The translations under genes and the position numbers were made by a program. Source: an uncultured archaeon (GTDB lineage: Archaea > Asgardarchaeota > Lokiarchaeia > Sigyniarchaeales > SOKP01). Taken from it: a stretch of 64,000 bases of DNA. Positions 1 through 64,000 of this stretch are shown one piece after another (the stretch's first letter is position 1; each line of letters opens with the position of its first letter). The stretch covers positions 48,246 through 112,245 of the forward strand of contig CAYLZE010000007.1 of assembly GCA_964388035.1 (NCBI GenBank). The letters are read 5' to 3'. The notes beneath the pieces were generated by a model. The model was not told where the DNA came from, did not search any database, and saw only the letters and a program-made list of their open reading frames with translations.

Positions 1-466
1 TCGAGCAAGTATGGGAGGTAGTCAGGCTGAAAGGAAAGCCATATTGGCGTAATATATTACAAACAGAGAGTTTGCCACAAAATGCATCGCGTCGATATTT
101 TCGAGACATTTTATCGACTTCATCTGACGAGGCTTGAACTAATATGGGAACATTGAGGTCCGCTATTTTTAAAGTATTTGCAATTCCTTTTTCATCTCCA
201 AAATTTGGAAGACATATTATAATCCCTGAAATTTTATCTCGATTTTTTTTAAATAATTCCCCGCATTTTTTCGCATCCTGGTAAGTTCTTACCACACCAG
301 AATCGGTTTCTGATTCGTCAATAATAATATACTTATAGTTCAATTCTTTCATTACTTCAAGAATTTCTTGTCTTCCCTCTGCAGCAAGATGAATGGGAAA
401 TGCATCTCTGTTACCCACGATAATACCAAACGTGAATTCAGATTTAGGTGGTTTTATAAACGACAT
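1..466 (-). CDS. L-fucose/L-arabinose isomerase family protein, N-terminal part (runs off the window start)
   Basis: Not in the ORF track. Manual translation from ATG at 466 gives MSFIKPPKSEFTFGIIVGNRDAFP...IICLPNFGDEKGIA...YRRDAFCGKLSVCNILRQYG, open to the edge; LPNFGDE and RRDxFCGK are typical of this family. Confidence 0.8.
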   Translation of the reverse strand, partial: MSFIKPPKSEFTFGIIVGNRDAFPIHLAAEGRQEILEVMKELNYKYIIIDESETDSGVVRTYQDAKKCGELFKKNRDKISGIIICLPNFGDEKGIANTLKIADLNVPILVQASSDEVDKMSRKYRRDAFCGKLSVCNILRQYGFPFSLTTSHTCS

Positions 467-987
467 GTTAAATACACTTCATTTTATCTATTTTTTAAAT
501 ATGTATAAGAAAAAGTGTTTTTTTTCTTTTATGCTTTATAATAATTTGATGAATTTGTCGGTTAGTATAAAATGGAGGAAGGGTTGACTTTAAGACTATA
601 ATCATACCTTTTTTTCTAAATTTAGCCACATTTTAATTTATGGGGAAAGTATTTTTAGTTGCTTTTCCGTTTAGATTCCTTTTTAAATACTAACTATTAT
701 TGATATTATAAGAAAAACAAAAGTCGTTCAGATTGCTATATTAACCATGCCAGTTCATAATACCATTCTTTACGTTCATTATGAAAATCAAAAATTACTA
801 AAAGTTTTATTTATCCAAATTTTATTTCACATAGGTTTTTTATTAATAATATGGGTTTGTAGTTTCAAAATTGAAGTGGTAATTTCTTTTTACTTCGTTA
901 AAATTAGTCACCTAATCTTCATTTTATTAGGTAGGTATAGGCAAGGAATGGAGACGTTAGAATCAAAGATAAATAAGTGATGATTTC

Positions 988-1701
988 GTGGAAATAATAC
1001 CCGCTATTGATATTAGTGAAGGCAAATGCGTGAGATTATACAAAGGGAAAAAAGGCACGGAAGTCGTGTATTATAAAAATCCCGTGGATGCACTTCAGTT
1101 CTGGATAGATGCAGGGGCAATTAGATTACACGTGGTTGATTTAGATGGAGCATGGGGTTCCGATCAAAATAAAAATTTGCTGAAAAAAATGATTAATCAA
1201 GCAACAGACAAGGTTAAACTTCAAATTGGCGGAGGAATAAGGAGTGTAAAAGCGGCAAAGGAAATAGTACAGTTAGGTGCAGATAGGGTAGTAATTGGTA
1301 CTCTTGCGGTTAAAAATCCACAAGCAATAGAAGAGTTAGCTAATAATATGGGTTCTGAACGATTAGTAATTGCCTTAGATTATAAATTTGGAAAAGTATC
1401 CACTCATGGCTGGACAGAACAAACCAATTTAGACCCCTTTATTTATGGAAAGTTAATGGAGGAAAAGGGAGCGGGATATATTCTTTTTTCATCCGTCGAA
1501 TCGGATGGAGCGTTCACTGGCCCAGATCTGCAAAATGTAGAAAAGATGGTTAAATCCGTAGGTATTCCCGTTTATGCTGCCGGAGGAGTCAGAAATGAAC
1601 AAGACATTCTTGATCTTGAAAAAATTGGTGTTCATGGCGTAGTTGTTGGGAAAGCTTTTTATGAAAATAAACTATCTTGCTCTATAATCCGTAAATTCTA
1701 A
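988..1701 (+). CDS. hisA: ProFAR isomerase (histidine biosynthesis HisA)
   Basis: IIPAIDI.EGKCVRL, LHVVDLDGA, QIGGGIRS, GWTE, DG..TGPD, AAGGVR motifs; GTG start. Confidence 0.95.
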   Translation: MEIIPAIDISEGKCVRLYKGKKGTEVVYYKNPVDALQFWIDAGAIRLHVVDLDGAWGSDQNKNLLKKMINQATDKVKLQIGGGIRSVKAAKEIVQLGADRVVIGTLAVKNPQAIEELANNMGSERLVIALDYKFGKVSTHGWTEQTNLDPFIYGKLMEEKGAGYILFSSVESDGAFTGPDLQNVEKMVKSVGIPVYAAGGVRNEQDILDLEKIGVHGVVVGKAFYENKLSCSIIRKF

Positions 1702-1775
1702 ATAAATAAACACAATTTAATTATATAGACATTAAAAATAAAGAAAAATGTCCCAAGAATAAAAAGGAAACGACG

Positions 1776-2486
1776 ATGCAAGAATATTTTATTATTTTTT
1801 TACCAGCATTCTTGCTTGGCATTTTACACACTTTCATACCATGTGAAGATAAAACCATATTATTATTTTGGTCTTTAGGCATTTCAAAATCGGCAAGAAA
1901 AAGTTTATTTATATTAGCTCTTTATGGAATTGGTTTAATTATTGCAAATTTAACGATAGCTTTTGGTACCGTTTTAGTTAGTATCATCCCAAGAATAATC
2001 TTTCCCCAAGCCCTTTTCGATCCTTATTCTATAGTTTTTTTTGGTGCTTTATCTTCAACTTTTGTGGCAATTTTCATGCTGTTCTTCTTAACGCGAGTAG
2101 ATTACACCCCCCATTCCCATTCCAAAGAAATAAGACTAATACAAAATTTAAATTGGGATAAATATAGAACCCCTCTTTTCATGGGAATTCTTGCAGGTTT
2201 TCCACCTTGCATTTTCGAACTTTTTATATATTCCCAATGTTTAACTTTGAGTCTTAGTTATGGTTATGCTGAAGCAATACTCTCTGTTTTTTATTTTGCC
2301 TTAGGAACGGTTATTGGATTATTTCCCTTGGCTTTAGCGAAACAAAGCACGGAATATATTGTAAGGGAAAAGGCTACCAGAAGATCTAAGATTTTTATTC
2401 TGATGCTAATTCTTATTATTGTATTTAATACAATCATCATGATTCTAAGTTTCCTTAGAATCCGCATTTTTCCCCCGCCGATATAG
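1776..2486 (+). CDS. Membrane protein, NiCoT/RcnA/UreH-DsbD_2 (LysE superfamily)-like, possible metal transporter
   Basis: About 6 TM segments; GILHTFIPCEDK in TM1 and GFPPC in TM4, at the positions of the HAxxPGH and GxxPC motifs; HSH loop. Confidence 0.55.
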   Translation: MQEYFIIFLPAFLLGILHTFIPCEDKTILLFWSLGISKSARKSLFILALYGIGLIIANLTIAFGTVLVSIIPRIIFPQALFDPYSIVFFGALSSTFVAIFMLFFLTRVDYTPHSHSKEIRLIQNLNWDKYRTPLFMGILAGFPPCIFELFIYSQCLTLSLSYGYAEAILSVFYFALGTVIGLFPLALAKQSTEYIVREKATRRSKIFILMLILIIVFNTIIMILSFLRIRIFPPPI

Positions 2487-2781
2487 ATATTTATGACCTT
2501 TTTATTTTCAATAAAAAATAACGAATAAATTAATATTTCATTTAATATTTCCAGCATTTAAAGTTTTTAAATGTTATAGATAAATTTTCAATTGGTATTT
2601 ACTTATTATAATTAGGATTATCACAGTTATTAGTTGGATGAGATAGAGACCGATGTTTTAAAAAGTATTAATCTCGTTGATAATTCATTATAATAAATTT
2701 TAGAAAAAATTGGACTACTATAAAAATATTTAATATTCTTTTCTATTATAATTATAATAGAATAAAAGCATGAAAATTTGA

Positions 2782-5151
2782 TTGGAGGAAAAATCTATGC
2801 CCAAATGTTTATTCTGTGATTCTCAAAACATTGACTTTACGTGTGAGAAATGTGGATCTTCTTTTTGTATCAATCATAATGTGTCAACGGAACAATGGCA
2901 TTGTAAACGACATGATATATATTATTCCAAAGCAACTGCTACGGAAAATGGTTTTAAGTGTAATGTTGTGGAAGAAAGTAGATGTCCGGAATGCGGAGGC
3001 TCTTTAATGTTAGATAGACTCAAATCCGGACAATATTATCTAAAATGCACCAAATGCGATTGGAATTCTTATCTTAAAACACCAGGCTTGTTTTTCCCGA
3101 GCAAAGAACAACTTGCCCGTGAAGCCCAAAGATATGGGCTGATAAGAGGACTAAAATTGTGTGGGAAGAAATTAAGAAACGTGCCAGGGAAAGAAATCTG
3201 TCCTAATTGTTTTATTACCTTATTAAAAAGGTCTCCCATTACAAAATTTTCCACTCTAGCAGATACTTTTAATATCTCGAATCCACAAATAATAAAAGTT
3301 ATCAATAAATTCATGGATGAAGAACGGATTTATGGAATAATTGACGAAGTACATCACATGTTCTACTATATTTCCTCCGAGCTCCGTGAAAAAATCTTAA
3401 CTAAGTTTCATGAAGATGGAATCATGAAAGTCTCGGATTTATCTGAAATGTTAGATACTAATAACGATGCAGCCATTCAAGTAATTTACAAATTAATTAG
3501 CCGATTTCACATTAAAGGCTCCTTCTCCTTGGATAAAAAATATTATTATACTCAAAGTTATATTTTGGAGAATATTATTAAAAAAATCAAAGAGAAAGGA
3601 CGAGTCCCGGTTCAAGAATTATCTAGCGAGTTTGGATTACCGCAAGAAAGAATTAAATCTTTTTGCGTAAATCTAATGAGGACAAAAGAAATTAATGCCT
3701 TTTTTGCGGATAAAGGAAATGAAGTTATTACCACAAATCAAATTACGAAAGAAATCCTCAATTTTGCGGACCGAGAAGGACTATTTGAACTTTCACGATT
3801 AGCCAAAGATTTAAAAATTGCGGTGGAATTAGCCCGAAAAAGTCTTCATGATATCATTAAAACCGGCAATATCAAAGGGATTTTTACCCAAAGAAGAGAA
3901 TTCATGACACTTAAACACATGGAAAAAAAAATAAAGGAAATTGCAAAGGCTTATAGAACAATGCCCTTGAGAGAATTATCTAACCGATTGGGTGTCACTG
4001 AATCCAGTATTGAAGAAAATCTAGCGTTATTAATCAGCAGAAATGAAATTGATGGATATATCGATATGGCACAAAAAGTCTTTGTTGCCTATAGTGTTTC
4101 CTCACCAGAAACGGCACGAGCTAAGCAGCTAACCGTTGAACATGAAGATGAGGGTCATATAAAGGTATTAAGAGACTATGATTTCGTGGGAGGACAAGTG
4201 AGATTTAAGGTCGTTGTAAAAAATAATAGCAACATGGCTATTAACAATGTAAAAGTCATCTTGGATGCTCCCACTAGTTATAAAATAAAAGATCCTCTCA
4301 TTAATATTCCCGTAATTGAATCGGGAAATTCACGAGGAGTAGATTTCTATATTGAGCCAAAAGAATGCGGAATGTCAAATATCTCGGGAACGGTGATCTA
4401 TAAAAATGCGAAAGGAGATCAACGAACAATTCATATTCGAAATAAAGAAGTTCAAATCAAGTGTCCATTAGTGTGTACGGATTTATCAACCATCGAAGAT
4501 TGCCAATTAGCAATACAAACCTTGCCAAATGATGCAAGAGCATTCTTAATTGCCGATTTGGATCCTCGCTTGGCGTTTAGAGCGGGAATCAGAGCCTTAA
4601 AGACTTTTGAAACGAACATGGTCACCTCCTATGAAGGAGGAAATGCACAAAAAGAATATGAGGCGGAAGCCTGGTTTTGCGCTGAAGCAAAGGTTACTGG
4701 AGGACGTATCATCACAAGAGTGTACGTATCTGCCGCAAGTGAATCATTGGAAATGAGAGTATGGTGCAATAACCCCGGACAGTTAACCGGTTTTTTAGCT
4801 AAAGCAATTGAAGTACTTTTCGAGGAAATTAACATCATTAGAAAAATTAAAAGCGAAGAAAGAGAAAAAACCTTAGATGTAATGGCAATAACTCAAAACC
4901 TTGCAGAAATCAGCGATTATTGCATGCTTCGCTGGAAAGCACAAAATATTCGCACTAAACTACATGATACTTTTGTACGACTTCAGAAAGTGATAGGCGA
5001 AAATGAAGCTATTTTCGGAAGATTTGAATTTTGGCTGACCCGTTTGAATGCTTATGAAAAGGATGATAATATCTCGGATGAAGACGCTGATAAACTTGTC
5101 AATGATGTGGAAAAATTCAAGGATCTCCTCGCACGTACTATAAAAATATAA
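2782..5151 (+). CDS. Multidomain protein: Zn fingers + five tandem winged-helix/PCI repeats + Ig-like (GAE) and platform appendage-like domains + helical tail
   Basis: N-terminal CxxC/CxxH clusters; five ~60-aa repeats ending in a canonical PCI-like LRELSNRLGVTESSIEENLALLISRNEIDGYID; beta-sandwich VRFKVVVKNNS...VDFYIEP...GTVIYKN. Start may be the ATG at 2797. Confidence 0.65.
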   Translation: MEEKSMPKCLFCDSQNIDFTCEKCGSSFCINHNVSTEQWHCKRHDIYYSKATATENGFKCNVVEESRCPECGGSLMLDRLKSGQYYLKCTKCDWNSYLKTPGLFFPSKEQLAREAQRYGLIRGLKLCGKKLRNVPGKEICPNCFITLLKRSPITKFSTLADTFNISNPQIIKVINKFMDEERIYGIIDEVHHMFYYISSELREKILTKFHEDGIMKVSDLSEMLDTNNDAAIQVIYKLISRFHIKGSFSLDKKYYYTQSYILENIIKKIKEKGRVPVQELSSEFGLPQERIKSFCVNLMRTKEINAFFADKGNEVITTNQITKEILNFADREGLFELSRLAKDLKIAVELARKSLHDIIKTGNIKGIFTQRREFMTLKHMEKKIKEIAKAYRTMPLRELSNRLGVTESSIEENLALLISRNEIDGYIDMAQKVFVAYSVSSPETARAKQLTVEHEDEGHIKVLRDYDFVGGQVRFKVVVKNNSNMAINNVKVILDAPTSYKIKDPLINIPVIESGNSRGVDFYIEPKECGMSNISGTVIYKNAKGDQRTIHIRNKEVQIKCPLVCTDLSTIEDCQLAIQTLPNDARAFLIADLDPRLAFRAGIRALKTFETNMVTSYEGGNAQKEYEAEAWFCAEAKVTGGRIITRVYVSAASESLEMRVWCNNPGQLTGFLAKAIEVLFEEINIIRKIKSEEREKTLDVMAITQNLAEISDYCMLRWKAQNIRTKLHDTFVRLQKVIGENEAIFGRFEFWLTRLNAYEKDDNISDEDADKLVNDVEKFKDLLARTIKI

Positions 5152-5517
5152 TTTATTTCAATATCTTTTGTTTTACCTTTTTTAAAAAAATACTTGTAGT
5201 GTAAGAATTGTCCTGTTTTTCTTACTTAAGGATTACTTAGCAATTTAGTCTTAAAAAGATTAAGATCGATAATTGGACCATTCAAGATGTTTACAATGGA
5301 AAATTAAATATGTTACTTATAAGGGATTTTAGTAAAAATATGGCTTAATTTCCCTTCAAAAACATGAATGTAAAAATATTTTAAAAAAAATCAATTGAGT
5401 TATATAGAGAACATATATATAAGCATCATGATTAATTAACTAGTAATAGAAAAAAATTATTATTGAATTAGTGTAAATTTAATAATAAATTAAAATTATA
5501 AAAAAGTCGGAATACTT

Positions 5518-5937
5518 ATGCCCATTATCAGTATCAGCCTTAATAAAAGTCTGGAAAAATTTATTAATAAATTAGTTTGCGACGACCAGTATCAAAATAA
5601 ATCAAAAATAGTTCGAGATGCCTTGTTAAGGTTGATGTCCACCATGGACGTTTCCGATTCGATTGCGGAAGGATATGGCGAACTGGTCCCTATATCTAAA
5701 AACATCATGGGGAACATGATCATCATCGTTGAAAATGATGTTGAAATTCATAAAAAGTTAAATAAAATCGAGTTGGACTTCAAAGATCAAATTGTAAGTA
5801 AAACTCAGAATTTTTCTCCAAAAGAGAGCTTAATTTTCATAACATATGAAGGAACAGTAAAAGATTTCCAAAGAATGGTCGTGGAGATCAATAGCATAAA
5901 AGAATTAAAGAACTTTCGTTATTTAATTGTAAATTAA
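5518..5937 (+). CDS. NikR/CopG-family ribbon-helix-helix transcriptional regulator
   Basis: MPIISISL...Y.NKSKIVRDAL RHH motif followed by an ACT-like C-terminal domain. Confidence 0.8.
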   Translation: MPIISISLNKSLEKFINKLVCDDQYQNKSKIVRDALLRLMSTMDVSDSIAEGYGELVPISKNIMGNMIIIVENDVEIHKKLNKIELDFKDQIVSKTQNFSPKESLIFITYEGTVKDFQRMVVEINSIKELKNFRYLIVN

Positions 5938-6103
5938 ATTTAATTGCTTTAAGATTAAATCTAACCTACTTTTTCTTGTTCACCCCATTTTTATTTAATT
6001 AAAGTTAGGACGTAAATAAAATTGATATCTAGTTTTTATTTCTTTCTTTCACGTTAGTTTAACTTTCAAAGTTTATTTGACATTCATTGTTAATTTTATT
6101 ATC

Positions 6104-6463
6104 ATGGGAAAAAATAAATATGGAAAGGGATACCAAGATAAGAAAAGTACCTCAGAAAGTTCCGGTAAAAGTGGAGGTGCACCCATTAAAGGAGGAAAAA
6201 TAAAAGCGTCTCATATTCTCGTGGATAAGTTGAGCCAAGCGCAAGATATACATGAACAACTTCTTTCGGGAGCAGACTTTGCAGACCTTGCAAAAAAATA
6301 TTCTACTTGTTCAAGTAGAAAGAAAGGTGGAGATTTAGGAGCATTTCCTAAAGGAACCATGGTACCCGAATTTTGGGATGCTTGCGTGAAACTGAACATT
6401 AACCAAATTTCCACTCCCGTGAAATCCAGGTTTGGATATCACATCATTAAACGTACGGGATGA
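6104..6463 (+). CDS. Parvulin-type peptidyl-prolyl cis-trans isomerase
   Basis: KASHILV, FADLAKKYSTCSS..KGGDLG.F..G.MVPEF, PVKSRFGYHII. ATG at 6104 preferred over the TTG at 6077. Confidence 0.93.
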   Translation: MGKNKYGKGYQDKKSTSESSGKSGGAPIKGGKIKASHILVDKLSQAQDIHEQLLSGADFADLAKKYSTCSSRKKGGDLGAFPKGTMVPEFWDACVKLNINQISTPVKSRFGYHIIKRTG

Positions 6464-6489
6464 TTTCTTTAATTCTTATAGCATTAAAA

Positions 6490-6594
6490 TAGTCCCGCCC
6501 GGATTTGAACCGGGGTCTCGGGATTTCTCCACGTCCGAACGGCTAATAAGAACATTTCAGAGTCCCAAATGCTTGGCCGCTACACCACGGGACT
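6490..6594 (-). tRNA. tRNA-Gln(CTG) with a 32-nt intron at 37/38 (intron 6525-6556)
   Basis: Acceptor AGTCCCG/CGGGACT, discriminator A, T-arm CCCGG-TTCAAAT-CCGGG. Canonical BHB: CTCT/GGAG central helix, ATGTTC/GGACGT intron helix. Mature length 73 nt. Confidence 0.95.
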
Positions 6595-7273
6595 TGAGTA
6601 TTTATTTAAGCAATAAAGTAATAAGGAATTACTCGAATTATTGAAGTCAAATTCATAGATAAAAATACTTTAAATTGTATAATTTAACGAAATATTAATT
6701 TTTTGTTATTTTTTTTCTTTACTCGTCCTCGAAAAATATTATTATAATGCCAAATAATGAGAAAGTGAACCTACATGTCTAAAAATTAAGAAAACTCTAA
6801 ATTCACTAGAGATAATTGTTTTATGTCCTTTGATCTTTGCTGAATAAAAAAAGAGACCTTTCGATATGGTTTTAAGCCCAATTATAATTATTATTAACCT
6901 ATTAATATGCTTCAATAGTTAGAATTAGTTAAGGCGTAAAAAAAAGATCCCATATGTATCCCCTCGTTTTAAGGAGCAAAATAGTTAAATTATCCATGTA
7001 TGGGTAGCCAATTCAATCATTAAAATCTCAATTGTTTGAAATCCCTTTGCTACAGCTAATGGAACTCGAAAGAAAATTTGAATACTTCAATTATATTGGT
7101 CTTCTCGAAAACATAGAATCTTGAAAATAGAAATGCAAATGGAAATTTCATTTTAATAGTGGTCTTAAATTCAGATGAATGATTTCTTAGAACATAAGTT
7201 TTTTTCGAATATTTTTGATAATTTATATATATTAAAGATAGATTTATTAACGTTTATATCTATTTTATTACTA

Positions 7274-7430
7274 GGATTACACATTCATGGAGAATCGAAA
7301 AAGAGAGATTCAGTTTTAAAAACTTATTTTTTAACCCTTTTTTAGGAAAAAAAACCCCGTGACTTACTTAAAAAGACTGAAAAAAAAACCCTAAAAACTG
7401 GATAATCTTTAAAATTCTCCAGTGTAATCC
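7274..7430. other. Nested inverted-repeat element (long interrupted hairpin), candidate structured ncRNA or MITE
   Basis: GGATTACAC(7274-82)/GTGTAATCC(7422-30), TGGAGAAT(7288-95)/ATTCTCCA(7414-21), AGAGATT/AATCTTT and CAGTTTT/AAAACTG pair in nested order within a 1.1-kb ORF-free gap. Confidence 0.5.
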
Positions 7431-7672
7431 GCTTTAATAATTATTTAAATTCTATTATTTAAAATTGATGTAATATACAAACATGTATGATATTTGATCT
7501 GAAGCATGTTATTCCTTTTACCCATTGAAATTATTTATAATTAGGTTATGTAGAGTATTGTTCTTTTTCTAGGTGTTAAGCAATGCTATAGTGAATCAGA
7601 ATAAAGATTTATCCCTGCCCAAGCACAAATTAGAATTTTTTGAATTCAAATGCAAGGTAAAAAAATTGCAGT

Positions 7673-8905
7673 TTAATCTAAACTTTTCGTTATAGATTTA
7701 TAGACATGTTTAAAATATTTATCACTCATCCCCGACACGTAATCTCGAACAATGAGAGGCAAGTTTCCTTCTTTTCGAAGCGGCTCGTAATATGTTGAAT
7801 ATTTTTCATCATCAATATACTCTATGTGATCCTTGAAAATAGGAGCTTCATAATTTTGTTCTATCAAATCCTTGAGACTAGTATCAAAAATAAGTTCAAA
7901 TTTTTTTTTCAATTCTTCTAAATAAGTTTGATTCGAGTTTTCTTGTTTCACGAAAAGATCTCTCCTGAGATATACATTTTCGTGATTAAAAATTTTTAGT
8001 TCTCTTAAAGCTTCAAAGATTTGTTGAGAATAACCTATGGAGTCATTATCAAAGCTAAAAGTAAGGAGGTCCATGATTAAAGTATTCATGATACTGCGAT
8101 TCGTGTCCCCCAAAATTTCCCGACATCTATTAGGAATATCCTCTCGTTTTATAAAATTTAATAGAATAGCATCTTCCAGATCCCTTCCAATATATGAAAT
8201 GGTATCTGCAAATCGGACTGCAATCCCTTCATAAGACATCGGAATTCTTTTAATTTTATGGTCTCCGAAACAATCTTCATATTCCTTCTCATGATCGTTC
8301 CATGTTTTTCCATTAATTTTAGTGGGTTTTAATTTCTGCTCATTAATTTCTCCATCATGACATAAGATGCCATCCAGAACTTGTAGAGTCAAGTTCAATC
8401 CTTTTGCGGGTTGCTTGGGAAAGCGCCTTTCTAAATAGGATAGCCATCTAACGCTTTGGGCATTATGGCTGAAACTTTTCATGCCATTTTTCCTGCTAAT
8501 TTCATCCAAAATTCTCTCTCCTAAATGTCCAAAAGGACTATGTCCAACATCATGCCCTAAAGCAATGGCCTCAATTAAATCATTATTTAATTTTAATACT
8601 CTACCAATTTGCCTAGAAATTCTTGAAACGAGAATCACATGTAAAGACCGATGGGTAATATTGGCATTGTTAATTTCAAAAAATACTTGAGTTTTATCAA
8701 TATATCTCGCATAGGCTTTGCTATGGACGATTCTATCTACATCTCTAAAAAAAGGGGGCCTAATATCTTTATAGCCTCTTTCCTCTTCATCTTCTTCATA
8801 TAATCGGGAGGCTTGAGAATCTAAAATGCCATGTGGAGCAATATCAGAATCTTTTCTTAATCGAACACGCAATTGTTCAATCATTTTTTGATCCATATTT
8901 AGCAC
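7673..8905 (-). CDS. HD-domain dNTP triphosphohydrolase (dGTPase-like)
   Basis: RPPFFRDVDRIVHS.AY.RY.DKTQVF, HRSLH, ALGHDVGHSPFGH.GE, HNAQS, ADTISY..RDLED, DYVSGMSD. Confidence 0.92.
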   Translation of the reverse strand: MLNMDQKMIEQLRVRLRKDSDIAPHGILDSQASRLYEEDEEERGYKDIRPPFFRDVDRIVHSKAYARYIDKTQVFFEINNANITHRSLHVILVSRISRQIGRVLKLNNDLIEAIALGHDVGHSPFGHLGERILDEISRKNGMKSFSHNAQSVRWLSYLERRFPKQPAKGLNLTLQVLDGILCHDGEINEQKLKPTKINGKTWNDHEKEYEDCFGDHKIKRIPMSYEGIAVRFADTISYIGRDLEDAILLNFIKREDIPNRCREILGDTNRSIMNTLIMDLLTFSFDNDSIGYSQQIFEALRELKIFNHENVYLRRDLFVKQENSNQTYLEELKKKFELIFDTSLKDLIEQNYEAPIFKDHIEYIDDEKYSTYYEPLRKEGNLPLIVRDYVSGMSDKYFKHVYKSITKSLD

Positions 8906-9014
8906 CTTGGATGGAAATTACTTATATTTATACTTTACCTTGGATTTTGGGATTGAATTAAATTCAAGGTCACATGGCTTGTGTAATATTAAAGAATAAA
9001 AGATATTCATAAAA

Positions 9015-9968
9015 TTACCCAAATTTTATTTCAATAGCTAAATGTGGGCATTGTTCTTTGCACGTTAAACAGAGATTACATTCCCCTTTTCCATTAAAGA
9101 ACTCAAAGGGTTCATCTAAAATGCGGATTTGTTTAGGACACACTTTTTCACATATTCCACAATTGGCTCTGCCCACGCATCTCACGGGACTTCGGGATAA
9201 TTTTAAAAAAGAATAATTGCCAATGTATGCAGCAAAAGCTCCGAATGGGCACAAATACTTACAATAGGCTCTTGGATACCAGACGGAAATAACAATGACG
9301 ATTAAATAATAAATAAATATGAAAAAAGTTAGAAAATCCTTAAATAAAGATTGTAAATTGGCTTGCTTTAAAATTTGTTGGATTAGATTGGGAAGAAAAT
9401 AGAAAAGATATTCGGACAGAGAAAAATATCCCATGGGCTTATTTCCAAGAGCACCCAGATTATCCCTAAAACTTTGATAAAACTCAGGATCTGTATTATA
9501 AGTAAACGCTAAAGGAATGGTGATAATGAATAAAAGAATTAGTATAAATTTTTTAATTCGAACAAGGAAATTGTGCATGTCTTTTGACACCGTTTTTTTA
9601 TTTTTAGTGGGAATCGCCACTAACGCATCTTGAATTGCCCCTATAGGACAAATCCACCCACAAAAGAATCGGCTGGTAAATAGCAAAATTAAGACGAGCG
9701 CGCCTATCAAAAACCAGGGATAAATTCCCTCCGTTAGGGAGAAAAAAATAAATTCTAAAAAACCAGCGCCATCTGAAAGATGATTTCTGGGAGAATTTAA
9801 GATAGGTAAGATTTTAATTAAAACATCATATTCAGAAAGGTTGATCGAGAAAATATATTCTATGATAACAAAATTGATTACAATAAATGCAATAATTTGA
9901 ATGACATGTCGAATTTTCGTGGTAACATGTTCCGTGAATTTCATTTTCTTAAGAGTCAATACATCCAC
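9015..9968 (-). CDS. NapH/MauN-type membrane polyferredoxin (4Fe-4S binding protein)
   Basis: RFFCGWICPIGAIQD and RAYCKYLCPFGA motifs, multiple TM helices, two C-terminal ferredoxin Cys motifs. Confidence 0.88.
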   Translation of the reverse strand: MDVLTLKKMKFTEHVTTKIRHVIQIIAFIVINFVIIEYIFSINLSEYDVLIKILPILNSPRNHLSDGAGFLEFIFFSLTEGIYPWFLIGALVLILLFTSRFFCGWICPIGAIQDALVAIPTKNKKTVSKDMHNFLVRIKKFILILLFIITIPLAFTYNTDPEFYQSFRDNLGALGNKPMGYFSLSEYLFYFLPNLIQQILKQANLQSLFKDFLTFFIFIYYLIVIVISVWYPRAYCKYLCPFGAFAAYIGNYSFLKLSRSPVRCVGRANCGICEKVCPKQIRILDEPFEFFNGKGECNLCLTCKEQCPHLAIEIKFG

Positions 9969-10126
9969 TACAAACCAAGTTTAAATTATTTAATCTTTGT
10001 TTTTTAAAAAAAATTCTCATAATCACATTAATCTTTAAGATAACTTGAACGATTATCTTAAAATTATTAAATAGAATTATGAGTTGGACGGTAAAATTAG
10101 GTATTAAGAATAAATTTTTAATATTA

Positions 10127-12037
10127 TTATCTCAATAAGATCGTTTCACAATTTCGCATTGCTTTGGTCGCCTTCCTGAGCTTTTTGTGCACCATCGTGG
10201 AAAGACTAATTGTTTTACTCTCCTCTCCGTGATTAGTTAAAACTACTTTAGGGCGGGGTTGAATTCTTCTGAGGAATTGCGATATTTGGGATCTTGATGA
10301 GTGCCCACTAAATCCTTCTAATGTAAAACTATTAAGATTTAATCTTACTAATTGTGTTCTCCCCTTTTCATCCACGTATTGGAATTCCTTGAATCCTTTT
10401 TGTATTCTATTACCTAATGTTCCCGCAACTTGATAAGAAACAAAGACCAAGGAACTATTTTTATCTTCAGCCAATCCTTTTAGATATTGAACAGATGGGC
10501 CTCCAATAAGCATTCCACTGGTAGCCATGATGACGCATGGACCTCCCCCAAGAATATCTAATCGTTCTTGATGCGTATTAACGGTGGTGAATAAATCACT
10601 GAGAAAGGGATTTTTTCCTTGATGTAATATTTTTTCCCGTAAATCGCTGCTTAGAAAATCGGGATTGGCAGTGTGGATTGCGGTTGCTTCTGCAATTAAC
10701 CCGTCTAAAAACACGGGAACTTTATCGATTAATCCTTTTGAAATAAATTCTTCCAGGACAATAATTAACTCTTGTGCTCTTCCTACTGCCAAGACAGGGA
10801 TCAATATTTTTCCACCTCTATTAATGGTAGAATTAACGATTTGTCGGAATTCTTTTTCAGAATCTTGCCTGCTAGGGATTCTATCTTGGGGTCCACCATA
10901 AGTAGATTCAATTAATAGACCCTCAACTCTTGGGAATTTTACATTTGCTTTCTCTAATAGCCTTGTTTTTTGATATTTCATATCTCCCGTATATACGAAA
11001 TTAAATCCTCCTTTTCCGAAATGTAGGTGTATCATGGAAGAACCAAGAATATGACCAGAATTATGAAGAGTTAATTTAATGTCAGGAGCAATATCCGTTA
11101 CTTTTCCCCAAGATAATGGGATAGTATGAAGTACCGTGGTTTTAACATCACGTTTTGAATACGGAGGTACCACTCCTTCCTTTTCACAAATTTGCACGAA
11201 ATCTAATTGTAGCATGGTGGATAAATTACGGGTGGGTAGAGTACAATAAACTGGTCCCCGATATCCGTATTTATAGAGAAAGGGAACCATTCCACAATGG
11301 TCTAAGTGTGCATGAGATACTACCACAGCATCTAAATCTCTTACACTGAATTCGGGTAATTCAAAATGGGGAAACATTTCCGAATTATTACCCACATTTA
11401 ATCCACAATCTAAGAGTACATTACTATCTCTAGTTTGCATCAAGATGCACGATCTTCCGACTTCTCTAAAACCTCCCAAGGTGGTTAAACGAATATTCAG
11501 ATCATTAAAAAGTACGGGCCTATGAATCCTTTTTCCAATTCTTAGTAAAATATCCTTTTGAGTTTGTCTTTCATTTGCAAGCATCTTTCTTATTAAAGTG
11601 ATGGTTTTTGATTCTAAAGGCGGGGTTCGGATGGTTTTAGGTTGCCAAAACGTATTAGTTCGAATTTCCTTTAGATTAACTCCTTTTTTTCCAATCACGA
11701 TACCGGGTTTCCCGCTTTCAATTATTACCTCGCCCCTAGTATGATCAAATTCAATCGCAGATACTTCTGCCGCTTCGCCAACAAGATTTCGTATATATGC
11801 TTCTGTTTCGGCTGGATCTTTCCTTTCTTCTACGTTCCATCGAAATACAATTCGCTTTCGCATTTTTTTGGCAAGTTCTTTTAATACCGAACTATTTTCA
11901 ATGGATTCGGTATCATGATTTGAACTATATACCGCAATTTCCGGACCTTCAAATTCAATGCGATGTACATCGACATCAGGAGGAAGACTTTGAATAATTT
12001 GGTCCTTTATTTTCTGTAATGCAATATCTACTGACAT
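10127..12037 (-). CDS. fttA: aCPSF1 / FttA beta-CASP ribonuclease with KH domains (transcription termination factor)
   Basis: EFEGPE and GKPG.VIGKKG KH motifs, LGGFREVGRS, SHAHLDH, GHILGS, ESTYGG, GFSGHS, NHGE; 636 aa. Confidence 0.97.
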   Translation of the reverse strand: MSVDIALQKIKDQIIQSLPPDVDVHRIEFEGPEIAVYSSNHDTESIENSSVLKELAKKMRKRIVFRWNVEERKDPAETEAYIRNLVGEAAEVSAIEFDHTRGEVIIESGKPGIVIGKKGVNLKEIRTNTFWQPKTIRTPPLESKTITLIRKMLANERQTQKDILLRIGKRIHRPVLFNDLNIRLTTLGGFREVGRSCILMQTRDSNVLLDCGLNVGNNSEMFPHFELPEFSVRDLDAVVVSHAHLDHCGMVPFLYKYGYRGPVYCTLPTRNLSTMLQLDFVQICEKEGVVPPYSKRDVKTTVLHTIPLSWGKVTDIAPDIKLTLHNSGHILGSSMIHLHFGKGGFNFVYTGDMKYQKTRLLEKANVKFPRVEGLLIESTYGGPQDRIPSRQDSEKEFRQIVNSTINRGGKILIPVLAVGRAQELIIVLEEFISKGLIDKVPVFLDGLIAEATAIHTANPDFLSSDLREKILHQGKNPFLSDLFTTVNTHQERLDILGGGPCVIMATSGMLIGGPSVQYLKGLAEDKNSSLVFVSYQVAGTLGNRIQKGFKEFQYVDEKGRTQLVRLNLNSFTLEGFSGHSSRSQISQFLRRIQPRPKVVLTNHGEESKTISLSTMVHKKLRKATKAMRNCETILLR

Positions 12038-12627
12038 TGGGATTATTAAGGTTATCTTCTCTTTTTTTAGTATAATTTCTTTAGGAATTAATAATAACGC
12101 TTTTGAATTTCTTAGTATCTAATTATTTTCAAAATATTAGATTAAATATGATGATTAATAATATTCTTTTTAATTAACTCGTATTAGTTAATTGGCGTGT
12201 AGATATGGTTTTATTTGCTTTAATAATTAGGTAGCGTGTCAAAACGCTAATTTCAGCGTTAATAAAACAAATTCAAAAAGAAATTATTTCTTAATTTCTA
12301 CTTAAAATAAAACATAAAATAAATAAAAACCTTTCCATTTACTTGAGAAAAACCTTTACCCTTAATAAGATCCACTGAAGGACAATTTGTTAATTATCTG
12401 GTTAAAATTTGTTTTTCCTCCATTAATTATCTTTAATGCCTTCATGATTCAAAATTTAAGGTGTTATTATTTCAAGGGTAATTCAACCTTTACTGGTTAT
12501 TTCACTCGATATCTTGGGTCAAACTCTTATAATTTTGAAACATCTATACTCAGATTTTAATCTGAAGATAATGGATAATTCTCCTTTGATACAAAATTTT
12601 TTTATATATAAAAATTACAGATGAAAT

Positions 12628-13260
12628 ATGGACAAGGTGAAAATTGGAGCTATAGCTTCTGGATCGGGGTCTAATTTTGAAGCTGTTGTTAAGGCATGTG
12701 AAACGGGAATTTTAAAGAATAAGGCAACCGTGGAAGTGCTAATTTGTAATAAAGCAGGAGCGTATTGCATGGAGAGAGCTAAAAGCCATTTAATCCCATA
12801 TTATTTAATAGAATCAAGCGAGCATGAGGGGACGAGAGAAGAATTTGATGCAAAAATGGTTCACGTTTTAAAAAAACACGAGTGTACTTTGGCCATTTTA
12901 GCGGGATACATGAGATTTGTAAGCCAATATTTTATTGAGGCGTTTAAGGGTAACGTCATGAATATTCATCCCGCTCTATTACCTTCGTTTAAAGGCATGC
13001 ATGCCCATAGGGATGTTCTAAATTATGGCGTGAAAGTTTCGGGATGCACTGTTCATTTTATTGATGCAAAGGAGGATCACGGTCCGATTATCATACAAAA
13101 GTGCGTGCCCGTTTATGATACTGACACGGAAGTAACTTTAGGAGCAAGAGTGTTGGAATTTGAACATAAAATTTTTCCTAAGGCAATTGAACTTTTTTGC
13201 GATAATCGGCTTCATGTAGATGGAAGAATAGTACGAGTTGATGGAGAAGTTACTTTATAG
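12628..13260 (+). CDS. purN: Phosphoribosylglycinamide formyltransferase
   Basis: ASGSGSNF, LAGYMR, NIHPALLPSF.G, GCTVHF, DHGPII.Q, EH. Confidence 0.97.
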   Translation: MDKVKIGAIASGSGSNFEAVVKACETGILKNKATVEVLICNKAGAYCMERAKSHLIPYYLIESSEHEGTREEFDAKMVHVLKKHECTLAILAGYMRFVSQYFIEAFKGNVMNIHPALLPSFKGMHAHRDVLNYGVKVSGCTVHFIDAKEDHGPIIIQKCVPVYDTDTEVTLGARVLEFEHKIFPKAIELFCDNRLHVDGRIVRVDGEVTL

Positions 13261-13377
13261 AGAACTTAATTTATCATCTTTTTTTTAATATATTGGGAAA
13301 TGGCAATTTATGATTGTTCTGACCCATCTGATATTGGAGTTTTCAATAAATGAAGAAGATCTTGAGTTCTGACTTTT

Positions 13378-13410
13378 TTATTCCCTCTCCTTCTATATTA
13401 GAGGGAATAA
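13378..13410. promoter_or_regulatory. Perfect 11-bp inverted repeat (hairpin or protein-binding site) between purN and the EF-2 paralogue
   Basis: TTATTCCCTCT-N11-AGAGGGAATAA. Confidence 0.35.
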
Positions 13411-13508
13411 GTCATTTCCCTTTACATTTTCCTTAATTTATAACACCAAACTTTTAATCAAACTAAATATGAATTTTATTAGACTTTTTTAATTAGGATG
13501 GAAAAAAA

Positions 13509-15698
13509 ATGCCCCGTCGAAAAGAAATTTCGGAAATATTAAAATTAATGGAAAAACCCGCTTCAACAAGAAATTTTGGACTCATAGGACATATTGATCA
13601 TGGTAAAACCACCCTTTCTGACTCTCTCTTGAGTGAAGCAGGGTTGTTATCTCCGGAATTAGCAGGAGAAGCTCGAGTGCTGGACTATTTAGAAGAGGAA
13701 CAAAAAAGAGGAATTACGATGAAGTCTACAAATATCTCCTTATATTATGAAAAAACTGCGGAAAAGTCTGAGCCGTTCTTGATAAATTTAGTAGATACTC
13801 CGGGACATTTAGATTTTAGTGGAAAGGTCACTCGGGCATTACGACTAATCGACGGTGTAGTGGTCGTGGTAGATGCTGTAGAAGAAATCATCACGCAATC
13901 AGAAACGGTCATTAAACAAGCATTGGAGGAAAATGTAAAGCCGGTCCTTTATATAAATAAAGTAGATCGACTCATTCGAGAATTGAGTCTCACGGATGAT
14001 CAAATAAAAGAAAAATATGTTCGGATCATTAAAGATTTTAATACTTTAATTGAACGTTATGCTGATGAAGCATTTAAAGAAGAATGGAAGGTTTCTCCTG
14101 CAAAGGGCACGGTTGCCTTCGGCTCAGCCCTTCATAAATGGGGGTTTACCTTAAAAATCTTAGAAAAAAGCAGCTTGAAATTTAAAGATATACGAGAAAG
14201 ATACAAGAAAGAAACCATATCAGAAAGGAAGTATGAAGATCTTCCCGTATATTTTCCCATTCATGAAGCCATTTTGGAGATGGTAGTCAATCACATGCCA
14301 AATCCTCAAGAAGCTCAGAAATATCGTATTAAAAAAATCTGGGATGGAGACATGAATACAAAAGCGGCTAAAGCCATGGTATCCTGCGATCCAAAAGGAC
14401 CTTTAATAATTTGCTTGAGCAAAGTACAAGCAGATAAACATGGTTTGATCGCTACCGGAAGAATATTTTCCGGTTCCTGCACGGAACGAAAAGAAATCTT
14501 CTTAATGAGAGAAAATGAGTATGGGACTATTCGAAGGGTAGCAATTTTTATGGGACAGCGAAGAGAACAAGTGAAGAGCATTCCTGTAGGGAACATCGTG
14601 GCGATTGAAGGATTAAAGATGCTTAAAAGTGGAGAAACTCTGGTGGAACCGACAATTCTCAATGAAATGGTACCATTTGAGAATGTAAAATATGTATCAA
14701 CGCCTGTTGTTACTGTTTCTATTGAACCGGAGTATTTAAGGGAATTGGATCAAATGAAAAGAATCATAGAAGAATTATTAATAGAAGATCCTAACCTAAA
14801 TTTTGAAATTAATGAGGAGAATGGAGAATTCCTATTGTCAGGAATGGGCCCGCTCCATTTAGAAGTTACAACAAATGAAATAGAAAAAAGAGGAGTTAAA
14901 GTCTCAACATCTCCCCCGCGTCCCGTATTTAAAGAATCTTGCAAGAAGAATTCTTCGCTCATTGAAATTCAATCTCAAAATGAACAAAATAAGTTAAAAA
15001 TTTATATTGAACGATTGGACGAAATAACCGTTCAATTTTTTCACAATACTAATTATCACTCTATAAAACCAAAAGAATATCTTAAATCTGTTTTGAAAAC
15101 GAAAACATCTCTCAGCGAAGAAGAAGTGCAAAAATTCTGGCAATGCGATGAAGATCAAAATCTATTATTATGTGATAATTATGAACAACTGGATGAGTAT
15201 ATACAAAAAAATATCCTTGAAATAGTTCAGAAAGTTCATTTAAATGGCCCTCTTGCAGGTGAAAAGCTCACTCAGGTAAAGATTGCCATCAAGGAATTAA
15301 CTTTAAACGACATCAATGAAGATACTGCTTTTACGGAATTATCTGCCCTATTATACGAGGGAATAAAACAAGGGTTGAAAGAAGGAGAAATGATTTTCAT
15401 AGAACCGATATATAGAACTGTTATTCAGATCCCCCCAGCATATATAAAAAATACTCTTACTATTTTATCTAAAAATGGTGGTAAAATTAAAACCATTAAT
15501 CAAGAAAAGGAGTATCAAGCCAGCATTGAAGTACTAATTCCCGTTAGAAAATCCCTTACCTTTGCTGAAGATATTCGTTCTTCCACTTCAGGTCGCGCAT
15601 TTTGGATGAATGAGTTTTACGCCTTCATGGAAGTACCCCCTCACGAAGCACAAGAAATAATCAGTACTTTGCGATTTAGAAAAGGATTATCCTGGTAA
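13509..15698 (+). CDS. Elongation factor 2 paralogue (aEF-2p type, no diphthamide site)
   Basis: GHIDHGKT, RGIT, DTPGH, NKVD and GMGPLHLEV intact; domain IV loop reads LNDINEDTAFTEL instead of HEDxxHRGxxQ. Confidence 0.9.
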   Translation: MPRRKEISEILKLMEKPASTRNFGLIGHIDHGKTTLSDSLLSEAGLLSPELAGEARVLDYLEEEQKRGITMKSTNISLYYEKTAEKSEPFLINLVDTPGHLDFSGKVTRALRLIDGVVVVVDAVEEIITQSETVIKQALEENVKPVLYINKVDRLIRELSLTDDQIKEKYVRIIKDFNTLIERYADEAFKEEWKVSPAKGTVAFGSALHKWGFTLKILEKSSLKFKDIRERYKKETISERKYEDLPVYFPIHEAILEMVVNHMPNPQEAQKYRIKKIWDGDMNTKAAKAMVSCDPKGPLIICLSKVQADKHGLIATGRIFSGSCTERKEIFLMRENEYGTIRRVAIFMGQRREQVKSIPVGNIVAIEGLKMLKSGETLVEPTILNEMVPFENVKYVSTPVVTVSIEPEYLRELDQMKRIIEELLIEDPNLNFEINEENGEFLLSGMGPLHLEVTTNEIEKRGVKVSTSPPRPVFKESCKKNSSLIEIQSQNEQNKLKIYIERLDEITVQFFHNTNYHSIKPKEYLKSVLKTKTSLSEEEVQKFWQCDEDQNLLLCDNYEQLDEYIQKNILEIVQKVHLNGPLAGEKLTQVKIAIKELTLNDINEDTAFTELSALLYEGIKQGLKEGEMIFIEPIYRTVIQIPPAYIKNTLTILSKNGGKIKTINQEKEYQASIEVLIPVRKSLTFAEDIRSSTSGRAFWMNEFYAFMEVPPHEAQEIISTLRFRKGLSW

Positions 15699-15701
15699 AA
15701 A

Positions 15702-15868
15702 TGCGCCCGCCGGGAATTCCGTTCGACTCGAAAAGAGCGCGAGCTTCGAACCCGGGTCACTGGCTCTTTCCGCTATTTTTCATGCAAGAATAGGCAACAG
15801 CATGGGAAGCCAGCATAATACCGTTATACGAGAGGTGAGAAATGTGACCTCTTCTATACAACGAGCGC
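15702..15868 (-). tRNA. tRNA-Gly(CCC) with three introns: 15/16 (15824-15853), 37/38 (15766-15802), 59/60 (15716-15744)
   Basis: Removing 30+37+29 nt gives a 71-nt cloverleaf GCGCTCGTTGTATAGCGGTATTATGCTGGCTTCCCAAGCCAGTGACCCGGGTTCGAATCCCGGCGGGCGCA. The 37/38 intron has a perfect BHB; the other two have relaxed BHB/BHL motifs. Confidence 0.9.
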
Positions 15869-15921
15869 CTTAGAGATTTAATATTAATTTTAATATAATC
15901 GTCTGTCATAATTAAACCTTA

Positions 15922-17505
15922 TTATCTTCTTTCTTGAGAGAAGTTAAGGATATAATTTTTAACTAAATAATTTGGAACAGCGAATTCGGCAGTTCCTCTT
16001 TCAATTGCTTCTCGGGGCATTCCATATAAAACAGCCGTTTCACTTGATTCTGCAATAGTTTTTCCTCCTGCCTTTTTGATGGCACCCAAGCCTGCAACTC
16101 CGTCCGCCCCCATTCCGGTGAGCAGAATGCCCATGGCTCGATGTTTAAAAACTTTTGCAACAGAATAAAATAAAACATCGATTGAAGGCAGACAATAGTT
16201 TACAGGGGTTCCCTTATAAATTCTAATACTTGGCTTTAGTCCAGATAAAGTAATCTCCATGTGCCTATTCCCTGGGGCAATGTATACATTTCCAGATTTG
16301 ATTTCTTGGTTATTTTGGGCAAGGTGTATTGTCATTTTACCAAAATTGTTTAAAAATTGAACAAACGAATCAACAAATCCTGCATTTAAATGCTGTACTA
16401 TTAAGATAGGGCAGGATAAATTTCCAGGAAGCTCTTTAAGGATTGATATTAATGTTCGAGGGCCGCCAAGGCTCGCACCGATTGCAATTATATTTGATTT
16501 TAACTCAATGGTATCCGGATGTTGACTTGTCTGAGAAGAAGGGAATTCTTGGGTGACCTGATTCTCGAGTGAAGCATATAAAGCTTTTAAAGGTGATGCA
16601 CTTTTTTCCTGTACTTTTTCCTCGAGTTCTTTATTATTATCGAGGATTATTGATATTTCATCAATCTGAATTTGAGGAGGAGCAGAATTCCTCTTTTTGG
16701 AGCTTACTTTTTTAATTATGGGCTGCTTTCTTTCTTCTTTTTTGAATTCAGTTTGATGAGCTTTCTCAATATTTTTTAACTTTTTTATAGAAATTTGGTT
16801 TTCATTTTTGAAGTAAGAAAGAGGTTTTTTCTCGGCAGAAATTTGTTGAAATATCTCATTAACAAGCTTTTGTCTTAAAGGCAAAAAAGAATTGCTTTTT
16901 GATGCATTCTTTTTTTCTTTTGAAATTAAAGAGTTTGTATCCATCTCTATTTCTTGACTATCACTTGATTTCCATCGAGTAGATCCAAAAAGTGGATGGG
17001 CCCTATTGAGATACTGCCCGAATTTGAAAATATCATTGATATTGCGTTGCCTTAAGGTTTGTAATTTTTTAACTTTTAATTCTTTGGTATCATACACTCT
17101 TTTTATTTGCGATTGACAGGCCAAAATTACTTTATTCAATAACTCTTCTTTAAAATTGGGAACCTCCATTGCACCCAAACCTCCTGGTTTAATAATATAA
17201 TCAAAGGCTCCTAGTAATAAGGCTTGGACACTGGCGTTCATATTTTTTGGATTTATTGCAGATAATATAATCGTTGGCAAGGGATTTTCTTCCATGATTT
17301 CTCTAAACGCATCTAATCCACTCAATAGAGGCATGATGAGATCCAAGAGCAAAACGTCTGGTTTGTGTTCTTTAACTTTTTCAATGGCCTCTAATCCATT
17401 TTGGGCTTCTGCTATAACATTTATCTCAATTTGACTTGATAAGATGTTTCTCAAGACTTTTCTCATGAATTTAGAATCATCCGCGATAATTACCTTTATC
17501 TCCAT
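15922..17505 (-). CDS. cheB: Chemotaxis response-regulator methylesterase CheB with ~200-aa linker
   Basis: REC domain (IADDS, LLDLIMP, FDYIIKP); methylesterase triad GASLGGP, VQHL, LTGMGADG, YGMP. Confidence 0.95.
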   Translation of the reverse strand: MEIKVIIADDSKFMRKVLRNILSSQIEINVIAEAQNGLEAIEKVKEHKPDVLLLDLIMPLLSGLDAFREIMEENPLPTIILSAINPKNMNASVQALLLGAFDYIIKPGGLGAMEVPNFKEELLNKVILACQSQIKRVYDTKELKVKKLQTLRQRNINDIFKFGQYLNRAHPLFGSTRWKSSDSQEIEMDTNSLISKEKKNASKSNSFLPLRQKLVNEIFQQISAEKKPLSYFKNENQISIKKLKNIEKAHQTEFKKEERKQPIIKKVSSKKRNSAPPQIQIDEISIILDNNKELEEKVQEKSASPLKALYASLENQVTQEFPSSQTSQHPDTIELKSNIIAIGASLGGPRTLISILKELPGNLSCPILIVQHLNAGFVDSFVQFLNNFGKMTIHLAQNNQEIKSGNVYIAPGNRHMEITLSGLKPSIRIYKGTPVNYCLPSIDVLFYSVAKVFKHRAMGILLTGMGADGVAGLGAIKKAGGKTIAESSETAVLYGMPREAIERGTAEFAVPNYLVKNYILNFSQERR

Positions 17506-17771
17506 TGAATTTCACGCCAAATTCATTCTCATTTTTAATATTTTCTGGATGAAGGGATTCCCGCGCATTCTTGGATACCTCTCTATGAAAGGGTTTAGTT
17601 CATACCATGTATCAATTTAGCTTTCTATAATATTTTTAAATTTCACTGTAATTGAATATTTTTTATTACTCTAATTTAGATTTGGTTAGATTTTAATCTT
17701 AAAATGCTCGAAGAATCTTTGATCAATTTTTTTATAATGTAAGTCATGAAACCTTGTACATCCCTGATCGC

Positions 17772-18725
17772 TTAGATGCAATTTGTAGCTAAAAAAGTGA
17801 ATACCTCGTCTAATCCTTCTCCTGTGTGAGCAGAGGTTTCAAAAAAAAAACAATTATTATGAGATGCAATGCTTTCTGCCTTTTGCTTAAGTTGGTCTCT
17901 ATTTTTGGCTAAATCTATTTTATTTCCCACTAATAAATAAGTCACCGCCTTATTTCCAACAAATTGCCGAGCTTCTTCAATCCATTCATTAATCGTGTTT
18001 AAAGTTTCTTCACGAGTATAATCAAATAGAATAATTACCGTATTTGCATCATTATAGAAAAATCTTCTAACCTTAGAAAAGCTTTTAAGCCCTCCCAAGT
18101 CAAAAAATATGAGACATATCTTTAATCTATTAGTTATTTGTAATTCTTTTTCTGCTAGAGAAACTCCTATCGTCGGCTTATAATTATCTATAAATTCGCC
18201 ATTGATGTACATGTTTAATAGACATGTTTTTCCACAATTTTCCGGACCAATTAATAAGAGTTTATTTACTTTACTTTTTCCCTCATCGGATACATCTATA
18301 TCCTTGGGAATAAAATTACCGGTAGAATTTAATTTGGGTAATTCTGTGGATGTCTGAATATTATTTAGAATGAGGGAGACCTTCTCTGCTACTAAGTAAG
18401 AATATGAAGTTAAACTCTCTATTTTTGAATAGGGGTCAGCAACTAGTACAAATAACCCAGTGCCTCCCAGTTCTAAGTAAAACAACCTAAACTCATTTGT
18501 GTCAAACGTGCCACTTCCGTAGGAAGTCTCAGCAAATCTTTTAATTTTGCTTAATGTTTGTTCCAAAACGCTCATGATAGCTCCAATTATCTCCTCATTA
18601 AAGCCTTCTACCGATTGTTGTGCAATAATTAAACCTTCCAAATCAACTACTAGCGCAGCTTGGAGATCACTAGCTTCATTAAGCAAATTTGCTAATAATT
18701 CGTTTAATAAGGGAGCTTTTTGCAT
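17772..18725 (-). CDS. Roadblock/LC7 domain fused to a Rab/Ras-like small GTPase
   Basis: N-terminal AALVVDLEGLIIA...IIGAIMS roadblock pattern; GPENCGKT, YKPTIG, DLGG, GNKID, ETSAHTGEGLDEVF. Confidence 0.9.
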   Translation of the reverse strand: MQKAPLLNELLANLLNEASDLQAALVVDLEGLIIAQQSVEGFNEEIIGAIMSVLEQTLSKIKRFAETSYGSGTFDTNEFRLFYLELGGTGLFVLVADPYSKIESLTSYSYLVAEKVSLILNNIQTSTELPKLNSTGNFIPKDIDVSDEGKSKVNKLLLIGPENCGKTCLLNMYINGEFIDNYKPTIGVSLAEKELQITNRLKICLIFFDLGGLKSFSKVRRFFYNDANTVIILFDYTREETLNTINEWIEEARQFVGNKAVTYLLVGNKIDLAKNRDQLKQKAESIASHNNCFFFETSAHTGEGLDEVFTFLATNCI

Positions 18726-18839
18726 TTTATGAACGGATATGTTTTTTCTTGCAATGGTAATAAAAGTAATTCTTTTTAAAATTCTCTAAATAGAAAAGTC
18801 GAAAAACAAAATAATATTAAAAAAAAAAAAAAGAGATGT

Positions 18840-19640
18840 TTAGTTTCTGGGATAAGAGATATCTTTCATTATAAAGATATCTTGGGAACCAAGGTTCACG
18901 GTTATACCAGAAATTTTGGCTATATCTCCTTTAAAATGTTCCTTTTCTTTCATTAGAAATTCATTTATCATTTGATTTGCTTTATTCATGACCAAATCAT
19001 AGTTTAATTTAAAGAGGTTGACAACCTGTAAGTTTTCATCTTCAATGGCTAATATGTCGCTAAGTCTTGGAGCATAATTATTGATCAATTCACCATGGAG
19101 AACCATCCTCGTTGGATCCATGTTGGAATTATCGGGAGCGATTTTAAAATCTTCGGGACTTCCCGCTTGCTTTAATGCAGCCAAGAATCCCATCATTGCC
19201 CCGCAAGAAGAAGTAAGGTTTTGTTGCCCCGGTCGAGCTAGTTTTCCATAGATATATTCTCCTTGCTGATTCTTAATAAGACCCACATGAGGACTAATAA
19301 AAAAGATCAAGTTCCCGTGCTTTTTTTCCCCATTAGATTTGTTGTCTGGAGAGTGGTGCGAAGCGGCAGTTATTCCTGAAACACCCCCCATCGGATAGGC
19401 GCCTAAGCCTCCCAAGTGAAACTCTCCGTTATAATTTGAGGTTAATGCATTTTCCACGGAATCCACTTCATCAATTCTATTCACATCGTCTGGACAAACT
19501 GAAAAGACGAGTCTAGAGTTATGCTTCTCAAGTCCATGATCCGTCAAGTTTTTCCTAACTTCAAGCATAAAATTGTTAATTGAAAGGATTTTTCCCCAAT
19601 TTCCATAAGTTTTATTTAATTCATTAATGAATTCGTTCAA
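18840..19640 (-). CDS. LCIB/LCIC-family beta-type carbonic anhydrase
   Basis: SVCPDDVN, HLGGLGAYP.GG.SG..AA.HH.P, PHVG, RPGQ...SSCGAM; Cys/His/Cys Zn ligands present. Confidence 0.82.
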   Translation of the reverse strand: MNEFINELNKTYGNWGKILSINNFMLEVRKNLTDHGLEKHNSRLVFSVCPDDVNRIDEVDSVENALTSNYNGEFHLGGLGAYPMGGVSGITAASHHSPDNKSNGEKKHGNLIFFISPHVGLIKNQQGEYIYGKLARPGQQNLTSSCGAMMGFLAALKQAGSPEDFKIAPDNSNMDPTRMVLHGELINNYAPRLSDILAIEDENLQVVNLFKLNYDLVMNKANQMINEFLMKEKEHFKGDIAKISGITVNLGSQDIFIMKDISYPRN

Positions 19641-19907
19641 TTTTATTCTTCCCCTAATTTGTTAATTAAATTTTTTATACTAACTTCATTGAAAAAGATT
19701 TTTTATTTATAATTTTTGAAAAACAAAACACCATATTCGGGATCAGATTGAAATTTATTATTATCGTTAAAGATAACGTTGAAAAATTAAATGGTTCTGT
19801 CTCATAGTTGATCTGATTGAATGATAATTCTCCTTTCAAATTAATTTGGCTTAATTCATACTCCGGTAAAAATATCGAATGAAAATTAGAATAGCAAATA
19901 ATGCTTA

Positions 19908-20357
19908 TTATGGGAGAGGTTTACCACAATTCGAACATTTCTTAGCAAAACTGGGGTGAACCATTCCGCAATGACTACATGTTTTAATGAATGACTTTCC
20001 ATAATTAAAATCGAGAGATACAGGTTCATGGGCTTTAATTTTCTCACTTTGGATATCAGAAGTGATATCCTCCATTAACTTTCTTCGTCGCCGTTCTCTT
20101 TTTATTTTATCCTCCTTTGTCGGAAACAACTGAGAATAAAGTCCTTTTTGTTTCCTTCGCTTCAATAAAAATCCTCCGACAAAAAGGAACAGGAAGACTA
20201 TAATTAAAATAGAAACAATGGGATTGGTATTTAATTCCGTTAGATAAATATATAGAATATAAAGAATGATGATATTGATCAATAGAATTAGAATCTCCAC
20301 TACTATTTGTTTACTGTATTTCTTTTTAAGTTCTTCCCGATTTTCTACTTCATTCAT
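19908..20357 (-). CDS. Two-TM membrane protein with C-terminal double zinc ribbon
   Basis: Two hydrophobic helices, basic stretch, CSHCG...CSNCG; directly downstream of atpI. Confidence 0.7.
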   Translation of the reverse strand: MNEVENREELKKKYSKQIVVEILILLINIIILYILYIYLTELNTNPIVSILIIVFLFLFVGGFLLKRRKQKGLYSQLFPTKEDKIKRERRRRKLMEDITSDIQSEKIKAHEPVSLDFNYGKSFIKTCSHCGMVHPSFAKKCSNCGKPLP

Positions 20358-20389
20358 TCTTTCATTTATCTCATTTTTTGGAGTTAGTA

Positions 20390-22624
20390 TTATAAGTACT
20401 TGTTGATAATATACTCGCGAGCTCTTTCAATATTTTCTTGCGCTTTTTTAATAGTGATTTCTTTTTCGATTTCTTCAGAGATTACATCTACCTCATAATC
20501 CGTGGTTATTACTATATTTGAGAAATCGCTCTCCAAGTAGAAAGGATAAAACTCGGTTCCTGTGCCTTGGTAGAATTTAAAGAAAAATTCATAGAAATGT
20601 AACCTCAACGCATTGATGAATGCCAATAAGCCCTCCAGTAAAATAACCATGACATTTCCAAGAATTAACCCTATCACTTTGAAAATTTGCGTTAATATAC
20701 CCGTAGCAGTAAAGAGGCCTATAATGGCTTCAATAGTAAACATTAAAGCAATATGTGCTAAGGCGAGAGCTAATAATCGGATATAGGAAGCCACGTTACT
20801 TAAAACCGATAAAAATGTCTCAAAAGTTTCGAATGAACCCTCACCAAATAAGCTACTATAAGATTCGATATTCAAATATGATACTTTAAGAGCTTTTCCC
20901 AAAGGTTTGAAGAATATCAATAAAATTCCAGGTATTATCGGTAAAAGGATAGGAAATGGCTCCGCGAACCAAGCATTTAAATTAAAACCCCATACAAATA
21001 ATAGAATAGTACCTCCCGTAAGAAGAAAAATCTTAGTTAAAGAATCAGTAAATGCTAAATATCTTCTTTTTTGCCTCCAATAGTTAAGAAATTGAATTGA
21101 CCAGCCAAAATTGATTTGAACAACCCCAACTAAAAGAGCGAACTTTAAAACCATGGTGATATTATTTAATGGATTATAGAGAGTAAGAGACCCAATATGT
21201 ACAGGAACCAGTTGATAACCGAAAATATGGTTTTGTCCAAAGAATTCTCCATAAAGAATTCCTGCCAAAATTGCTCCCCATCCACAATAAAAAATGATCC
21301 ATGAAAAATTTCTCAGATTTTCACTTTTTTTCCTAAAAAGAATTCCTCCCATTAATCCTGCTATGACCAAACAGAGACCATGACCAATATCTCCAAACAT
21401 CAAACCAAATAAAAACGGAAAAGAAATAGCGATAAAGGGAGTGGGATCGGTCTCACCATATGCGGGGACTCCATACATTTTCACTAGCGTTTCAAAAGGG
21501 CGAATTAAGAAGTTATGTTTCATAATAGTAGGCGTTTCTTTTCTTAAATCTTCCTCTTCCTCTTTCTTTCGAAATTGTGGGACTTTTCCATCTTTTCCTT
21601 CTTTTTTAATTATCTCCGCTTCCGTGATTTTTTCTCCTTTCTCAATATTAACAGCATCCACAATAATTTTATCTTTAAACGCTTTTAAGAGCCGATCTTT
21701 CACCTGTGTTTTATCCCTTGCAGGTATAAAAAACTTGAGAACGAAGGTCGTTGGAGATACTGCTTCAAACTGACGCTGGACCCAAAAATAATCTTCAATA
21801 TTTTTAATGACCTCTTCAATTGCGGCGAATTTTAAAAGGTTTTCATTTCTAATTCGTTGCACTTCTAGTTCATATTTCGTTAATGTTCTTTCGATGTAAT
21901 CAATTTCCTTGTAAATGCGCTCAAAATTAATTTTATCATACATTAAATATTTCTTATAAATGTGTATCTCTTCTGCATGAATTAATTTAATTCGTTCATT
22001 TAATTCATTTTCTTTATCTTTCGGATAAACAATAAATATGATGATCCTATCTTCTGAGGTTTGTTCCCATTGATATACATTAGGAAATGCTTCAAAATCA
22101 AACAGGTTCACTAAATTTTCAATATTTTTCGTGAAAGTGGTATACACCCTAAAATTCAATTGGGAAAAATAAGATAAACTAAACCGATTTAAATTATAAT
22201 TTTTCAGAAAAGAATAACATTTTTCATTAATTTTAACGTTTTCAAGCTCTATTCGAGCTTTAGCAATATAACGTTCTAATTCATTAATTCTGTTAGAATA
22301 AAAATTTACTTCTTCCAGCGTATGATTAATTAGATCATCCAGATTTTTACCGGTAAATGTTTCTTTTTGTTCAACCTTTAATTGATCAAAATCAGACTGT
22401 TTTATATTTAGTTTTTTTAGTAAGGTATCAGAAATTTGTCGTAATTTCTTAATCCTATCTAAACTGGATTGATCCTCCTTAGTTTGCTTCTCCTCTCTTT
22501 CTAATTGATCCAATCTCTCTTTGATGTGAACATCATGGATTTGAGAAAGTTCATTTAATAGTTGATCCTTATATATCCGACCAATCGTTATACGGAACAA
22601 ACTCATGTAATTTTGTCCTGGCAT
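20390..22624 (-). CDS. atpI: A/V-type ATPase subunit I (a)
   Basis: PFETLVKMYGVPAYGETDPT, FGLMFGDIGHG, SNVASYIRLLAL (essential Arg), LRLHFYEFF.KFY. Confidence 0.96.
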   Translation of the reverse strand: MPGQNYMSLFRITIGRIYKDQLLNELSQIHDVHIKERLDQLEREEKQTKEDQSSLDRIKKLRQISDTLLKKLNIKQSDFDQLKVEQKETFTGKNLDDLINHTLEEVNFYSNRINELERYIAKARIELENVKINEKCYSFLKNYNLNRFSLSYFSQLNFRVYTTFTKNIENLVNLFDFEAFPNVYQWEQTSEDRIIIFIVYPKDKENELNERIKLIHAEEIHIYKKYLMYDKINFERIYKEIDYIERTLTKYELEVQRIRNENLLKFAAIEEVIKNIEDYFWVQRQFEAVSPTTFVLKFFIPARDKTQVKDRLLKAFKDKIIVDAVNIEKGEKITEAEIIKKEGKDGKVPQFRKKEEEEDLRKETPTIMKHNFLIRPFETLVKMYGVPAYGETDPTPFIAISFPFLFGLMFGDIGHGLCLVIAGLMGGILFRKKSENLRNFSWIIFYCGWGAILAGILYGEFFGQNHIFGYQLVPVHIGSLTLYNPLNNITMVLKFALLVGVVQINFGWSIQFLNYWRQKRRYLAFTDSLTKIFLLTGGTILLFVWGFNLNAWFAEPFPILLPIIPGILLIFFKPLGKALKVSYLNIESYSSLFGEGSFETFETFLSVLSNVASYIRLLALALAHIALMFTIEAIIGLFTATGILTQIFKVIGLILGNVMVILLEGLLAFINALRLHFYEFFFKFYQGTGTEFYPFYLESDFSNIVITTDYEVDVISEEIEKEITIKKAQENIERAREYIINKYL

Positions 22625-22642
22625 TGTTTTATCCCTAACTGT

Positions 22643-23275
22643 TTATTTATATATTAAATCTTTAGTTTTCTTTAATCGAATAAAATTTTCCCTATCTACT
22701 TCTTCTAGAATTTCTCTTATTTTTTTTATTTCCGCTTGTAATTCAGGAATGATGATATTTTTAAGACCATTTATCCTACGATTTAATTTTTGAAAATTAT
22801 GAGCAAATTTCAACATCATGTCTTCCTTCTGTGCTAAGGAGACCATTAGCTCAAAAAGGGTTATCATCATCTTTATCAAATCATCCAAATGATGGCTTGT
22901 TTGCATGAAAGAATATGCGGGAAGTTGTTTATCTTCTTTAAGTTTTAAAGTAATTTCGGGTAAAATGTTTCCCATTTGTTTAATATAAGTAACTAAAATT
23001 TTTGGAACAAATTGAATCTTGCTCATTTTACTAATCAAATATAAATTTCTGGTGCCCATTTCCTTATAAGTTTCATATAATTTCCCCATAGCCCTAAGGT
23101 ATAGTCTCAGAAATTCCTTTCTTAAAGATAGATATTCGGGAAAATAAATCTTTATTTCACTTATGATTTGTTCTCTTTTGAATTCGAGAAAATTTTCCCC
23201 TCTTACCGTAAAACGGAGTCTTTTCTGTAATCCAAGCAGATTAGTCTTGGTAGGTCTTACTTTCTTAAAGGAAAT
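22643..23275 (-). CDS. atpD: A/V-type ATPase subunit D (probable ATT start; longer than the ORF-track call)
   Basis: Frame is open upstream of 23089 and encodes SFKKVRPTKTNLLGLQKRLRFTVRGENFLEFKRE (AtpD N-terminus); C-terminal RRINGLKNIIIP...LEEVDRENFIRLK. Confidence 0.9.
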   Translation of the reverse strand: MSFKKVRPTKTNLLGLQKRLRFTVRGENFLEFKREQIISEIKIYFPEYLSLRKEFLRLYLRAMGKLYETYKEMGTRNLYLISKMSKIQFVPKILVTYIKQMGNILPEITLKLKEDKQLPAYSFMQTSHHLDDLIKMMITLFELMVSLAQKEDMMLKFAHNFQKLNRRINGLKNIIIPELQAEIKKIREILEEVDRENFIRLKKTKDLIYK

Positions 23276-23289
23276 ACACGAACACCTCG

Positions 23290-24684
23290 TTAAAACTGTT
23301 CACGATAATATTTATCAATAAATTTTTCTTTAATTCTGAATAATTGATTCTTGGGAAGAACCGAGAGAATGTCCCAAGCAATATCTAAAGTTTTTTCAAA
23401 ACTTCGATTTTCGTTTGCACCTTGATTCAAAAATTTATTTTCAAAATCATCGGCAAACGTCAGTAAATATCTCTGCTCCTGGTTCAATCCTTCTTCTCCC
23501 ACAATAGAAATAAGATCTCTTACTTCTAAAGAACTTGAATAGGTAGCTAGTAATTGAGAACTAACATCTGCATGATCCTCTCGAGTAGTTTTCGCTCCAA
23601 TAGCATCCTTCATTAATCTAGAAATGGAGGCTAACACTTCAAAGGGAGGATAAACCCCTTTTTTATGGAGATCCCTGCTAAGCACCAATTGGCCTTCCGT
23701 TATATACCCCGTGGTGTCAGGAATGGGATGGGAAATATCGTCGTTAGGCATGGTTAATATCGGAATTTGAGTAATAGAACCTTTTTTTCCTTTAATCTTA
23801 CCTGTTCTCTCATAAAGAGAAGCGAGATCCGAATATAAATATCCAGGATATCCTTTTCTGCTAGGTATTTCCTCTTTTGCAGAGCTTAGTTCTCTTAGCG
23901 CTTCAGCATAATTCGTGATATCAATTAGTACGACTAATACATGCATGTCCTTATCAAATGCAAAATATTCTGCCGTTGTTAAAGCGACTCTAGGAACGAT
24001 TAGACGTTCCATGATAGGGTCATCAGCGAAATTAATAAACGAAATAATGTTTTGTATGTTTCCACTTTCTTTAAAGCGATCCAAAAAAAAAATTGCTTCA
24101 TCTCTAATAATCCCAATTCCACAAAAAATGATTAAAAAAGGTTCTTCAGTTAACACTTTTGCTTGAGTAATTATTTGAGCAGCTAGTTGATTATGAGAAA
24201 GCCCTTGTGCGCTAAAAATGGGCAACTTTTGGCCCCTAATTAAAGTAAAGAGCCCATCAATAGCGGATACTCCCGTTTGAATGACATCTGAAGGATATTG
24301 TCGAGCAAATGGATTTATTGGAGCTCCATTTATATCTCTTTCCTCATCTGTTAAAATGTTGTAATCTAATTCCCTCTTTGTACTGATGTCTATGGACTTT
24401 CCTAGGGAATTAAATACTCTACCAAGCATGTCCGGAGATAATTTGATATTAAAGGTATTTCGAGTGAAAGAAATTTTCGAATTTTCAGAAGAGAGTCCTT
24501 TAGTACTTTCAAACACCTCAACAACGATCGTATCCTCATCAATTTTGACGACTTCACCGTTGCGTTCGGATCCATCTTGCGTATATATTTTAATAATTTC
24601 CCCATATTGAACATCATGCTCATTTTTCAAAAAGATTAGAGGACCTATGATTTTTTCAAGTCGGCTATAAGTAACTTTACTCAT
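23290..24684 (-). CDS. atpB: A/V-type ATPase subunit B
   Basis: [70 protein letters not shown]. Confidence 0.97.
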
Positions 24685-24736
24685 TTTCCCTCATCTATTC
24701 TGATTTTTTTCATTTTTAACATTACTCATCCTTTTC

Positions 24737-26563
24737 TCATCTACTTTGAATTGATTTTAAAGAATCCATTTCTTCTATTAATTTATCTCGTAATTGTTCC
24801 ATTTGGGAAATATCATCATTTTTAACATTAGAGCTGACCCGTTGGAGATCATAAATGATCTCGAGACTCTTGATATCCTCTACTAATACTCCTTGATTGA
24901 TCAATTCCCGTGCTTCTTGATGAAATAACAATATAAGCTTAATTTGCGCTAAAAGTTTTTCCGGAGAAGTGAAACAATCGATATCATTAAATGCATTTTG
25001 TATTAAAAATCCATTCTTTATTATTTTCGCAACGAATAAATCAAGTTGTTGATCATCAGGCAAGTTCTCTTCTCCAATAAGTTGGGTAATGTTTTTTAAA
25101 TTGTTTTCTACAGACAAAATATCATTTACTCTTTTTCTGCACTGGAACCAATCTAATTCTATGTTATGCCATTCAACATCTCTCTCATACCACCAATCCG
25201 AGATGTAATCGGGATAATTGGAATAAGAATCACGCCAACTAATAGCAGGATAATGTTTGGAATATGCTAAATTAGCATCTAATGCCCAAAAGGCTTGAAC
25301 AAATCGTTTTGTGTTTGATGTGACGGGTTCATTAAAATCTCCGGAAGGAGGAGATACCGAACCAATAATGGAGAGAGAGCCAAGATTTTCTTTCTCTTCA
25401 GATTTACCTAATACATTGACAATTCCCGCTCGTTCATAGAAACTTGAAAGTTTAGAAGGAAGATAAGCAGGGTAACCCTCTTCAGCAGGCATTTCTTCCA
25501 ATAACCCGGATATCTCTCTTAAAGATTCCGCCCATCTAGAAGTACTATCAGCAAGAAGGGCAACATCATAGCCCATATCCCGATAATATTCTGCAATCGT
25601 CACTCCCGAGAAAATACTTGCTTCTCGAGCGGAAACGGGCATGTTTGATGTATTAGCGATTAAAATAATTCGATTCAATAACTTCTTTCCCGTTCTAGGA
25701 TCTTTTATTTCAGCGAATTGTTGTAAAACATCAGCGATTTCATTCCCTCTTTCTCCACATCCAACAAATACAATAACATTAGCATTACACCATTTTGCCA
25801 AGGATTGCTGGATTATCGTTTTACCCGTACCAAATCCTCCGGGAACGGCCACGGTCCCTCCTTTAGCAATAGGAAATAATAAATCGATAACCCTTTGACC
25901 AGTAATTAAGGGTTCAATTAAGTTTAATTTCTTTAAGTATGGCCTACTTTCCGTTACAGGCCATTTTTGTATCATGGTAAAAGATTTTTCTTTATTATTA
26001 GTTTTTATACGATAAATTTCATCATTAACGTGATATTTACCATCTTTCACCACATGAGTAAGTATTCCAGAAAGATAAGGGGGTACCATTATTTTATGTT
26101 GAACGGAATCTGTTTCTTGCACAATTCCAATTGTCTCCCCCCGCGTTACCTCATCATTTACACTTTTTAACGCTTTGAATTCCCATAATTTGGTTCGAGA
26201 AAGGGAGGGTAATTCTAAACCCCTTTTTAAAAACCCTTTATTCTCAGTTTCTTCTAAGGCAAATTCAAGAGGTCTTTGAATGCCATCAAAAATGTTTCCA
26301 ACGAGACCCGGACCCAATTCCATCGAGAGAGGTTCGTTTAGAGATATTACCTCTTGGTTAAGTTTCAGATTAAAAGTATCTTCATAACATTGAGCAACCA
26401 CGTGATCTGCATGGATTTGGATGACCTCTCCCACAATATTGTTCTTTACTACTTTAATCAAATCATTTAGACGTGTAATTTCTTCAATTCCTTTTATTTT
26501 AATTAAAGATCCGTTAATGGATGAGATGTATCCCTTGCCATTTTTATGATTAGATTTGATCAT
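24737..26563 (-). CDS. atpA: A/V-type ATPase catalytic subunit A
   Basis: Walker A GGFGTGKT, GCGERGNE, ANTSNMPV.AREAS, DSTSRWAE, EEMPAEEGYPAYL; no intein. Confidence 0.97.
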   Translation of the reverse strand: MIKSNHKNGKGYISSINGSLIKIKGIEEITRLNDLIKVVKNNIVGEVIQIHADHVVAQCYEDTFNLKLNQEVISLNEPLSMELGPGLVGNIFDGIQRPLEFALEETENKGFLKRGLELPSLSRTKLWEFKALKSVNDEVTRGETIGIVQETDSVQHKIMVPPYLSGILTHVVKDGKYHVNDEIYRIKTNNKEKSFTMIQKWPVTESRPYLKKLNLIEPLITGQRVIDLLFPIAKGGTVAVPGGFGTGKTIIQQSLAKWCNANVIVFVGCGERGNEIADVLQQFAEIKDPRTGKKLLNRIILIANTSNMPVSAREASIFSGVTIAEYYRDMGYDVALLADSTSRWAESLREISGLLEEMPAEEGYPAYLPSKLSSFYERAGIVNVLGKSEEKENLGSLSIIGSVSPPSGDFNEPVTSNTKRFVQAFWALDANLAYSKHYPAISWRDSYSNYPDYISDWWYERDVEWHNIELDWFQCRKRVNDILSVENNLKNITQLIGEENLPDDQQLDLFVAKIIKNGFLIQNAFNDIDCFTSPEKLLAQIKLILLFHQEARELINQGVLVEDIKSLEIIYDLQRVSSNVKNDDISQMEQLRDKLIEEMDSLKSIQSR

Positions 26564-27284
26564 ACTCTCTCAAATATTCCTCTATCTTTGATTTTTGCGT
26601 TTGAATAAATACTGCAAATTCATGCTCTATCTTTTTCATCTCTTCTTCAGAAATTAATTTCAAAAATTCTTTCTCAATTAAGGATGAATTATTATTAATG
26701 ATTTCATCAATCGAATAATCTCGAGCTATTTTTTCGGCAGGTAATATTATTCTATATCCCCCAATTAATCCTTCTTCTAACTTTCTTAATTGAACTTTTT
26801 CTCCAAATAAATCTTCGTGTTGTTTCTTGTTTTGTGTAAAATAATCATAATCTTTGGAATTAAAATGGTACTCAAGGGATGATTCCCCTTTTAAATCCTT
26901 TACACTTTCTTCCATATTCTTAATCATGAACTTGATATACTCCGAATAATTTTTTTGGATATGCTCATTAACTTTAGCTCGGATATCTTCATTTAATTCA
27001 TTGTTCAACCGATTTTTAAGGTTAAGAGAATAGTCCTTGGTTCTAATAAGATTGGAAGATAAAGAATTATTGCAAAATTCATTATAAGTATCGATAAAAG
27101 TATTTTTGATTTGTTGGGAACGCTCTTTGGTTTTTTCAAGATTTTTTTTTTTGATTTTTGCTTTCTGAAATAATACTAATTGATTCATTTCTCTAATTTC
27201 TTTATCCGCTTTTTGGACCAAGTACACTCCTAATTTTCCCACTCTATTTTTTAATTCTTTCTCTTCAGAAATGTCTCTTCCCAC
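26550..27284 (-). CDS. atpE: A/V-type ATPase subunit E
   Basis: N-terminal coiled coil, GLIGGYRI and DYSID motifs, operon position. Confidence 0.75.
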   Translation of the reverse strand: MGRDISEEKELKNRVGKLGVYLVQKADKEIREMNQLVLFQKAKIKKKNLEKTKERSQQIKNTFIDTYNEFCNNSLSSNLIRTKDYSLNLKNRLNNELNEDIRAKVNEHIQKNYSEYIKFMIKNMEESVKDLKGESSLEYHFNSKDYDYFTQNKKQHEDLFGEKVQLRKLEEGLIGGYRIILPAEKIARDYSIDEIINNNSSLIEKEFLKLISEEEMKKIEHEFAVFIQTQKSKIEEYLREYDQI

Positions 27285-27288
27285 CTTT

Positions 27289-27609
27289 TTAAATTATTAT
27301 TTTATGAATGATATCATAAATTTTGTTATAAAATATATCCGCACTGTCAATATTAGGTTCAAAAATATTAGGAACGTGAAATACAAAAGGACTTCTATTA
27401 TTTATTTTGAAATCTAATAAGAAATCAATATCATTTGGAGATAGTTCCATTGCGATGATAATCATGCCTATTGATTTTTGTTTTATTAATTCGTTAAATA
27501 CTTTAATAAAATCTTCAGGTTTTTCCACTTCTTTACCTTCTATTCCCAAGAGCCCAAATAACCTAACTAATTCAGGATCTCCCATTATAAACATTTCTTG
27601 TTCCGGCAT
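27289..27609 (-). CDS. atpF: A/V-type ATPase subunit F
   Basis: IMGDPELVRLFGLLGIEG...IGMIII...PFVFHVP; 106 aa. Confidence 0.9.
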   Translation of the reverse strand: MPEQEMFIMGDPELVRLFGLLGIEGKEVEKPEDFIKVFNELIKQKSIGMIIIAMELSPNDIDFLLDFKINNRSPFVFHVPNIFEPNIDSADIFYNKIYDIIHKIII

Positions 27610-27923
27610 TAAAATTCAAGCTTTAGTTTTTGTAAAATTGTATCTATTAATTGTTCTTTATTCTCCAAAAAAGCATTTTCGATATTTTTCAATGCACTAA
27701 TAAAACGAGCATCAAAATTTTTTATTCCGACATGTACATCTTCAGAAAGTTCCTTTAACGCAGTATTGACGGTAGCGTGTTTTTTGTCAATTACATTTTC
27801 CATGCTGGTATCTTGCTCTTTCCGATAATTTTTCAAATCAACATTATTCTCTTCCTTAGCATTTTCGATCAAATACTTGTATGTCTCCTCAATATCCTTT
27901 ATCCAATCAAATAAGTCAACCAA
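27609..27923 (-). CDS. A/V-type ATPase subunit H/G (peripheral stalk)
   Basis: 104-aa charged coiled coil (IKDIEE...LIENAKEE), translationally coupled to atpF. Confidence 0.7.
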   Translation of the reverse strand: MVDLFDWIKDIEETYKYLIENAKEENNVDLKNYRKEQDTSMENVIDKKHATVNTALKELSEDVHVGIKNFDARFISALKNIENAFLENKEQLIDTILQKLKLEF

Positions 27924-27940
27924 TTTTTTTCAATCCTCAA

Positions 27941-29002
27941 TTATATTTCTTTATTTCTTAATAATTCAAACTTTTTATCAATTAATTGCACCGCTTTGGG
28001 AAGAATATCAAATTTAATTTCTTTTTCCTTCATAATTAAAAGCTCCAATATTTTATAAATTGTAATATATTCAATATCGCCAATTTGCAGACTAACCTTT
28101 GTAAAAAAATATTCAATATAAAGTGATTCTAGCGCCCAATTTAGATGATCCTCATCAAAAGAGGATTCATGATAGAGATCTTTTATTTTTGAAGATGAAC
28201 TTAAAATATATTTGAGATTGTCAATGAAAGATTCAGTATTTTCCAATGCAATCAATGTTTTTATTATTTGTGGGGTTAAAATTAAATAATTATTAATAAT
28301 TATTTGACTCAAGAGATTTCTGTCTACATTATTCTTGATCCCTCTATAAATTGTACTTAAATTGTAGACTTCTACAGCATAATCTACAAACAAATTAATG
28401 GCGTTTCTTTCCTCTTTACTTGTACTATGCCCTATGTAAACCAAATTTCTGTAATACAATTGATCTAAGAATGCATCTAACACAAAAATCTCATGATTGT
28501 TCCTAAAATATAGCAGTCCTTCTCTTATGACTTCATAATATCTAGTTTTTCTCATGAAGTATTCAATTTCTTCTAGAGAATAGAGCTCAAGTAATTTTTC
28601 GATGAACTCCTCATTATCTAAATATTCTTCTACAGTAAAATTTACATTTTCCTTCCTTTCTTCTTTGCTTAATCCTACAATAGTTCCTATAATTATCTGT
28701 TTGATATTGTAAATTTCATATTTTAATAGAAATGTTCTAAGAAAGTGGCGCATATCATCGGGCGAATAGAGCATTATTTTTCCAATAACTTTTATAAAAA
28801 TATTATATAATTTACTTTCCACTTCCTCGACAGTGGGGGCTTCGATCTTCATATCAGGATAATATGGTTTGATAAACTCCAAAAACTCTTCAAAGTTTTC
28901 AATGCTCCTTAATTTTTTTAAAGCTGGTTCATCCATTATTATCATTTTCAGATAACCTATTTTAACATAGGTATACGCGTATGAAGGAATTTGAAATGTC
29001 AT
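27941..29002 (-). CDS. atpC: A/V-type ATPase subunit C (d)
   Basis: YAY..VKI..LK, KYEIYNIK.II, LDAFLDQLYY, EVYNL.TIYRG, KEKEIK; ~350 aa. Confidence 0.88.
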   Translation of the reverse strand: MTFQIPSYAYTYVKIGYLKMIIMDEPALKKLRSIENFEEFLEFIKPYYPDMKIEAPTVEEVESKLYNIFIKVIGKIMLYSPDDMRHFLRTFLLKYEIYNIKQIIIGTIVGLSKEERKENVNFTVEEYLDNEEFIEKLLELYSLEEIEYFMRKTRYYEVIREGLLYFRNNHEIFVLDAFLDQLYYRNLVYIGHSTSKEERNAINLFVDYAVEVYNLSTIYRGIKNNVDRNLLSQIIINNYLILTPQIIKTLIALENTESFIDNLKYILSSSSKIKDLYHESSFDEDHLNWALESLYIEYFFTKVSLQIGDIEYITIYKILELLIMKEKEIKFDILPKAVQLIDKKFELLRNKEI

Positions 29003-29123
29003 AAGATAACACCACGATTACATTTTTTAAAATAAATAATAAATAATTTTTATCTCCTTAGCAATTGGTAGAGGTATAATACATTAGAATGTTAAAAATT
29101 ATAGCATGTTTCTATTAGCTAAG

Positions 29124-29504
29124 TTAGGGTAATGAAGGAATTTTAGTCCATAGTAAGACTGCCATGATTAATCCATAAATTGCTAATGCCTCACAGAGTG
29201 CTACTACGAGAAAAGCTTTAAAAAAGACTTCTTCCTTCTCAGATAATGACGCTATTGCTGCTGTACCCGTTGTTTTTAATGCTGTACCCGCACCTAAAGT
29301 TGATAACCCTATGGCTATGCCCGCTCCTAAACCGAGCATCCCAGCAGTGTTGGCACTATAGTAATCATAATTAGAGGGTTGCTGAACTTGTGCACTAACA
29401 AAACTAATTATTCCATCAACGGAGAAAAGAACTACCATCACCAGAAGAACTTGAAATACCGCTAGTAATAAAAAAAACTTCTGTTTACCATTCATCAATT
29501 TCAC
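29124..29504 (-). CDS. atpK: A/V-type ATPase proteolipid subunit K (c), single hairpin with N-terminal leader
   Basis: LGAGIAIGLSTLGAG...ALCEALAIYGLI with the ion-carrying Glu; hydrophobic leader ending VSAQ. Confidence 0.93.
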   Translation of the reverse strand: MKLMNGKQKFFLLLAVFQVLLVMVVLFSVDGIISFVSAQVQQPSNYDYYSANTAGMLGLGAGIAIGLSTLGAGTALKTTGTAAIASLSEKEEVFFKAFLVVALCEALAIYGLIMAVLLWTKIPSLP

Positions 29505-29940
29505 GTATTATGATTTGTTCTTAATTAATATTCTAAATAATTTTAAAATATTTTAAGTCTTCCTAAAAGAAAAAACTATTGCTTAGATTTATAATGAATG
29601 ATATGAAAGAAACTAGTTTCCAAAAAAATTATATCGTTAAAAACCTCTTTTGTTTCTCACCTTCTTTGATTGCTACTAAAATTTTAATTATAAGCATAAA
29701 AAGCCGAATATTATAATATTTAATTAGAAATAGTAATCTTTGAATATCTGCCATTTTGAGACTAATATTATTTTCCTATTATACTCATGTAGAGGAATAT
29801 TTATAGAATCTTTTTATCTTCAATGTTTTAACATATTTTTTTGAGTCATTTTTCGAAACCGAGAGATTTAAAAGCACGTACCCCATTAAAATTGCAAATT
29901 AGTCTCATGTAATTATAAAAATATAACCCGATAAACAAAA

Positions 29941-31440
29941 ATGATATATCAAGGATTGTTCAACATATTAGACTTGTATTTAAACCAAATGCACTCCTTT
30001 TATAGTTCTATTGATAATTATTTTCAGCAGAAAATCAAAAATGTCTTTGGAACAACGGTCATTAGCAATGAGATTAAAGAAACTCATGAGAAAATCATTT
30101 CTATGATTTCGGAAGATTTGAGCGAATTAGGGTTAACAATGGAGGATATTGATTGGATCTTTTCAAGAAGATTCTCCAATGGACAAAAATCTCTTCTTAG
30201 CAAATCAGAGATATATGTTACTGCTTTAGAGATTTATAATGCTAAAATATCCTCCGTGCTCCATGAGTTTTTTTTAGAAAAAATATTTGAGTATTTAGCA
30301 GATGAACCAACGAGTAACTCAACAATAATGTACTTAAAATCTAAGAATTTCTTGACTATTGAATTCATGATGGAATTGCGGAATTTAAAAAGTTTATATG
30401 ATAAAGCCCCAAAAAAGAAAAAAAACTTAGGAAAATACCTCAAAATTCGGGAAGAAATCTTATACCTCTTGAAAAAAAATAGAGAAAAGATAGAAGAACT
30501 CGAAGAATTTTCTGATCCGAGAGATAGATTGCAGTTATTCTACATGATATTTCGGATTATCGACTTTTTTGGAATTCAAACGATATTTGATTTTAGTAAG
30601 ATCAAGAATTACATCCAAAATAATATAGAGGAGTGGCTAGAAACCCTTCCTTTAGTTACCTTAAAGAATCCTGACCTCTATTATTGTGGAATCTATTTAG
30701 CAAAGGGGTTAGATTTAACTTTTAAGGAAGAAGATGAATATACAATCAAATACTTTCTACTAAGTATATATGATGAAAATATTGATGAATTTGAAGCACC
30801 AGTAATTGAAGCTACTAATAAAGTGGACTATTTTCTTAGATCTTCATTATTAATGGACTTAGAATTATCAGAGGAACAAGTTAAGGAGCTCCTAAAAATA
30901 CCTCCTAAATTCTTAAGGGGTAATCATCTAAAAAATTTAGAAACATCTCAATTAGTCCTTATCCTACAAATGTATAATATAATGAAAGTAAAAAATGTAG
31001 ATAGTACCATTGTAAAAATGATAATGAATGAGATTGAACAGCGCATTTCAACGGGAGGAATCAAGCAATTTAGAGAAGGATTTATTACTTCTGAGGCAAC
31101 TTATTATGTCATGTTATGTAATTATATGCAAAGTACAATGAATATTTTAAAAGATTATGACTTGATTGATAAACTAATCTCACGAATTTTTAGAAACTTA
31201 GGAATACTTGTTTTTACTGAAGAAACGAATTATGATTTATTGAGCGAGATCTTTTTCTCTTGTGAAGCTTTAAAATTATTAAATTGTGGTGAATCCATAA
31301 CTGCCCTTATTCATCTAGTAAAATATTTATTTCCACAAGACGTATTAGATAAAATTTTGATCAGGGGAAATAAATTTAAGCAAGATATCAAATTCAACAA
31401 TTTAAAAATTAGTAGACTTACAGGAGAAAACCTCCATTAA
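29941..31440 (+). CDS. Uncharacterised all-alpha protein (possible alpha/alpha-toroid C-terminal half)
   Basis: 499-aa ORF with helical composition; weak GG.....SEATYY repeat-like motif. Confidence 0.6.
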   Translation: MIYQGLFNILDLYLNQMHSFYSSIDNYFQQKIKNVFGTTVISNEIKETHEKIISMISEDLSELGLTMEDIDWIFSRRFSNGQKSLLSKSEIYVTALEIYNAKISSVLHEFFLEKIFEYLADEPTSNSTIMYLKSKNFLTIEFMMELRNLKSLYDKAPKKKKNLGKYLKIREEILYLLKKNREKIEELEEFSDPRDRLQLFYMIFRIIDFFGIQTIFDFSKIKNYIQNNIEEWLETLPLVTLKNPDLYYCGIYLAKGLDLTFKEEDEYTIKYFLLSIYDENIDEFEAPVIEATNKVDYFLRSSLLMDLELSEEQVKELLKIPPKFLRGNHLKNLETSQLVLILQMYNIMKVKNVDSTIVKMIMNEIEQRISTGGIKQFREGFITSEATYYVMLCNYMQSTMNILKDYDLIDKLISRIFRNLGILVFTEETNYDLLSEIFFSCEALKLLNCGESITALIHLVKYLFPQDVLDKILIRGNKFKQDIKFNNLKISRLTGENLH

Positions 31441-31501
31441 TATGGTAGTGAGTCTTTATCTTTCCTTTTTAGTTCCATTTGGAAAATATCTTTTTTTAAT
31501 T

Positions 31502-32545
31502 TTAAGCAAATAGAATTATTTTTAATATAGCGTAAGTTGAATAATAAAAAATTAAGATAAGTGATTCCCGAACAGTTAAAGTATTATCAGTCCATAGAAA
31601 AATAAGACTTAAGAAAATTGCTCCCAATAAAAGAGGAATATCAAACCATATTAAAGAGGGGGGAACGATAAAATCTACTATTATTGCACCTGATCCAGTA
31701 GCTAATAAAATATCACAGATATTTGATCCAAGGATATCTCCTATCGCAATTCCGGAAGATTTTCTTTTTAAAGCGGTTAAATCAGCTACTAGTTCTGGTA
31801 AACTTGTACCTACTCCAACCAGAAATAACCCTATAATGTATTGGGGGATCTGTAATATTTTTGCTAATTCATGTGCATTTAGAACAGTCAATTCTGCGCC
31901 GATTAATAAGATAGTTAATCCTAATAAAAAGATTAATAGATTCCTAAAAACTTTATTCTTAATATCTGGTATGTCTTGCTTATTTTCCACATTTTTTATA
32001 ATGGCAGAAGATTCATCCTCAATTTTTTCTTTTAAAGCCAAATATTTACGAACTTCTTTTTCCGCTCGTTCGTTTTTTTTTTCACTCCAAATTATAAAAA
32101 TTAAAAATAAAAAATAAGAGACAATATAGATAATTGCATCTATTCTTGAAATGATTCCATCCATCGCACAGAAAAAAAATATAGCAAGGGCCACGATCAT
32201 CATCAATCCTTCCCGTTTTAGTTCCCATTTTGAAACAAAGATGGCTTGAGTCAATCCCAATATCCCTAAAATTAAACTTATTTGTGCGAAGAATGATCCT
32301 ACTTTATTTCCTATTACGATACCATCAATTGTGGGATCCAATCCCGTTACTTTATCAAAAGCACCCATTACACTAACTGCAATTTCGGGAAAGCTCGTTC
32401 CTATAGAAAGAATAGTCAGACCTATAAGAATATGACTAATCCCAAACTTTTTTGCTATGTTTTCTAAACTAATCACGGTTAATTTTGCTCCATAAAACAA
32501 ACATATTAGCCCTAAAAAGAGAAACAAAATCGTATTTACAATCAT
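31502..32545 (-). CDS. Na+/Ca2+ exchanger (CaCA, YrbG/NCX_Mj type)
   Basis: Alpha-repeats GTSFPE and GTSLPE, GNKVGS and GDILGSNICD, about 10 TM. ATG at 32545 preferred over the TTG at 32590. Confidence 0.93.
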   Translation of the reverse strand: MIVNTILFLFLGLICLFYGAKLTVISLENIAKKFGISHILIGLTILSIGTSFPEIAVSVMGAFDKVTGLDPTIDGIVIGNKVGSFFAQISLILGILGLTQAIFVSKWELKREGLMMIVALAIFFFCAMDGIISRIDAIIYIVSYFLFLIFIIWSEKKNERAEKEVRKYLALKEKIEDESSAIIKNVENKQDIPDIKNKVFRNLLIFLLGLTILLIGAELTVLNAHELAKILQIPQYIIGLFLVGVGTSLPELVADLTALKRKSSGIAIGDILGSNICDILLATGSGAIIVDFIVPPSLIWFDIPLLLGAIFLSLIFLWTDNTLTVRESLILIFYYSTYAILKIILFA

Positions 32546-32797
32546 TATTGCTTTAATATACAATACTTTTTTAAAAATTTTGAAAAGCAAAAAGCACTAA
32601 AATTATTATTTCTTAATTGGTTTCATATTCACAATTATCAAATAGATTAATAAATATTTTGAATTCCAATAAACATGGATAATTTGTGACAAAATAAAAA
32701 TTAAGGTCAATAATTTTTTAATACTATCATCAAAGACTCAAAAATATCCTTTATGTTAAAATAATTAATAAGCAGATTAAGGAAAATTGATAATAAT

Positions 32798-33319
32798 TTA
32801 TTTAATGATTTTCTGAATTTCGACAATCCTTTTCGAAATGTGTTCTAGTGAATATTTAATATGATTTTGCATTTCAATTATTTCTGATAATATTTTATTA
32901 ATATGGGTTTTTTGAGAATTTGATAAGGATTTTTGCATTTGTGAGGATTTTATGGAATTCTGCGGATTCTCTTCTTTTTTTACGATAAAAGTTCTGGATT
33001 CTCCAGGATATTTAAGATCCACGCGTCCTTCAATAATTTCATTATAAATTGGGATAAATTCTTCTGGCTCACGACCTTGCTTGATTAATTCATATTGATA
33101 ATCATAATATTGCTTTTTACCTTTTAATTTTCCCGCCCAATTCGAAGCGATATAACGATGAAAGAGCCGGGATTTTTGCCCTGCCCATAACCATATGGTT
33201 TTAATGGTCTTATCTATAATTAGATAGACACCTTCAGGCTCAAAAAAAGTAGTGATTTCATTTGATAAAGATTCCCCGTCAATAATATAACAATATTCTG
33301 AATATTCCTTGCTTAACAT
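32798..33319 (-). CDS. Single gelsolin-domain protein with C-terminal coiled coil
   Basis: VYLIID...TIWLWAGQKS....RYIA...A.KL...LIKQGREPEEF matches the gelsolin repeat (xILD..IxxWxG..S...QG.EP.EF). Confidence 0.82.
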   Translation of the reverse strand: MLSKEYSEYCYIIDGESLSNEITTFFEPEGVYLIIDKTIKTIWLWAGQKSRLFHRYIASNWAGKLKGKKQYYDYQYELIKQGREPEEFIPIYNEIIEGRVDLKYPGESRTFIVKKEENPQNSIKSSQMQKSLSNSQKTHINKILSEIIEMQNHIKYSLEHISKRIVEIQKIIK

Positions 33320-33514
33320 TTTATTCTCTCTCCTTTGCTAATTAAAAAATTAATCTAAAAATTCCTAATTAAATTTAACGTAAAGAAAAGGCACTTGTAA
33401 TAAAGAAAAAATAAATAATAGCTATTTAAATTAGGGAAATTAATCGTTAAATTGCTAAAAGGTACTGATTTTAAGTATATCAAGATTAAAAAAAGAAAAT
33501 AAAGTGATAATTTA

Positions 33515-35449
33515 TTATTCATAAAACTGTTCCAATGCCAATAGTAAGTCCTTGAGGGTGCTTAGATCCGGTATGAAGAGAAAAGTCCCAACCATTTTTA
33601 TGTCCGTTATCAATACATTCGTCGTAATAACCAAGGATAATTTCTTTAAGAGCCCGATTTCTTTTTGTAATATTTTAAATAATTGCTTACCTGTATCAAC
33701 GCTAATATCGGGAGGTTCGGTCATTAATCTTAAATTAAGAAGATCACCAATCGCGTTAGCATAATGGCTGGCTAAGATGTGTCCCAATTCTTTCATAGCA
33801 TCTTCATAAATTTCTGGAATATCTTTTACAGCTTCGATCTTTTTTCGCATATCTATCTTCTTTTTATCCTTATCGTCTATGATAATCGATGTGAGATCAA
33901 TGAAATCTTTAATTTTGAAGATCGATAATACCGTTGCCCTCGTTTTTCCTATGACATTACTCCAAGCGATAAAGAGTTTTTCATTTTTCTTACTAATTTC
34001 ATTAGCATATTTATCCAATTCTACCATTTCTACCGATGGTATATTGATATCCACTCTTTTATTGATCATTTTGGCTAATGCATTAGCCGCATTGCCCGCC
34101 CCCATATTTCCTACTTCTTGAAGGGCATCCCTTTGTAATTCAGTCAATTCTATTACCTCTATCTCTTTTTCCACAGTATCATTTTTAATTCCTTTAATTA
34201 ATGGTTCATAATCTATTTGAAGCTTGTCGAAAAAGTTGTAAAGCGTGTTGATATCGGGAATAAAGAAAAACACACCATTCAACCTTAAGTCCACCACCTT
34301 AATGGAAGTCTTGATAATCACTACAAAATCCGCAATGGCATTTATTTCTGAGCCTAAAAATTCTCCTAGCGATCCAACATTAGTTAAAGCAAATTCGGGC
34401 TTTTCAAGCATCATTTTCATTTTTGTTAAATCCGCTAATGCAGAAACGTAATGTCCCGCCATGATATTACCCATTTCTTCAATAGTAGAGATGGCAAAAT
34501 CATCCAAATCTTCTTTTCCATTAACTTTACTTGGGTCTACTTTTGTATCCTTGCCCGCTAAACTCGCCACCAATTTCATTAATGGTCTCACTTCAAATAC
34601 TTGAAGTATTGTCGATTCCGAAGGTCCTTTAATTTTTGAGAAAATACCGCAGATTTTTTCTTGAATTCCTCCAAATTGGTTACTAAGTTGTTCAAAGGTA
34701 ATTATTCCGACATCTGTCAAGTCGACATCAATTTTTTTCTTTATCAATCGAGAAAGAGCGGTAATTGCATTACCGGAACCGATATTCCCGATTTCTTTCA
34801 ATGTATCTTTTTGATATTCAGTTAGCTTCAAATCCACTTCAGTTGCGTTCGAACCCCGCTTAAATGCAAGAGGTTTCGGTTCAGGATGAGGAATTCTTGG
34901 GATAAAATCTTCTTCTTGTGGAATTTGCTTAAATTCTCCTTGATTGACCTCTTTTTTATTGGGGAGCGACACAGGTTTAGGTGCCATGGTTCTAAGGGAG
35001 GGGGGGACAATTGCATCTAGGTCTAATAAAATGTACGTCGTATCATCCAATACTCCTACCGATTTGATAAACCTGTAATCAATATAAGTCTCAATAATAG
35101 TACTCTTTGTCTCAAAAATCGAGAGGGGAAGCTTTTTTACGCCTATGACTTCATCTATCAATAAAGCAATTTTCAAATTACCCATTTCTAAAAGTACAAT
35201 TCTTGACTTTTCGGTTAATTCATAATCTGTTACTTTTTCATATAATTTATGCCGTAGGGAAATGATGGTATAAATTTCTCCTCGAATATCAATGAGACCT
35301 AATATACTTTTATCTGCTAAGGGAACGGGAACAATATTCTCTTTAGGAATGAAAATTTCCTTCACATTCTTTACTTGTAGCAAATAATTTTCATTCCTTA
35401 CTTTGATGATGATTGTATTCACGTTCTTGACTTCTTCTGACTCGATCAT
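33515..35449 (-). CDS. CheW-CheC-CheC fusion protein
   Basis: CheW domain (VPVP...ILGLIDIRGEI..IISLR, LLIDEVIGV), Pro-rich linker, two CheC domains (LKEIGNIGSGNA/IEEMGNI; LQEVGNMGAGNA/MKELGHI). Confidence 0.92.
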   Translation of the reverse strand: MIESEEVKNVNTIIIKVRNENYLLQVKNVKEIFIPKENIVPVPLADKSILGLIDIRGEIYTIISLRHKLYEKVTDYELTEKSRIVLLEMGNLKIALLIDEVIGVKKLPLSIFETKSTIIETYIDYRFIKSVGVLDDTTYILLDLDAIVPPSLRTMAPKPVSLPNKKEVNQGEFKQIPQEEDFIPRIPHPEPKPLAFKRGSNATEVDLKLTEYQKDTLKEIGNIGSGNAITALSRLIKKKIDVDLTDVGIITFEQLSNQFGGIQEKICGIFSKIKGPSESTILQVFEVRPLMKLVASLAGKDTKVDPSKVNGKEDLDDFAISTIEEMGNIMAGHYVSALADLTKMKMMLEKPEFALTNVGSLGEFLGSEINAIADFVVIIKTSIKVVDLRLNGVFFFIPDINTLYNFFDKLQIDYEPLIKGIKNDTVEKEIEVIELTELQRDALQEVGNMGAGNAANALAKMINKRVDINIPSVEMVELDKYANEISKKNEKLFIAWSNVIGKTRATVLSIFKIKDFIDLTSIIIDDKDKKKIDMRKKIEAVKDIPEIYEDAMKELGHILASHYANAIGDLLNLRLMTEPPDISVDTGKQLFKILQKEIGLLKKLSLVITTNVLITDIKMVGTFLFIPDLSTLKDLLLALEQFYE

Positions 35450-35488
35450 ATTTTTTACCTCTTTCTTTCAATTGTTTTTTTTAGATTT

Positions 35489-36322
35489 TCACGTTTTTAT
35501 CATAATACCTTTCCAAATTAATTCAATAACTTGTTCTTGTTCTTTTACCACTTCAGAAAAATAACCTATTTGCCGGAAGATAGCAATTTGCCCTCCATCT
35601 GACATCTTATAAATGTAATCCAATAAGTCTTGAATATCCCCGAAATTAAACCCTGCAATCTTAAATTGTTCCACATCGTTAAGCATGACGATTATTAAAT
35701 CTTCCCCATTAAAATTTTTTTCAGGATCCATGTACTCTACCCATAATTCGGGATAAATTGTTTTTTGTTTCAAGTTAAAGGCTTCATTGATAGGTATGTT
35801 TCTAAAAGTCTTATTGGTAGCAATGATGACTCGATCCGGTTCAATATTTGAGACCGTACCATAAGTGATGATATTATTAATGGTTTCCATGTAAAGAGAT
35901 AAATCTAAAGTATCGCAACACGTAATGAAAATTATTTTATCATCTTTATCTTGAACGCCAAAATCGATATCATTACTTTCTAAATCCAATTTAATAGATT
36001 CTATATTCATTTTTTTTGTATATTTTAGATATTTATATAATCGCCATTTAATGGCCTTTCTATCATTTAATTCCTTACTTATGAAGATTTTGTATAACAG
36101 TTCAAGTTGAGCATGATTTAATTTGGAAAGATTCTCATTATTTCCAAATTCGCCGGTTAGTTCATAATACCTTTCTTTAGATATTTTATCATTTTCACCT
36201 GCTAGATCATTCAGAATTACCGAAATTTCTCCTGCAGTAAAGCCGGGAGTAATTCTTTTTAATAATTCTCTCAAAAAGTCATCTGATTTATCATACAAGG
36301 TGTCATAATATTGATAATTCAT
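35489..36322 (-). CDS. Uncharacterised cytoplasmic protein within the che operon
   Basis: 277-aa ORF, short spacers to both neighbours, GGAG SD; central IDFGVQDKDDKIIFITC segment weakly resembles a restriction-endonuclease-like fold. Confidence 0.7.
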   Translation of the reverse strand: MNYQYYDTLYDKSDDFLRELLKRITPGFTAGEISVILNDLAGENDKISKERYYELTGEFGNNENLSKLNHAQLELLYKIFISKELNDRKAIKWRLYKYLKYTKKMNIESIKLDLESNDIDFGVQDKDDKIIFITCCDTLDLSLYMETINNIITYGTVSNIEPDRVIIATNKTFRNIPINEAFNLKQKTIYPELWVEYMDPEKNFNGEDLIIVMLNDVEQFKIAGFNFGDIQDLLDYIYKMSDGGQIAIFRQIGYFSEVVKEQEQVIELIWKGIMIKT

Positions 36323-36355
36323 TTGTTATCTTTCTCCTAATATTCTTTATTATAT

Positions 36356-39300
36356 TTATCCAAAAATAAAAGATTCTAATTCATCATATTCTATTTCTTT
36401 ATCATCCATTTTTTTCACATAATAACGAATTTCCTTTTCTTGATAAGGTTGAATTTTTTCTATAGTAAATAATATCGTGTCGCCTTTTTCTGCTTTAGAT
36501 TTTTCCAATTCATAATTAATATTGGAGGAAATAAACTTAAATGATTTTGAGAGGGTATCCTTAATAATTACCTCCTCTACATCTACATCCGAATTATTCC
36601 GGACTATCACGCTGATTCCGAATTCATTTAATTCTCTTCCGGGAAAAATTTCCTTACCAATCAATAAATCCCTGCGCTTATGAATTACCTTTAACTGGGG
36701 TAATAACTTTGACGGCACGCTACTTTGAATGATATAATATAATATTTCCGCTTCCTTTTCGTGCTGGTGAATATATGGGAAGTAAATGGTATAGTCCAAG
36801 GGAAAATTATATGCTTTTTTATGGTTTGGAGTAATTGCCTTTAAAGGATACTTTATCTCGAGAAAATCATCGACGTCCATTAATATAGATTGACTATCTT
36901 TTTGGAGATTCAAGGATAATTCTAGTTGATGAGATTTCGTAGGATCCTTATCATAAGGTATGATATTCACTTTGATAATATTTGAACTTATCTTACCCGA
37001 AGAATTCCTAACTTGGAATTCTGAGCTATCAAAAGAAGGAAGAAAATCCGAGGGAATCATTTCAATCAGATTCATGCTCTTAATTGCAATTGTACCGAGA
37101 TTTTTGATCATGACGACATTCTGCAGGACGTTCTCTTCAAAAGATTTTATTTCATGCTGAGAGAATTTTTTGTCTATGCGTAAATCAGCAATATCAAAAT
37201 AGCGATCATCGAATTTGAGAGAAACAATAGATCTTTTCTCGATTTGATAAGTTACTCCGTATTCTAATTTTCGGTAAAACTTCGGTTCTTTTAAACTTTC
37301 AACCATCCACCCTTCGCTTTCGTATTGGGAACCGGGATGAATTATGCTTGTTGAATCATTCGAATCAAAATGTAGATCTAAATAATTTTGTTTTCTATTT
37401 TCATCAACAACGTTTATTGATTTTAATAGAATATTAAAATCGCTATTATTTAGAAATGTGAGAAAACAGTGCCACTTATTAGGTTCTTCCTCCATTTCTT
37501 TTAAATTCATAGCATGCATCACGTGAGAATACCCTGAAAAATTCTCAATATCTAATCCAGAAATCAGTTGGCTTTTATAAAGATAAGAGATTTGAACTGT
37601 CCCTGTACTGATAATCTTTCTTTCGGAGGGATATATTTCTACAAAAATAATAATTTCTGCTTTTGCCCCGGGTTTTAACTCATTTAATGTACAAAATAAG
37701 GTCCTATTTTCAATTTCAATTCCTTGTACAGCATCACTTTTATATTTAAAATCATAAAAATCTTCAGAGAATAACTTTCCTAATTTTATATCCGTAATAA
37801 TACTATCAGATACATTTTCAAGCTTAAGGGTAAACTTGACGGAATTTTTCTGATTAAATAATAACAATAATTTATTTTTTGCCTCATAGCTCTCTAATTT
37901 TTCCACATGTTCCAAAAAGGAAGACTTTTTTGCGTCCTCCTCTTTATAAATTTCTTCTAATTTCTCTTTTAAGGTGAATTCTCTTTTATCCTCATAATCT
38001 TGAACTTCATTTTTGAGATTAATTATTTTTGATTCTAGCTCATTTTTTTCCTGAAATAATTCGCTGGATTGGTCACAAACTTTGTTATATTCTTTCTTCA
38101 TCTCGTTTAACTTGGATCTGAATTCTTCTAAAGTTGTATCATGTTTATTAATAATGGAATCAATTTTCTTGTCGAACTCTTCTTTAATAACGACATTATT
38201 TCTTAGGCTCTTTATTTCCTCATCTTCTAATTTCGAGAGTTCTCTCCCTTCTTTGTCTATTAGGTTTTCTTTAGTAGCAACCAGCTCTTCAAATATTTTT
38301 CTCTTTTGTTTAACTAGATTATCCAAATTTTTTCTTTTTTCTTCCCATTGATCAAGTTCTTTATTAAATTTTTCATAAAAAGACTCTTCGCTTTCAAGCT
38401 TTTTTTCAAGATCATCAAGACTCTCTTGAAATTTTTTTTCTACTTCAGCTGAGTCTAATCCTTCTTTTTCTGCATTTTTCAGTTCTTTTGATTTATCTTT
38501 CAATAATGATTTTTGATTTTTTGATAAGTCTTTAATTAAAGTCTTTTTATCTTTATTAGTCTGTTTTAACTTATCCGCCTTTTCTAAGGCATCTTTCAAA
38601 TCTTTTTCATTTTTATCTAATTCTAATTGAATAGCCTTAATTTGTGGATCATATTCCTTATTTAAATCTGATATTATTTTATTTTTCTTTTCTTGAAAAT
38701 TAATTTTCGTTTTCTCAATCCGGTTATTCAATTCTGACAATTCTTCTTGATTTTTGACCTTAAGTGTCTTAAGGTCCATTTCTTTTTCAATCGGATGACT
38801 TTCACTTAAATCTTTCAAGTATTTAATTTGAAGCTCTATCTTTTTTTGTACTATATTATTTATTTCATTTTCATTCTGTTCAATTAAATTGCTTAACTGT
38901 TCTTTTTGATTAGAAATATTATTAAATTGTTTCATTACATCACTATAATATTCTTCCTTAGAACTCACATCTGATTTTAACTTTCCCAGTTTTGTATCAA
39001 AATTCTTAGCGATTTCTTCATTTAGCTCGTCTTGTTTCTTGGAGGTTTGCTTTTTAATCTTTTCAATTTCTTCCTCCTTATTTTCAAAACGAAGCTTTTT
39101 TATCTCAACATTAGTAACTTCTATAGTTTCGGTTAATTTTAATGGAGGAGCAAGTTCCTTAGTATCAATTAAGCTATAATTAACATTTTTAGTACTTCGG
39201 GGTTCAAAATTACCTAAACTGATAGTATTTCCTCCTTCCAAGTTAATATTATTCATTCCAGTGAGTGTAAGTTTTGAATCCCATACTCTATCCTTTTTTG

Positions 39301-39550
39301 AACTATTTAATGCTCTTATTACTCCTGTACCAGAAAAATTGGTTAAATTTTTTTCTTTATCATAAATATATTCAATAATTTCTTCACATAATAGAGAAAA
39401 GTCTGAAAATAATTCTATACTTTCTTTCTTTATTTCGCTTTCTCCTTGCTGCAACTTTTCTATAATTTCCATCCTTCTAATTGGCATTCCAATAAATGCT
39501 GAAGCGATACTTGTTTCTAAATCCTTAATAGTCACGTGTTTAAATCCCAT
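36356..39550 (-). CDS. Large cytoplasmic protein: several Ig-like (DUF11-like) beta-sandwiches interrupted by a ~400-aa coiled coil
   Basis: Repeated xxVxNxS..I..x.I.D/E.I/LP..F strand patterns; K/E-rich heptad region at residues ~150-555; no signal peptide or TM; GGAGG SD. Confidence 0.7.
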   Translation of the reverse strand: MGFKHVTIKDLETSIASAFIGMPIRRMEIIEKLQQGESEIKKESIELFSDFSLLCEEIIEYIYDKEKNLTNFSGTGVIRALNSSKKDRVWDSKLTLTGMNNINLEGGNTISLGNFEPRSTKNVNYSLIDTKELAPPLKLTETIEVTNVEIKKLRFENKEEEIEKIKKQTSKKQDELNEEIAKNFDTKLGKLKSDVSSKEEYYSDVMKQFNNISNQKEQLSNLIEQNENEINNIVQKKIELQIKYLKDLSESHPIEKEMDLKTLKVKNQEELSELNNRIEKTKINFQEKKNKIISDLNKEYDPQIKAIQLELDKNEKDLKDALEKADKLKQTNKDKKTLIKDLSKNQKSLLKDKSKELKNAEKEGLDSAEVEKKFQESLDDLEKKLESEESFYEKFNKELDQWEEKRKNLDNLVKQKRKIFEELVATKENLIDKEGRELSKLEDEEIKSLRNNVVIKEEFDKKIDSIINKHDTTLEEFRSKLNEMKKEYNKVCDQSSELFQEKNELESKIINLKNEVQDYEDKREFTLKEKLEEIYKEEDAKKSSFLEHVEKLESYEAKNKLLLLFNQKNSVKFTLKLENVSDSIITDIKLGKLFSEDFYDFKYKSDAVQGIEIENRTLFCTLNELKPGAKAEIIIFVEIYPSERKIISTGTVQISYLYKSQLISGLDIENFSGYSHVMHAMNLKEMEEEPNKWHCFLTFLNNSDFNILLKSINVVDENRKQNYLDLHFDSNDSTSIIHPGSQYESEGWMVESLKEPKFYRKLEYGVTYQIEKRSIVSLKFDDRYFDIADLRIDKKFSQHEIKSFEENVLQNVVMIKNLGTIAIKSMNLIEMIPSDFLPSFDSSEFQVRNSSGKISSNIIKVNIIPYDKDPTKSHQLELSLNLQKDSQSILMDVDDFLEIKYPLKAITPNHKKAYNFPLDYTIYFPYIHQHEKEAEILYYIIQSSVPSKLLPQLKVIHKRRDLLIGKEIFPGRELNEFGISVIVRNNSDVDVEEVIIKDTLSKSFKFISSNINYELEKSKAEKGDTILFTIEKIQPYQEKEIRYYVKKMDDKEIEYDELESFIFG

Positions 39551-39606
39551 AGGTTAATCCTCCATTTTTTTAAATTCTTGTCATTTTAAAAAATTGTTTT
39601 TTTAAT

Positions 39607-41757
39607 TTAAGATGCATCAATTGATTCTAGTTTCTCAAATACATGAGTAATTGAAGAAATGATGTTTGGCACATCAAGAACAATACAGATTGATCCATCA
39701 CCGGTAATCGTCACTCCCAATATTTCCTTAAAAGAAGAGTATTTTGATCTAAACGGTTTTATCACCAAATCCATTTGTTGCAGAATTTCATCTATTATGA
39801 ATATTGCTGAATCTTTTTCATCTTTATTACAATAGATTGCAATTTTTCCTTTAGATTCTGCATCGGATTTAACTCTTTCTTGTTTTTCATCATCTTTTGG
39901 AACTTCAGGACTTTCGATTGAAGGATCTGTTGTGAGAATTAAGTCCTCTATTTTTTCTTGTTCCATTTGTGTTGAAATATTTAAATATCGGTCTAATCTG
40001 ACGATGGGTACTAAATCAGAACCAAGACGGTAATATTCTTCACCTTTCACGTATTCTACCAACTCACGAGAAAAGAAATAAATTTGATTGATATTTTCAA
40101 TGGGAATCGCATAGAGATCTCCAGCCACTTTAAACATTTGAGCTTTTAAAATAGCTCTTGAAAAAGGCACGGTCAGCGAAAAGATAGTTCCTTTCCCAGG
40201 AGTAGAAGCTAAGTTAAGAGAACCTCCGAGTTCCTTGATTTTTTCGGCAACTATAGCAAGACCCATCCCTCTCCCCGAAATCAGATCTGCGCTGGATAAT
40301 GTTGAAAATCCGGGAGTGAATAACACTTTTTTAAGATCACTTTCGGAGAGTTCCGTTGCTTCTTCGGGGGTATATAATCCTAATTCTATTGCTTTAGTTC
40401 TTGTTCTTTCATAATCTATTCCCTTACCATCATCTTCTATTTGGATGATTACTGAACCGGCTCTTCTAAAGGTTTTAAGTTTAAGGTTCCCCATTCCCGA
40501 TTTTCCCAGGCTCCTTCTAATATCAGGGGTTTCAATTCCGTGATAAATAGCATTCCTTAAGAGATGAATCAAAGGACTATTTAATTGTTCAAGAATCTTC
40601 CTATCAATCTCTACATCCGTTCCTTCCAACAAGAATTTCACATTTTTATTCGTTTCTTTTGAAACATCCCGGACCAATCGTCTATATCTTCTAAATGCTG
40701 ATTCTACACGCACAAGTTTTAACTTAAAAATGATCTCTTGTATTTCTAAAAATAACTTATCCATGCTATCAAAGTAGCGATTCACCCCCCAATCTCCACG
40801 TGAAGAAAGAATTTGACTTAATTGATTTTTAATAATAATGACTTCTCCAAAATAATCCATGAGTTCTTCTAATGTTTCTATATTTACCTTAACAGACGTG
40901 ATTCTTCCCAATTCATCTTCAAAAGAACCAGTTGTGCTGGGAACTCTATCAATACCTTTTTGTTCAATGACTTGCTCTTCTCTCCGAGCATCTTTTTTCA
41001 ATTTAGAATTGGCCTCTAATAAAACATCTTTGAATTGCTTAGACGAAAGGGGTGCAATTGATTTATTTTCAATTTCTAAGATTTCATCTAACACTTGCGT
41101 TATTTTTTTCGAATCATGCTCCGTAAGATAATAGATTGCCAATTTGAGGTCAAACTGACCATTTTCTAATAAATATGGTTCTGGATCACTCCAATATATT
41201 TGACCAATCTCATTTAACGCCCTAAAAATAATAAACAATCTAACTTTTTTAAATACGCAGGTAGATTGTAATTCTATTGTTATTTTATAAAACCTATTTT
41301 TTTTATTGGTGGTCAATGAGTCTATTTGATCATTGGGAATGGTTTTAATAAAGGTAATTTCATAATCCGATTGAAATTCTTCAAATCCTTCTTTTAATTC
41401 TTTAACCATTCTATCATCTATATCTTTAATTTCTCCTGCCTTGGCCTGCTTAGTTACAAGTCTCAAAACATCTAGACTTTCGAACATCAATTCTACTATT
41501 TCCCGGGATTTATTGGCTGATACTTCTTCTTCCTTTGCTTTATCAAGTAAATTCTCAAAATTATGACAAAATTCGGAGAGATTGTCTAATCCGACCATGG
41601 CAGTCATTCCTTTTAATGTATGGAATGTAAAATATAAATTCTGGATTGCTTTTTTATTATCTGGATTTTCCTCTAAATTTAACACGTTATCTTCAATAGT
41701 CTGAACTAAATCTTCTGTCTCCGAAAGGAAGATTTTCATATCTTCATTTGACGCCAT
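39607..41757 (-). CDS. cheA: Chemotaxis histidine kinase CheA
   Basis: Hpt FHTLKGM, P2 domain, HLLRNAIYHGIE, EDDGKGID, PGFST, SGRGMGL, C-terminal CheW-like P5 domain. Confidence 0.97.
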   Translation of the reverse strand: MASNEDMKIFLSETEDLVQTIEDNVLNLEENPDNKKAIQNLYFTFHTLKGMTAMVGLDNLSEFCHNFENLLDKAKEEEVSANKSREIVELMFESLDVLRLVTKQAKAGEIKDIDDRMVKELKEGFEEFQSDYEITFIKTIPNDQIDSLTTNKKNRFYKITIELQSTCVFKKVRLFIIFRALNEIGQIYWSDPEPYLLENGQFDLKLAIYYLTEHDSKKITQVLDEILEIENKSIAPLSSKQFKDVLLEANSKLKKDARREEQVIEQKGIDRVPSTTGSFEDELGRITSVKVNIETLEELMDYFGEVIIIKNQLSQILSSRGDWGVNRYFDSMDKLFLEIQEIIFKLKLVRVESAFRRYRRLVRDVSKETNKNVKFLLEGTDVEIDRKILEQLNSPLIHLLRNAIYHGIETPDIRRSLGKSGMGNLKLKTFRRAGSVIIQIEDDGKGIDYERTRTKAIELGLYTPEEATELSESDLKKVLFTPGFSTLSSADLISGRGMGLAIVAEKIKELGGSLNLASTPGKGTIFSLTVPFSRAILKAQMFKVAGDLYAIPIENINQIYFFSRELVEYVKGEEYYRLGSDLVPIVRLDRYLNISTQMEQEKIEDLILTTDPSIESPEVPKDDEKQERVKSDAESKGKIAIYCNKDEKDSAIFIIDEILQQMDLVIKPFRSKYSSFKEILGVTITGDGSICIVLDVPNIISSITHVFEKLESIDAS

Positions 41758-41799
41758 ATCTTACATCAACTCTTTTATTTACCTATTAATTCTTATTTT

Positions 41800-42177
41800 T
41801 TATTTTTTTAACAATCTTTCCAAGACTTCCTCTACTTGTTCATTTTTAAAAGGTTTTTGAATAAAATCTTTAGCACCTTTTTTTGCTGCTTCTAACACTA
41901 ATGCTTCCTGACCCAATGCAGACACCACCACAATGATTGCATTTTTATCAAGCTTTAACAATTCTTCAGTAGTCTCTATTCCCCCTTTTTCAGGCATAAC
42001 TAAATCCATGGTGACCAAATCAGGCTTCAACTTTTTATATAGTGTAATGGCCTCATTCCCATTTACAGCCTCTCCCACCACTTCAGTATAAGCCGTATTA
42101 TCTATAATTTTCTTTAACATGTTGCGGGTGAAAGCAGCATCGTCCACGATAAGAACCCTTTTTTTGTTATTTGACAT
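41800..42177 (-). CDS. cheY: Chemotaxis response regulator CheY
   Basis: VLIVDDAAF.R, PDLVTMDLVMP, SALGQ, GAKDFIQKPF (Bacillus/archaeal type). Confidence 0.97.
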   Translation of the reverse strand: MSNNKKRVLIVDDAAFTRNMLKKIIDNTAYTEVVGEAVNGNEAITLYKKLKPDLVTMDLVMPEKGGIETTEELLKLDKNAIIVVVSALGQEALVLEAAKKGAKDFIQKPFKNEQVEEVLERLLKK

Positions 42178-42231
42178 TTTTGTTAACGCCTCTATTTATT
42201 GATTTTTATTTTTTATGGTTTTTAATTTAAA

Positions 42232-42753
42232 TTAAATAATAGATTTTTGATCTTGTTGAAGAGAAATTTGTTCTGCTTCTGATAATATTTCGCGTAAATC
42301 TATGAGAATTCTCGGTCTATCCTTGAATTTAACCACGCTTTTTATGTATTTAATATCACTAAGACCCGTCTGAAAAATTGGACTCAGTCCAACCAAGTCT
42401 TTTCTGGTGATGTGAGAAACCTTAATGATCCGATCTACATAGAAGCCAATTTGCATGTCCCGTATATTCACTATAATGATAAATTTCTTTCCTGAATCGT
42501 TTTTATCGTTTAAATTTTGAGCTTTATAAATGTCATAATCATCCAAATTCAATTTCTTTTTTAAATTAATAATGTGAATGATATTACCCCTGTAATTGTA
42601 AATACCTTCTATAAAATCTAGGCTCTTGGGTAATCTTCTAATTTGCCCGGTTTGAATAATTTCTTTAACATCCAAAAGATCTATCACAAATTCCTCCCAT
42701 CCTACTTTAAAAATAATTAAGGAAATCTGTTCTTCAAGCTGTTGTTCTCCCAT
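42232..42753 (-). CDS. cheW: Chemotaxis coupling protein CheW
   Basis: IIFKVG.EEF.ID...VKEII, LPKS.DFIEGI.N.RGNII.IINL, GFYVDRI. Confidence 0.95.
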   Translation of the reverse strand: MGEQQLEEQISLIIFKVGWEEFVIDLLDVKEIIQTGQIRRLPKSLDFIEGIYNYRGNIIHIINLKKKLNLDDYDIYKAQNLNDKNDSGKKFIIIVNIRDMQIGFYVDRIIKVSHITRKDLVGLSPIFQTGLSDIKYIKSVVKFKDRPRILIDLREILSEAEQISLQQDQKSII

Positions 42754-42993
42754 TTTCTATACCATCCTTAAATTTTACTCAATTATTATTATTAAATTTT
42801 AAATTATTCTCATTTTATTTCTTGATAAATTTTTCAACCATAATCAATTCTTTATTTCAATAATCTTAAATTTCATTTCTACAAAATATTTTTATCCACA
42901 TTATCCAATAAAATAAAATATAAATGGAAATTAATCCAAATTTAAAAAAATTTTTTTCATTCGATGAACCTGAGGTCCATCCTTATTTATTAA

Positions 42994-43989
42994 TCATTTT
43001 GTTACCTTTGCTTCAGCACTTGCTTTCTGTTCAACAGCATGAATATCCAATGTTTTCTTCAACTCATCTGCTAAAGTACCGAGTCTATTAGCGGTAGCTG
43101 CGATGTCATCCATAGATGCTTTTTGTTGATCTGTTGCCTTCATAACTGCCTCGATGTTTTCTTCATTTTCTTCTTCATGATGTTCGACATCTTCAATCTC
43201 CTGAGTAACTGCATCAATGGCAGTGGTAGTTCCTTCGATTAAACTTTCAATAAGGTCTATATTTTTTGATGATTTAGAAACCGATCCTTTTGATTCTTCC
43301 GCGAGCTTTCTTACTTCATCGGCTACTACTGCAAATCCACGACCATGCTCCCCCGCCCTTCCCGCTTCAATGCTTGCATTAAGGGCTAACAGATCCGTTT
43401 GTTCAGATATTTTTGTAATGATTTCCATGACTTGATCAATATCTTTAGTATGGGTGATTATTTCATGAGCATTTTTATCGATGGTTTCTGAGTGACTCTC
43501 TATTTCTTTTAAGGCCTTTACTTGTGCCACGGTTGCATTATCTAATTTATGCATCCTTTCGGTGATTTCACCTGCTGTTGCGTCAACCTGTGTAGCACTT
43601 GCAGATAATTCTGCTGCGATGCTGGACACATTAATAGCGACTTCTTCGGCATGATCAACGATAGATTCCATGGAAAATTCTTTTTGTGCAAGTTCTTCCA
43701 TTGTTTGAATTAATCTATATTCAATCATAACAACTAATCCTGTAGATAAGATTAGAACTGCTGATGCTAAACTCATCAGATCAGAAATTACATCTGCCAT
43801 TCCTGCTTCAGTAAAAATTGCTATTCCATTCCATCCAAATCCAATGGTGAGATTCAAGAATAAAATCATAATTAAAAGCCGACTCAAGCTACTAGTATTG
43901 CGTCGATATGCATCGATCATTAACATAGCACTAATGCCAAAAAAGACAGCTCCCATAATAAACATTAGACCTGAAAATACATCTACCAT
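42994..43989 (-). CDS. Methyl-accepting chemotaxis protein with a 3-TM N-terminus
   Basis: [40 protein letters not shown] hairpin tip; three N-terminal TM helices. Confidence 0.95.
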
Positions 43990-43990
43990 G

Positions 43991-44311
43991 TTATTTACCT
44001 CCTCTTACGGATGATTCTTGAGTTGTCGTTTCGGTTTTCTTTAAAGCCACACGCCTATAATATACGACCCCGACCAGGGAAAATATTCCCGCGAGAAAGA
44101 AACATAATGCTTCTACTGTGGGATTGCCAAGATACATGAATAAAACTGAACCAGCCATCGAAAGGAATGTGAGAAGAAATATGCGCAATTCAGGTTTTCT
44201 ATAAGCATTGATTATAAATATAATGATCCCTAAGATGTAATAGATTAAAACCATTGGATCTATAAATGCCATTATTGCTGATTCTTCAGCTGTTGCTGTT
44301 TGTAATATCAT
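43991..44311 (-). CDS. Small 3-TM membrane protein, translationally coupled to the MCP
   Basis: Three hydrophobic helices; GGAGGTAAA-TAA-C-ATG junction to the MCP; GAGGTG SD. Confidence 0.8.
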
Positions 44312-45046
44312 AAGTTACACCTCTTTTTTTTAGTCTTACCATTTTTACTCCTTTTATTTTAATTTATTATAAGGATATTATTTTTGTTGTCAAAAAAAAT
44401 TACGAGTTATAATTTTTTATATACAAAACACAAGAAATTCTATTTAAATGTTTCCTTTAGAATAACTATTAAATTTTAAAATATCAATTCTTTCTCAATA
44501 GAAAATAGATATTAAAGGTAGTAGGTAAAAGGGAAAAATGTGATAAAATTATTTTTTTAATATTCTAAAAATATTTTTGGAAATAATTTTGTAATAAAAA
44601 AGAAGTTTTGTACAAAAAAAGGTAAAATTGATTGATAATCTTTTTTTCCTTATCATTTAATTAATGCTTATTTTCATTAGGATTTTTGATTCAATGAAGT
44701 GAACCTTTCAAAAATATATAAATTATTAAGCAGAAACCATTATATAATCATTAATTTTTTGCTTCTAATATACTTCAGATTACCATGCGAATATTACCTT
44801 TTTTATGAGCGAAAGCTTGAAAGTCAATTTTGTGATTAATAATTAAATTTTTTAAAAAAAAGATATAAAAAAACCTAACTTTTTTCATTCAAACTTTACT
44901 TGTGTTAAAAAAAAGAGCGTTCAACTTGAGCATATAAATTTTTTTGAATACTTTTGATAGTAAATTCATTACATTAATAAAATCATAAAGAAAGTTTATT
45001 AAATAAATGTTGAATATTAATATATTAGAAAATATTAAGTTATATA

Positions 45047-45313
45047 ATGACTGAAGAAAAAAAGTTGGAAATTGAAAACAATATTAATAGGAAATTACTT
45101 CTCATAAAAAAAACATTGAAAAATATAGAGGAAATTTTCATTTTATTCAAACCCCTTTTTGAAAAAATCATTGAACTCGAGGAATCTGAGGAATTTATAA
45201 GAGATGGATCATTTCTTCGAGTATCATCATTATTTGGAGAGATTTCGAAGGATTTTAAAGAAATGGGGGGATTACCGATTTCCAAGGAATTTTTAGAAAG
45301 TCTTTTAAATTAA
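45047..45313 (+). CDS. Small helical hypothetical protein
   Basis: 88-aa ORF with ATG after an AT-rich promoter-like region; typical composition. Confidence 0.6.
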   Translation: MTEEKKLEIENNINRKLLLIKKTLKNIEEIFILFKPLFEKIIELEESEEFIRDGSFLRVSSLFGEISKDFKEMGGLPISKEFLESLLN

Positions 45314-45509
45314 AATTTAAATTGGGTTTTTTGAATAATTCTCTTTCTATAATATTTCATGCTTCCTCTTACCAATTTTTATAAATAATTTGAAGATTAT
45401 TTAATTACCTATTCAATAATAGTTACAGCATGAGCTTTAATTAATGTTGAATTAATAGATTAGTTATAACATCCTTCATTATGATTTATTCAAGTCAAGA
45501 AAATTATAA

Positions 45510-46160
45510 ATGGTAAAATCAACCATGAGTAAATTTGATACTTTATCAAACAGACTATTTTCCAAAGTTGCAGGGGGTATTTATGGATTAATTTCTTCTG
45601 TTATCGCGGGATTAGGAGATATACTATCACTTCAATTTTTTCCCAATTATAGTATTGTTAATGACATGGTTTCAGAGTTAGGGATAACCAGTGGCGGTAT
45701 TTTTTTTAATTTTGGTCTTATTATTTCCGGATTAATTGGTCTCGCTTTTTATTATTCGCTAAGTAAAGTTTTCTTAAAAGAAAATCGATTGATAAGAAAA
45801 TGTGCTTTAATTTCCTCTTATTTATCTTGCATTACGTTTTCTTTAATCGGAGTATTTCCGGCTTACCAGGAAAAAGAATTAATTCTCTCGCTATATTTGC
45901 ACGGCACATTTGCTGCCTTGAGTTGGATAACGGGCAGCATGTATTGCTTCTTTTTTAGTATATTGATGATGAGGAATAAATTCTATACTAATTATTTAGC
46001 TTATTATGGATTTTTCTGTTCCGCTTTATTTATTATTCTTCTTCTGACTTGGATACCAATTTTAGAATGGAGTCTCTCGTTTGCTATTTTTGGATATGTT
46101 ATTTTTAATTCGATATATCTCATAAAAATAAACACTGAAGAATTCTCTAATTCTTCATAA
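45510..46160 (+). CDS. DUF998/Frag1-DRAM-Sfk1-like membrane protein
   Basis: YSIVNDMVSELG, FNFGLIISG, LIGVFP, LHGTFA, ILEW motifs; 5-6 TM. Confidence 0.75.
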   Translation: MVKSTMSKFDTLSNRLFSKVAGGIYGLISSVIAGLGDILSLQFFPNYSIVNDMVSELGITSGGIFFNFGLIISGLIGLAFYYSLSKVFLKENRLIRKCALISSYLSCITFSLIGVFPAYQEKELILSLYLHGTFAALSWITGSMYCFFFSILMMRNKFYTNYLAYYGFFCSALFIILLLTWIPILEWSLSFAIFGYVIFNSIYLIKINTEEFSNSS

Positions 46161-46246
46161 ATCAATCCAACCATTTTATTAATAAATTTAAAGAATATAT
46201 TAATTAATTTACTTAGATTATGAAAAATAGTAATATAATTTAATGG

Positions 46247-46927
46247 GTGATAATCATGAAAATTGAAGAATTAGAAATAACTAAGAATTTGATCATAAAT
46301 GAGTCGGATGCATTGCTTATTGTAGATATGCAATATGATTTCATGCCAGGGGGGGCTTTGCCTGTAGAAGGGGGAGATCAAATTATTGCTCCAATAAATG
46401 AGATTGAAAAAATTTTCAAGGAAAAAGGGTGTCTTATTGTTTTAACTCAAGATTGGCATCCAAAAGAACATTTATCCTTTGCGAGCAATCATCCTGGGAA
46501 AAAACCAGGAGATTCATTCCAAACAGAGGCAATAGGCCCCATTTTATGGCCGGATCATTGCGTACAAGGTTCAAAAGGCGCTGACTTTCATAATAAACTT
46601 GAAACAAAGTTAGCTCAAGCAATTATTCGAAAGGGTTATAGACCCATGGTAGACAGCTATTCAGGATTTTTGGAAAATGATAAGAAAACGGAAACAGGTT
46701 TATCAGGATATCTGAAATCTCGAAAGATCAAACGTTTGTTTATATGTGGATTGGCATTGGATTATTGCTGTTATTTCACTGCCTTGGATGGAATCTCTTT
46801 TGGTTTTGATATGGTATTTCTCATCGATATGACACGAGGTATAGATCAACCGGAAGATAATATTTCAAAGTCTTTAGAAAATATGATTTTAAAAGGTATA
46901 AAATTTGCCAATAAAGATAGTTTTTAA
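46247..46927 (+). CDS. pncA: Nicotinamidase/pyrazinamidase
   Basis: VDMQYDFMPGGALPV, TQDWHP..H.SFAS, WPDHCVQG, RKG...DSYSGF, GLALDYC. Confidence 0.95.
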   Translation: MIIMKIEELEITKNLIINESDALLIVDMQYDFMPGGALPVEGGDQIIAPINEIEKIFKEKGCLIVLTQDWHPKEHLSFASNHPGKKPGDSFQTEAIGPILWPDHCVQGSKGADFHNKLETKLAQAIIRKGYRPMVDSYSGFLENDKKTETGLSGYLKSRKIKRLFICGLALDYCCYFTALDGISFGFDMVFLIDMTRGIDQPEDNISKSLENMILKGIKFANKDSF

Positions 46928-47045
46928 CATTTTTTCTCTCTCGTTCAAATCTTTATTTTATATTACCAATTAACTATTTAAGATTTTAAAGGATTTTACA
47001 TTATTTTTAATTAGCATTTATTTTAATCAAATTAAAAAAAAGTTA

Positions 47046-47525
47046 ATGAGAAAAGATTCTTTCCCTTTTAAAAGCATATTAGTGGCTTGTAGTGTAAATA
47101 CGGCTCGCAGTCCCATGGCAGAGGGATATTTGAAGGAATACATTTCCAGAAAAGGCATGGATGTACAGATTCAATCAGGGGGAATCGCTTCTAACGCTAG
47201 AGATGGAATGTTAATCTCTTTAGATGCCCGATTAGCCATGAAAGAAGATGGTATTTTACTCCCCGAAGATTCCTTATCAGTTGATTTAAAAAAACACTCC
47301 GAAATTATAGATCAAGCAGATTTAATATTGACTTTAACAGAGCAGCATAAAACGGAAATACTGCACCATGTAAAATACAATAATAAAGTAATCCTTACAT
47401 TGAGAGAATTCGCGGGAGAATGCGGTGATATAGAAGATCCCTCCATGAAAGGAATTGAAGGATTTCGCATCGTAAGGGATGAGATCAAAGAATGTTTGAT
47501 CAAGGGGTTAGGAAAATTCTTTTAG
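47046..47525 (+). CDS. Low-molecular-weight protein phosphatase (LMW-PTP / YwlE-like)
   Basis: P-loop CSVNTARSPMAE, ADLILTLT..HK, TLREF...DIEDP. Confidence 0.88.
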   Translation: MRKDSFPFKSILVACSVNTARSPMAEGYLKEYISRKGMDVQIQSGGIASNARDGMLISLDARLAMKEDGILLPEDSLSVDLKKHSEIIDQADLILTLTEQHKTEILHHVKYNNKVILTLREFAGECGDIEDPSMKGIEGFRIVRDEIKECLIKGLGKFF

Positions 47526-47621
47526 TTTCCTTTTAAAGTATAGAAATAATAGTAAAATTTGAAATCTCATTTAACATTTATAGTTTATACGAGAACGAGA
47601 AATATCGCAAAATAAGAAGAA

Positions 47622-48476
47622 ATGCTGATTGAATATATTATTATAGCAATTTTACAAGGTCTCTTGGAATGGCTACCCATTTCATCATCGGGGCAAGTGA
47701 TGATCGTTGCAATGACCCTTTTAAACCTGCCTCCTGATGAAGCTTTTAGCTTATCAATTTGGCTTCACTTAGGTACAACTATTGCGGTGATTGTAAAATT
47801 TAGGACCAATTGCTTAAATATGATTAAAACTATCCTTCCTAAAAGAATAGATTATCAAAAAGAAGATGTGAGTAGGAGAAATTGGTTAATATTTGGTACG
47901 ATAGGTTCAGTAATCACGGCAATTCCTTTTTATTTTTTCTTTAAATTCGTGATAGGGCAAGGTTTTGGAGCATTTGAAGGAGATCTTGTTACTTTAATTA
48001 TCTCTGGATTATTGGTCATCACGGGAATTTTGCTCATCAGGTCAAGTAGAATATTTGGAACAAGGGATTTTTCCATTCTATCTAAGGAGGAAATTAGAAG
48101 AGATAGCTTTTTAGCGGGATTGATGCAAGGTTTAGCCATTCTTCCTGGAATATCTCGTTCGGGAGTAACTACTTCGACAATATTATTCGAAAATCATCAA
48201 AAAGATACCGCTTTAAGATTAAGTTTTTTAATGTCCATTCCGGTTACTTTTGGTGCCATTCTCTTTGATATTATTTTTGGGGAAGGCTCAGTATTTGGAA
48301 TATTAAATCCAATTATCATTTTAATAATCACTGCAATTAGCTTCATTGTTGGATATTTATCCATTGAAATATTGCTTAGAATAGTTAAAAAGGTTCAATT
48401 TGGCTATTTTTGTATCTTATATGGAATTATTTCATTTATAGTTATCATACCTTTTTATATCATATCTCCTCTATAG
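47622..48476 (+). CDS. uppP: Undecaprenyl/polyprenyl-diphosphate phosphatase (BacA/UppP)
   Basis: QGLLEWLPISSSG, LHLGT, QGLAILPGISRSG.T, SFLMSIP. Confidence 0.93.
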   Translation: MLIEYIIIAILQGLLEWLPISSSGQVMIVAMTLLNLPPDEAFSLSIWLHLGTTIAVIVKFRTNCLNMIKTILPKRIDYQKEDVSRRNWLIFGTIGSVITAIPFYFFFKFVIGQGFGAFEGDLVTLIISGLLVITGILLIRSSRIFGTRDFSILSKEEIRRDSFLAGLMQGLAILPGISRSGVTTSTILFENHQKDTALRLSFLMSIPVTFGAILFDIIFGEGSVFGILNPIIILIITAISFIVGYLSIEILLRIVKKVQFGYFCILYGIISFIVIIPFYIISPL

Positions 48477-48484
48477 AAAAGATG

Positions 48485-49372
48485 TCATGATCCGATTATA
48501 TTTTTAAATAAATTAATTAAGTTTGTAGTTGCATTTTCCACATCTTTATAACCGGGAAATTCGTTTAAATCCAAAAGGAAAAACACTTCATTATTGTTAC
48601 TAACCAAATCAAATCCGAATAATTTTAAATTTAACCTCTTCGCCAATATTCTACTTATTTCCTTAATATTATTAGGAACATCCAAACGTTCTCGTTTTAA
48701 GGTGTTAACATCAATATTATTAGGATGTTCTCTCAAAAAGAAATAGATGGGATTTTCTCGTTTTATTCCGAATATTTCATCCCCAATCACGTAGATTTTT
48801 CGATCCATTCCATCACATTCGATAAATTCTTGAATGTATACATCATAATATATAAATTCAGAATATCTCTCGTAAAAATAATCTATTTCCTCCTCCGAAT
48901 TCACTAAAAAATTAAAACGATTGTGTTGATCTTGTTGATAATGACTTTTTATTACCACGGGTAAGTGCTTTAATATCCATTGTTTAAAATATGGTCGATT
49001 CATCGGATTTTGATTCCACGAACGGGGCATTTTAACATTTTTGAAGATTTCGGGTTGAGATGCCATGATGTTCCTTAAATAAAGATCCAGGGCAAATTTA
49101 TTTTTACAAATCAAAACTGATGCTAAGTCGTGTAGAGTAGGGATTTGGTATAATTCAGCAAAATACAACAAGTTTAGGGAATTCTCATTCGCAACTTTAA
49201 CAAAAATAAAATTAATATCCTGAAATTGTTTTCTGATTTTTGAGATTTTAAAATAATCTTCTGCTGGATCATGATATATTATTTCCACATCTTGAATCTT
49301 CTTTAATCCAAAAATAACATTTTGGATTACTTCATCATCTCTTTTAGCGGAAAAAAGAACTTTTTTAACCAT
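48485..49372 (-). CDS. ATP-grasp enzyme, ITPK1-like inositol phosphate kinase
   Basis: YIQEFIE.DG.DRKIYVIGD, LKLFGFDLV, LLDLNEFPGY. Confidence 0.8.
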   Translation of the reverse strand: MVKKVLFSAKRDDEVIQNVIFGLKKIQDVEIIYHDPAEDYFKISKIRKQFQDINFIFVKVANENSLNLLYFAELYQIPTLHDLASVLICKNKFALDLYLRNIMASQPEIFKNVKMPRSWNQNPMNRPYFKQWILKHLPVVIKSHYQQDQHNRFNFLVNSEEEIDYFYERYSEFIYYDVYIQEFIECDGMDRKIYVIGDEIFGIKRENPIYFFLREHPNNIDVNTLKRERLDVPNNIKEISRILAKRLNLKLFGFDLVSNNNEVFFLLDLNEFPGYKDVENATTNLINLFKNIIGS

Positions 49373-49485
49373 TATTGATATTAACTCACAAGCATTCTTA
49401 ATTTTACTTTTAATATTTTTAATAAAGTTTTGATTTATTTAATAAAATTCAAAATACTTAAATAATTTCAGAGCGTCCTATTTTT

Positions 49486-50808
49486 ATGGAAGAAGAGGAG
49501 AGCATTAAACACAATTTTTCTCAAAAAAGGTTTATTACGTTCCAAATCATAATCATTGGCTTGATTTATGCGGGAGCATCAATATTTGGGTTTTACGAAT
49601 TCTCTCTTTTCAATACATACATCGAACACGTGTTACATAAAGAGTATATATACATTTCATTAATGGTCTCAATGAGCGGAACCTTTGGATTTATTTTCTT
49701 AATTATTTTTGGGACTTTAAGCGACAATACGAGGAGTAGATGGGGAAGGAGAAGACCATACCTACTTTTCGGGGTTATTGCCGGAATTACAATGTATGCA
49801 TATGCTTTTTCGCCTAATTTCTGGTGGTGCTTTTTCTTGGATGCTATTGTAATTGGGGTGGTCTCAAATGCATTTTATGCGGCTCAGCGCGTGCTAATAC
49901 CCGATATTATAGAATTAGAACATCGAGGGAGAGCAAATGGGGTCGCGCAAATAATGAGCCTATTCGGATCCATGATTCCCGTCATTTTAACGCTTTATAT
50001 AAATGAATTTTATGCAACTCACGTCAATGGAAGTACCGTGATTACACAAGATGGTTACATCCTCTCATTCGCCTTTGGGGGCTTTTCAATTGCTATAGTA
50101 TCCATATTTGGATTTGCGATGATTAAAGAAAAGCCTATTTCCTCCTTACCCAAGAAAAAATCTTTATTTGAAGATCTTAGAGCAACCTTTCATTACTCGG
50201 AATTAAAACAACATAAAGATTTCTTTATTATCCTCATTGCTTTATCCATTTTTAACATAGGAGTACGCATAATCTTGCCATTCGTGTTTAATTATTTGTT
50301 TGAATTGGGGCTGTCCACCCTCCAGTTAATTATACTTTTTAGTGTTATCATTCCTATTGCTTTAATCACTATGTATTTATTAGGAAAACTCGCGGACAAG
50401 CATGGGCGGAAGAAATTTCTGACCCCATTAATTTTGCTCTCTTCTGTAGGATTCATCGCCATCCCGTTTATAACTCCCAATACTATTATAAACTTCATAT
50501 TGTATGCTCTTGCTTTTATTTTGATATTAGTAGCATTAATGGGATTACTCGTTCCTTTAAATGCTTGGCAACAGGACCTGCTCCCAGAAAATGAACGAGG
50601 CAAATTTACGGGCATTTTAAACTTCATGGATACTATTACTCAGATTCCCGGGGCCTTTATTGGAGGTTTGATGGCTGATCTCTACGGTGTGCAATATATT
50701 TTTCTATTAGTCCCCATCTTTTTAATTGGATCTATCCCCGTTTTCAAAAAAGTTAAAGAAACTCTAATTATAAAAGAAGAATTGGAACCAAAAGAAAACT
50801 CTCATTGA
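49486..50808 (+). CDS. MFS transporter (GPH/sugar-glycoside type)
   Basis: GTLSDNTRSRWGRRRPY, GKLADKHGRK, about 12 TM. Confidence 0.92.
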   Translation: MEEEESIKHNFSQKRFITFQIIIIGLIYAGASIFGFYEFSLFNTYIEHVLHKEYIYISLMVSMSGTFGFIFLIIFGTLSDNTRSRWGRRRPYLLFGVIAGITMYAYAFSPNFWWCFFLDAIVIGVVSNAFYAAQRVLIPDIIELEHRGRANGVAQIMSLFGSMIPVILTLYINEFYATHVNGSTVITQDGYILSFAFGGFSIAIVSIFGFAMIKEKPISSLPKKKSLFEDLRATFHYSELKQHKDFFIILIALSIFNIGVRIILPFVFNYLFELGLSTLQLIILFSVIIPIALITMYLLGKLADKHGRKKFLTPLILLSSVGFIAIPFITPNTIINFILYALAFILILVALMGLLVPLNAWQQDLLPENERGKFTGILNFMDTITQIPGAFIGGLMADLYGVQYIFLLVPIFLIGSIPVFKKVKETLIIKEELEPKENSH

Positions 50809-51035
50809 AAAGTAGGAGAAGATGACGTCTTAGTTTCTTCATTAATATTTCTTTCAAATTTTAAAAGATTTTTACTAATTCATGATGGCAATTTGGAATT
50901 TCTCTATTTCTCTAAGATCGTATTAAACTTAACGTTAGAAAATTGAATATCCCTTGCATAAAATTTATATATCGTATAAAAGAATATAAATCATAAATGT
51001 TCTTTTTTTGTTAAAAAGGACATTACCGTAAGAAA

Positions 51036-51311
51036 ATGCCAGAATTTGAGATATTTGAATTTTTAGCTTTAATTTTTTTATTAATTCCATTCATTTTTGG
51101 CTATCATATTGCAAAAAAAAGGAGAGATCTGCTAGTATTATTTCCTGGTGCATTGTTGATCCTTGTATCTTTCACGTGTACTAATTTAGAAGCATTTTTT
51201 GCTCCAAACATTTTCGATTTCATTGAACATTTATCCATCATGCTGGGAGGATTCTTATTTTTGTTTGGAATGGTATATCGATATCGACATTATCACGAAA
51301 ATTATGATTAA
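51036..51311 (+). CDS. Small 3-TM membrane protein upstream of the histidine kinase
   Basis: Three TM helices; TNLEAFF...FIEHL motif; 24-nt spacer to the kinase. Confidence 0.75.
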   Translation: MPEFEIFEFLALIFLLIPFIFGYHIAKKRRDLLVLFPGALLILVSFTCTNLEAFFAPNIFDFIEHLSIMLGGFLFLFGMVYRYRHYHENYD

Positions 51312-51335
51312 TTGAATTATATAAAGTGAAATTTT

Positions 51336-52346
51336 TTGATTGAATTATTTGATGGAATATTTAACAGCGTTGCAATGATCTTGTTCATTGGTTCGATGTC
51401 CATAGCTCTTAGGGAGTTTTCTAAAAAAAGAAATGTATCTAGTCTGACTCTCGTTTTACTTTTCTTAGGAGCAACCCTTTTTTCATTAGGTAATATTCTT
51501 GATAAATTTGATATTATTGATGAAATGATCGCTGATGATATCGCAGAAGCATTTAAGATCTTTTTCGCGGTAATTGGATTTTTTTGGATCATCATTCCCT
51601 TGATGGAAGCGAAACTAAAGGAATCTGAAATTCTTTATAAAAATGCTTATAATCGTGCGAATTTTTATAAAGATTTATTTACCCATGATATGAACAATAT
51701 CCTTCAAAGCATGCTCAATTCACTAGAATTGTATTATATAGACCAAAACCAGCTTGATGATGATAAGAATGTAAATCAATATATCTCAATCCTTAAAGAA
51801 CAAACAGATCGAGCCATTTTATTAATCAGTAATGTGCAGAAATTATCAAATCTAGAAAGTGCTGACTTTTATATGGAAAAAGTAGAAATAATAGAAGTTC
51901 TAAATGATGCTCTCTCCTTCATAGAAAAAAATTTTCCAGGTAAAGATATAAAAATCACCGTTCAAGCGAACGACGGTAATTATCATATTCAAGCGAATGA
52001 ATTACTTCTGGATGTATTCGAAAATTTATTAATCAACTCAATTAAACATAATTCTAATCCCACGATTAAAATGAAAATCAAAGTTTCGAAAAAGCTCAGG
52101 AATAATAAAAGAGAGATAAAAATGAGCTTCATTGATAACGGTAGAGGCATTCCAGATTCAAGAAAAGAAGAGATTTTTAAAAGATCGCCTGAAGTTAAAA
52201 GATCAATTGAAGGGATGGGAATGGGATTATCTCTCGTTAAAATTATCGTGGATAACTTTAAAGGAAGCATTCAGGTAAAAGATAGAATTAAAAATGATCA
52301 AATTAAAGGTAGTATTTTTATTCTCTATTTTCCTGATGCCGGTTAA
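51336..52346 (+). CDS. Sensor histidine kinase with a 3-TM N-terminus
   Basis: H-box THDMNNILQ, N-box ENLLINSIKH, DNGRGIPD, GMGMGLSLV. Confidence 0.93.
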   Translation: MIELFDGIFNSVAMILFIGSMSIALREFSKKRNVSSLTLVLLFLGATLFSLGNILDKFDIIDEMIADDIAEAFKIFFAVIGFFWIIIPLMEAKLKESEILYKNAYNRANFYKDLFTHDMNNILQSMLNSLELYYIDQNQLDDDKNVNQYISILKEQTDRAILLISNVQKLSNLESADFYMEKVEIIEVLNDALSFIEKNFPGKDIKITVQANDGNYHIQANELLLDVFENLLINSIKHNSNPTIKMKIKVSKKLRNNKREIKMSFIDNGRGIPDSRKEEIFKRSPEVKRSIEGMGMGLSLVKIIVDNFKGSIQVKDRIKNDQIKGSIFILYFPDAG

Positions 52347-52499
52347 ATTTCAGATTTTTGGTCTTCATATTACTTGCAACAAATTTATAATAAAAGGATC
52401 AATTCCTTAGTTCGTTAAAATCTTTAATTATATTTTCTGTTTAATTTCAAGCTCTAAAAGTAGTAACTTTTTTGATAATGGTAAATTTAAATTCGATTC

Positions 52500-53873
52500 A
52501 TGAATTTATTCACAAAAATTATATTATTAGATGAAAAAATGGAAGATAAAACAAAAATAGACAAAGTACTTGATGAAAAATTAGAAGAAAAAACGAGAGT
52601 AGGGAAACTTCCTAAGTTTATATTCCTCGAAGCAATCATAATCGGGATTGTCGTTGCTGCAGATCAAGTTTACGGATTCATTGAGCAAAACTTTTTTAAT
52701 ACTTATATAGCACACGTTCTACTTCTTCCGGATATCTACGTATCAATAATGGTTTCCTGTTCCGCAGCCATGGGGCTCGTTTTCCTCTTGGTTTGGGGCA
52801 TTTTTAGTGATAATACGAGATCGAAATATGGAAGAAGAAGGCCTTATCTCTTGATTGGAGGGCTTGTTACCGGTACTGCGGCGATCCTTTATGGATTCAG
52901 TCCCACTTATTTAGTAGCATTTTTGATTGATGTTGTGATTTTAGGAATTTCAAGTAATGCTTATTTTGCTGCAGACAGGGCAATCGTGCCTGATACCATG
53001 GATCAAGAGTATCGCGGTAGAGCTAATGGGGTCATTACATCAATCGGTAATTTGGGTGTATTAATTGGAGTCACTCTTTTTTTGGTAAGCGATCTCTTAT
53101 TCACGGTACCAGCCCCTTCAGGTGAAGGTAATTTCTTAACTCAAGAAGGACATCAATTTGTGTTAACTTTTGGTGGTATCTTCATGATCATCGCCTCTAT
53201 CATCGGTTTTCTACTCATCAAAGAAAAACCCGTATCAGAACTCCCACCAAAAAAGCGATTTAAGGAAGAATTTGTAGAAATGTTTAATTTCCAAGCCATG
53301 AAAGAGCATAAAGAGTTTTTTAAAATAATGATAGCATACATGGTCTATCAATGTGGAGTCGGAACCATAATGCCCTTTCTCTTTATCTACATTTTCGCAC
53401 TTGGTCTGACTACACTTCAACTTTTTATTGGCATTGTCATAGGTTTTCCTTTACTCATCTTAATTACAGTTTTATTGGGAAAAAGTTCGGACAAATATGG
53501 TCGCAAGAAACCGATCCCAATTGCAATTGTATTGATGAGTGTCGGTGTTGCTTTAGCTTCATTCGTTAAAACAAGTGCAGGTCCTAATGTGCTCCTCTTC
53601 TTCATATCATTACCTTTTGTCTTGGTGGCACTTCTTGGAATGCCGGCTCCTATAAATGCATATTCTCAAGACTTACTCCCTGAAGATCAACGAGGAAAGT
53701 TTTATGGAATATTGAACATTGTTTTCACAGTCCCGCAAATTATCGGTTCCATAATCGCTGGATTTGTTTCAATGATCTTTGGATTACAATGGATTTTCTT
53801 AGTTGCAATAATATTCTTCTTAGGTTCAATTGTTTTCTTCAAGTTCGTCAAGGAAACAATGAATATTGAATAA
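52500..53873 (+). CDS. MFS transporter (GPH type), paralogue of 49486-50808
   Basis: GIFSDNTRSKYGRRRPY, RGRANG, QDLLPEDQRGKFYGI shared with the upstream paralogue. Confidence 0.92.
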   Translation: MNLFTKIILLDEKMEDKTKIDKVLDEKLEEKTRVGKLPKFIFLEAIIIGIVVAADQVYGFIEQNFFNTYIAHVLLLPDIYVSIMVSCSAAMGLVFLLVWGIFSDNTRSKYGRRRPYLLIGGLVTGTAAILYGFSPTYLVAFLIDVVILGISSNAYFAADRAIVPDTMDQEYRGRANGVITSIGNLGVLIGVTLFLVSDLLFTVPAPSGEGNFLTQEGHQFVLTFGGIFMIIASIIGFLLIKEKPVSELPPKKRFKEEFVEMFNFQAMKEHKEFFKIMIAYMVYQCGVGTIMPFLFIYIFALGLTTLQLFIGIVIGFPLLILITVLLGKSSDKYGRKKPIPIAIVLMSVGVALASFVKTSAGPNVLLFFISLPFVLVALLGMPAPINAYSQDLLPEDQRGKFYGILNIVFTVPQIIGSIIAGFVSMIFGLQWIFLVAIIFFLGSIVFFKFVKETMNIE

Positions 53874-53919
53874 AATTAAAATACTTTCTTTTTAATTTTT
53901 TTTTACATTTGAATTTTTT

Positions 53920-54933
53920 TTATGTTCTTTGCGGTTCTACGATTATTTTAATCCATTTTTCTCTATCATAATACTTGAAAGCATCAACCGCTTCTTCTAA
54001 AGTAATCCGCTTGGTTATCAAGCTTTCCAAATCCAAGGTCTTGCATGCAATTAAATCCAAGGCTTGGTCCCAGTATTCTTTATCTGCTTTAGAATTCACC
54101 ATTGCTTCGGGATAAACTAATTCCACTCCTTTTCTTCGACAATTCACGTAAGGAATATACTGCATTTTTTGAGCTCCAAATACTACCACTCGATATCCTG
54201 ATTTGATTAAATCAATAGCTTGCAATAAGGTTTCATTATGCCCTACCATTTCAAACACCGCATGGGCTTCACCGAAATCTTTTTTAATCTGTTCTACTAC
54301 GGAATAATTACCATGAGTGGCTCTTGTAAAATTATCGGGATTATAGACTTTTGCGCCCCACTGTTCTGCAAGATTTCTTTTATGATGATAAGGTTCAGAA
54401 GCTACAACTTCTATTCCATTATTCAATAAGATTTGGGTCAAAATAAGTCCGATTGGACCTAATCCAAGCACAATTGCTTTTTTTTCTCCTTCAATTTTAT
54501 CGAACTCTGCCCGTTCATAACAATTAATGGCACAACCTACGGCATCTGCGAAAGAGATTTCCTCTAACGTTAAATCATTTCTCACGATAGGAAGAGCTCC
54601 CGTTTTTTCATCCTTTCCGTGACCCACAACATTTATATGAGTGGAGTATTCTGCATATCCATATCCCATTCTTGCCAAATGATCTCCTACCCGAATTCCT
54701 TTTACATTTTTTCCGACCTCAATTGCAATAGCTCCCGTTTCATGACCATGACCCCCAGGCTCATGGGCAATAATCCAGTGTTCTCCTTCGTAAATTCCTA
54801 CATCGCTCCCGCAAATCCCAACAGAATGTATTTCTGCTAAAACGTCATTCGGTCCGCATTTTGGAATATCTATATTAACTAATTCTACTTTCCAGGGTTC
54901 TGGAAATAATAGAGCTTTCATTTTACCATTCAT
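53920..54933 (-). CDS. Zn-dependent medium-chain dehydrogenase (sugar/polyol type), no structural Zn lobe
   Basis: GICGSD, GHE, GLGPIG; no four-Cys cluster. Confidence 0.88.
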   Translation of the reverse strand: MNGKMKALLFPEPWKVELVNIDIPKCGPNDVLAEIHSVGICGSDVGIYEGEHWIIAHEPGGHGHETGAIAIEVGKNVKGIRVGDHLARMGYGYAEYSTHINVVGHGKDEKTGALPIVRNDLTLEEISFADAVGCAINCYERAEFDKIEGEKKAIVLGLGPIGLILTQILLNNGIEVVASEPYHHKRNLAEQWGAKVYNPDNFTRATHGNYSVVEQIKKDFGEAHAVFEMVGHNETLLQAIDLIKSGYRVVVFGAQKMQYIPYVNCRRKGVELVYPEAMVNSKADKEYWDQALDLIACKTLDLESLITKRITLEEAVDAFKYYDREKWIKIIVEPQRT

Positions 54934-54997
54934 TTCTAATAAACCTATATTAAAATAATTTATATTTTTATTTTAAAATTAAGGAAGAAGAGAAATT

Positions 54998-57814
54998 CTA
55001 TTTTCCGCGTATCCCGTCAATTAGAAGCCTTAATGCTGTCATAATGTTCAAGTTCATACCTTGCTTTGGAAATTTAAGTTCCTTTGTAGGATCAAAATTT
55101 GCATTCACTTTTCTTACCCAATCCATGTAAGTTAAATCCAATAATTCAACGACCCCAAATTCTTCTTTCAATGCATCAGCATTTTCCTTCAACCGTGAAA
55201 AGTTATCTTCCAAGTTCGACGCGTCTTTGCTTTTAAATAAAACTAAAGGAGGGAGGGAGAAATGATTCGCAAAGGATTGCTTATCCTCGGGAGGAGAATC
55301 TCCTTCATATGGCATGATAACTAATTCAAAAGATACGTTCTTACCGCTGAACGTGGGCGCAGAAGATTCCAAAGTACCAAATAGGGTAGGAATTAATTTT
55401 TGACCGTGTCCCGTACCAAGGGTCCAATAATGCAAATATCTTCCAAAATAAGTTCCAAACGGATTGATTCTAACTTGCTGTGCCTTTTCCCTACAATCTC
55501 CAAATCCCTTATCTCTTATCTTTAGGGGAGTAAATGCGAAATTTGCAGCTTTTAAAGCATTATAGCCAATTAGCATGCCTTTTTTCCTATCTGATACTCC
55601 CATCCATCCATCCGTAACATTTGCCACTAAACAATCAATATCCGCATTTTTCGAATCTACTTCTTTCATGTCCAGGTCAAAGTAAGAGAGCCTTCCTAAA
55701 TAATTATGTTTCCATATTCGAAGGAAATTTTCCTTCCCCATGATCATTGGTTTTATCTCACAAGGCATTATTTCTAACCATCTCTTATCATACTGTTCCT
55801 CTACAAAAGAAGTTCCATCTGCAATTACCTCCTCTCCTTTAATATCACATAAATCAATTGAAACATCGACGAAAATATAAGCTAAATCAGCATATATTTT
55901 GAGGACTTTTTCACCACGCACGAGTGAACCGGGCAGTATTTCGAATTCGCTTTTTATTTTCACGGATGCCGAGAATTCATCGGTGCCATCCCTGATAATT
56001 ATAATATCATCCCTTTCTGACTCGAATCTTCTCTCCTTGCCTATTTCCCCAAAGGTAATTGCAGATTCTAAAAATCTAGGACAAGCGTATTCCATACCTT
56101 TAAATTTAAAAGAAATTATTTTTCCTTTTTCATTGAATTTTACTGCAAGGAATTTATTTTTTAATAGAGATGTTGTAGCTATTAATTCATTGAGTTCACT
56201 TTTTTTATCACCGAATTGTTCTAAAGAAATCTCCATGGAATAATTTCCAAATTCTTGAAAATTTGAGGGAGAAAGGATGGATTCAATACATAATTTTGAA
56301 TCTAAATTATCTTCATAAAAAGCATACTTCACATTTTTATCTTTTGAGATGAAATATGTTGACTTAAATTCTTTTTTTCTATTTATTAGATCGCGAGCAA
56401 ATTCAGAAGGAAGTTCTTCTTTTATCAGAATTTGAGAATCTACCGGTTTTTTTTCTTCCACGGATATGCCTCTATTTATTATGGGATAAATTACAATACT
56501 CGATTTATCTATAGATGACACTTCTTTTGAATTAAAAACAAGTTCTTCTTTTGCTAATGCCATCGCATTCAATGAAGCATATAATGCTCTCAATCCATAA
56601 GCCATTGCAGTCTTCTGTCTTTGAGGATGTTGGAACGGCATGGACAGCCCAAAATTAGTAGTCGAAGCAAAAAGAACCTTATTTCTAAAATACGTATTGG
56701 ATTGATCATTCCCATCTCTTAAATAAGAGTTAATTTGAGGAGTAGATTTCCTCACGTGACCTTCTTCAATTAATGTATCTGCCATGCATTTGAGCCACCG
56801 TGCTTTTTGTCCCACAGTCCAGAATTTTGTATTATCATGTTTTTGAGCCCAACTATAAAAGCCATTCCAATTTCCATCTGCAGCATCTTCTCTTAATATA
56901 ATATCACCCCGAATCTCCATCTTAGGAATTATATCCATGAGGTTTGCGAATTCAACATAATCATGTTGATCTACTGCTTCTGCAAACTCCATCAAGCCCC
57001 TAGAATTGGGCATCCATTGAAGAAAAGAGGGGAGAGGTACGGAAAGCCATAAATCGTAATCCATATCAAAATTCAAAAAGATAAGAGCATGCCCCTTTAT
57101 ATCATCTCTTTCTTGTGCCTTTCTAATATGCTTAAACCATCGTTTTATGGAACAATAATCTAAAACATCTCCAAACCCATACATCGGAATCATTAATATT
57201 GATGCATCGGAAACAGCTGAATTGAATTTTACAGGCCCGTATCTCTGATTCCAGTCTAGTCTGGGATTTAAAAAGGGTCTAGCTACATCAAATTGATACA
57301 CGGAATAATAGATGCAAATTCCTTCAATTCCTAATTTATTATATACTTCAATCATTCCTTGAGTAAACATTGTTTCCTGTGTGCGAGCATAAGGGGCCAC
57401 TCTTCCTTTAAATAATTGTCTAACGCCGATATCCATGGAATTTTCTTGAAACCAGGTTTGATCTTGGATTAGTTCCTCCGTGTCAAGAATGGGCTGAGCT
57501 ACATTCGCCCACGAGCCAAAAAGCACCTCGTCCTTTCCCTTCTTGCATCTCTCTATAACTCTGTCGAGAACATCTTGTTGATATTCTTTTTGCAATTGGA
57601 TGGACCAGAAGATATCACCATAATCCCAAGAAATTCTCATATCTCTAAATGAAAAACCCTTATCCTCAATCTCATCTAATTTGTCAAGTATACCTTTCAT
57701 TAAGTTTAAATCTTTTCCAAATCCGGTAACTCCTCGGGAGTCACCGCGGTATGAATGATAATAGTTAATGTGTGGACTCAAGGCAAGATATATTTTCTTA
57801 TCTTCTAAGCGCAT
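54998..57814 (-). CDS. Large GH38/GH57-like glycoside hydrolase
   Basis: N-terminal PHINYYHSYRGD metal-type motif, DMDYDLW, C-terminal beta-supersandwich (LLKNKFLAVKFNEKGKIISF...VRGEKVLKIYAD). Confidence 0.6.
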   Translation of the reverse strand: MRLEDKKIYLALSPHINYYHSYRGDSRGVTGFGKDLNLMKGILDKLDEIEDKGFSFRDMRISWDYGDIFWSIQLQKEYQQDVLDRVIERCKKGKDEVLFGSWANVAQPILDTEELIQDQTWFQENSMDIGVRQLFKGRVAPYARTQETMFTQGMIEVYNKLGIEGICIYYSVYQFDVARPFLNPRLDWNQRYGPVKFNSAVSDASILMIPMYGFGDVLDYCSIKRWFKHIRKAQERDDIKGHALIFLNFDMDYDLWLSVPLPSFLQWMPNSRGLMEFAEAVDQHDYVEFANLMDIIPKMEIRGDIILREDAADGNWNGFYSWAQKHDNTKFWTVGQKARWLKCMADTLIEEGHVRKSTPQINSYLRDGNDQSNTYFRNKVLFASTTNFGLSMPFQHPQRQKTAMAYGLRALYASLNAMALAKEELVFNSKEVSSIDKSSIVIYPIINRGISVEEKKPVDSQILIKEELPSEFARDLINRKKEFKSTYFISKDKNVKYAFYEDNLDSKLCIESILSPSNFQEFGNYSMEISLEQFGDKKSELNELIATTSLLKNKFLAVKFNEKGKIISFKFKGMEYACPRFLESAITFGEIGKERRFESERDDIIIIRDGTDEFSASVKIKSEFEILPGSLVRGEKVLKIYADLAYIFVDVSIDLCDIKGEEVIADGTSFVEEQYDKRWLEIMPCEIKPMIMGKENFLRIWKHNYLGRLSYFDLDMKEVDSKNADIDCLVANVTDGWMGVSDRKKGMLIGYNALKAANFAFTPLKIRDKGFGDCREKAQQVRINPFGTYFGRYLHYWTLGTGHGQKLIPTLFGTLESSAPTFSGKNVSFELVIMPYEGDSPPEDKQSFANHFSLPPLVLFKSKDASNLEDNFSRLKENADALKEEFGVVELLDLTYMDWVRKVNANFDPTKELKFPKQGMNLNIMTALRLLIDGIRGK

Positions 57815-58188
57815 GATATTTTTAATCAGTCCAATAAATCTTTTCCATTGTATAGGAATAAAAGTGTAAGAAATAAAATGTTTTAGATAAAAGTCTTTAA
57901 AATCAAGGGAAGAATATCTATATAGTTTGGATTATCCATTTTGATGACGGATTTATTATTAATATCCTTCTTAAGATTTGGGTATTGTAGTTGAATAAAT
58001 ATGTATCGAGGATTTTTCATATATATTAAGATTTAGGTAAATCAAGACTTCAGTTCCAAGAAAATTTAAGAGTGGGGATTAATAATAATATAAATGCCCG
58101 AGTCATTTAATTCAATAATATTAAGATTAATTCCATCAAATATACTTCTTATTAGTATTATAAATGATTTAAATAATAACATTTTATT

Positions 58189-59292
58189 GTGACCATTACC
58201 ATGGCGAAAAAAATTCGTACGGCATTAATAGGAATCGGTGATGTCGCCTCAGCATTAGTTCAAGGAATTGAAAATTATAAGGCACATCCCGAGAGAATTA
58301 TTGGCATTTTACCCGAGATTACTGATTATGCAATTAATGATATTGAGTTTGTACTTGGAATTGATGTGAACTCTGAAAAAGTAGGAAAGGATCTTAGCGA
58401 AGCAATTTTTGCGGAACCAAATTGTAACGTGGAGCTTTTTAGACCGGAAAATTTAAACGCTCCTGTTATCAAGGGACCCGTATTAGATGGCTTGGATAGT
58501 AATATAAAGAATATTGTTCCAATATCCGATGAGCAATCACCGGCCGATATTGTTAATGAAATCAAGCAAAAAAGTGTTGATATAGTGGCAATTTTATTAC
58601 CAACGGGATCTCATAGAGCTGTAAAATTCTATGCCATGAGTGCACTTGAAGCGGGTGCATGTGTCGTTAACGGAATGCCCACTAAAGTAGCAAAAGATCC
58701 TGAAATTATTCGTAAAGCAGAGCAATTAAAACTCTCCCTAATAGGAGATGATGTAAAATCTCAAATTGGAGCCACGATCATCCATCGCTCCTTGGCTAAC
58801 CTGTTTCCCATGAGAGGAGCAATATTAGACCGCACCCTTCAATTAGATTGGGGAGGATCTAGCGATTTTTGTAACTTATTAACTTCCATGCCAAATGGAA
58901 CATTACGATATGAACAAGGCAAACGCCAATCTAAAACGGAAGCGGTAATTGCTAACTTACCTAATAAGGAACAGGTTGATTGCAAAATTTCCGCGGTCGA
59001 TTATATTCCGTTTCTTAAAAATCAAAAAGAAGCATACATGAGATTAGAGGGAAGGATCTTTGGAGGTGCTCCCGTGAGGGTAGACATTACCATGTTTGTT
59101 GAAGATGGAAATAACTCGGCAGGTATCATTGCCGATTGTATTAGGATTTCAAAAATTGCAAAGGATCGGGAAATCGGAGGTGTTTTAAATTCCGCTTGCT
59201 CATTTTTCTGTAAGCATCCACTTGAACAAATGGAAGATGAAGTTGCAAAAAGACATTTGATAGAATTCATTCGAAAAGAAAGAGAAAATTAA
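58189..59292 (+). CDS. ino1: Myo-inositol-1(3)-phosphate synthase
   Basis: GIGDVASALVQG, KVGKDLSEAIFAEPN, LLPTGS, GDDVKSQIGATIIHR, QLDWGG.SDF.NL, SKT, DYIPFL...K.A, ED..NSAG, KHP. Confidence 0.95.
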   Translation: MTITMAKKIRTALIGIGDVASALVQGIENYKAHPERIIGILPEITDYAINDIEFVLGIDVNSEKVGKDLSEAIFAEPNCNVELFRPENLNAPVIKGPVLDGLDSNIKNIVPISDEQSPADIVNEIKQKSVDIVAILLPTGSHRAVKFYAMSALEAGACVVNGMPTKVAKDPEIIRKAEQLKLSLIGDDVKSQIGATIIHRSLANLFPMRGAILDRTLQLDWGGSSDFCNLLTSMPNGTLRYEQGKRQSKTEAVIANLPNKEQVDCKISAVDYIPFLKNQKEAYMRLEGRIFGGAPVRVDITMFVEDGNNSAGIIADCIRISKIAKDREIGGVLNSACSFFCKHPLEQMEDEVAKRHLIEFIRKEREN

Positions 59293-59325
59293 TCCTAATT
59301 TCTGAGCTTCAATAAGATTACTACG

Positions 59326-60237
59326 TTAAAATGCTCCCATGATGCTTTTTGAAAGCATTTTATATTCTTTTTGGGTTACTAAATTATAAATGTAGTCAGA
59401 AATTAAACTCACGGCTTCTGGAATCTTTCTAAAACTTGGAAAGTCATTAATGTCCAGGATATAAGGTATGTTATCTTTTATCACGTAGTCAATTCCAAAT
59501 ATTGGCATTCCAAGCACTTTACCTATTTTTAGGATTTGATGCTTAAAATTTTCATCTACAGAAACTCTCATGTGTATCAATTCTAAAGGTGTGAAGTCCA
59601 TGATATCGTGTAGGCGATTCGTTGATGTCACCGAAACAATCCATTTATCAATCACGTATACTTTGTAAATGATTTCAAATTCTCCTAAATACTGTTGGCA
59701 AAATACTTCTTTAAAGTGATAGGGTTTGATCAAATTGAGAAATTCTCTCTTAGTGGATGCTATACCTAATATCCGATCTTCCTTTTTAATCTCTTCAGCA
59801 TTATGTACATCTAATTTAACAATGATTTTTTCATGGTTATGGATTGCATTTAAAGCAGCTTCCATTGTAGAATAAAATCTGGGGACGTTTACACTCTCGA
59901 GATAGGTATTGATTAAATCGAAAGTTTCTCTCCGACTTTCACACGCCTTTACAGCAGTTATACTATTTAGCAATGGAATTTGGGGTGCATGGGCATGGAG
60001 GAATTGGTAAATCATTGAATTGGATTTTCTGGAAAATACTTTTAAAATAATTAAGGAAATCGGATACTTTTTTAATCTTTTCTTAGAGTATTTTACAGAA
60101 AAAGTGTTTTTGTCAAGAAGGTCGACAATTTTTATGTTGTAATATAATTCGCAAAATTCTTTTATTTCTCTAAATATCTCGCAGTCTCGTTCATTAATCG
60201 AGCCAATATATATTCTTTTACGGAATGATTTGGCCAT
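59326..60237 (-). CDS. ATP-grasp enzyme, ITPK1-like inositol phosphate kinase
   Basis: QQYLG...IYKVYVID, IFGIDYV, ILDINDFPSF. Confidence 0.8.
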   Translation of the reverse strand: MAKSFRKRIYIGSINERDCEIFREIKEFCELYYNIKIVDLLDKNTFSVKYSKKRLKKYPISLIILKVFSRKSNSMIYQFLHAHAPQIPLLNSITAVKACESRRETFDLINTYLESVNVPRFYSTMEAALNAIHNHEKIIVKLDVHNAEEIKKEDRILGIASTKREFLNLIKPYHFKEVFCQQYLGEFEIIYKVYVIDKWIVSVTSTNRLHDIMDFTPLELIHMRVSVDENFKHQILKIGKVLGMPIFGIDYVIKDNIPYILDINDFPSFRKIPEAVSLISDYIYNLVTQKEYKMLSKSIMGAF

Positions 60238-60462
60238 TTTTTAATTAAACGATGATTTGATTCTATTACAGTCAATCAAATTATATAAATTTAATCATGG
60301 GAATTTTATAGATTTTAAGGATTATATAATATTAATAAAAAGAAAAATTGCCTAATCCATTAAGAATAAAAGGGGATAGCTCAATAATGAACATCTTTAT
60401 TTTAATAAGTATTTTATATATAAAACTGATGCTCATAAATTAATAACAAGATTCCATTCCTC

Positions 60463-61284
60463 ATGACGGTAAAAATAGGTATAATAACTGATGATTACCA
60501 TTTTAAAAACAAATTATCTGAATTATTTAATTATTTAAAAGATAAAGCGGATATTCGCATTTATTTAGAACAAGATTATTTACTCTCATTCGAGAATTTG
60601 AACTTTAATGAAGACATTTTTTTTGTGAAAACGAAAGGGGATCTTGCTTTAGGTCTTGTAAGATTTATTGAAAGAGAGACTTCCATTCCCGTCATTAACT
60701 CTTATAGTGGAATTTTTCTTGCCATGCACAGATTCTTAAATTCAATCTATTTGCAGAGAAATAGCATTCGAGTACCGAATTTTGCATTATATCCGATTAA
60801 CAAACTTCCCCCATTTAATAATTATATTATTAAAAACCTCATAGATCAGAAAAATTATGTCTTTGAGCCCCAATATAATGCCTTTAATGATAAGCATCGG
60901 GTGATTGATAAACGCGCCTTAGAGGAATCTCATGAAGAAGAAAAAATTTATCACTATTATTATTATCAAGAATTTATAGAAAGTGAATGGGAATATAAAG
61001 TATATGGTGTGGGGGATGAAATCTATTTTTATAAACAAATTCCTATCTTGATGGAGCCAAATAAGACCAAAACTCGAAAAAAGATCCCTAGGATTCCCGA
61101 ATTAGAAGAAATGAGTTTAAAAGCAATGGAAGCTTTAAATCTAAAAATTGCTTCCATGGATTTTCTTAAATCAGAAAGAGAACTTTTTTACCTTACTGAT
61201 ATTAACAGCACGCCTAATTTCACTTACATGGAACGAGGAGCTCAAATAATTGGAGATTTTTTAATGGAACAAGCAAAGAAATGA
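60463..61284 (+). CDS. ATP-grasp enzyme, ITPK1-like
   Basis: YQEFIESEWEYKVYGVGD, IASMDFL, LTDINSTPNF. Confidence 0.75.
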   Translation: MTVKIGIITDDYHFKNKLSELFNYLKDKADIRIYLEQDYLLSFENLNFNEDIFFVKTKGDLALGLVRFIERETSIPVINSYSGIFLAMHRFLNSIYLQRNSIRVPNFALYPINKLPPFNNYIIKNLIDQKNYVFEPQYNAFNDKHRVIDKRALEESHEEEKIYHYYYYQEFIESEWEYKVYGVGDEIYFYKQIPILMEPNKTKTRKKIPRIPELEEMSLKAMEALNLKIASMDFLKSERELFYLTDINSTPNFTYMERGAQIIGDFLMEQAKK

Positions 61285-61298
61285 GATGAATTAAAAGG

Positions 61299-62096
61299 AT
61301 GCGAATTGGTATATTAACGAAAAAGACAGATGAAGAGAGTTTCATCGGAAAATTAGTGAAATCTTTACAATCTAAAGGGCATGTAATTGAATTAAGGGAT
61401 GAATCTAGCATTTCCATTGATACGTCCTTGATGCACAATGATTTTTATGTGTTGAAATCCAAAGGTCTCATATTTTTATACGCAGCTTTTTATCTTATAA
61501 ATAATAAAATCCCCGTATTTCCCGATCCTTATTTGACATTTAAGCATAAGGATAGGATAGAGGCATATTATCTAATAAAGAACATTCATTTAAAAACGCC
61601 TAAATTTTATGTTGGAACCCCTTCAGTATTAAAAGTAAAATTATCCGATAAAGATTTTCCGCTTGTTTTAAAATCAATGATGGGTTCTGGGAGCAAAGGA
61701 ATAATCATGATAACAAAAAGAGCAGCATTGGATTCTCTTCCTTCAGAAAAGATTTTCTATTTTCAAGAATACATTTCCGGAAGTCATTATTTAGTATATT
61801 TCATTGAGGATGAGTTATCAGTATTAAATAAACCCCCCTTTTCTAATGAGCATGTATCAATGGAAGCAGTTTCACTGGAAAAAGATGTTATTGACGTTGT
61901 AAATAAATGGAAAAGGGAATATGAACTACCTTATGGACATTTAGATATGGTTCGAGAAGAAAATTCTGAGAACCTCTATATAGTAGATGTAGGATGCTTT
62001 CCGGATTTTACAAATTGGAAAGGAAAAGGTAATGCGGTAGACATGATTAGTGCAATAATCTCAGAAAAAATAGAAAAAGCAAAAAGTCCCAAATAA
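61299..62096 (+). CDS. ATP-grasp enzyme, ITPK1/RimK-like (divergent)
   Basis: FPLVLKS.MGSGSKG, FQEYI, YGHLDMV, IVDVGCFPDF. Confidence 0.72.
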   Translation: MRIGILTKKTDEESFIGKLVKSLQSKGHVIELRDESSISIDTSLMHNDFYVLKSKGLIFLYAAFYLINNKIPVFPDPYLTFKHKDRIEAYYLIKNIHLKTPKFYVGTPSVLKVKLSDKDFPLVLKSMMGSGSKGIIMITKRAALDSLPSEKIFYFQEYISGSHYLVYFIEDELSVLNKPPFSNEHVSMEAVSLEKDVIDVVNKWKREYELPYGHLDMVREENSENLYIVDVGCFPDFTNWKGKGNAVDMISAIISEKIEKAKSPK

Positions 62097-62223
62097 CTGC
62101 TAAAAAACGTTAATTATATTTCTTGAAATGCCCATTTTGGCCAAAAATTTTAATGAATTTCCTTGGCTCACATGTAAAAAAATAATAAAGTAAAGTAAAA
62201 TAAAAAAAAATTATTTTTAAATT

Positions 62224-63465
62224 CTATCTTTTTTCTTGGATTGATTCTAACTCCTGTCCCTTAGTTTCATAAGGCTTGATAAATAATGCTAATAAGGGCA
62301 ATATGATTAAAATTCCGCCCACTACCCAAAAACCTACCATATCGGGAAACATCAATAATAACCCTGAAGCAATTAAAGGTCCTATGACATATCCACTACG
62401 AGATATTGTATTAGTAACTCCATTAGCGGTAGCCCTGATTCTTGTAGGAAAGATTTCATTGAAATAAACCATGATCCATCCCAAAATTATCGGCATGAAT
62501 AAATAAATCATCCAATAAAAGATGGATAATGCTGTAAAAGCTAAAAAGACGAAGCCAATAAACGAACCAATGCATCCTATCAATAAAGTTCCGTTTCTCC
62601 CTAATTTATCCATGAATATTCCCGAAAGTAGTGCGCCTACCATGGTTAGCAATCCTCCCACCGTTAATATAGAACGATATTCATCATTAGTTAATCCCTG
62701 AATGCTTACATAGAAATATCCACCCCATGTGGTTCCCATTTTGAAAGATACCGTCCAGAGAGTGTATACGATGGTAGATATTGCTACATACTGTATATCT
62801 TTTCTTTTTAAAGACTTTAAAGCTGTTTTAATTTTAAGTTTTTCTTGACTATATTCTGCTTTTGAAGCTTCCCAGCGTTGCGTTTCTCTCATAAAATACC
62901 AAGGTATAAAAAGGAATAAGGTGAAGAAAAACATGATTCCATATCCCCAGCGCCAACCTAAGCTCTCTGCAATCGGGGCAGCCACGAATGCATAAAGAGG
63001 TATGAGCCCAATTAGAAATGCAATCCCTCCATAAATTGCTCTGTTATTTGCTGGAGCTTCTTCAGTAATTGGTAATTCCCAAGCATTACTTAAAGTTCCT
63101 GTAATCACCAACGCATAACATAGCATGAAGAGATGGAACGGCATTGGGAATAATATTAATCCCGCGGGTAATCCTATGGCACACATGAGAATAAGTATCC
63201 CTTTTTTGCGACCCCATCTATCAAACGCCCAGGCAACCAAAAAAACCGAAAAGGTGATGATTCCATAAATTCCCTGCCAAAATGCAAAAGTTTCAGCGCT
63301 TACCCCTAAATCTGGGAGCATGTATGGAATGAGTGGCCCTTCCACTAAACTACAATACTGGTCCAGTAATGACACGCCCCCCATAAAGAGGGTTAAAAAG
63401 ATGACATACTTTTTGGATCTGGTTGATTGAAATTTTTTTTCTGCAAATACATCTAATTTTGACAT
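62224..63465 (-). CDS. MFS transporter
   Basis: FDRWGRKK, EEAP..NRA, MDKLGR, EIFPTRIRATANG, ETKG.ELE. Confidence 0.92.
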   Translation of the reverse strand: MSKLDVFAEKKFQSTRSKKYVIFLTLFMGGVSLLDQYCSLVEGPLIPYMLPDLGVSAETFAFWQGIYGIITFSVFLVAWAFDRWGRKKGILILMCAIGLPAGLILFPMPFHLFMLCYALVITGTLSNAWELPITEEAPANNRAIYGGIAFLIGLIPLYAFVAAPIAESLGWRWGYGIMFFFTLFLFIPWYFMRETQRWEASKAEYSQEKLKIKTALKSLKRKDIQYVAISTIVYTLWTVSFKMGTTWGGYFYVSIQGLTNDEYRSILTVGGLLTMVGALLSGIFMDKLGRNGTLLIGCIGSFIGFVFLAFTALSIFYWMIYLFMPIILGWIMVYFNEIFPTRIRATANGVTNTISRSGYVIGPLIASGLLLMFPDMVGFWVVGGILIILPLLALFIKPYETKGQELESIQEKR

Positions 63466-63820
63466 AAAACCACTTTACATATTAGTTTTAATTGATTGAA
63501 TTGAATTTTCAAAAAATAAAAAATACAATATATTCATTTTCGCTATACTTATTTATAAATATTTTCGTTTTTAGGACACGCTGAATTTCAACGGAGATTT
63601 ATACATTACCAATGTAAAACCATTTAGAAAAAATGAAAAAGTAATAATAATGCTTCAAAGGTTTTCTTATTAAAAATTGGGAATGCTGATTTGAGGGGGT
63701 ATTCTTAAATAGAATGTAATTAAAAAGAGTTAGTAAAAAAAGGAGGAAGTAAATTGATCAGTTTTTTTCTGATTAAGATTTAACCTTTTCTCCATGTTGG
63801 ATTCTTTGTATTTCTGCTTT

Positions 63821-64000
63821 TTATTCTTGTTGCTGTTCTTGTTCTTGTTGCTGTTCTTGTTCTTGTTGCTGTTCTTGTTCTTGTTGCTGTTCTTTATTAA
63901 ATTCTTCCACTTTCTTTTTTACCGATTCATCAGGCGAAACGGGAATAGGCATTTTCTCGAAAATCTCGATGAACTTAACATTATCAATTTCATCCGTCAT
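63821..64000 (-). CDS. C-terminal part of a gene entering from the right edge, with a Glu/Gln repeat tail
   Basis: Open frame MTDEIDNVKFIEIFEKMPIPVSPDESVKKKVEEFNKEQQQEQEQQQEQEQQQEQEQQQE* with TAA at 63821-63823. Confidence 0.6.
   Translation of the reverse strand: MTDEIDNVKFIEIFEKMPIPVSPDESVKKKVEEFNKEQQQEQEQQQEQEQQQEQEQQQE
63824..63894. repeat. 18-bp tandem repeat, about 3.9 copies (TTCTTGTTGCTGTTCTTG)
   Basis: Perfect copies starting at 63824, 63842 and 63860, and a near-complete copy at 63878; in frame, encodes EQQQEQ. Confidence 0.95.

What the first reader, a model, noticed from the sequence alone, without database searches (positions are those of the whole stretch)
2782..5151. UFL1/DDRGK1-like winged-helix array fused to Zn fingers and a coat-adaptor-like appendage
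Seen: five tandem ~60-aa WH/PCI repeats. The repeat 1 junction IYGIIDEVHHMFYYISSE resembles DDRGK1 (TGVIDDRGKFIYITPEE, recalled) and the repeat 3 junction DKGNEVITTNQITKEI resembles UFL1 (DGKEYITPAQISKEM, recalled). After the repeats come a beta-sandwich, an alpha/beta domain and a helical tail, an order like the GAE-platform appendages of adaptins/COP and BBS2/7/9. Known: UFL1 and DDRGK1 form a composite WH scaffold (UFM1 E3 ligase) that clamps the large ribosomal subunit. Inference: one archaeal polypeptide joining a UFM1-E3/PCI-type scaffold to a coat-type appendage, possibly ancestral to these eukaryotic modules.
Basis: partly seen in the sequence, partly recalled or inferred. Interest (0 to 1): 0.75.

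Follow-up and report, generated by a model that had tools for sequence, protein, structure and literature searches.

The report
Known Lokiarchaeal UFL1-adaptin-Vps28 scaffold protein
This is a real, strongly conserved Lokiarchaeal gene for a 784-residue scaffold that joins zinc fingers, five winged helices matching the human UFM1-ligase backbone (DDRGK1 plus UFL1, here in one unbroken chain), a vesicle-coat 'appendage' and an ESCRT Vps28 tail; the architecture is already published and its function is untested.

Summary
ORF 2782..5151 (probable start ATG 2797, 784 aa) encodes three N-terminal Zn sites, five in-register ~60-aa winged helices, an Ig-like sandwich, an alpha/beta platform and a four-helix tail.

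The WH array matches the engineered human DDRGK1-UFL1 fusion 8b9x (profile E 1.5e-16; Z 15.8, rmsd 3.8 A over 239 residues). The sandwich plus platform matches adaptin and COPI appendages.

[quoted passage not shown] 2020/21; Makarova et al. 2024). Picchianti et al. 2023 already placed the origin of UFL1 and DDRGK1 in Asgard archaea. This scan has reached the same verdict on other genomes.

- The DDRGK1/UFL1 boundary falls in the helix-turn-helix turn of an intact WH2, so the archaeal chain looks like the unsplit form.
- The UFC1-binding helix is missing. No UFM1, UFC1 or UFSP, and no CDK5RAP3 above cut-off, was found with Pfam models.
- The appendage is the most conserved part.

It is most likely a non-catalytic adaptor, not a UFM1 ligase.

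The parts
2797..5151 (+). Whole gene, 784 codons plus stop. The ORF as listed starts at TTG 2782.
   Evidence: Full-length homologues of 66-84% identity. dN 0.10 with dS saturated.
2797..2931 (+). Zn finger 1 (residues 1-45). Cross-brace C-x2-C-x8-C-x2-C-x4-C-x2-H-x8-C-x2-H, AN1/HIT-like.
   Evidence: Ligands C4, C7, C16, C19, C24, H27 and C36 are nearly invariant. Only a weak profile hit to the Cuz1 AN1 finger 5ij4 (E 0.18). No Pfam zf-AN1 hit.
2959..3072 (+). Zn ribbon 2 (residues 55-92; C63, C66, C84, C87).
   Evidence: Nearly invariant Cys. Weak Pfam zf_Rg / Zn_ribbon_Top1 hits. Two beta-hairpins in the model.
3148..3210 (+). Third Cys cluster (C122, C135, C138; fourth ligand not assigned) in a basic linker.
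   Evidence: Nearly invariant Cys. Net charge +6.
3211..3384 (+). WH1 (residues 139-196), the counterpart of DDRGK1/UFBP1 WH1'. Carries G-I-I-D-E in place of G-V-I-D-D-R-G-K.
3385..3570 (+). WH2 (residues 197-258), intact here. Its first half matches the DDRGK1 C-end (pWH') and its second half matches UFL1 27-58 (pWH).
   Evidence: DDRGK1 217-297 aligns to profile 138-219 and UFL1 27-252 to profile 222-439; the 8b9x fusion aligns across the joint in one alignment. The turn has constant length in all 29 family rows.
3571..3759 (+). WH3 (residues 259-321), the counterpart of UFL1 WH1.
3760..3945 (+). WH4 (residues 322-383), the counterpart of UFL1 WH2.
3946..4092 (+). WH5 (residues 384-432), PCI-type; the counterpart of UFL1 WH3 and the best PCI match.
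   Evidence: Pfam PCI best stretch 375-431. CSN4 PCI 1ufm E 4.7e-4. 70% mean identity across the family.
4093..4155 (+). Flexible, poorly conserved linker (residues 433-453).
   Evidence: pLDDT below 50. 29% mean identity.
4156..4464 (+). Ig-like beta-sandwich (residues 454-556), the appendage 'ear' subdomain.
   Evidence: Model pLDDT above 90. On its own it is a generic Ig fold: Z 10-13.7 to many proteins, including GAE 3mnm at 10.4.
4465..4839 (+). Alpha/beta platform subdomain (residues 557-681).
   Evidence: AP-4 beta4 appendage 2mj7: Z 13.0, rmsd 2.5 A, 117 residues. Two-subdomain alignments to beta2, alpha and gamma-COP appendages. Most conserved domain, 73%.
4864..5148 (+). Four-helix bundle (residues 690-784), Vps28 C-terminal-domain-like.
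   Evidence: Pfam VPS28 25.4 bits against a cut-off of 24.5, profile 87-179; 24 of 31 family rows hit it. Yeast Vps28 CTD 2j9u: Z 12.7, rmsd 2.1 A, 93 of 94 residues.

Best explanation
The gene encodes a soluble, non-enzymatic multidomain scaffold of Lokiarchaeia (Promethearchaeia), a member of asCOG cog.003822.

Shown:
- Three Zn sites are followed by a rigid rod of five winged helices.
- The rod is homologous to, and collinear with, the human UFM1-ligase backbone in the order DDRGK1 WH1', composite WH, UFL1 WH1-3, but in a single chain.
- A flexible linker follows, then a complete adaptin/COPI-type appendage (Ig sandwich plus platform) and a Vps28-C-type four-helix bundle.

Inferred mechanism: the protein is an adaptor.
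- The appendage, which is the most constrained part, would bind short motifs of partner proteins.
- The Vps28-C bundle would couple the protein to the ESCRT-II/III machinery that the genome encodes elsewhere.
- The WH rod and Zn fingers would hold a large partner or cargo.

It does not act as a UFM1 E3 ligase, because the elements that make UFL1/DDRGK1 a ligase are missing. The eukaryotic pair DDRGK1 + UFL1 is best read as a split descendant of such a single-chain rod.
For: Identity of the family:
- Pfam PCI, DDRGK, E3_UFM1_ligase and VPS28 all score above cut-off, and in 24-29 of 31 family rows.
- The family profile against PDB gives 8b9x E 1.5e-16 in one alignment across the fusion joint. 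DDRGK1 ends at profile 219 and UFL1 begins at 222.
- Structure: 8b9x Z 15.8, rmsd 3.8 A over 239 of 255 residues. UFL1 on the 60S (9gy4_E) gives Z 11.0 for residues 223-432.
- Appendage: Foldseek 1e42 4e-10, and 1w80, 1pzd and 9qpq. Platform 2mj7 Z 13.0 and Vps28 CTD 2j9u Z 12.7.
- Published annotation of the same architecture and the ESCRT-adaptor proposal.

Not a UFM1 ligase:
- There is no room for the UFL1 alpha1 helix in any family row. That helix is essential for UFC1 binding.
- The residue equivalent to DDRGK Arg265 is Val185 here.
- No Pfam Ufm1 match (E <= 1), no UFC1 match over the cut-off (best E 0.7) and no UFSP match (E <= 0.1) in the 96.7%-complete genome; CDK5RAP3 gave only a sub-cut-off hit (E 0.04, 13.9 bits).
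- Pfam Ufm1 matched 0 of 201 Asgard genomes.

A possible partner exists: a locus with Vps22-like, Vps25-like and Vps4 genes lies on contig C82.

Constraint: the appendage is 70-73% identical across the family and 52-67% in the far members, against 16-40% for WH1-3. The appendage also has the lowest dN.
Against: No binding or functional data exist for any member.

Gene neighbours give no functional clue. The order HisA/F - DsbD_2 - gene - NikR-like - PpiC holds only within the family of genomes, is lost at 43-45% identity, and the NikR-like gene is convergent in one genus.

The Vps28-C match is a four-helix bundle, where Z values near 13 can arise from common packing (note), and the Pfam score is only just above cut-off.

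ESCRT-II is nearly universal in the phylum (182 of 201 genomes), so co-occurrence says nothing.

The Ig sandwich alone is not specific to adaptins.

Structure-based Ufm1 homologues are reported in nine Asgard clades (Koestlbacher et al. 2026). The Pfam model would not see them, so a Ubl partner is not excluded.
Confidence: 0.55

Rival explanations
1. Ribosome-docking factor. Like the UFL1-DDRGK1 rod of the eukaryotic UREL complex, the five-WH rod lies on the large ribosomal subunit. The appendage and Vps28-C tail then bring trafficking or ESCRT factors to ribosomes. This would be a function of the scaffold that predates UFM1.
For: In human UREL, every WH domain except UFBP1 WH1' touches the 60S (Makhlouf et al. 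2024). The archaeal WH2-WH5 are collinear with exactly those domains. Picchianti et al. 2023 proposed a UFM1-independent ancestral role. The protein is single-copy and highly conserved, as expected for a partner of a conserved machine. WH3, WH4 and the Zn3 linker are basic.
Against: The human contacts run largely through parts that are absent here: the UFL1 C-terminal domain and PTC loop, the UFBP1 long helix, and CDK5RAP3. WH1-3 are the least conserved part of the protein. There are no ribosomal or translation genes next to it. No binding data exist.
Confidence: 0.2
2. True scaffold-type E3 ligase for a cryptic Ufm1-like or ubiquitin-like modifier, using an E2 other than UFC1.
For: Structure-based Ufm1 homologues are reported in nine Asgard clades. 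The genome has three UQ_con E2 genes. G180 and D183 of the DDRGK-type wing are nearly invariant. Liu et al. predicted 'ubiquitin-dependent membrane remodeling'.
Against: There is no UFL1 alpha1 helix or hinge. The Arg of the DDRGK motif is not conserved. No UFC1 over the cut-off, no UFSP, only a sub-cut-off CDK5RAP3 hit (E 0.04, 13.9 bits), and no Pfam-detectable Ufm1. There is no Ubl or E2 gene beside it.
Confidence: 0.08
3. Multi-wHTH DNA-binding transcription regulator, as some automatic annotations suggest (Lrp, ArsR, DtxR family).
For: Weak hits to many HTH regulator families. Source names such as 'DNA-binding Lrp family transcriptional regulator'. A NikR-like gene lies next door.
Against: The regulator hits are all far below cut-off, whereas PCI, UFL1 and DDRGK (protein scaffolds) are above it. 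The rigid rod superposes on 8b9x. Fusion to an appendage and a Vps28-C bundle has no precedent in regulators. The neighbour is convergent in one genus.
Confidence: 0.03

Closest known systems
[quoted passage not shown] 2020/2021; Makarova et al. 2024 mBio, supplementary table; example in Lokiarchaeum GC14_75)
   Same: Same domain order and about the same length, and the same downstream NikR-family neighbour. Homologues are 66-84% identical over the full length.
   Different: Nothing of substance; this is one more member.
Human DDRGK1 (UFBP1)-UFL1 winged-helix scaffold of the UFM1 ribosome E3 ligase (PDB 8b9x, 8c0d, 8ohd, 8qfc, 9gy4)
   Same: Tandem PCI-like WH rod with collinear domains (WH1', composite WH, WH1-3). 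Rigid-body superposition: Z 15.8, rmsd 3.8 A over 239 residues.
   Different: Single chain with an intact WH2 where the human proteins are split. No UFL1 alpha1 helix or hinge. No UFL1 WH4-5, C-terminal domain or PTC loop. No DDRGK1 membrane anchor, long helix or UFIM. Arg of the DDRGK motif is not conserved. No UFM1/UFC1/UFSP found, and no CDK5RAP3 above cut-off. About 19% identity.
Appendage domains of AP-2 alpha/beta2, AP-4 beta4, COPI gamma/beta and BBS2/7/9
   Same: Ig-like sandwich followed by an alpha/beta platform, in the same order. Foldseek 4e-10 to 8e-8 across both subdomains; platform Z 13.0. As in BBS9, helices follow the platform.
   Different: About 10% identity. The relative orientation of the subdomains differs (rmsd 8-10 A for the pair). 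It hangs on a WH rod, not an alpha-solenoid trunk. Motif-binding residues were not tested.
Vps28 C-terminal domain of ESCRT-I (PDB 2j9u, 2g3k; Pfam PF03997)
   Same: Four-helix bundle. Z 12.7, rmsd 2.1 A over 93 of 94 residues. Pfam hit above cut-off over profile 87-179.
   Different: No Vps28 N-terminal 'steadiness box' part. The sequence hit is marginal (25.4 bits against 24.5). Binding to ESCRT-II is not shown.

Membership tests
asCOG cog.003822 (Asgard UFL1-adaptin-Vps28 fusion) | Domain order: Zn-binding, then UFL1-type WH array, then adaptin-C, then Vps28-C, in one protein of about 790 aa | tested here: met
   Annotation text.
asCOG cog.003822 (Asgard UFL1-adaptin-Vps28 fusion) | Full-length sequence similarity to Lokiarchaeal members | tested here: met
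   66-84% identity over 100% of the length to proteins named from Promethearchaeota/Lokiarchaeota MAGs. 36 of 40 genomes of the window's own family carry it.
UFL1/DDRGK1 UFM1 E3 ligase scaffold | Tandem PCI-like WH rod collinear with DDRGK1 WH1', composite WH and UFL1 WH1-3 | tested here: met
   Profile E 1.5e-16 to 8b9x. Z 15.8. Pfam DDRGK and E3_UFM1_ligase above cut-off.
UFL1/DDRGK1 UFM1 E3 ligase scaffold | UFL1 N-terminal alpha1 helix and hinge that bind and activate UFC1 | tested here: not met
   The WH2 H2-H3 turn has a constant short length in all 29 rows, with no inserted helix.
UFL1/DDRGK1 UFM1 E3 ligase scaffold | Arg of the DDRGK motif (human R265) in the WH1' wing | tested here: not met
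   The equivalent residue is Val185 here and is variable in the family (mostly K; R in two rows; N, Q, P, A, E, I or V in others). G180 and D183 are conserved.
UFL1/DDRGK1 UFM1 E3 ligase scaffold | UFL1 WH4-5, C-terminal domain and PTC loop; DDRGK1 membrane anchor, long helix and UFIM | tested here: not met
   Alignments stop at UFL1 residue 252 and start at DDRGK1 residue 217. The flanks here are Zn fingers and an appendage.
UFL1/DDRGK1 UFM1 E3 ligase scaffold | Cognate UFM1, UFC1, UFSP and CDK5RAP3 in the same genome | tested here: not met
   No match over cut-off in the 96.7%-complete genome. Pfam Ufm1 matched 0 of 201 Asgard genomes. Caveat: structure-only Ufm1 homologues cannot be seen with this model.
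Adaptin/COPI appendage domain | Ig-like sandwich subdomain directly followed by an alpha/beta platform subdomain | tested here: met
   Foldseek 1e42_A 4e-10 over 238 columns; 1w80, 1pzd, 9qpq. 2mj7 Z 13.0 for the platform; 3h1z Z 12.7 and 1w80 Z 12.4 for both subdomains.
Adaptin/COPI appendage domain | Attached by a hinge to an alpha-solenoid trunk of a coat adaptor subunit | tested here: not met
   Upstream is a WH rod and a 21-residue linker.
Adaptin/COPI appendage domain | Conserved aromatic peptide-motif pockets on the platform and sandwich | not tested
   No residue-level superposition was available with these tools.
Vps28 (ESCRT-I) C-terminal domain | Four-helix bundle matching Pfam VPS28 positions about 87-179 and the solved CTD | tested here: met
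   25.4 bits against a cut-off of 24.5; 27 bits; 24 of 31 rows. 2j9u Z 12.7, 93 of 94 residues. Marginal in sequence, and helical bundles give high Z easily.
Vps28 (ESCRT-I) C-terminal domain | Binding to ESCRT-II (Vps36 NZF) or Vps20 | not testable with these tools
   ESCRT-II genes exist in the genome. No complex prediction tool was available.
AN1-type zinc finger | C-x2-C-x(9-12)-C-x(1-2)-C-x4-C-x2-H-x5-H-x-C pattern and a Pfam zf-AN1 match | tested here: inconclusive
   The spacing is similar but the last two ligands differ (C36, H39). There is no Pfam hit at E <= 1. The Cuz1 AN1 finger scores only E 0.18.

The most novel reading that the evidence does not exclude
The single-chain WH rod is the living, unsplit form of the ancestor of both DDRGK1 and UFL1. 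In Lokiarchaea it docks on the large ribosomal subunit and links ribosomes to ESCRT or coat-like machinery through its appendage and Vps28-C tail. That would be a forerunner, predating UFM1, of the eukaryotic system that releases ribosomes from the ER. Eukaryotes then split the gene in the helix-turn-helix turn of WH2 and grew the UFC1-binding helix at the new N-terminus.
Probability: 0.12. Interest if true: 0.8.

Novelty: already known. Interest (0 to 1): 0.3.

Why it matters
The protein joins relatives of three eukaryotic signature systems in one chain: the UFM1-ligase scaffold, the coat-adaptor appendage and ESCRT-I Vps28. It is therefore a good handle on what these parts did before eukaryotes existed.

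The boundary between DDRGK1 and UFL1 falls inside an intact archaeal winged helix. This gives a simple account of why the two human proteins must complement each other to fold. It also makes the question 'what did this scaffold do before UFM1?' testable with a soluble archaeal protein.

As a discovery, however, it adds little. The architecture and the Asgard origin of UFL1 and DDRGK1 are in print, and this scan has already reported the family, including the 'unsplit' reading, from other genomes.

Tried and rejected
Synteny was therefore read from the genome search and genome-fetch loci instead.
- The search for related loci with the alignment failed because no stretch was conserved enough. The single-protein scan worked.
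- Gene neighbourhood: the HisA/F - DsbD_2 - gene - NikR-like - PpiC order holds only among close kin. It is lost in the 43-45% identical members, whose neighbours are a GNAT, a histidine kinase, PurH and an acyl-CoA dehydrogenase. The NikR-like gene is convergent in one genus. There is no functional lead.
- Co-occurrence with ESCRT-II: EAP30 is in 182 of 201 genomes, so the test is uninformative.
- Paralogues in the window's own genome: domain HMMs found only the gene itself at E <= 1e-3, apart from weak single-WH hits on three other ORFs (E 5e-5 to 3e-4) and one weak Ig hit on contig C32.
- Sel_Asgard link: NCBIfam NF045535 hits residues 588-781 at 6.9e-8. The profile-to-sequence comparison with the genome's true member was not significant (E 0.27), and Pfam finds nothing in that protein.
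- Longin reading of the alpha/beta domain (Makarova's general text): the best match is the appendage platform (Z 13.0). The KICSTOR-GATOR1 chain 9o5a_D, over the same stretch, scored 9.8; no match described as a longin domain was among the rows shown.
- Generic Ig or CARDB reading of the C-terminal half: true for the sandwich alone, but the platform and the two-subdomain alignments argue against it.
- The first full-length model left residues 555-672 below pLDDT 50. This was solved with a 75-row alignment.
- RNA runs: none was listed.
- Pfam zf-AN1 gave no hit.
Full report
**The gene.** A single ORF runs 2782..5151 on the + strand. The first ATG, at 2797, has GGAGG 9 nt upstream. All homologues align from residue 3 of the 784-aa product that starts there, so 2797 is taken as the start. 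The window lies on contig C7 of a 5.47-Mb assembly that is 96.7% complete. The closest named relatives are Promethearchaeota/Promethearchaeia (Lokiarchaeia) MAGs.

**Observation.** Pfam places four families above their gathering cut-offs:
- PCI: 5.5e-22, three stretches.
- DDRGK: 8.1e-15, residues 137-217 on profile positions 102-181 of 188.
- E3_UFM1_ligase: 3e-14, residues 224-431 on profile positions 24-234 of 272.
- VPS28: 1.4e-5, 25.4 bits against 24.5, residues 684-773 on profile positions 87-179.

A weak GAE_BBS1 hit (0.024) falls on residues 465-507. The same four families are found in 24-29 of 31 family rows.

Profiles built from each putative repeat find all five repeats in register, at 139-196, 197-258, 259-321, 322-383 and 384-441. 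The full-length AlphaFold model shows five H-E-H-H-E-E winged helices at pLDDT about 80-87.

Fourteen Cys/His ligands in the first 138 residues are nearly invariant. The first site has an AN1/HIT-like cross-brace spacing, but only a weak profile hit to the Cuz1 AN1 finger (E 0.18) and no Pfam zf-AN1 hit.

Against an 84%-identical homologue, dN is 0.10 with dS saturated. Where a ratio can be computed it is below 0.1. The gene is real and constrained.

**The winged-helix rod.** A profile of 31 family members was searched against the PDB. Three results matter:
- The engineered human DDRGK1-UFL1 fusion 8b9x scores E 1.5e-16 in one alignment. Profile 140-351 aligns to chain 14-231 and runs straight across the fusion joint.
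- DDRGK1 alone (residues 217-297 of 314) covers profile 138-219.
- UFL1 alone (residues 27-252 of 794) covers profile 222-439.

The two human proteins therefore abut at residues 218-221. This is the turn between helix 2 (212-219) and helix 3 (223-237) of an intact WH2.

Structurally, the model superposes on 8b9x_B with Z 15.8 and rmsd 3.8 A over 239 of 255 residues (model 130-373). It superposes on ribosome-bound UFL1 (9gy4_E) with Z 11.0 for residues 223-432. Foldseek gives 2.9e-12 with TM 0.67.

The archaeal domains thus correspond as follows, in the naming of Makhlouf et al. 2024:

| Archaeal domain | Human counterpart |
|---|---|
| WH1 | UFBP1 WH1' |
| WH2 | composite pWH'-pWH |
| WH3 | UFL1 WH1 |
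| WH4 | UFL1 WH2 |
| WH5 | UFL1 WH3 |

Its UFL1 motif belongs at the WH2/WH3 junction (245-260), one repeat earlier than stated.

**Not a UFM1 ligase.**
- Banerjee et al. 2023 and Makhlouf et al. [quoted passage not shown] 8b9x is the inactive deltaN construct, DDRGK1 207-305 joined to UFL1 27-200.
- In all 29 family rows the WH2 turn has the same short length, so no such helix can be present.
- The Arg of the DDRGK motif, which contacts UFC1 Asp50, corresponds to Val185 here and varies in the family. G180 and D183 are conserved.
- The alignments do not extend into UFL1 WH4-5 or its C-terminal domain, nor into the DDRGK1 anchor, long helix or UFIM.
- In the window's genome, Pfam models found no Ufm1 match at E <= 1, no UFC1 match over the cut-off (best E 0.7) and no Peptidase_C78 match at E <= 0.1; CDK5RAP3 gave only a sub-cut-off hit (E 0.04, 13.9 bits). 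Ufm1 matched none of 201 Asgard genomes.
- Three ordinary UQ_con E2 genes are present.
- Caveat: Koestlbacher et al. 2026 report structure-based Ufm1 homologues in nine Asgard clades. A sequence model would miss these.

**The C-terminal half.** A second model of residues 440-784, built on a 75-row alignment of diverse module-bearing proteins, reached mean pLDDT 93.4.

Foldseek then ranks two-subdomain appendages first:

| Match | E-value | Note |
|---|---|---|
| beta2-adaptin 1e42_A | 4e-10 | 238 columns |
| COPI 9qpq_H | 1.1e-9 | |
| alpha-adaptin 1w80_A | 2.1e-8 | |
| gamma-COP 1pzd | 2.6e-8 | |
| BBS9 6vbu_9 | 8.1e-8 | |

VIA-align resolves the parts:
- The sandwich (451-557) is a generic Ig fold, with Z 10-13.7 to many unrelated proteins and GAE domains at about 10.
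- The alpha/beta domain (557-681) matches the AP-4 beta4 appendage platform 2mj7 with Z 13.0 and rmsd 2.5 A over 117 residues.
- The tail (690-782) matches the yeast Vps28 C-terminal domain 2j9u with Z 12.7 and rmsd 2.1 A over 93 of 94 residues.

The alpha/beta domain fits a platform; no match described as a longin domain was among the rows shown, and the KICSTOR-GATOR1 chain over the same stretch scored only 9.8.

**Distribution and constraint.**
- Among 201 genomes sampled from the phylum, the full-length form occurs in 36 of 40 genomes of the window's own family and in 3 of 3 of the sister family of the same order, at 43-45% identity. It was not found full-length elsewhere.
- Pfam E3_UFM1_ligase hits over cut-off occur in 45 of 201 genomes. 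Nearly all are in these two families. A few are short four-WH proteins in other families. One of these aligns with the rod at hhalign probability 95% but lacks one WH.
- The unit of PCI-type WH, sandwich and platform, with or without Vps28-C, is widespread. Of the 585 clusters at 50% identity that match the query at E <= 0.001, most of the 150 listed match only this part. Their proteins range from about 240 to 4,911 aa and carry varied N-terminal parts.
- Variants are labelled Helarchaeota and Asgardarchaeia by their sources.
- Within the family, the appendage and WH5 are the most conserved parts: 70-73% mean identity, and 45-67% in the far members. WH1-3 are at 51-53% mean identity and 16-40% in the far members. 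The appendage also has the lowest dN.
- The gene is more conserved (68-70%) than its neighbours (45-65%).

**Context.** The neighbours are HisA/F, a DsbD_2 membrane protein, a NikR-like protein and a PpiC parvulin. This order holds only among close kin, and the NikR-like gene is convergent in one genus. In the 43-45% identical members the neighbours are unrelated housekeeping genes. No function can be read from context. The genome has an ESCRT locus elsewhere, on contig C82, with Vps22-like, Vps25-like and Vps4 genes. ESCRT-II is in 182 of 201 genomes of the phylum, so co-occurrence is uninformative.

**What is known.**
- Liu et al. [quoted passage not shown] - The supplement of Makarova et al. 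[quoted passage not shown] It is followed by a NikR gene, as in this window. The same paper proposes that such Vps28-C/appendage proteins are ESCRT-0-like adaptors that bind ESCRT-II.
- Picchianti et al. [quoted passage not shown]
- In four literature searches I did not find the explicit statement that the DDRGK1/UFL1 boundary lies inside an intact archaeal WH. This scan has reported that reading on other genomes.

**Verdict.** The best-supported mechanism is a non-catalytic adaptor. Its appendage and Vps28-C tail would recruit partners, probably ESCRT-II/III. Its WH rod is the unsplit homologue of the DDRGK1-UFL1 backbone. All functional steps are inferred. A ribosome-docking role is the most interesting rival.

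Noticed in passing
window 4558-5139 (residues 588-781), and G000:C6:6991-7572 (L003 1408..2100): NCBIfam NF045535 'Sel_Asgard, putative selenocysteine system protein' (195 positions) matches the platform plus Vps28-C part over its whole length at 6.9e-8, below cut-off. The genome's true member (209 bits) lies convergent to the uL15/uL30/uS5 genes. The profile-to-sequence comparison was not significant, and Pfam sees nothing in that protein. The relationship is unexplained.
   Followed up: partly
window 5518-5937: A NikR_C-like small protein is the conserved downstream neighbour in the window's family of genomes and in Lokiarchaeum GC14_75. It is convergent in one genus and absent from the locus in the 43-45% identical members, so it is probably not functionally linked.
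   Followed up: yes
proteins P0143, P0144, P0155, P0166, P0265: The unit of WH, sandwich and platform also ends very long proteins (1,258 to 4,911 aa). Their N-terminal parts carry ABC_transp_aux/DUF4350, Big_13, FG-GAP and other Ig-like domains. These architectures were not examined further.
   Followed up: partly
G000:C82, L033 8952..11957: An ESCRT locus (EAP30/Vps22-like, ESCRT-II/Vps25-like, Vps4 with a MIT domain) lies at a contig end, next to NIP7-like PUA and RsmB-type methyltransferase genes. In the window's own genome, the only Pfam-detectable Vps28 C-terminal part is in the protein studied here.
   Followed up: partly
G000:C38:34206-34655 and G000:C119:14170-14502: Two family matches (a UQ_con E2, and a weak match to the Vps28 N-terminal part) each contain one in-frame TAG. 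Whether this reflects two adjacent ORFs, a broken gene or read-through was not examined.
   Followed up: no
L057 778..1536 (-) and L058 690..1490 (+): Other Asgard families carry small soluble proteins (252-266 aa) made of four winged helices. These are homologous to the rod (hhalign 95%) and weakly to 8b9x (E 0.0034). They have no Zn fingers and no appendage.
   Followed up: partly
window 10127-12037 (-): An ordinary aCPSF1/FttA transcription-termination nuclease (KH, metallo-beta-lactamase, beta-CASP). It is 71-73% identical and syntenic in one related genus.
   Followed up: no

What the first reader, a model, noticed from the sequence alone, without database searches (positions are those of the whole stretch)
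31502..44311. Candidate chemotaxis-to-actin system: che cluster with no archaellum output, ending in gelsolin and a Ca2+ exchanger
Seen: ten co-oriented genes: 3TM partner, MCP, cheW, cheY, cheA, 1064-aa Ig/coiled-coil protein, 277-aa unknown, CheW-CheC-CheC, gelsolin-coiled-coil protein, Na+/Ca2+ exchanger. No cheF, arl/fla or pilus gene occurs in 64 kb (nor cheR/cheD). Known: in characterised archaea CheY-P signals through CheF to the archaellum, and che and arl genes usually cluster; cultured Lokiarchaeia form long protrusions that contain actin filaments in at least one species, and Asgard gelsolins regulate actin, some in a Ca2+-dependent way. Inference: a Bacillus/archaeal-type Che pathway rewired to control actin-based protrusion or crawling, with the two unknown proteins replacing CheF as output adaptors. 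Caveat: gelsolin and the exchanger are each separated by ~200-250 nt and may have their own promoters.
Basis: partly seen in the sequence, partly recalled or inferred. Interest (0 to 1): 0.9.

Follow-up and report, generated by a model that had tools for sequence, protein, structure and literature searches.

The report
Asgard chemotaxis operon with built-in gelsolin
A Loki-type Asgard archaeon with no swimming motor has a single chemotaxis gene cluster that, across about 40 related genomes, always includes its own gelsolin-like gene and usually a Ras-type switch gene, so these are untested candidates for how such cells steer actin-based crawling.

Summary
Ten co-oriented genes lie at 31502-44311: a 3TM protein, MCP, CheW, CheY, CheA, a 1064-aa beta-sandwich/coiled-coil protein (BIG), a 277-aa orphan (U277), CheW-CheC-CheC, a gelsolin-domain protein (Gel) and a Na+/Ca2+ exchanger.

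This is the genome's only che cluster and only MCP. CheF, archaellin and ArlJ are undetectable in it and in its whole GTDB family.

- **Gelsolin linkage:** In 37 of 37 informative loci (at least 8 genera, 3 families) Gel directly follows CheW-CheC-CheC.
- **Position in relatives:** there Gel lies inside the operon, followed by cheR-cheB-cheD-cheC, a Roadblock-Ras GTPase and a second cheB.
that GTPase and cheB are in this window at 15922-18725. About 13 kb of inserted DNA, including an ATP-synthase operon and the exchanger, separates them from the rest.
- **Exchanger:** it is not a conserved member.
- **CheR and CheD:** they exist as one fusion gene on another contig.

Neither actin binding by Gel nor a CheY-P target was shown; the one complex job was not folded.

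This scan has already reported the same operon family on other genomes. No paper I found describes it.

Verdict: a new variant of a chemosensory system with a likely cytoskeletal or polarity output. The mechanism is unproven.

The parts
43991..44311 (-). 106-aa three-TM membrane protein, upstream partner of the MCP
   Evidence: ORF; sequence; no Pfam family. Not traced in relatives.
42994..43989 (-). MCP, 331 aa, with three N-terminal TM helices and no periplasmic domain; the only MCP in the genome
   Evidence: PF00015 at 1e-31; sequence; single genome hit.
42232..42753 (-). CheW
   Evidence: PF01584 at 1.6e-25.
41800..42177 (-). CheY, stand-alone receiver with the acceptor residues present (DD, D, S, K)
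   Evidence: PF00072; sequence; median 77% identity to orthologues, the most conserved gene of the cluster.
39607..41757 (-). CheA (Hpt-P2-dimerisation-HATPase-CheW)
36356..39550 (-). BIG: N-terminal beta domain, a ~400-aa coiled-coil insert (long form only), then ~500 aa of beta-sandwich domains. Its N-terminal 'MGFK' peptide is nearly invariant across orthologues.
   Evidence: Short-form orthologue model has pLDDT 81 and is all-beta. Foldseek gives generic Ig arrays plus a local match to the AP mu-homology domain. It follows cheA in every locus that covers that position.
35489..36322 (-). U277: orphan protein with a restriction-endonuclease-like core, probably non-catalytic
   Evidence: Model pLDDT 90. 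VIA Z 8.7 to 1y88 and 8.6 to the Card1 nuclease domain. Foldseek finds nothing at E <= 1e-3. Only 68 representative clusters among 1.84 billion proteins. Every homologue with readable gene context (the ~50 surveyed loci and a distant homologue) lies between BIG and CheW-CheC.
33515..35449 (-). CheW-CheC-CheC fusion, a CheY-P phosphatase tethered to the receptor array
   Evidence: PF01584 plus three PF04509 stretches; NCBIfam CheC at 2.6e-59.
32798..33319 (-). Gel: a divergent gelsolin/cofilin-type domain (~1-110), a variable linker, and a conserved C-terminal helix (~135-173). This is the architecture of 1DGelX.
   Evidence: It directly follows CheW-CheC-CheC in 37 of 37 informative loci. It has an RBS-like AAGGAG before the ATG. 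Database members are named 'hypothetical protein' and carry no Pfam domain.
17772..18725 (-). Roadblock/LC7 + Ras-family GTPase fusion, 317 aa, orthologue of the GTPase built into the che operon of relatives
   Evidence: PF00071 at 5.8e-37 and PF03259 at 23.3 bits. 54% identity to the operon copy against 38% for the next paralogue. P-loop and NKxD are intact and the catalytic Gln is replaced by Leu/Ile in most orthologues.
15922..17505 (-). CheB2 (receiver + methylesterase, 527 aa), the terminal gene of the ancestral cluster, next to EF-2 as in relatives
   Evidence: PF01339 at 5e-57 and PF00072; synteny RblRas-CheB2|EF-2|formyltransferase is shared with L066.

Best explanation
This is the local, rearranged copy of a conserved Lokiarchaeial chemosensory system that does not act on an archaellum. 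Shown: a complete Bacillus/archaeal-type core is present. It comprises one intramembrane MCP, CheW, CheA, CheY, an array-tethered CheC phosphatase, CheB, and CheR-CheD elsewhere in the genome. It is inherited together with five non-Che genes: BIG, U277, a gelsolin-domain protein with a C-terminal helix, a Roadblock-Ras GTPase, and a ~270-aa longin/roadblock-like protein. Inferred: CheA phosphorylates CheY in response to the single receptor. CheY-P, whose lifetime is set by the tethered CheC domains, then acts on one or more of these built-in proteins rather than on CheF. The effectors are the gelsolin-domain protein, acting on Lokiactin filaments by severing, capping or bundling as 1DGelX does, and the Roadblock-Ras switch, which would set polarity as in the MglB/MglA logic. 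Together they would bias protrusion dynamics or crawling direction. BIG and U277 are more likely scaffold or array accessories than the effectors. The Na+/Ca2+ exchanger belongs to the inserted ATP-synthase block, not to the system.
For: Core identities. Only che cluster and only MCP in the genome. No CheF or archaellin in the genome. CheF was found in 1 of 400 genomes of the phylum and archaellin above cut-off in 3 of 400, none of them among the 46 genomes with U277. ArlJ of a related Lokiarchaeon (G138, 6.04 Mb single contig) gives no credible hit in 134 family genomes. Synteny: x273-cheW-cheY-cheA-BIG-U277-cheWCC-Gel-(cheR-cheB-cheD-cheC)-RblRas-cheB2 recurs across at least 8 genera in 3 GTDB families. 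The Gel-to-cheR gap has a median of 11 nt, so Gel lies inside the operon in relatives. When the cluster broke in this lineage, Gel stayed with cheWCC and RblRas stayed with cheB2. Gel is as conserved as CheA (median 50% identity each). Gel matches solved actin-binding Asgard gelsolins. The genome encodes Lokiactin and three ARPs. Published context: Lokiactin-dependent crawling in two cultured Asgard species, with no steering pathway named (PMC13716822). Thor 1DGelX, a gelsolin domain plus a coiled-coil domain, severs actin without Ca2+ (PMC7444086). Chemoreceptor arrays were seen in L. ossiferum (PMC9834061).
Against: There is no direct evidence that Gel binds actin. The gelsolin fold also occurs in a protein not shown to bind actin (Sec23, noted in PMC7444086), and this subfamily is below Pfam's Gelsolin cut-off. 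No CheY-P target has been identified. The cultured crawler L. ossiferum (taken to be G138) has three che clusters and an archaellum locus but none of BIG, U277 or Gel, so crawling does not need this module. In this window Gel is 195 nt from cheWCC, with T-rich runs in between, and may have its own promoter. Conserved gene order among related genomes is not independent evidence of a functional link. The sister species of the same genus lacks CheA altogether, so the system is dispensable.
Confidence: 0.38

Rival explanations
1. The system is an 'alternative cellular function' chemosensory pathway with a non-cytoskeletal output, for example membrane trafficking, vesicle or surface remodelling through the Roadblock-Ras and longin-like proteins, or cell-cell interaction. 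In this reading the gelsolin-fold protein is a structural adaptor that does not touch actin.
For: The built-in genes include a Ras-family GTPase with a Roadblock domain and a protein with weak longin/roadblock signals. Fuz_longin_1 matches 4 of 23 members (best E 5e-5), and dynein roadblock chains match at E ~0.2. Gel is a divergent gelsolin domain below Pfam's cut-off. BIG has a local fold match to adaptor mu-homology domains (4ikn, TMt 0.70).
Against: Gel's best matches are the actin-bound Asgard gelsolins, CapG and villin. The full CheR/CheB/CheC/CheD adaptation set is typical of taxis-type temporal sensing.
Confidence: 0.3
2. Gel is an ordinary actin regulator, and RblRas an ordinary GTPase, that merely share transcription or a neighbourhood with the che genes. 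No signal passes from CheY to them, and the true output is unknown or lies elsewhere.
For: There is a conserved ~110-nt gap before Gel in relatives and 195 nt here, which leaves room for a separate promoter. The genome has at least six other gelsolin-domain ORFs and dozens of Ras-like genes.
Against: The members of this Gel subfamily that were traced (39 loci) all lie in che clusters wherever the context is readable, 37 of 37. The 223 database members were not traced individually. In relatives Gel is followed at ~11 nt by cheR. Adjacency survived a rearrangement that removed everything downstream.
Confidence: 0.17
3. The output is an unrecognised type-IV-filament-like machine, a pilus or a divergent archaellum. 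The candidate is the T2SSE-type ATPase with a neighbouring polytopic membrane protein on contig C26.
For: The genome has a 726-aa T2SSE ATPase next to a 509-aa multi-TM protein. Che-like systems steer type IV pili in bacteria (general knowledge).
Against: That ATPase is family-wide and does not track the che cluster: it is present in 28 of 39 genomes with the cluster and 73 of 95 without (my count). It gives no hit in the single-contig assembly G188 (about 90% complete), which has the cluster. It lies beside ribosomal protein L3. No pilin or archaellin was detected. The second T2SSE hit is a PIN-domain ATPase.
Confidence: 0.08
4. Ca2+ link: the exchanger sets local Ca2+, which gates the gelsolin.
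For: A Na_Ca_ex gene lies 207 nt downstream and co-oriented here. Exchanger genes also neighbour Gel in the closest relatives, with three paralogues in one of them. Some Asgard gelsolins are Ca2+-controlled (PMC7444086).
Against: In the two closest relatives with intact copies the exchangers are on the opposite strand, and in G151 only fragments remain. About 35 other loci have cheR, cheB, cheD or RblRas after Gel instead. The exchangers travel with the inserted ATP-synthase block. ProGel, the closest solved relative, has no Ca2+ sites, and 1DGelX acts without Ca2+ (PMC7444086).
Confidence: 0.05

Closest known systems
Archaeal (Bacillus-like) chemotaxis pathway: MCP-CheW-CheA-CheY with CheR/B/C/D, then CheY-P to CheF to ArlCDE and the archaellum (Halobacterium, Haloferax)
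   Same: The same signalling core and adaptation enzymes, and a stand-alone CheY with intact acceptor residues.
   Different: No CheF, archaellin or ArlJ in the genome or its family. There is one MCP only. CheC is fused to CheW. Five non-Che genes are built in.
Myxococcus xanthus Frz chemosensory pathway acting on the MglA (Ras-like GTPase) / MglB (Roadblock) polarity switch
   Same: A Che-type pathway genetically coupled to a Ras-family GTPase and a Roadblock domain, in an organism that moves on surfaces without flagella. This is a resemblance in logic, drawn from general knowledge.
   Different: Here the Roadblock and GTPase are one polypeptide encoded inside the che operon. Orthology to MglA/B was not tested. 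The catalytic Gln is replaced by Leu/Ile. An actin-type rather than MreB-type cytoskeleton and a gelsolin-domain gene are involved.
Asgard gelsolins ProGel / 1DGelX / 2DGel (Akil et al. 2020, PMC7444086; PDB 7c2f, 7c2g, 7c2h)
   Same: Gel's domain matches ProGel and 2DGel by sequence. Its layout, one gelsolin domain plus a C-terminal helical or coiled-coil part, is that of 1DGelX, which severs actin independently of Ca2+.
   Different: Gel is a separate, divergent subfamily, at 15.7 bits against Pfam Gelsolin and named 'hypothetical protein' in databases. In every traced locus with readable context it is encoded in a che cluster. No che linkage has been reported for the characterised gelsolins. 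Actin binding was not tested.
Eukaryotic chemotaxis (receptor to Ras/Rho-family GTPases to actin regulators such as gelsolin/cofilin)
   Same: The proposed end point: small-GTPase and gelsolin-type control of actin-based crawling (general knowledge).
   Different: The sensor is a prokaryotic MCP/CheA/CheY phosphorelay, not a GPCR. No homology of the upstream pathway is claimed.

Membership tests
Archaeal chemotaxis system with archaellar output | MCP, CheW, CheA and CheY core | tested here: met
   Pfam hits all above cut-off.
Archaeal chemotaxis system with archaellar output | Adaptation enzymes CheR, CheB, CheC, CheD | tested here: met
   CheB at 15922-17505; CheC domains in the CheW fusion; CheR-CheD fusion on contig C24.
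Archaeal chemotaxis system with archaellar output | CheF adaptor | tested here: not met
   PF04283 gives no hit in the 96.7%-complete genome although the controls ring. It hits 1 of 400 genomes in the phylum.
Archaeal chemotaxis system with archaellar output | Archaellum genes (archaellin, ArlJ) | tested here: not met
   PF01917 gives no hit. ArlJ of a related Lokiarchaeon gives no credible hit in 135 family genomes. The two T2SSE hits are a family-wide ATPase and a PIN-ATPase.
Gelsolin/cofilin-domain proteins (Asgard ProGel / 1DGelX type) | Sequence similarity to gelsolin domains | tested here: met
   7c2f_B at E 2.7e-6 as a single sequence and 1.6e-7 as a profile; also 2DGel, CapG and villin. 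Pfam PF00626 gives only 15.7 bits against a cut-off of 21.
Gelsolin/cofilin-domain proteins (Asgard ProGel / 1DGelX type) | 1DGelX layout: one gelsolin domain followed by a coiled-coil 'domain X' | tested here: inconclusive
   There is a conserved C-terminal ~40-residue segment after a variable linker, with only a weak coiled-coil match (3vyi, E 0.15).
Gelsolin/cofilin-domain proteins (Asgard ProGel / 1DGelX type) | Binds actin | not testable with these tools
   The complex job (Lokiactin with Gel 1-112) was not folded under a tool rule. This needs biochemistry.
Frz-MglA/MglB-type chemosensory polarity control | Ras-family GTPase plus Roadblock domain genetically linked to che genes | tested here: met
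   PF00071 at 5.8e-37 and PF03259 at 23.3 bits (cut-off 23). The orthologue is present in about two thirds of the surveyed loci, between cheC and cheB2 or directly after Gel.
Frz-MglA/MglB-type chemosensory polarity control | Orthology to MglA/MglB and a polarity function | not tested
   No phylogeny against MglA/B was made. Function needs experiments.
PD-(D/E)xK nuclease superfamily (for U277) | Restriction-endonuclease-like fold with the catalytic D...(D/E)xK motif | tested here: inconclusive
   The core, residues 85-198, aligns to 1y88 (Z 8.7, rmsd 2.2, 97 residues) and to the Card1 and Can2 nuclease domains (Z 8.6 and 7.5). That is in the range the tool calls middling. Among the invariant columns of the alignment I found no (D/E)xK motif after D120.

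The most novel reading that the evidence does not exclude
A prokaryotic MCP-CheA-CheY phosphorelay directly steers a eukaryote-like actin cytoskeleton through a dedicated gelsolin-domain protein and a Roadblock-Ras switch. That would be directed (chemotactic) amoeboid crawling in the archaeal relatives of eukaryotes, with a signalling-to-actin link that predates eukaryogenesis.
Probability: 0.2. Interest if true: 0.95.

Novelty: new variant of a known kind. Interest (0 to 1): 0.74.

Why it matters
Actin-dependent crawling of Asgard archaea was shown in 2026 (PMC13716822). That paper names no steering pathway and does not mention chemotaxis genes. Earlier work noted che genes and receptor arrays in Lokiarchaeia without an output (PMC9834061). 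This operon family supplies concrete candidates: one gelsolin-domain protein, one Roadblock-Ras GTPase and three orphan proteins, all inherited with a che core in genomes that have no archaellum. If the link is real, it joins a bacterial-type phosphorelay to eukaryote-type cytoskeletal regulators in the lineage nearest to eukaryotes. If it is not, the cluster still defines a new class of archaellum-independent archaeal chemosensory system, with components that databases currently call 'hypothetical protein'.

Tried and rejected
- **Complex prediction:** the job pairing the genome's Lokiactin (L097:1474-2715:+) with Gel residues 1-112 (alignment A1) was counted but not folded under a tool rule. 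It gives no evidence either way, and I did not try it by another route.
- **Foldseek for U277:** nothing at E <= 1e-3. Only VIA-align gave a nuclease-like core.
- **Foldseek for BIG:** only generic Ig-array matches plus a local match to the mu-homology domain. I do not build on this.
- **NCBIfam and Pfam:** they name none of Gel, U277, BIG, the ~270-aa protein or the 3TM partner.
- **Type-IV-filament output:** rejected because the C26 ATPase does not co-vary with the cluster.
- **Ca2+ exchanger as a member:** rejected on synteny and orientation.
- **Promoter and terminator scan around Gel:** uninformative. The counts equal those of shuffled sequence, and the tool does not model archaeal promoters.
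- **Literature searches:** searches linking Asgard che genes to gelsolin, Roadblock or small GTPases found no paper describing the arrangement.
- **Idea not pursued:** the nearly invariant, disordered N-terminal 'MGFK...' peptide of BIG could be a CheY-P docking peptite in the manner of FliM-N. I could not test it.
Full report
**1. What is in the window**

Ten ORFs lie head to tail on the minus strand between 31502 and 44311.

- Pfam identifies an MCP signalling domain, CheW, a stand-alone receiver (CheY), a full CheA, a CheW domain fused to CheC domains (three CheC stretches), and a Na+/Ca2+ exchanger.
- CheY keeps its acceptor residues.
- The MCP has three N-terminal membrane helices and no periplasmic domain.
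- The first gene is a 106-aa three-helix membrane protein.
- The 1064-aa protein (BIG) has one DUF11 repeat match and a long charged heptad-rich middle.
- The 277-aa protein (U277) and the 173-aa protein match no Pfam family above cut-off.

**2. The gelsolin call**

Pfam Gelsolin scores only 15.7 bits against a cut-off of 21. The protein does match the solved Thorarchaeota ProGel (7c2f_B) at E 2.7e-6. A profile of 14 orthologues matches ProGel at 1.6e-7, and also 2DGel, Heimdall and Loki 2DGel, CapG and villin.

The family has three parts: a conserved domain (~1-110), a variable linker, and a conserved C-terminal helix of about 40 residues. This is the layout that Akil et al. call 1DGelX, a gelsolin domain plus a predicted coiled-coil 'domain X'. 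Thor 1DGelX severs actin without Ca2+, and ProGel lacks the Ca2+ sites (PMC7444086).

In public databases the 223 detectable members carry no Pfam domain, and those that are named at all are called 'hypothetical protein'.

**3. No archaellar output**

The assembly has 5.47 Mb in 211 contigs, is 96.7% complete and has 7.3% contamination.

| Search | Result |
|---|---|
| CheF-arch in own genome | no hit, controls ring |
| Arch_flagellin in own genome | no hit, controls ring |
| CheW domains in own genome | all in this window |
| MCPs in own genome | one |
| CheF across 400 genomes of the phylum | 1 genome |
| Archaellin above cut-off across the same 400 | 3 genomes, none among the 46 with U277 |

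One of the three archaellin-bearing genomes is G138, a 6,035,313-bp single contig that I take to be Ca. L. ossiferum by its size. It has an ordered locus of ArlF/G-like, ArlH, ArlI and ArlJ genes. Its ArlJ finds nothing credible in 135 genomes of the window's family.

Two T2SSE-type ATPases exist in the genome.

- One is a PIN-domain ATPase.
- The other lies beside ribosomal protein L3 with a 509-aa polytopic membrane neighbour.
  - It is present in 101 of 134 family genomes.
  - By my count, that is 28 of 39 genomes with the cluster and 73 of 95 without, so it does not track the cluster.

**4. Conserved synteny, the key result**

U277 homologues occur in 46 of 400 genomes of the phylum, 39 of them among the 134 genomes of the same family. 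I fetched 20 such loci and annotated them with the window's proteins. The order cheW-cheY-cheA-BIG-U277-cheWCC-Gel recurred.

A separate scan for the Gel subfamily across one genome per species returned 39 loci, all in Promethearchaeota-type MAGs.

- In all 37 with upstream DNA, the gene before Gel is the CheW-CheC fusion.
- Many of these 39 are the same contigs as the first 20, so the number of distinct genomes is about 45.
- They span at least 8 genera in 3 GTDB families.

In the commonest form (for example L066) the operon reads, in order: a ~270-aa protein, cheW, cheY, cheA, BIG, U277, cheWCC, Gel, cheR, cheB, cheD, cheC, a Roadblock-Ras GTPase, and a second cheB. EF-2 and a formyltransferase follow on the other strand.

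The gap from Gel to cheR has a median of 11 nt, and the gap from cheWCC to Gel about 110 nt. In genera with the long form of BIG, Gel is followed directly by the GTPase.

**5.

The orthologous Roadblock-Ras gene (17772-18725) has 54% identity to the operon copy, against 38% for the next paralogue in the genome. The second cheB lies at 15922-17505. Both sit next to EF-2 (13509-15698) and the formyltransferase (12628-13260), exactly as at the end of the cluster in relatives.

Between them and Gel lie four things:

- an LCIB-type carbonic anhydrase;
- the A-type ATP-synthase operon (19908-29504);
- a 499-aa orphan on the plus strand;
- the Na+/Ca2+ exchanger.

So the ancestral cluster was split by about 13 kb that replaced cheR-cheB-cheD-cheC. 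The same insertion is seen in the two closest relatives, whose Gel is 57-58% identical. There the exchanger genes, one in one genome and three in the other, lie on the opposite strand to Gel. In G151 only exchanger fragments remain.

The exchanger therefore travels with the ATP-synthase block and is not a conserved member of the system. CheR and CheD are present as one 674-aa fusion on contig C24. The ~270-aa gene lies on contig C50.

**6. The orphan proteins**

- **U277.**
  - It folds confidently (pLDDT 90, pTM 0.88).
  - Its core, residues 85-198, resembles the restriction-endonuclease fold: Z 8.7 to 1y88, 8.6 to Card1 and 8.1 to NucS.
  - Foldseek found nothing at E <= 1e-3, and I found no (D/E)xK motif among the invariant columns.
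  - I read it as a non-catalytic interaction module, with low confidence.
  - The family is tiny, 68 representative clusters among 1.84 billion proteins.
  - Even a distant member (E 1e-13) sits between a large orphan and a CheW-CheC fusion in a che cluster that has no Gel.
- **BIG.**
  - A short-form orthologue folds as a string of beta-sandwich domains after a disordered N-terminus whose 'MGFK' start is nearly invariant.
  - Matches are generic Ig arrays, plus a local match to adaptor mu-homology domains.
- **The ~270-aa protein.** It gives only weak longin/roadblock signals.
- **The GTPase.** Its P-loop and NKxD motifs are intact, but a hydrophobic residue replaces the catalytic Gln in most of the 24 distinct orthologues.

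**7. Interpretation**

BIG-U277-CheWCC is an old trio of Loki-type che clusters. Gel, the Roadblock-Ras protein and the ~270-aa protein are additions found in the window's family and two neighbouring families.

G138 has three che clusters and an archaellum locus but none of BIG, U277 or Gel. One genome with the divergent trio does have a CheF hit. So 'BIG and U277 replace CheF' is not established.

The strongest inference is narrower. Gel and the GTPase are dedicated components of an archaellum-independent chemosensory system, and by homology their most likely targets are Lokiactin filaments and a polarity or trafficking switch. The genome has Lokiactin and three ARPs and at least six other gelsolin-domain ORFs.

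Published work shows Lokiactin-dependent crawling in two cultured Asgard species and names gelsolins and profilins as likely regulators. It does not mention chemotaxis (PMC13716822). Che genes and receptor arrays in Lokiarchaeia are in print without an output (PMC9834061).

**8. Limits**

- Actin binding and CheY-P binding are untested, and the single complex job was not folded.
- Related genomes are not independent samples.
- The system is patchy, present in 39 of 134 family genomes, and the sister species lacks CheA.
- In this window Gel may have its own promoter.

**9. Relation to earlier notes of this scan**

The same operon family was reported before on several other genomes, with the same reading. 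One note cites a later check that priced the bold reading at 12 in 100. I took two leads from those notes, the crawling paper and the longin idea, and checked both myself.

New for this window are three points: the split by the ATP-synthase insertion, the relocation of cheR-cheD and the ~270-aa gene, and the rejection of the exchanger as a member.

Noticed in passing
window 2782-5151 (+): A 789-aa protein combining PCI, DDRGK and UFM1-ligase-like winged-helix regions with a C-terminal VPS28 domain. This is an ESCRT-I/Vps28-type eukaryotic signature protein with an unusual N-terminal part.
   Followed up: no
window 18840-29504 (-): An LCIB-type beta-carbonic anhydrase, a zinc-ribbon membrane protein and a complete A-type ATP-synthase operon lie between the two halves of the che cluster. 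The same block, with one to three Na_Ca_ex genes, follows Gel in the two closest relatives.
   Followed up: partly
L103:6023-8047 (-) = own genome contig C24: CheR and CheD are fused into one 674-aa protein, far from the che cluster. A long CheR of 736 aa follows Gel in another family (L038/L093).
   Followed up: partly
window 36356-39550 (-), N-terminus; alignments A3 and A4: BIG starts with a nearly invariant 'MGFK' and a conserved but disordered first ~50 residues. This could be a docking peptide. It was not tested.
   Followed up: no
L035 and L071 (G188, single-contig genome CP070831.1): In this single-contig genome the cluster is in two places: cheY-cheA-BIG-U277 near 0.36 Mb, and cheWCC-Gel-cheR-cheB-cheD-cheC-RblRas-cheB2 near 1.44 Mb. 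Gel again stays with cheWCC.
   Followed up: partly
L101:5454-9747 (-) = own genome contig C26: A 726-aa T2SSE-type ATPase with a 509-aa polytopic membrane neighbour and two small orphans lies beside ribosomal protein L3. It is present in 101 of 134 family genomes. Its function is unknown.
   Followed up: partly
window 51336-52346 (+): A small histidine kinase (HisKA + HATPase_c, 336 aa). I did not compare the pairs.
   Followed up: no
window 48485-49372 (-) and 58189-59292 (+): An inositol-trisphosphate-kinase-like ATP-grasp protein and a myo-inositol-1-phosphate synthase lie within 10 kb of each other.
   Followed up: no
window 54998-57814 (-) and 29941-31440 (+): Two large ORFs, 938 aa and 499 aa, have no Pfam or NCBIfam match. 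The 499-aa one is conserved next to the ATP-synthase block in relatives.
   Followed up: no

Follow-up and report, generated by a model that had tools for sequence, protein, structure and literature searches.

A mu-homology domain (MHD) protein was found in the chemosensory operon of a Lokiarchaeia genome (97% complete). It is encoded by an ORF of 1064 aa at positions 36356-39550 on the minus strand of the window, the whole stretch of 64,000 nucleotides that was analysed. The results showed that a paralogue of a widespread Asgard family of MHD-plus-Ig proteins was recruited once into this operon. We believe, with a probability of about 0.5, that the MHD protein and the product of the neighbouring 277-aa gene act as a cytoplasmic adaptor at the output of a Che system without a motor. 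Many Lokiarchaeia have full Che sets although no motor can be detected in them, and the crawling of Asgard cells is driven by actin (PMC13716822).

The MHD gene starts 56 nt past the cheA stop, with GGAGG upstream. The 277-aa partner gene (35489-36322, minus strand) follows after a gap of 33 nt, with AGGAG upstream of its start. A promoter scan gave results at chance level. A reading made earlier without database searches (the sequence-only reading) had described an ORF of 1064 aa directly after cheA, with about five beta-sandwich modules and no signal peptide or TM segment. The ORF was confirmed, and the seven motifs quoted for it were all found in place (7/7). The AlphaFold model (mean pLDDT 79.7) shows five beta-sandwich units. 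The best 19-residue hydropathy was 1.02, and when a TM segment or signal peptide was sought in 203 relatives, 5 exceeded 1.6, none of them near the N-terminus. The absence of export signals supports a cytoplasmic location, as had been proposed. Used as a single query, the protein matched nothing among PDB sequences, and its named homologues were from Promethearchaeota/Lokiarchaeia.

The ORF, the AlphaFold model and the structural matches together identify the MHD. Residues 45-146, 561-675 and 767-782 form one complete domain, as in AP mu subunits and delta-COP. The protein's own model matched mu4 with Z 17.4 and rmsd 2.6 Å (214 of 245 aligned), and this match spans residues 49-782, which indicates that the MHD closes around both insertions. 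Subdomain A is closed by late strands around an inserted subdomain B, and mu2 167-435 corresponds to residues 45-782 of the model. On the minus strand, the first half of subdomain A and the first strand of subdomain B (residues 45-146) are encoded at 39113-39418, as placed by model, profile and structure alignment. Subdomain B, together with the strand that leads back into subdomain A (residues 561-675), lies at 37526-37870, where both the structure and the profile match to mu3 and mu2 were found. An extra Ig-like domain, seen in the model and absent from eukaryotic mu chains, lies before the last strand (residues 676-766; 37253-37525). The last MHD strand (residues 767-782; 37205-37252) equals the end of mu2, the aligned ranges ending at 782 and 435, respectively.

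For the core fold, a short orthologue was modelled over residues 48-400, using 58 rows from the family (pLDDT 92.9). The first 48 rows of a Foldseek search with this core were AP mu chains or MHD-containing coats. In a VIA search the best ten matches were all MHDs (mu4, mu2, mu3, mu1, delta-COP, SGIP1 and Syp1); mu4 gave Z 16.6 and rmsd 2.6 Å with 213 aligned, and the best non-MHD match reached 11.5. The family profile gave E 0.0018 for mu3 and E 0.008 for mu2, which are weak values. PF00928 was matched by 28 of the 58 family members at E up to 1 (best 3.8e-11), and the 1064-aa protein alone gave no match to it. The first module had earlier been likened to mu-adaptin and delta-COP. The fold was correctly recognised, but it is not confined to that module: modules 1 and 2 and a late strand make up one MHD.

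The discontinuous two-subdomain topology is the same as in the mu chains of AP-1 to AP-4, delta-COP and SGIP1/FCHo/Syp1 (Z 13-17, rmsd 2.6-3.2 Å, 212-230 residues), whereas identity to eukaryotic MHD proteins is only 8-15% and the profile similarity is weak but real. Compared with these proteins, the archaeal protein has an Ig domain before the last strand, two further Ig domains and a 414-aa hairpin in subdomain B. It has no fused N-terminal longin domain, with only about 45 residues ahead of the MHD. It also has no N-terminal F-BAR domain, a trait of the muniscins FCHo and Syp1; its helices form a hairpin of two arms that lies within the MHD. The tyrosine-motif pocket of mu2 (D176, W421, R423) is absent. 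The aspartate D176 aligns to L54 (HMMER register, structural range), so the canonical pocket is not kept, and Asp is not among the common residues at the equivalent position in the che clade. W421 and R423 would correspond to Y768 and I770 only if the last strand aligns gap-free.

Two Ig domains follow the MHD. D4 (residues 787-957; 36680-37192, minus strand) is pilin/CnaB-like (5xcb, Z 12.8, rmsd 3.0 Å, 142 aligned). D5 (residues 958-1050; 36401-36679, minus strand) is DUF11-like (PF01345, E 4.2e-8) and is followed by a short C-terminal helix. Like DUF11/CLIPPER adhesins, D5 passes the Pfam cut-off; unlike them, the protein is predicted to be cytoplasmic, has no export signal or anchor, and carries the domain attached to an MHD. 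With the whole chain, Foldseek matched nothing but integrins and adhesins, at rmsd values over 25 Å, and this likeness was rejected as an artefact of a multi-domain chain.

In the chain, the first strand of subdomain B is followed by a coiled-coil insert of 414 aa (residues 147-560; 37871-39112, minus strand) with 37% E+K, which separates residue 146 from residue 561. The model places helices at residues 159-248, 260-363 and 367-546. They form a hairpin in which one arm (159-363) runs out, the chain turns near G364 (window about 38453-38461), and the other arm (367-546) runs back. The heptad periodicity was 3.62 and 3.56 in the two arms, equalled by 0 of 300 shuffles, and the arms are about 30 and 27 nm long. 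The out-and-back stalk that the sequence-only reading had suggested at about 37880-39100 is an antiparallel hairpin in the AlphaFold model, with heptads in both arms. No Pfam match was obtained for residues 150-560.

An insert was present at the same site in 25 homologues, so it is not an assembly artefact. Its length ranged between 14 and 972 aa; 26 proteins have an insert of 317-972 aa, and in most of the remaining ones it measures 14-39 aa. Homologues without the insert, which had been suggested as a check, were found, and most orthologues have no arm. The coiled-coil arm is optional and would not be needed for core function. The long arm had been treated as central to the protein. This view is not supported, since the long form occurs in only about 9 of the 46 genomes with an orthologue and close relatives lost it, with stubs left. 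Two proteins with stubs of 57 and 77 aa (P0017 and P0079) are nested among long forms in the tree, which shows loss of the insert by internal deletion. The careful tree needed five insert changes, of which at least three were forced, and two nested losses were clear. A quick tree suggested that the insert is ancestral to the whole type-A clade; this was not retained, as the careful tree does not fix the state at the root of that clade.

The insert model aligned to the hairpins of the chemoreceptor 2ch7 and of SMC arms with poor rmsd (2ch7: 309 of 309 residues, 11.6 Å). Derivation from an MCP was rejected: Pfam gave no MCPsignal match, and on an MCP profile the inserts scored below zero, like decoys. 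A conserved basic membrane-binding tip was also rejected; some lysines are conserved, and the net charge along the insert is inconsistent. In some standalone paralogues the insert site is a length-variable acidic loop, which indicates that this site of subdomain B tolerates insertions in general. Short and long-arm copies of the MHD protein were also observed fused in tandem (P0002, P0003, P0080; L066:4226-9160 and 16308-19160). In L066, the MHD copy behind cheA seems to be divided between two ORFs, of 936 and 814 aa.

An MHD orthologue was found in 46 of the 46 genomes with this cheA type and in no other of the 161 class genomes. The gene order cheA, MHD gene, 277-aa gene, CheW-CheC-CheC was constant wherever contigs allow (30 short-flank loci and 18 wider loci). 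Since the operon moves as a unit and the genomes are related, the figure of 46/46 shows tight linkage and not 46 independent events. In the 47th genome (G064, L053:9702-11151), a deletion from mid-cheA to mid-cheB fuses the fragments, and the MHD gene and its neighbours are gone. The 277-aa partner was found in 47 of 400 phylum genomes, all 47 being cheA-positive Lokiarchaeia.

The wider MHD-plus-Ig family was matched in 155 of the 161 class genomes, mostly without che genes, and three paralogues in the host genome are unlinked to che. The sequence-only reading had expected homologues to be linked to che genes. This holds strictly for the orthologue clade, but unlinked paralogues exist outside it. 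Members also occur in Jord-, Njord- and Thorarchaeia and, according to the Atlas taxa, in Thermoplasmatota, so the family may not be Asgard-only. One family member (P0143, L069:4043-8833) is proline-rich, has a zinc-ribbon tail and lies between a GPN-loop GTPase-like gene and EMC3/TMCO1. Homology with the Asgard Adap_comp_sub family is full-length, across MHD, Ig insert, D4 and D5. Eme 2023 (PMC10307638, Supplementary Table 3) already lists the wider family as Asgard PF00928 candidates; P0138 starts with the same sequence as its row Hel_GB_B, and the listed rows share family motifs. The che-clade motifs were not found among the table rows available, and the rows compared were standalone paralogues. 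The candidates belong to the same family, and that source gives neither a structure nor a domain layout for them and mentions no link to chemotaxis and no coiled coil. The domain family (PMC10307638) and the Asgard chemotaxis genes (PMC9834061) have each been published. In the literature searched, no account was found of the MHD-chemotaxis link, the domain layout or the two-site coiled coil.

A sister clade of 950-1050 aa is encoded in a second type of che operon (type B), in the order cheA, cheD, MHD gene, 277-aa homologue, CheW-CheC-CheC. The type-B and type-A CheA proteins are about 30% identical, and the block of MHD gene, 277-aa gene and CheW-CheC-CheC is kept in both. In the tree, the two che-linked MHD clades group at 99/95 against standalone paralogues. 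The sister clade has no long insert in subdomain B and instead carries a coiled coil of 314-401 aa inside D4. Homology of the two coiled coils was not supported, as their scores could not be separated from those of reversed coiled coils and decoys, and two separate gains are therefore the simplest reading. The N-terminal peptide (residues 1-25, MGFK...LG.P; 39476-39550, minus strand), a candidate docking motif, occurs only in the two che-linked clades. It was present in 91 proteins; of the 85 full-length members that lack it, 81 were short or standalone forms. By eye it resembles the CheY-binding peptide of FliM; it may be a common helix cap, and the likeness is not claimed. In type-B loci a longin-like gene (Sybindin-like) is added, and gelsolin and GTPase are absent, as they also are from some type-A loci.

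In the window, the transcription order is MCP (42994-43989), cheW (42232-42753), cheY (41800-42177), cheA (39607-41757), MHD gene, 277-aa gene, CheW-CheC-CheC fusion (33515-35449) and a one-domain gelsolin-like gene (32798-33319; weak match, E 0.014), all on the minus strand. The 277-aa gene is directly downstream of the MHD gene wherever the contig extends. Its product gave no usable match in Pfam, PDB or Atlas; by eye, an IDF-x-x-E/Q core like a PD-(D/E)xK fold minus E-x-K was noticed in it. Across type-A loci, the gelsolin-like gene is present in 16 of 18 and a longin-like gene in 15 of 18. The longin matches are weak, and the longins matched are of the Fuz/Mon1 type and not Clat_adaptor_s. 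The longin-like gene usually stands ahead of cheW; here it has moved to contig C50 (G000, L076:7805-8953), beside a small roadblock-like gene. In 10 loci, a Roadblock-Ras GTPase fusion (here 17772-18725, minus strand) lies within the che cluster or next to it. In the window, it and cheB (15922-17505, minus strand) form a segment (15922-18725) separated from the core che cluster by an A/V-ATPase operon and an LCIB-type carbonic anhydrase (20390-29504). ATPase operons were also seen beside type-B che loci (L068, P0121 locus).

The MCP was the only one found in the genome. It is short (331 aa) with a hydrophobic N-terminus, and a gene for a 106-aa membrane protein precedes it (window 42994-44311). 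Long-arm genomes mostly have one MCP and short-form genomes 1-20, a trend confounded by kinship. In G066 (L046:5627-11103) the cluster is reduced to cheY, cheA, the MHD gene and its 277-aa partner, and the fusion that contains CheW is found elsewhere in the genome.

Neither CheF nor archaellin was detectable in the host genome, and the MHD protein showed no similarity to CheF (PF04283). With the cut-off applied, the 161 class genomes, mostly incomplete MAGs, contained one CheF fragment, which is part of an LRR protein encoded at the end of a contig, and one archaellin-positive genome (G016). The latter has three archaellin-like genes and an ArlF/G/H/I/J-type operon (L071:8219-10360, L072:7404-12980). 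Its three che loci contain neither the MHD gene nor the 277-aa partner, and the archaellum contrast rests on this one genome. The MHD protein and the 277-aa partner are the only non-canonical genes common to both motor-less che types, which makes them concrete targets for pull-downs.

Like the CheF-archaellum output of Halobacterium and Methanococcus, the MHD gene is a non-bacterial gene embedded among archaeal che genes, and its proposed role is to connect CheY with an effector. Unlike that output, it has no PF04283 similarity, it occurs in genomes without detectable CheF and archaellin, and its coupling to CheY is a proposal. In Myxococcus, the Che-like Frz system feeds a small GTPase (MglA) with a roadblock partner (MglB) and so steers surface motility. 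The Roadblock-Ras fusion of type-A che loci resembles this arrangement by analogy only, and to our knowledge no MHD protein takes part in the Myxococcus pathway.

In this study, we believed that the MHD protein may bind Che proteins on the output side and that the output may be actin or membrane remodelling. The N-terminal peptide or the 277-aa partner would read the state of CheA/CheY. Short peptide motifs, either of membrane proteins or of the longin/Roadblock-GTPase/gelsolin module, would be recognised by the surfaces of the MHD and the Ig domains, and this binding would bias actin- and membrane-based protrusions. The coiled coil would serve as an antiparallel arm of about 27-30 nm, setting spacing or oligomerising the adaptor. 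Gene context suggests a physical link of the MHD protein to the array, the membrane or the cytoskeleton. Of the sequence-only reading, the MHD fold, the hairpin and the che linkage are supported, but the long arm was dropped as the protein's defining feature. A more specific version can be held only tentatively: the MHD protein and the 277-aa partner would carry the CheY signal to the longin/Roadblock-GTPase/gelsolin module, which would steer actin crawling, and the arm would have been gained twice independently. A complex prediction of the short orthologue (residues 1-565) with the 277-aa partner, CheY being the scored chain, gave 0.00 with no answer returned and speaks neither for nor against. 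The Asgard relatives of the mu-adaptin domain gain confirmation at the structure level, from predicted models, and a first functional context, which bears on the origin of coat adaptors. If the more specific version is true, the fold later used by eukaryotic coat adaptors was already a signalling adaptor in archaea.

The MHD protein may instead act upstream of signalling, as an array builder or receptor sorter. The MHD would bind receptor tails or CheA/CheW and cluster, position or recycle the array, with the arm spanning the distance from membrane to baseplate and a cargo adaptor or ParP-type factor as analogue. MHDs bind cargo peptides in mu2, delta-COP and SGIP1, which would suit this role. 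The gene also lies behind cheA and ahead of the CheW-CheC-CheC fusion, the arm is in the size range of a receptor's cytoplasmic hairpin (the 2ch7 alignment above), and long forms are mostly in genomes with one MCP. However, kinship confounds this last trend, and a range of 14 to 972 aa is too loose for a ruler. Putative arrays were also imaged in L. ossiferum (PMC9834061), as which we take G016, and that genome lacks the gene. We regard an array-building role as possible but rather doubtful.

It is unlikely that the Che system acts not on movement but on the budding of membranes, the release of vesicles or contact between cells, with the MHD protein and the neighbouring longin as a split mu-like coat adaptor. 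Eukaryotic mu chains consist of a longin plus an MHD. According to Eme 2023 (PMC10307638), the two occur only unfused in Asgard archaea, and longin-like genes are found in type-B as well as most type-A loci. But the longins are not of the Clat_adaptor_s type, that of the host genome is on another contig, and the loci examined contain no large adaptin subunit. Still less probable is that an ordinary family member landed in the operon with no role in chemosensing. The family is near-universal in the class, and one genome (G016) has a full Che set without the gene; against this, the gene is kept beside cheA across two che types with strongly diverged CheA, its clade gained a specific N-terminal peptide and a dedicated partner gene, and it never occurs in a genome without that cheA. 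A secreted adhesin or S-layer-like protein with DUF11/pilin Ig repeats on a stalk would agree with the DUF11 match and the adhesin and pilin likeness of D4 and the whole chain, but is highly improbable given the lack of export signals across the family, the cytosolic MHD as best fold match and the rmsd of the adhesin matches.

Further che-related genes were observed elsewhere in the host genome. Contig C24 (G000, L077:6023-8047) encodes a CheR-CheD fusion of 674 aa with a longin-like gene ahead of it, as judged by eye. A second, orphan CheA-like gene of 571 aa, with no che neighbours, lies on contig C44 (G000, L061:5666-7381), and comparable orphan CheA-like genes are present in G042, G153 and G029.

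Follow-up and report, generated by a model that had tools for sequence, protein, structure and literature searches.

In the haloarchaeal sensory rhodopsin II-HtrII system, the sensor and its MCP-type transducer are separate chains coupled through transmembrane (TM) helices. The window, by which we mean the whole 64,000-nucleotide stretch of DNA of an uncultured Lokiarchaeia archaeon analysed here, holds two gene pairs that invite comparison with it, one ending in an MCP and the other in a histidine kinase. As in SRII-HtrII, an MCP-type transducer with no large outside domain is paired with a separately encoded, probably co-transcribed membrane protein, and the last TM helix of the transducer is proposed to carry the signal inward. 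Unlike SRII, the partner has three TM helices instead of seven and no opsin or retinal signature; unlike HtrII, the receptor has three TM helices instead of two and no HAMP domain was detected in it; and, unlike the system as a whole, the module is also found with histidine kinases and in Bacteria. A sensory rhodopsin-Htr pair was ruled out: the partners are 91-106 aa long with three TM helices, and Pfam yielded no rhodopsin family at E<=1.

Separately encoded membrane proteins are also found in MgrB/SafA-PhoQ, MzrA-EnvZ, LiaF-LiaS, YycH/I-WalK and Abx1-CovS, where they act on the TM region of the kinase. Some of these accessory proteins are encoded beside the kinase. They are unrelated in sequence to the partners described here, mostly restricted to particular lineages and usually built from one TM helix or an extracytoplasmic domain, and we know of none that is fused to its kinase or common to MCPs. 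Unlike them, the present partners are associated with their receptors in a near-obligate manner and are possibly paralogues of the receptor TM module.

A third group, comprising 7TMR-DISM_7TM (PF07695), HisKA_7TM (PF16927), 5TMR-LYT and MASE, shares with the present module a polytopic membrane input that lacks a large soluble sensor and is linked to several outputs. Among the present proteins, the fused relatives reported below have seven TM helices in an N-out/C-in orientation, whereas the common form of the module is split, with 3+3 TM helices on two polypeptides and no fourth helix. Membership of PF07695 was rejected, since the best match, in one receptor and over a gapped span, reached 14.4 bits where the cut-off is 29. 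Four fusions (P0017, L038, L039 and L040) gave no PF07695 match at E<=0.1, HisKA_7TM was not among the matches at E<=0.1, and the control genomes returned noise and no true 7TMR-DISM member. The ethylene receptor domain ETR1_N (PF25487) is similar in being a 3-TM, N-out module directly ahead of a kinase-type output. It was rejected as well: one receptor matched it at E 0.021, its 15.5 bits falling short of the cut-off of 27, matches just as weak appeared in 10 of 14 control genomes, and the copper ligands (Cys/His in TM2) are absent, receptor TM2 reading GGxLYxLGN with no conserved Cys or His.

Two partner-receptor pairs in the window

The initial annotation proposed that a small 3-TM gene directly precedes both the MCP and the kinase, and that the two pairs are homologous. 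The open reading frames agree with the first part (Table 1): each partner lies immediately upstream of a receptor carrying the cognate 3-TM module, with gaps of 1 nt (partner A, pA, to the MCP, rA) and 24 nt (partner B, pB, to the kinase, rB).

Table 1. Features of the two loci, with positions in the window
Feature	Position	Strand	Description and basis
cheA	39607-41757	-	Pfam Hpt/P2/H-kinase_dim/HATPase_c/CheW
cheY	41800-42177	-	Pfam Response_reg
cheW	42232-42753	-	Pfam CheW
MCP (rA)	42994..43989	-	331 aa; PF00015
3-TM module of MCP	43705..43989	-	residues 1-95; TM-only receptor HMM, hhalign
Shine-Dalgarno-like AGAGGAGGT	43997..44005	-	within pA 3' end; sequence read
Partner A (pA)	43991..44311	-	106 aa, 3-TM; ORF and TM scan
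Partner B (pB)	51036..51311	+	91 aa, 3-TM, subtype I; ORF, TM scan, alignment
3-TM module of kinase	51336..51620	+	residues 1-95; alignment A2, TM-only HMM 9e-29
Histidine kinase (rB)	51336..52346	+	336 aa, TTG start; HisKA and HATPase_c

pA is the first gene of a che operon. Its stop codon is separated from the MCP start by a single nucleotide (TAA, C, ATG), and the Shine-Dalgarno-like motif, which contains GGAGG, lies inside the pA end, 7 nt ahead of the MCP ATG, a layout compatible with translational coupling. The assignment of rA as an MCP follows from its match to PF00015 (110.6 bits against a cut-off of 34.6, E 1e-31) and from CheW and CheA being encoded alongside, in a cheW-cheY-cheA block (39607..42753) directly downstream on the same strand. 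In rA the 3-TM module, which has no Pfam match, is followed by a helix running straight into the MCP signalling domain, and the domain scan detected no HAMP domain. pA itself is a divergent member of the partner family, belonging to the rare subtype IV; it retains D18, N63 and E67 and has a shortened TM2-TM3 loop. A word-based search with pA returned only the self-match, and one orthologue is known, at 35% identity, preceding an rA-like MCP in another genome (G054). Among the data sets listed as containing this locus, those of DNA are salt-marsh and sediment metagenomes, and none is of RNA.

At the kinase locus, pB matches the partner-family alignment A1 at 5.8e-31 and carries all the family motifs (KKRRD, PG, TNLEA and F(D/N)FIEH); searched on its own for related loci, it gave no match. 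The 3-TM module of the kinase shows the motifs DG..N, KKR, GNILDKF, ADDIAE and MEAKL. Downstream of it, rB is a kinase of the HisKA type: HATPase_c is recognised with 64.6 bits (1.3e-17), HisKA with 22.1 bits, under the cut-off of 26.9 (E 1.6e-4), and an H-box, FTHDMNN, is visible about 25 residues past TM3. PAS and HAMP domains were not found in rB, nor a response regulator in the adjoining genes.

Homology of the two pairs

Single-sequence comparison is blind to the relationship between the loci. BLASTP found no significant similarity between pA and pB (E=10) or between the two receptor N-termini (E=0.079), and single-sequence searches of the organism's own genome recovered no paralogue. Profiles recover both relationships. 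The pA and pB families align by hhalign at 89.8% (E 1.8e-6; 0.4% in the reversed control) and the TM-only receptor profiles at 92% (E 5.9e-7; 0.6% in the reversed control), with scores of 38-40 for the true comparisons and 12-18 for the reversed profiles. When the genome's 10,075 ORFs of 60 aa or longer were ranked, the partner HMM had pB as its top match, followed by pA (E 0.0036), a fused kinase and, in fourth place, rB. The TM-only receptor HMM had rB at the top (9e-29) and the MCP next (E 0.015), in an end-to-end alignment. The genome-wide E-values of pA and rA are modest; taken with the reversed controls, their ranks show a similarity well beyond shared hydrophobicity, which bears out the proposed homology of both partners and N-termini. 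The two loci are probably paralogues, each encoding the same conserved membrane sensor in two genes.

It is possible that the relationship extends further, and that partner and receptor 3-TM module are themselves paralogous. Their profiles align at 50% and 73% (2-3.5% in the controls), and HMM cross-matches between them reach 6e-7 in some type II receptors.

The partner family and its receptors

On sequence evidence, the partners form an unnamed family of 3-TM proteins of about 90-110 aa present in Bacteria and Archaea. Clustered at 50% identity, it comprises at least 832 groups, nearly all with proteins of 85-115 aa, and extends over Asgard archaea, Methanobacteriota and a number of bacterial phyla. 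Pfam and NCBIfam hold no model for it, a PDB sequence search with the partner profile gave nothing under E 0.7, and no published description of the partner-receptor pair was found, including in papers on Asgard and archaeal two-component systems; the statement in the initial annotation that no such family had been described still stands. So does the proposal that one module is plugged into different outputs, which include MCPs, histidine kinases and multi-PAS histidine kinases.

Synteny is conserved in both domains. In the best 31 receptor loci from 100 Asgard relatives, the partner is encoded directly upstream in 25, with gaps to the receptor of -79 to +42 nt, and is fused to it in the same ORF in the remaining 6. 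One weaker receptor match (L084) has no upstream partner. The bacterial context consists of four loci from one scan of genome contigs: in Pirellulales, Desulfobacterales (two loci) and Planctomycetota, all four have partner genes overlapping or adjacent to multi-PAS kinase genes. About 40 pairs were gathered in all. Four subtypes of partner (I-IV) could be distinguished, each paired solely with the matching receptor subtype and with no cross-type pair seen, although such co-variation of neighbours is expected from co-inheritance alone. All 14 classified pairs with a type I partner have a type I receptor, and the outputs of these are 11 MCPs and 3 histidine kinases, that of the window included. 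Fusion, synteny and co-variation together suggest that partner and receptor are in contact.

The fusions expected from the initial annotation exist, with seven TM helices instead of the six that it foresaw. They include a 617-aa kinase (P0017), in which partner, linker TM, receptor module and PAS-HisKA-HATPase follow one another, a clade of fused MCPs (P0163-P0171) and a fused kinase in the window's own genome (L047). The extra helix is the linker TM, which is needed if both halves are to stay N-out/C-in.

Topology and conserved residues

A hydropathy scan found three TM segments in pA, in pB and in the kinase N-terminus. The MCP N-terminus gave four windows, the last two of which overlap (63-81 and 76-94) and were taken as a single third TM. 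By the positive-inside rule, both partners and both receptor N-termini are N-out/C-in.

The family signature of the partner, E-(TM1)-basic loop-(TM2)-T/N-x-E ... N-x-x-E-H-(TM3), has its conserved polar residues in a Glu ahead of TM1, in Thr/Asn-x-Glu where TM2 ends and in Asn-x-x-Glu-His where TM3 begins. The receptor has conserved Asp/Asn ahead of TM1, Asn-x-x-Asp/Glu following TM2 and Asp-x-x-x-Glu preceding TM3. None of these polar positions is more than one or two helical turns away from the outer surface of the membrane. Conservation of acidic residues, already remarked upon from the two loci, could be pinned to E64-H65 at the start of partner TM3 (near-invariant in alignment A1, invariant in A5) and to D67 ahead of receptor TM3 (near-invariant in A2). 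Across 49 bacterial-type partners, E6, E53, E65 and H66 are invariant and T50 and N62 near-invariant. In the fused MCP clade, the polar motifs have gone from both halves together.

An AlphaFold monomer model of P0017, built from a correctly registered alignment, has pLDDT >90 over both halves. It predicts a seven-helix bundle in a generic GPCR-like arrangement, and in the model the last TM (185-258) is continuous with the cytoplasmic helix.

A proposed two-chain sensor and its alternatives

How might two short chains act as one sensor? The pairs most likely constitute a two-polypeptide membrane sensor with conserved Glu, His, Asp and Asn at the outer membrane face. A partner of 90-110 aa, with three TM helices and N-out/C-in, would be produced together with a receptor whose N-terminal module matches it in having three helices and that topology, and the two would most likely pack side by side in a six-helix bundle per receptor subunit. 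The polar residues at the outer face may create a joint site for an external cue, which we would guess to be a cation or a small polar molecule; alternatively, they may be a polar zipper joining the two chains. A change in the bundle would shift receptor TM3, and the shift would pass with no intervening HAMP domain or linker to the signalling helix of the MCP, and from there to CheW-CheA-CheY, or to the DHp helix of the kinase.

Alternatively, the partner could be an accessory protein that binds the membrane module of the receptor to regulate it or help it assemble, much as in MgrB/SafA-PhoQ or LiaF-LiaS, and takes no share in a ligand site. Kinase or MCP activity would then be set by the abundance or state of the partner, and the polar residues would merely zip helices. 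It is well established that some small membrane proteins regulate kinases, and paralogy between partner and receptor module, if real, would suit a decoy or modulator copy. The shedding of both polar motifs by the fused MCPs accords with a role in assembly no less well than with a ligand site, since a covalent link removes the need for a zipper. However, the association is near-obligate (31 of 31 best loci), stoichiometric in appearance and, as far as gene layout indicates, translationally coupled; the fusions fix a 1:1 ratio, which would be unusual where the level of the regulator is the signal; and four invariant charged or His residues in 49 diverse sequences exceed what a helix zipper typically needs. 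We therefore regard the accessory role as unlikely.

A bolder reading takes the pair as a split 7-TM GPCR-like receptor with a composite outer-face site for a cation or small molecule, owing its fold to common descent with eukaryotic 7-TM receptors. If true, such a pair would be widespread in Bacteria and Archaea, driving chemotaxis or a phosphorelay, and the fusions seen in Asgard archaea would represent true 7-TM receptors on a single chain, coupled to prokaryotic outputs. Among the nearest known counterparts of the pair are the GPCR-type 7-TM fold and split-GPCR reconstitution experiments. The P0017 model does resemble GPCR-type bundles over about 210 residues, with Z 16.2 to a designed GPCR-like fold and Z 12-13.6 to LYCHOS, adhesion and class C GPCRs, although the comparison tool cautions that helical bundles commonly reach Z values of up to about 13-14. 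Foldseek gives E of about 3e-3 and TM-scores of about 0.45-0.5 to GPCR-type folds, and sequence identity is 7-12% in a comparison that rests on a predicted structure. Unlike the GPCR 7-TM fold, the split form has no equivalent of TM4. The likeness of the model is that of a common arrangement and provides no evidence for shared descent, and we consider this reading as a whole very improbable.

Could the small genes be pseudogene remnants of 7-TM receptor genes, split by a stop or frameshift? Fused forms are common in the Asgard family, where about 55 of 127 partner-model matches fall inside long frames, and a few loci have in-frame stops (L043, L067). Against this stand 832 stand-alone clusters whose members have a uniform length, start codons of their own and invariant residues and are spread over several bacterial phyla, and the ribosome-binding motif ahead of the MCP start. 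Moreover, the split forms have no linker TM, unlike the fused forms, and so are not simple truncations. Decay of longer genes is thus scarcely credible. A chance placement of unrelated small hydrophobic ORFs before receptors, alike in composition alone, would explain the BLASTP results and the spurious profile matches that are frequent with TM segments, but the low reversed-control scores, the second-best rank of both pA and rA among all ORFs, the conserved synteny and the fusions leave its probability close to nil.

Implications

To our knowledge, most prokaryotic receptors with no outside domain have no known input, and a two-chain sensor of the kind proposed would be a testable candidate for this whole class. 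In the organism studied here, the module stands at the head of the window's single che operon and so probably defines what the che pathway senses. The coexistence of a two-chain sensor and a natural one-chain, seven-helix version would offer a clean system for the study of HAMP-free signal passage to a kinase or an MCP. The partner family, which is associated with kinases or chemoreceptors throughout the best loci examined, merits a Pfam or NCBIfam model of its own, through which thousands of 'hypothetical proteins' would gain a name.

Two gene pairs with a small membrane partner

The MCP rA and the histidine kinase rB are each encoded just after a small 3-TM partner protein, pA and pB, respectively. 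Pfam has no family for either partner or for the N-terminus of either receptor. Hydropathy scans place three TM segments in the N-terminus of rB and four hydrophobic windows in that of rA, the last two of which overlap and are read as a single third TM. From the basic loops that follow TM1 and TM3, partners and receptor modules (the 3-TM N-termini of the receptors) are predicted to be N-out/C-in, which fits the cytoplasmic location of the signalling domains after receptor TM3.

Coordinates of the gene pairs, neighbouring features, the fused kinase and the helices of the P0017 model
Feature	Position	Strand	Description
pA	43991-44311	minus	ORF, 106 aa, 3 TM (hydropathy scan)
rA, MCP	42994-43989	minus	ORF, 331 aa; Pfam MCPsignal 1e-31
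pB	51036-51311	plus	ORF, 91 aa, 3 TM (hydropathy scan)
rB, histidine kinase	51336-52346	plus	ORF, 336 aa, TTG start; HATPase_c 1.3e-17, HisKA 1.6e-4 (sub-threshold)
Transporter genes	49486-50808; 52500-53873		MFS_1/MFS_2 type, two paralogues
Sigma-70 consensus match	44366-44393	minus	TTGACA-16 nt-TATAAT, 12/12
DUF998 membrane protein	45510-46160		E 6e-8
938-aa ORF	54998-57814	minus	no Pfam match at E<=0.001
Fused kinase, same genome (G000)	contig C10:54974-56293 (= L047:1147-2466)		439 aa: partner-like 3-TM unit, linker TM, receptor 3-TM unit
P0017 model, partner half	residues 6-28, 30-52, 57-88		helices
P0017 model, linker	residues 98-116		helix
P0017 model, receptor half	residues 122-152, 155-178, 185-258		helices

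The 3' end of pA reads ...AGAGGAGGTAAATAA, followed by C and the ATG of the MCP (a 1-nt spacer), so that a Shine-Dalgarno-like GGAGG lies inside pA, 7-8 nt ahead of the MCP start. The pB-rB gap is 24 nt. Downstream of rA are cheW, cheY and cheA; no response regulator adjoins rB at its locus.

The transporter genes flank pB-rB on the same strand and may give a clue to the signal sensed by the kinase; the upstream one is also found in a same-genus genome (L012). The sigma-70 match, ~55 nt 5' of the pA start, follows a bacterial consensus in an archaeal genome and is probably an AT-rich TATA-like region. The DUF998 gene sits within the AT-rich gap between the che operon and the next genes (26% GC over 44001-46000), and the 938-aa ORF adjoins a zinc-type alcohol dehydrogenase gene.

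Homology of the two pairs

In the initial annotation the two pairs looked homologous. Pairwise BLASTP found no similarity between the partners (E=10) or between the receptor N-termini (E=0.079), and families were therefore assembled from related genomes for profile comparison. For pB, over 20 homologues with a length of ~100 aa were found within its taxonomic family; for pA, there is one clear orthologue among related genomes. Hhalign matched the pA and pB families at 89.8% (E 1.8e-6, score 37.7) and the TM-only rA- and rB-type profiles at 92% (E 5.9e-7, score 39.8), against scores of just 12-13 for reversed profiles, which preserve composition and the three-segment pattern.

As an unbiased test, every ORF of 60 aa or more in the genome (5.47 Mb; n=10,075 ORFs) was scored. 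An HMM built from the stand-alone partners (70-135 aa) among the best 150 of 832 representatives ranked pB first (7.7e-25) and pA second (0.0036), followed by the fused kinase on contig C10 (0.015) and the rB N-terminus (0.11). The TM-region receptor HMM ranked rB first (9e-29) and rA second (0.015, with an end-to-end alignment). Within the genome, the two pairs are thus mutual best relatives, with the same gene order, and the homology proposed at the outset is borne out.

Are partner and receptor module themselves related? Hhalign gives 50-73% between them (controls, 2-3.5%), and the partner HMM matches some type II receptor modules at ~1e-6. The two may be ancient duplicates.

Gene neighbourhood and subtypes

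In 100 relatives, nearly all small homologues precede a receptor whose N-terminus aligns with that of rB, with gaps of -41 to +42 nt, or of 233 nt at L019, where the receptor is broken. MCPs, short kinases and PAS kinases all occur among these receptors. In the reverse search, from the receptor module, a partner was present at all 31 best loci, directly upstream at 25 and within the receptor's own ORF at six; at one of the 25, an over-extended ORF call had hidden it. L084, a weaker match, has neither a partner nor the outer-face motifs. The arrangement extends to four bacterial loci retrieved with a bacterial partner as query (Pirellulales, two Desulfobacterales and a Planctomycetota MAG). At each, a partner of 91-92 aa (given as a longer frame for Planctomycetota) overlaps or abuts a multi-PAS kinase whose 3-TM N-terminus is of the NxLEW...IED...W..FY.F.QE type. 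At one Desulfobacterales locus (L043:3926-3928, chromosome CP070769.1) an in-frame stop between TM2 and NxLEW of the receptor may be a sequencing error or mark a pseudogene or a recoding event; a run of N lies upstream.

Motif subtypes of partner-receptor pairs
Subtype	Partner	Receptor
I	TNxEA/FNxxEH	GNxLDKW/D..GE
II	W..TVxE/LNxxEH..Y	NxLEW/IEDY
III	xLED/xxLEN	GExLEVF
IV	pA type	rA type

Sorted by motif, type I pairs were I-I in 14/14 classified cases, and the pairs of subtypes II, III and IV were all matched; no cross-type pair occurred among those classified. Type I is joined to 11 MCPs and three kinases, the third being rB itself. Partner and 3-TM module therefore constitute an inherited, re-used unit with an exchangeable output, as the first reading of the window had proposed. 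In L082 (G044:C95:21200-25200) and L063, a type I partner and MCP are followed in tandem, on the same contig, by a type II partner and an 844-aa four-PAS kinase, whose own 3-TM module is matched by the partner HMM at 1.3e-6.

Fused forms

A search for fused six-TM homologues had been suggested. Fusions do exist, with seven helices instead of six. P0017 (617 aa) starts with a partner, followed by an extra TM and the receptor module, and ends in PAS-HisKA-HATPase_c; a clade of 370-390-aa MCPs (P0163-P0171, L038-L040) is collinear with it. The C10 kinase is a third member of the family in the window's own genome, and its DHp region, YRNSYNRAEFYKDIFAHDISNILQS, is closely similar to that of rB. Head-to-tail joining of two N-out/C-in units requires a linker TM, and every fusion has an additional hydrophobic stretch between its halves (35-53 residues at the place expected for one TM), hence the count of seven. 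Split forms have no linker and so are not truncated fusions. Long frames hold ~55 of the 127 partner-profile matches in the phylum sample; some of these long-frame matches may be cross-matches to receptor modules. Two genomes, G024 and G054, carry large expansions (11 and 15 receptor-module matches, respectively), which include tandem arrays of the fused MCPs, e.g., G024:C6 at 193769, 196221, 217487 and 238652.

Predicted structure and mechanism

The AlphaFold model of P0017 (alignment A10) has pLDDT >90 over residues 11-90 and 130-250, and its last TM runs unbroken into the cytoplasmic signalling helix. A structure search independent of Foldseek returned GPCR-type 7-TM bundles for all top 50 hits, with Z of 16.2 to a designed GPCR-like fold and 12-13.6 to LYCHOS, adhesion and class C GPCRs over ~205-210 residues; identities are 7-12%, and the tool cautions that unrelated helical bundles often reach Z ~13-14. 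Foldseek concurs (E ~3e-3, target TM-score ~0.45-0.5). The likeness of the model is taken as a shared helix arrangement only.

Conserved motifs were mapped onto the model's helix limits. In the partner, E5/E8 mark the outer start of TM1, the final turns of TM2 carry T49, T50 and E52, and E64-N65 (most members have E-H here) falls two turns into TM3. In the receptor, a D/N precedes TM1, N174 and E177 lie at the outer end of TM2, and TM3 opens on its outer side with D186 and D190. Both polar sets are thus at equal depth, in the outer leaflet and interface. Both are lost in the fused MCP clade and kept in the fused kinase P0017; the joint loss suggests that they act in concert, perhaps as a shared site, perhaps as a polar zipper made dispensable by the covalent link.

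Partner and receptor probably assemble physically into one sensor, in which the partner and the 3-TM module would form a six-helix bundle per receptor subunit. Other MCPs and kinases are homodimers, and by analogy a receptor dimer would have twelve helices. An outside cue would act on the acidic/His cluster, and a shift of receptor TM3 would be transmitted directly to the MCP hairpin or DHp helix; rA and rB have no HAMP domain, and ~25 residues separate the rB H-box from the membrane. That the polar cluster is a ligand or ion site is a tentative proposal, and that the ligand is a cation or proton a rather doubtful one. The main rival, that the partner is an accessory regulator, is considered improbable. 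Accessory membrane proteins of kinases are, with SRII-HtrII pairs, the nearest systems in function, and polytopic sensor domains (7TMR-DISM, HisKA_7TM, MASE) the nearest in architecture; the pair has no sequence match to any of these. An ETR1_N lead for the receptor module failed.

Distribution and classification

HMMER with the pB-type profile, run exhaustively over 1.84 billion representative proteins, gave 832 clusters at E<=1e-3, of which 81 reached E<=1e-10. Nearly all of the best 150 are 85-115 aa long; one is the 617-aa fusion. The family is without a model in either Pfam or NCBIfam, and look-alike clusters in the ESM Atlas (Thermodesulfobacteriota, Bacteroidota, Myxococcota, Methanobacteriota) are named only 'hypothetical protein'. 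E6, E53, E65 and H66 never vary across 49 aligned bacterial-type partners, and T50 and N62 are nearly invariant. The partner occurs in 72 of 400 sampled genomes of the phylum, 65 of them within the window's own family (n=134 genomes); source names of the nearest homologues are Lokiarchaeota, Promethearchaeota, Hermodarchaeota and Heimdallarchaeota, which marks the genome as that of an Asgard archaeon. The window locus occurs in salt-marsh metagenomes. No description of the pair was found in the literature. We class it with the membrane co-sensors that serve two-component and chemotaxis receptors; it is widespread and unnamed, and has split and fused forms.
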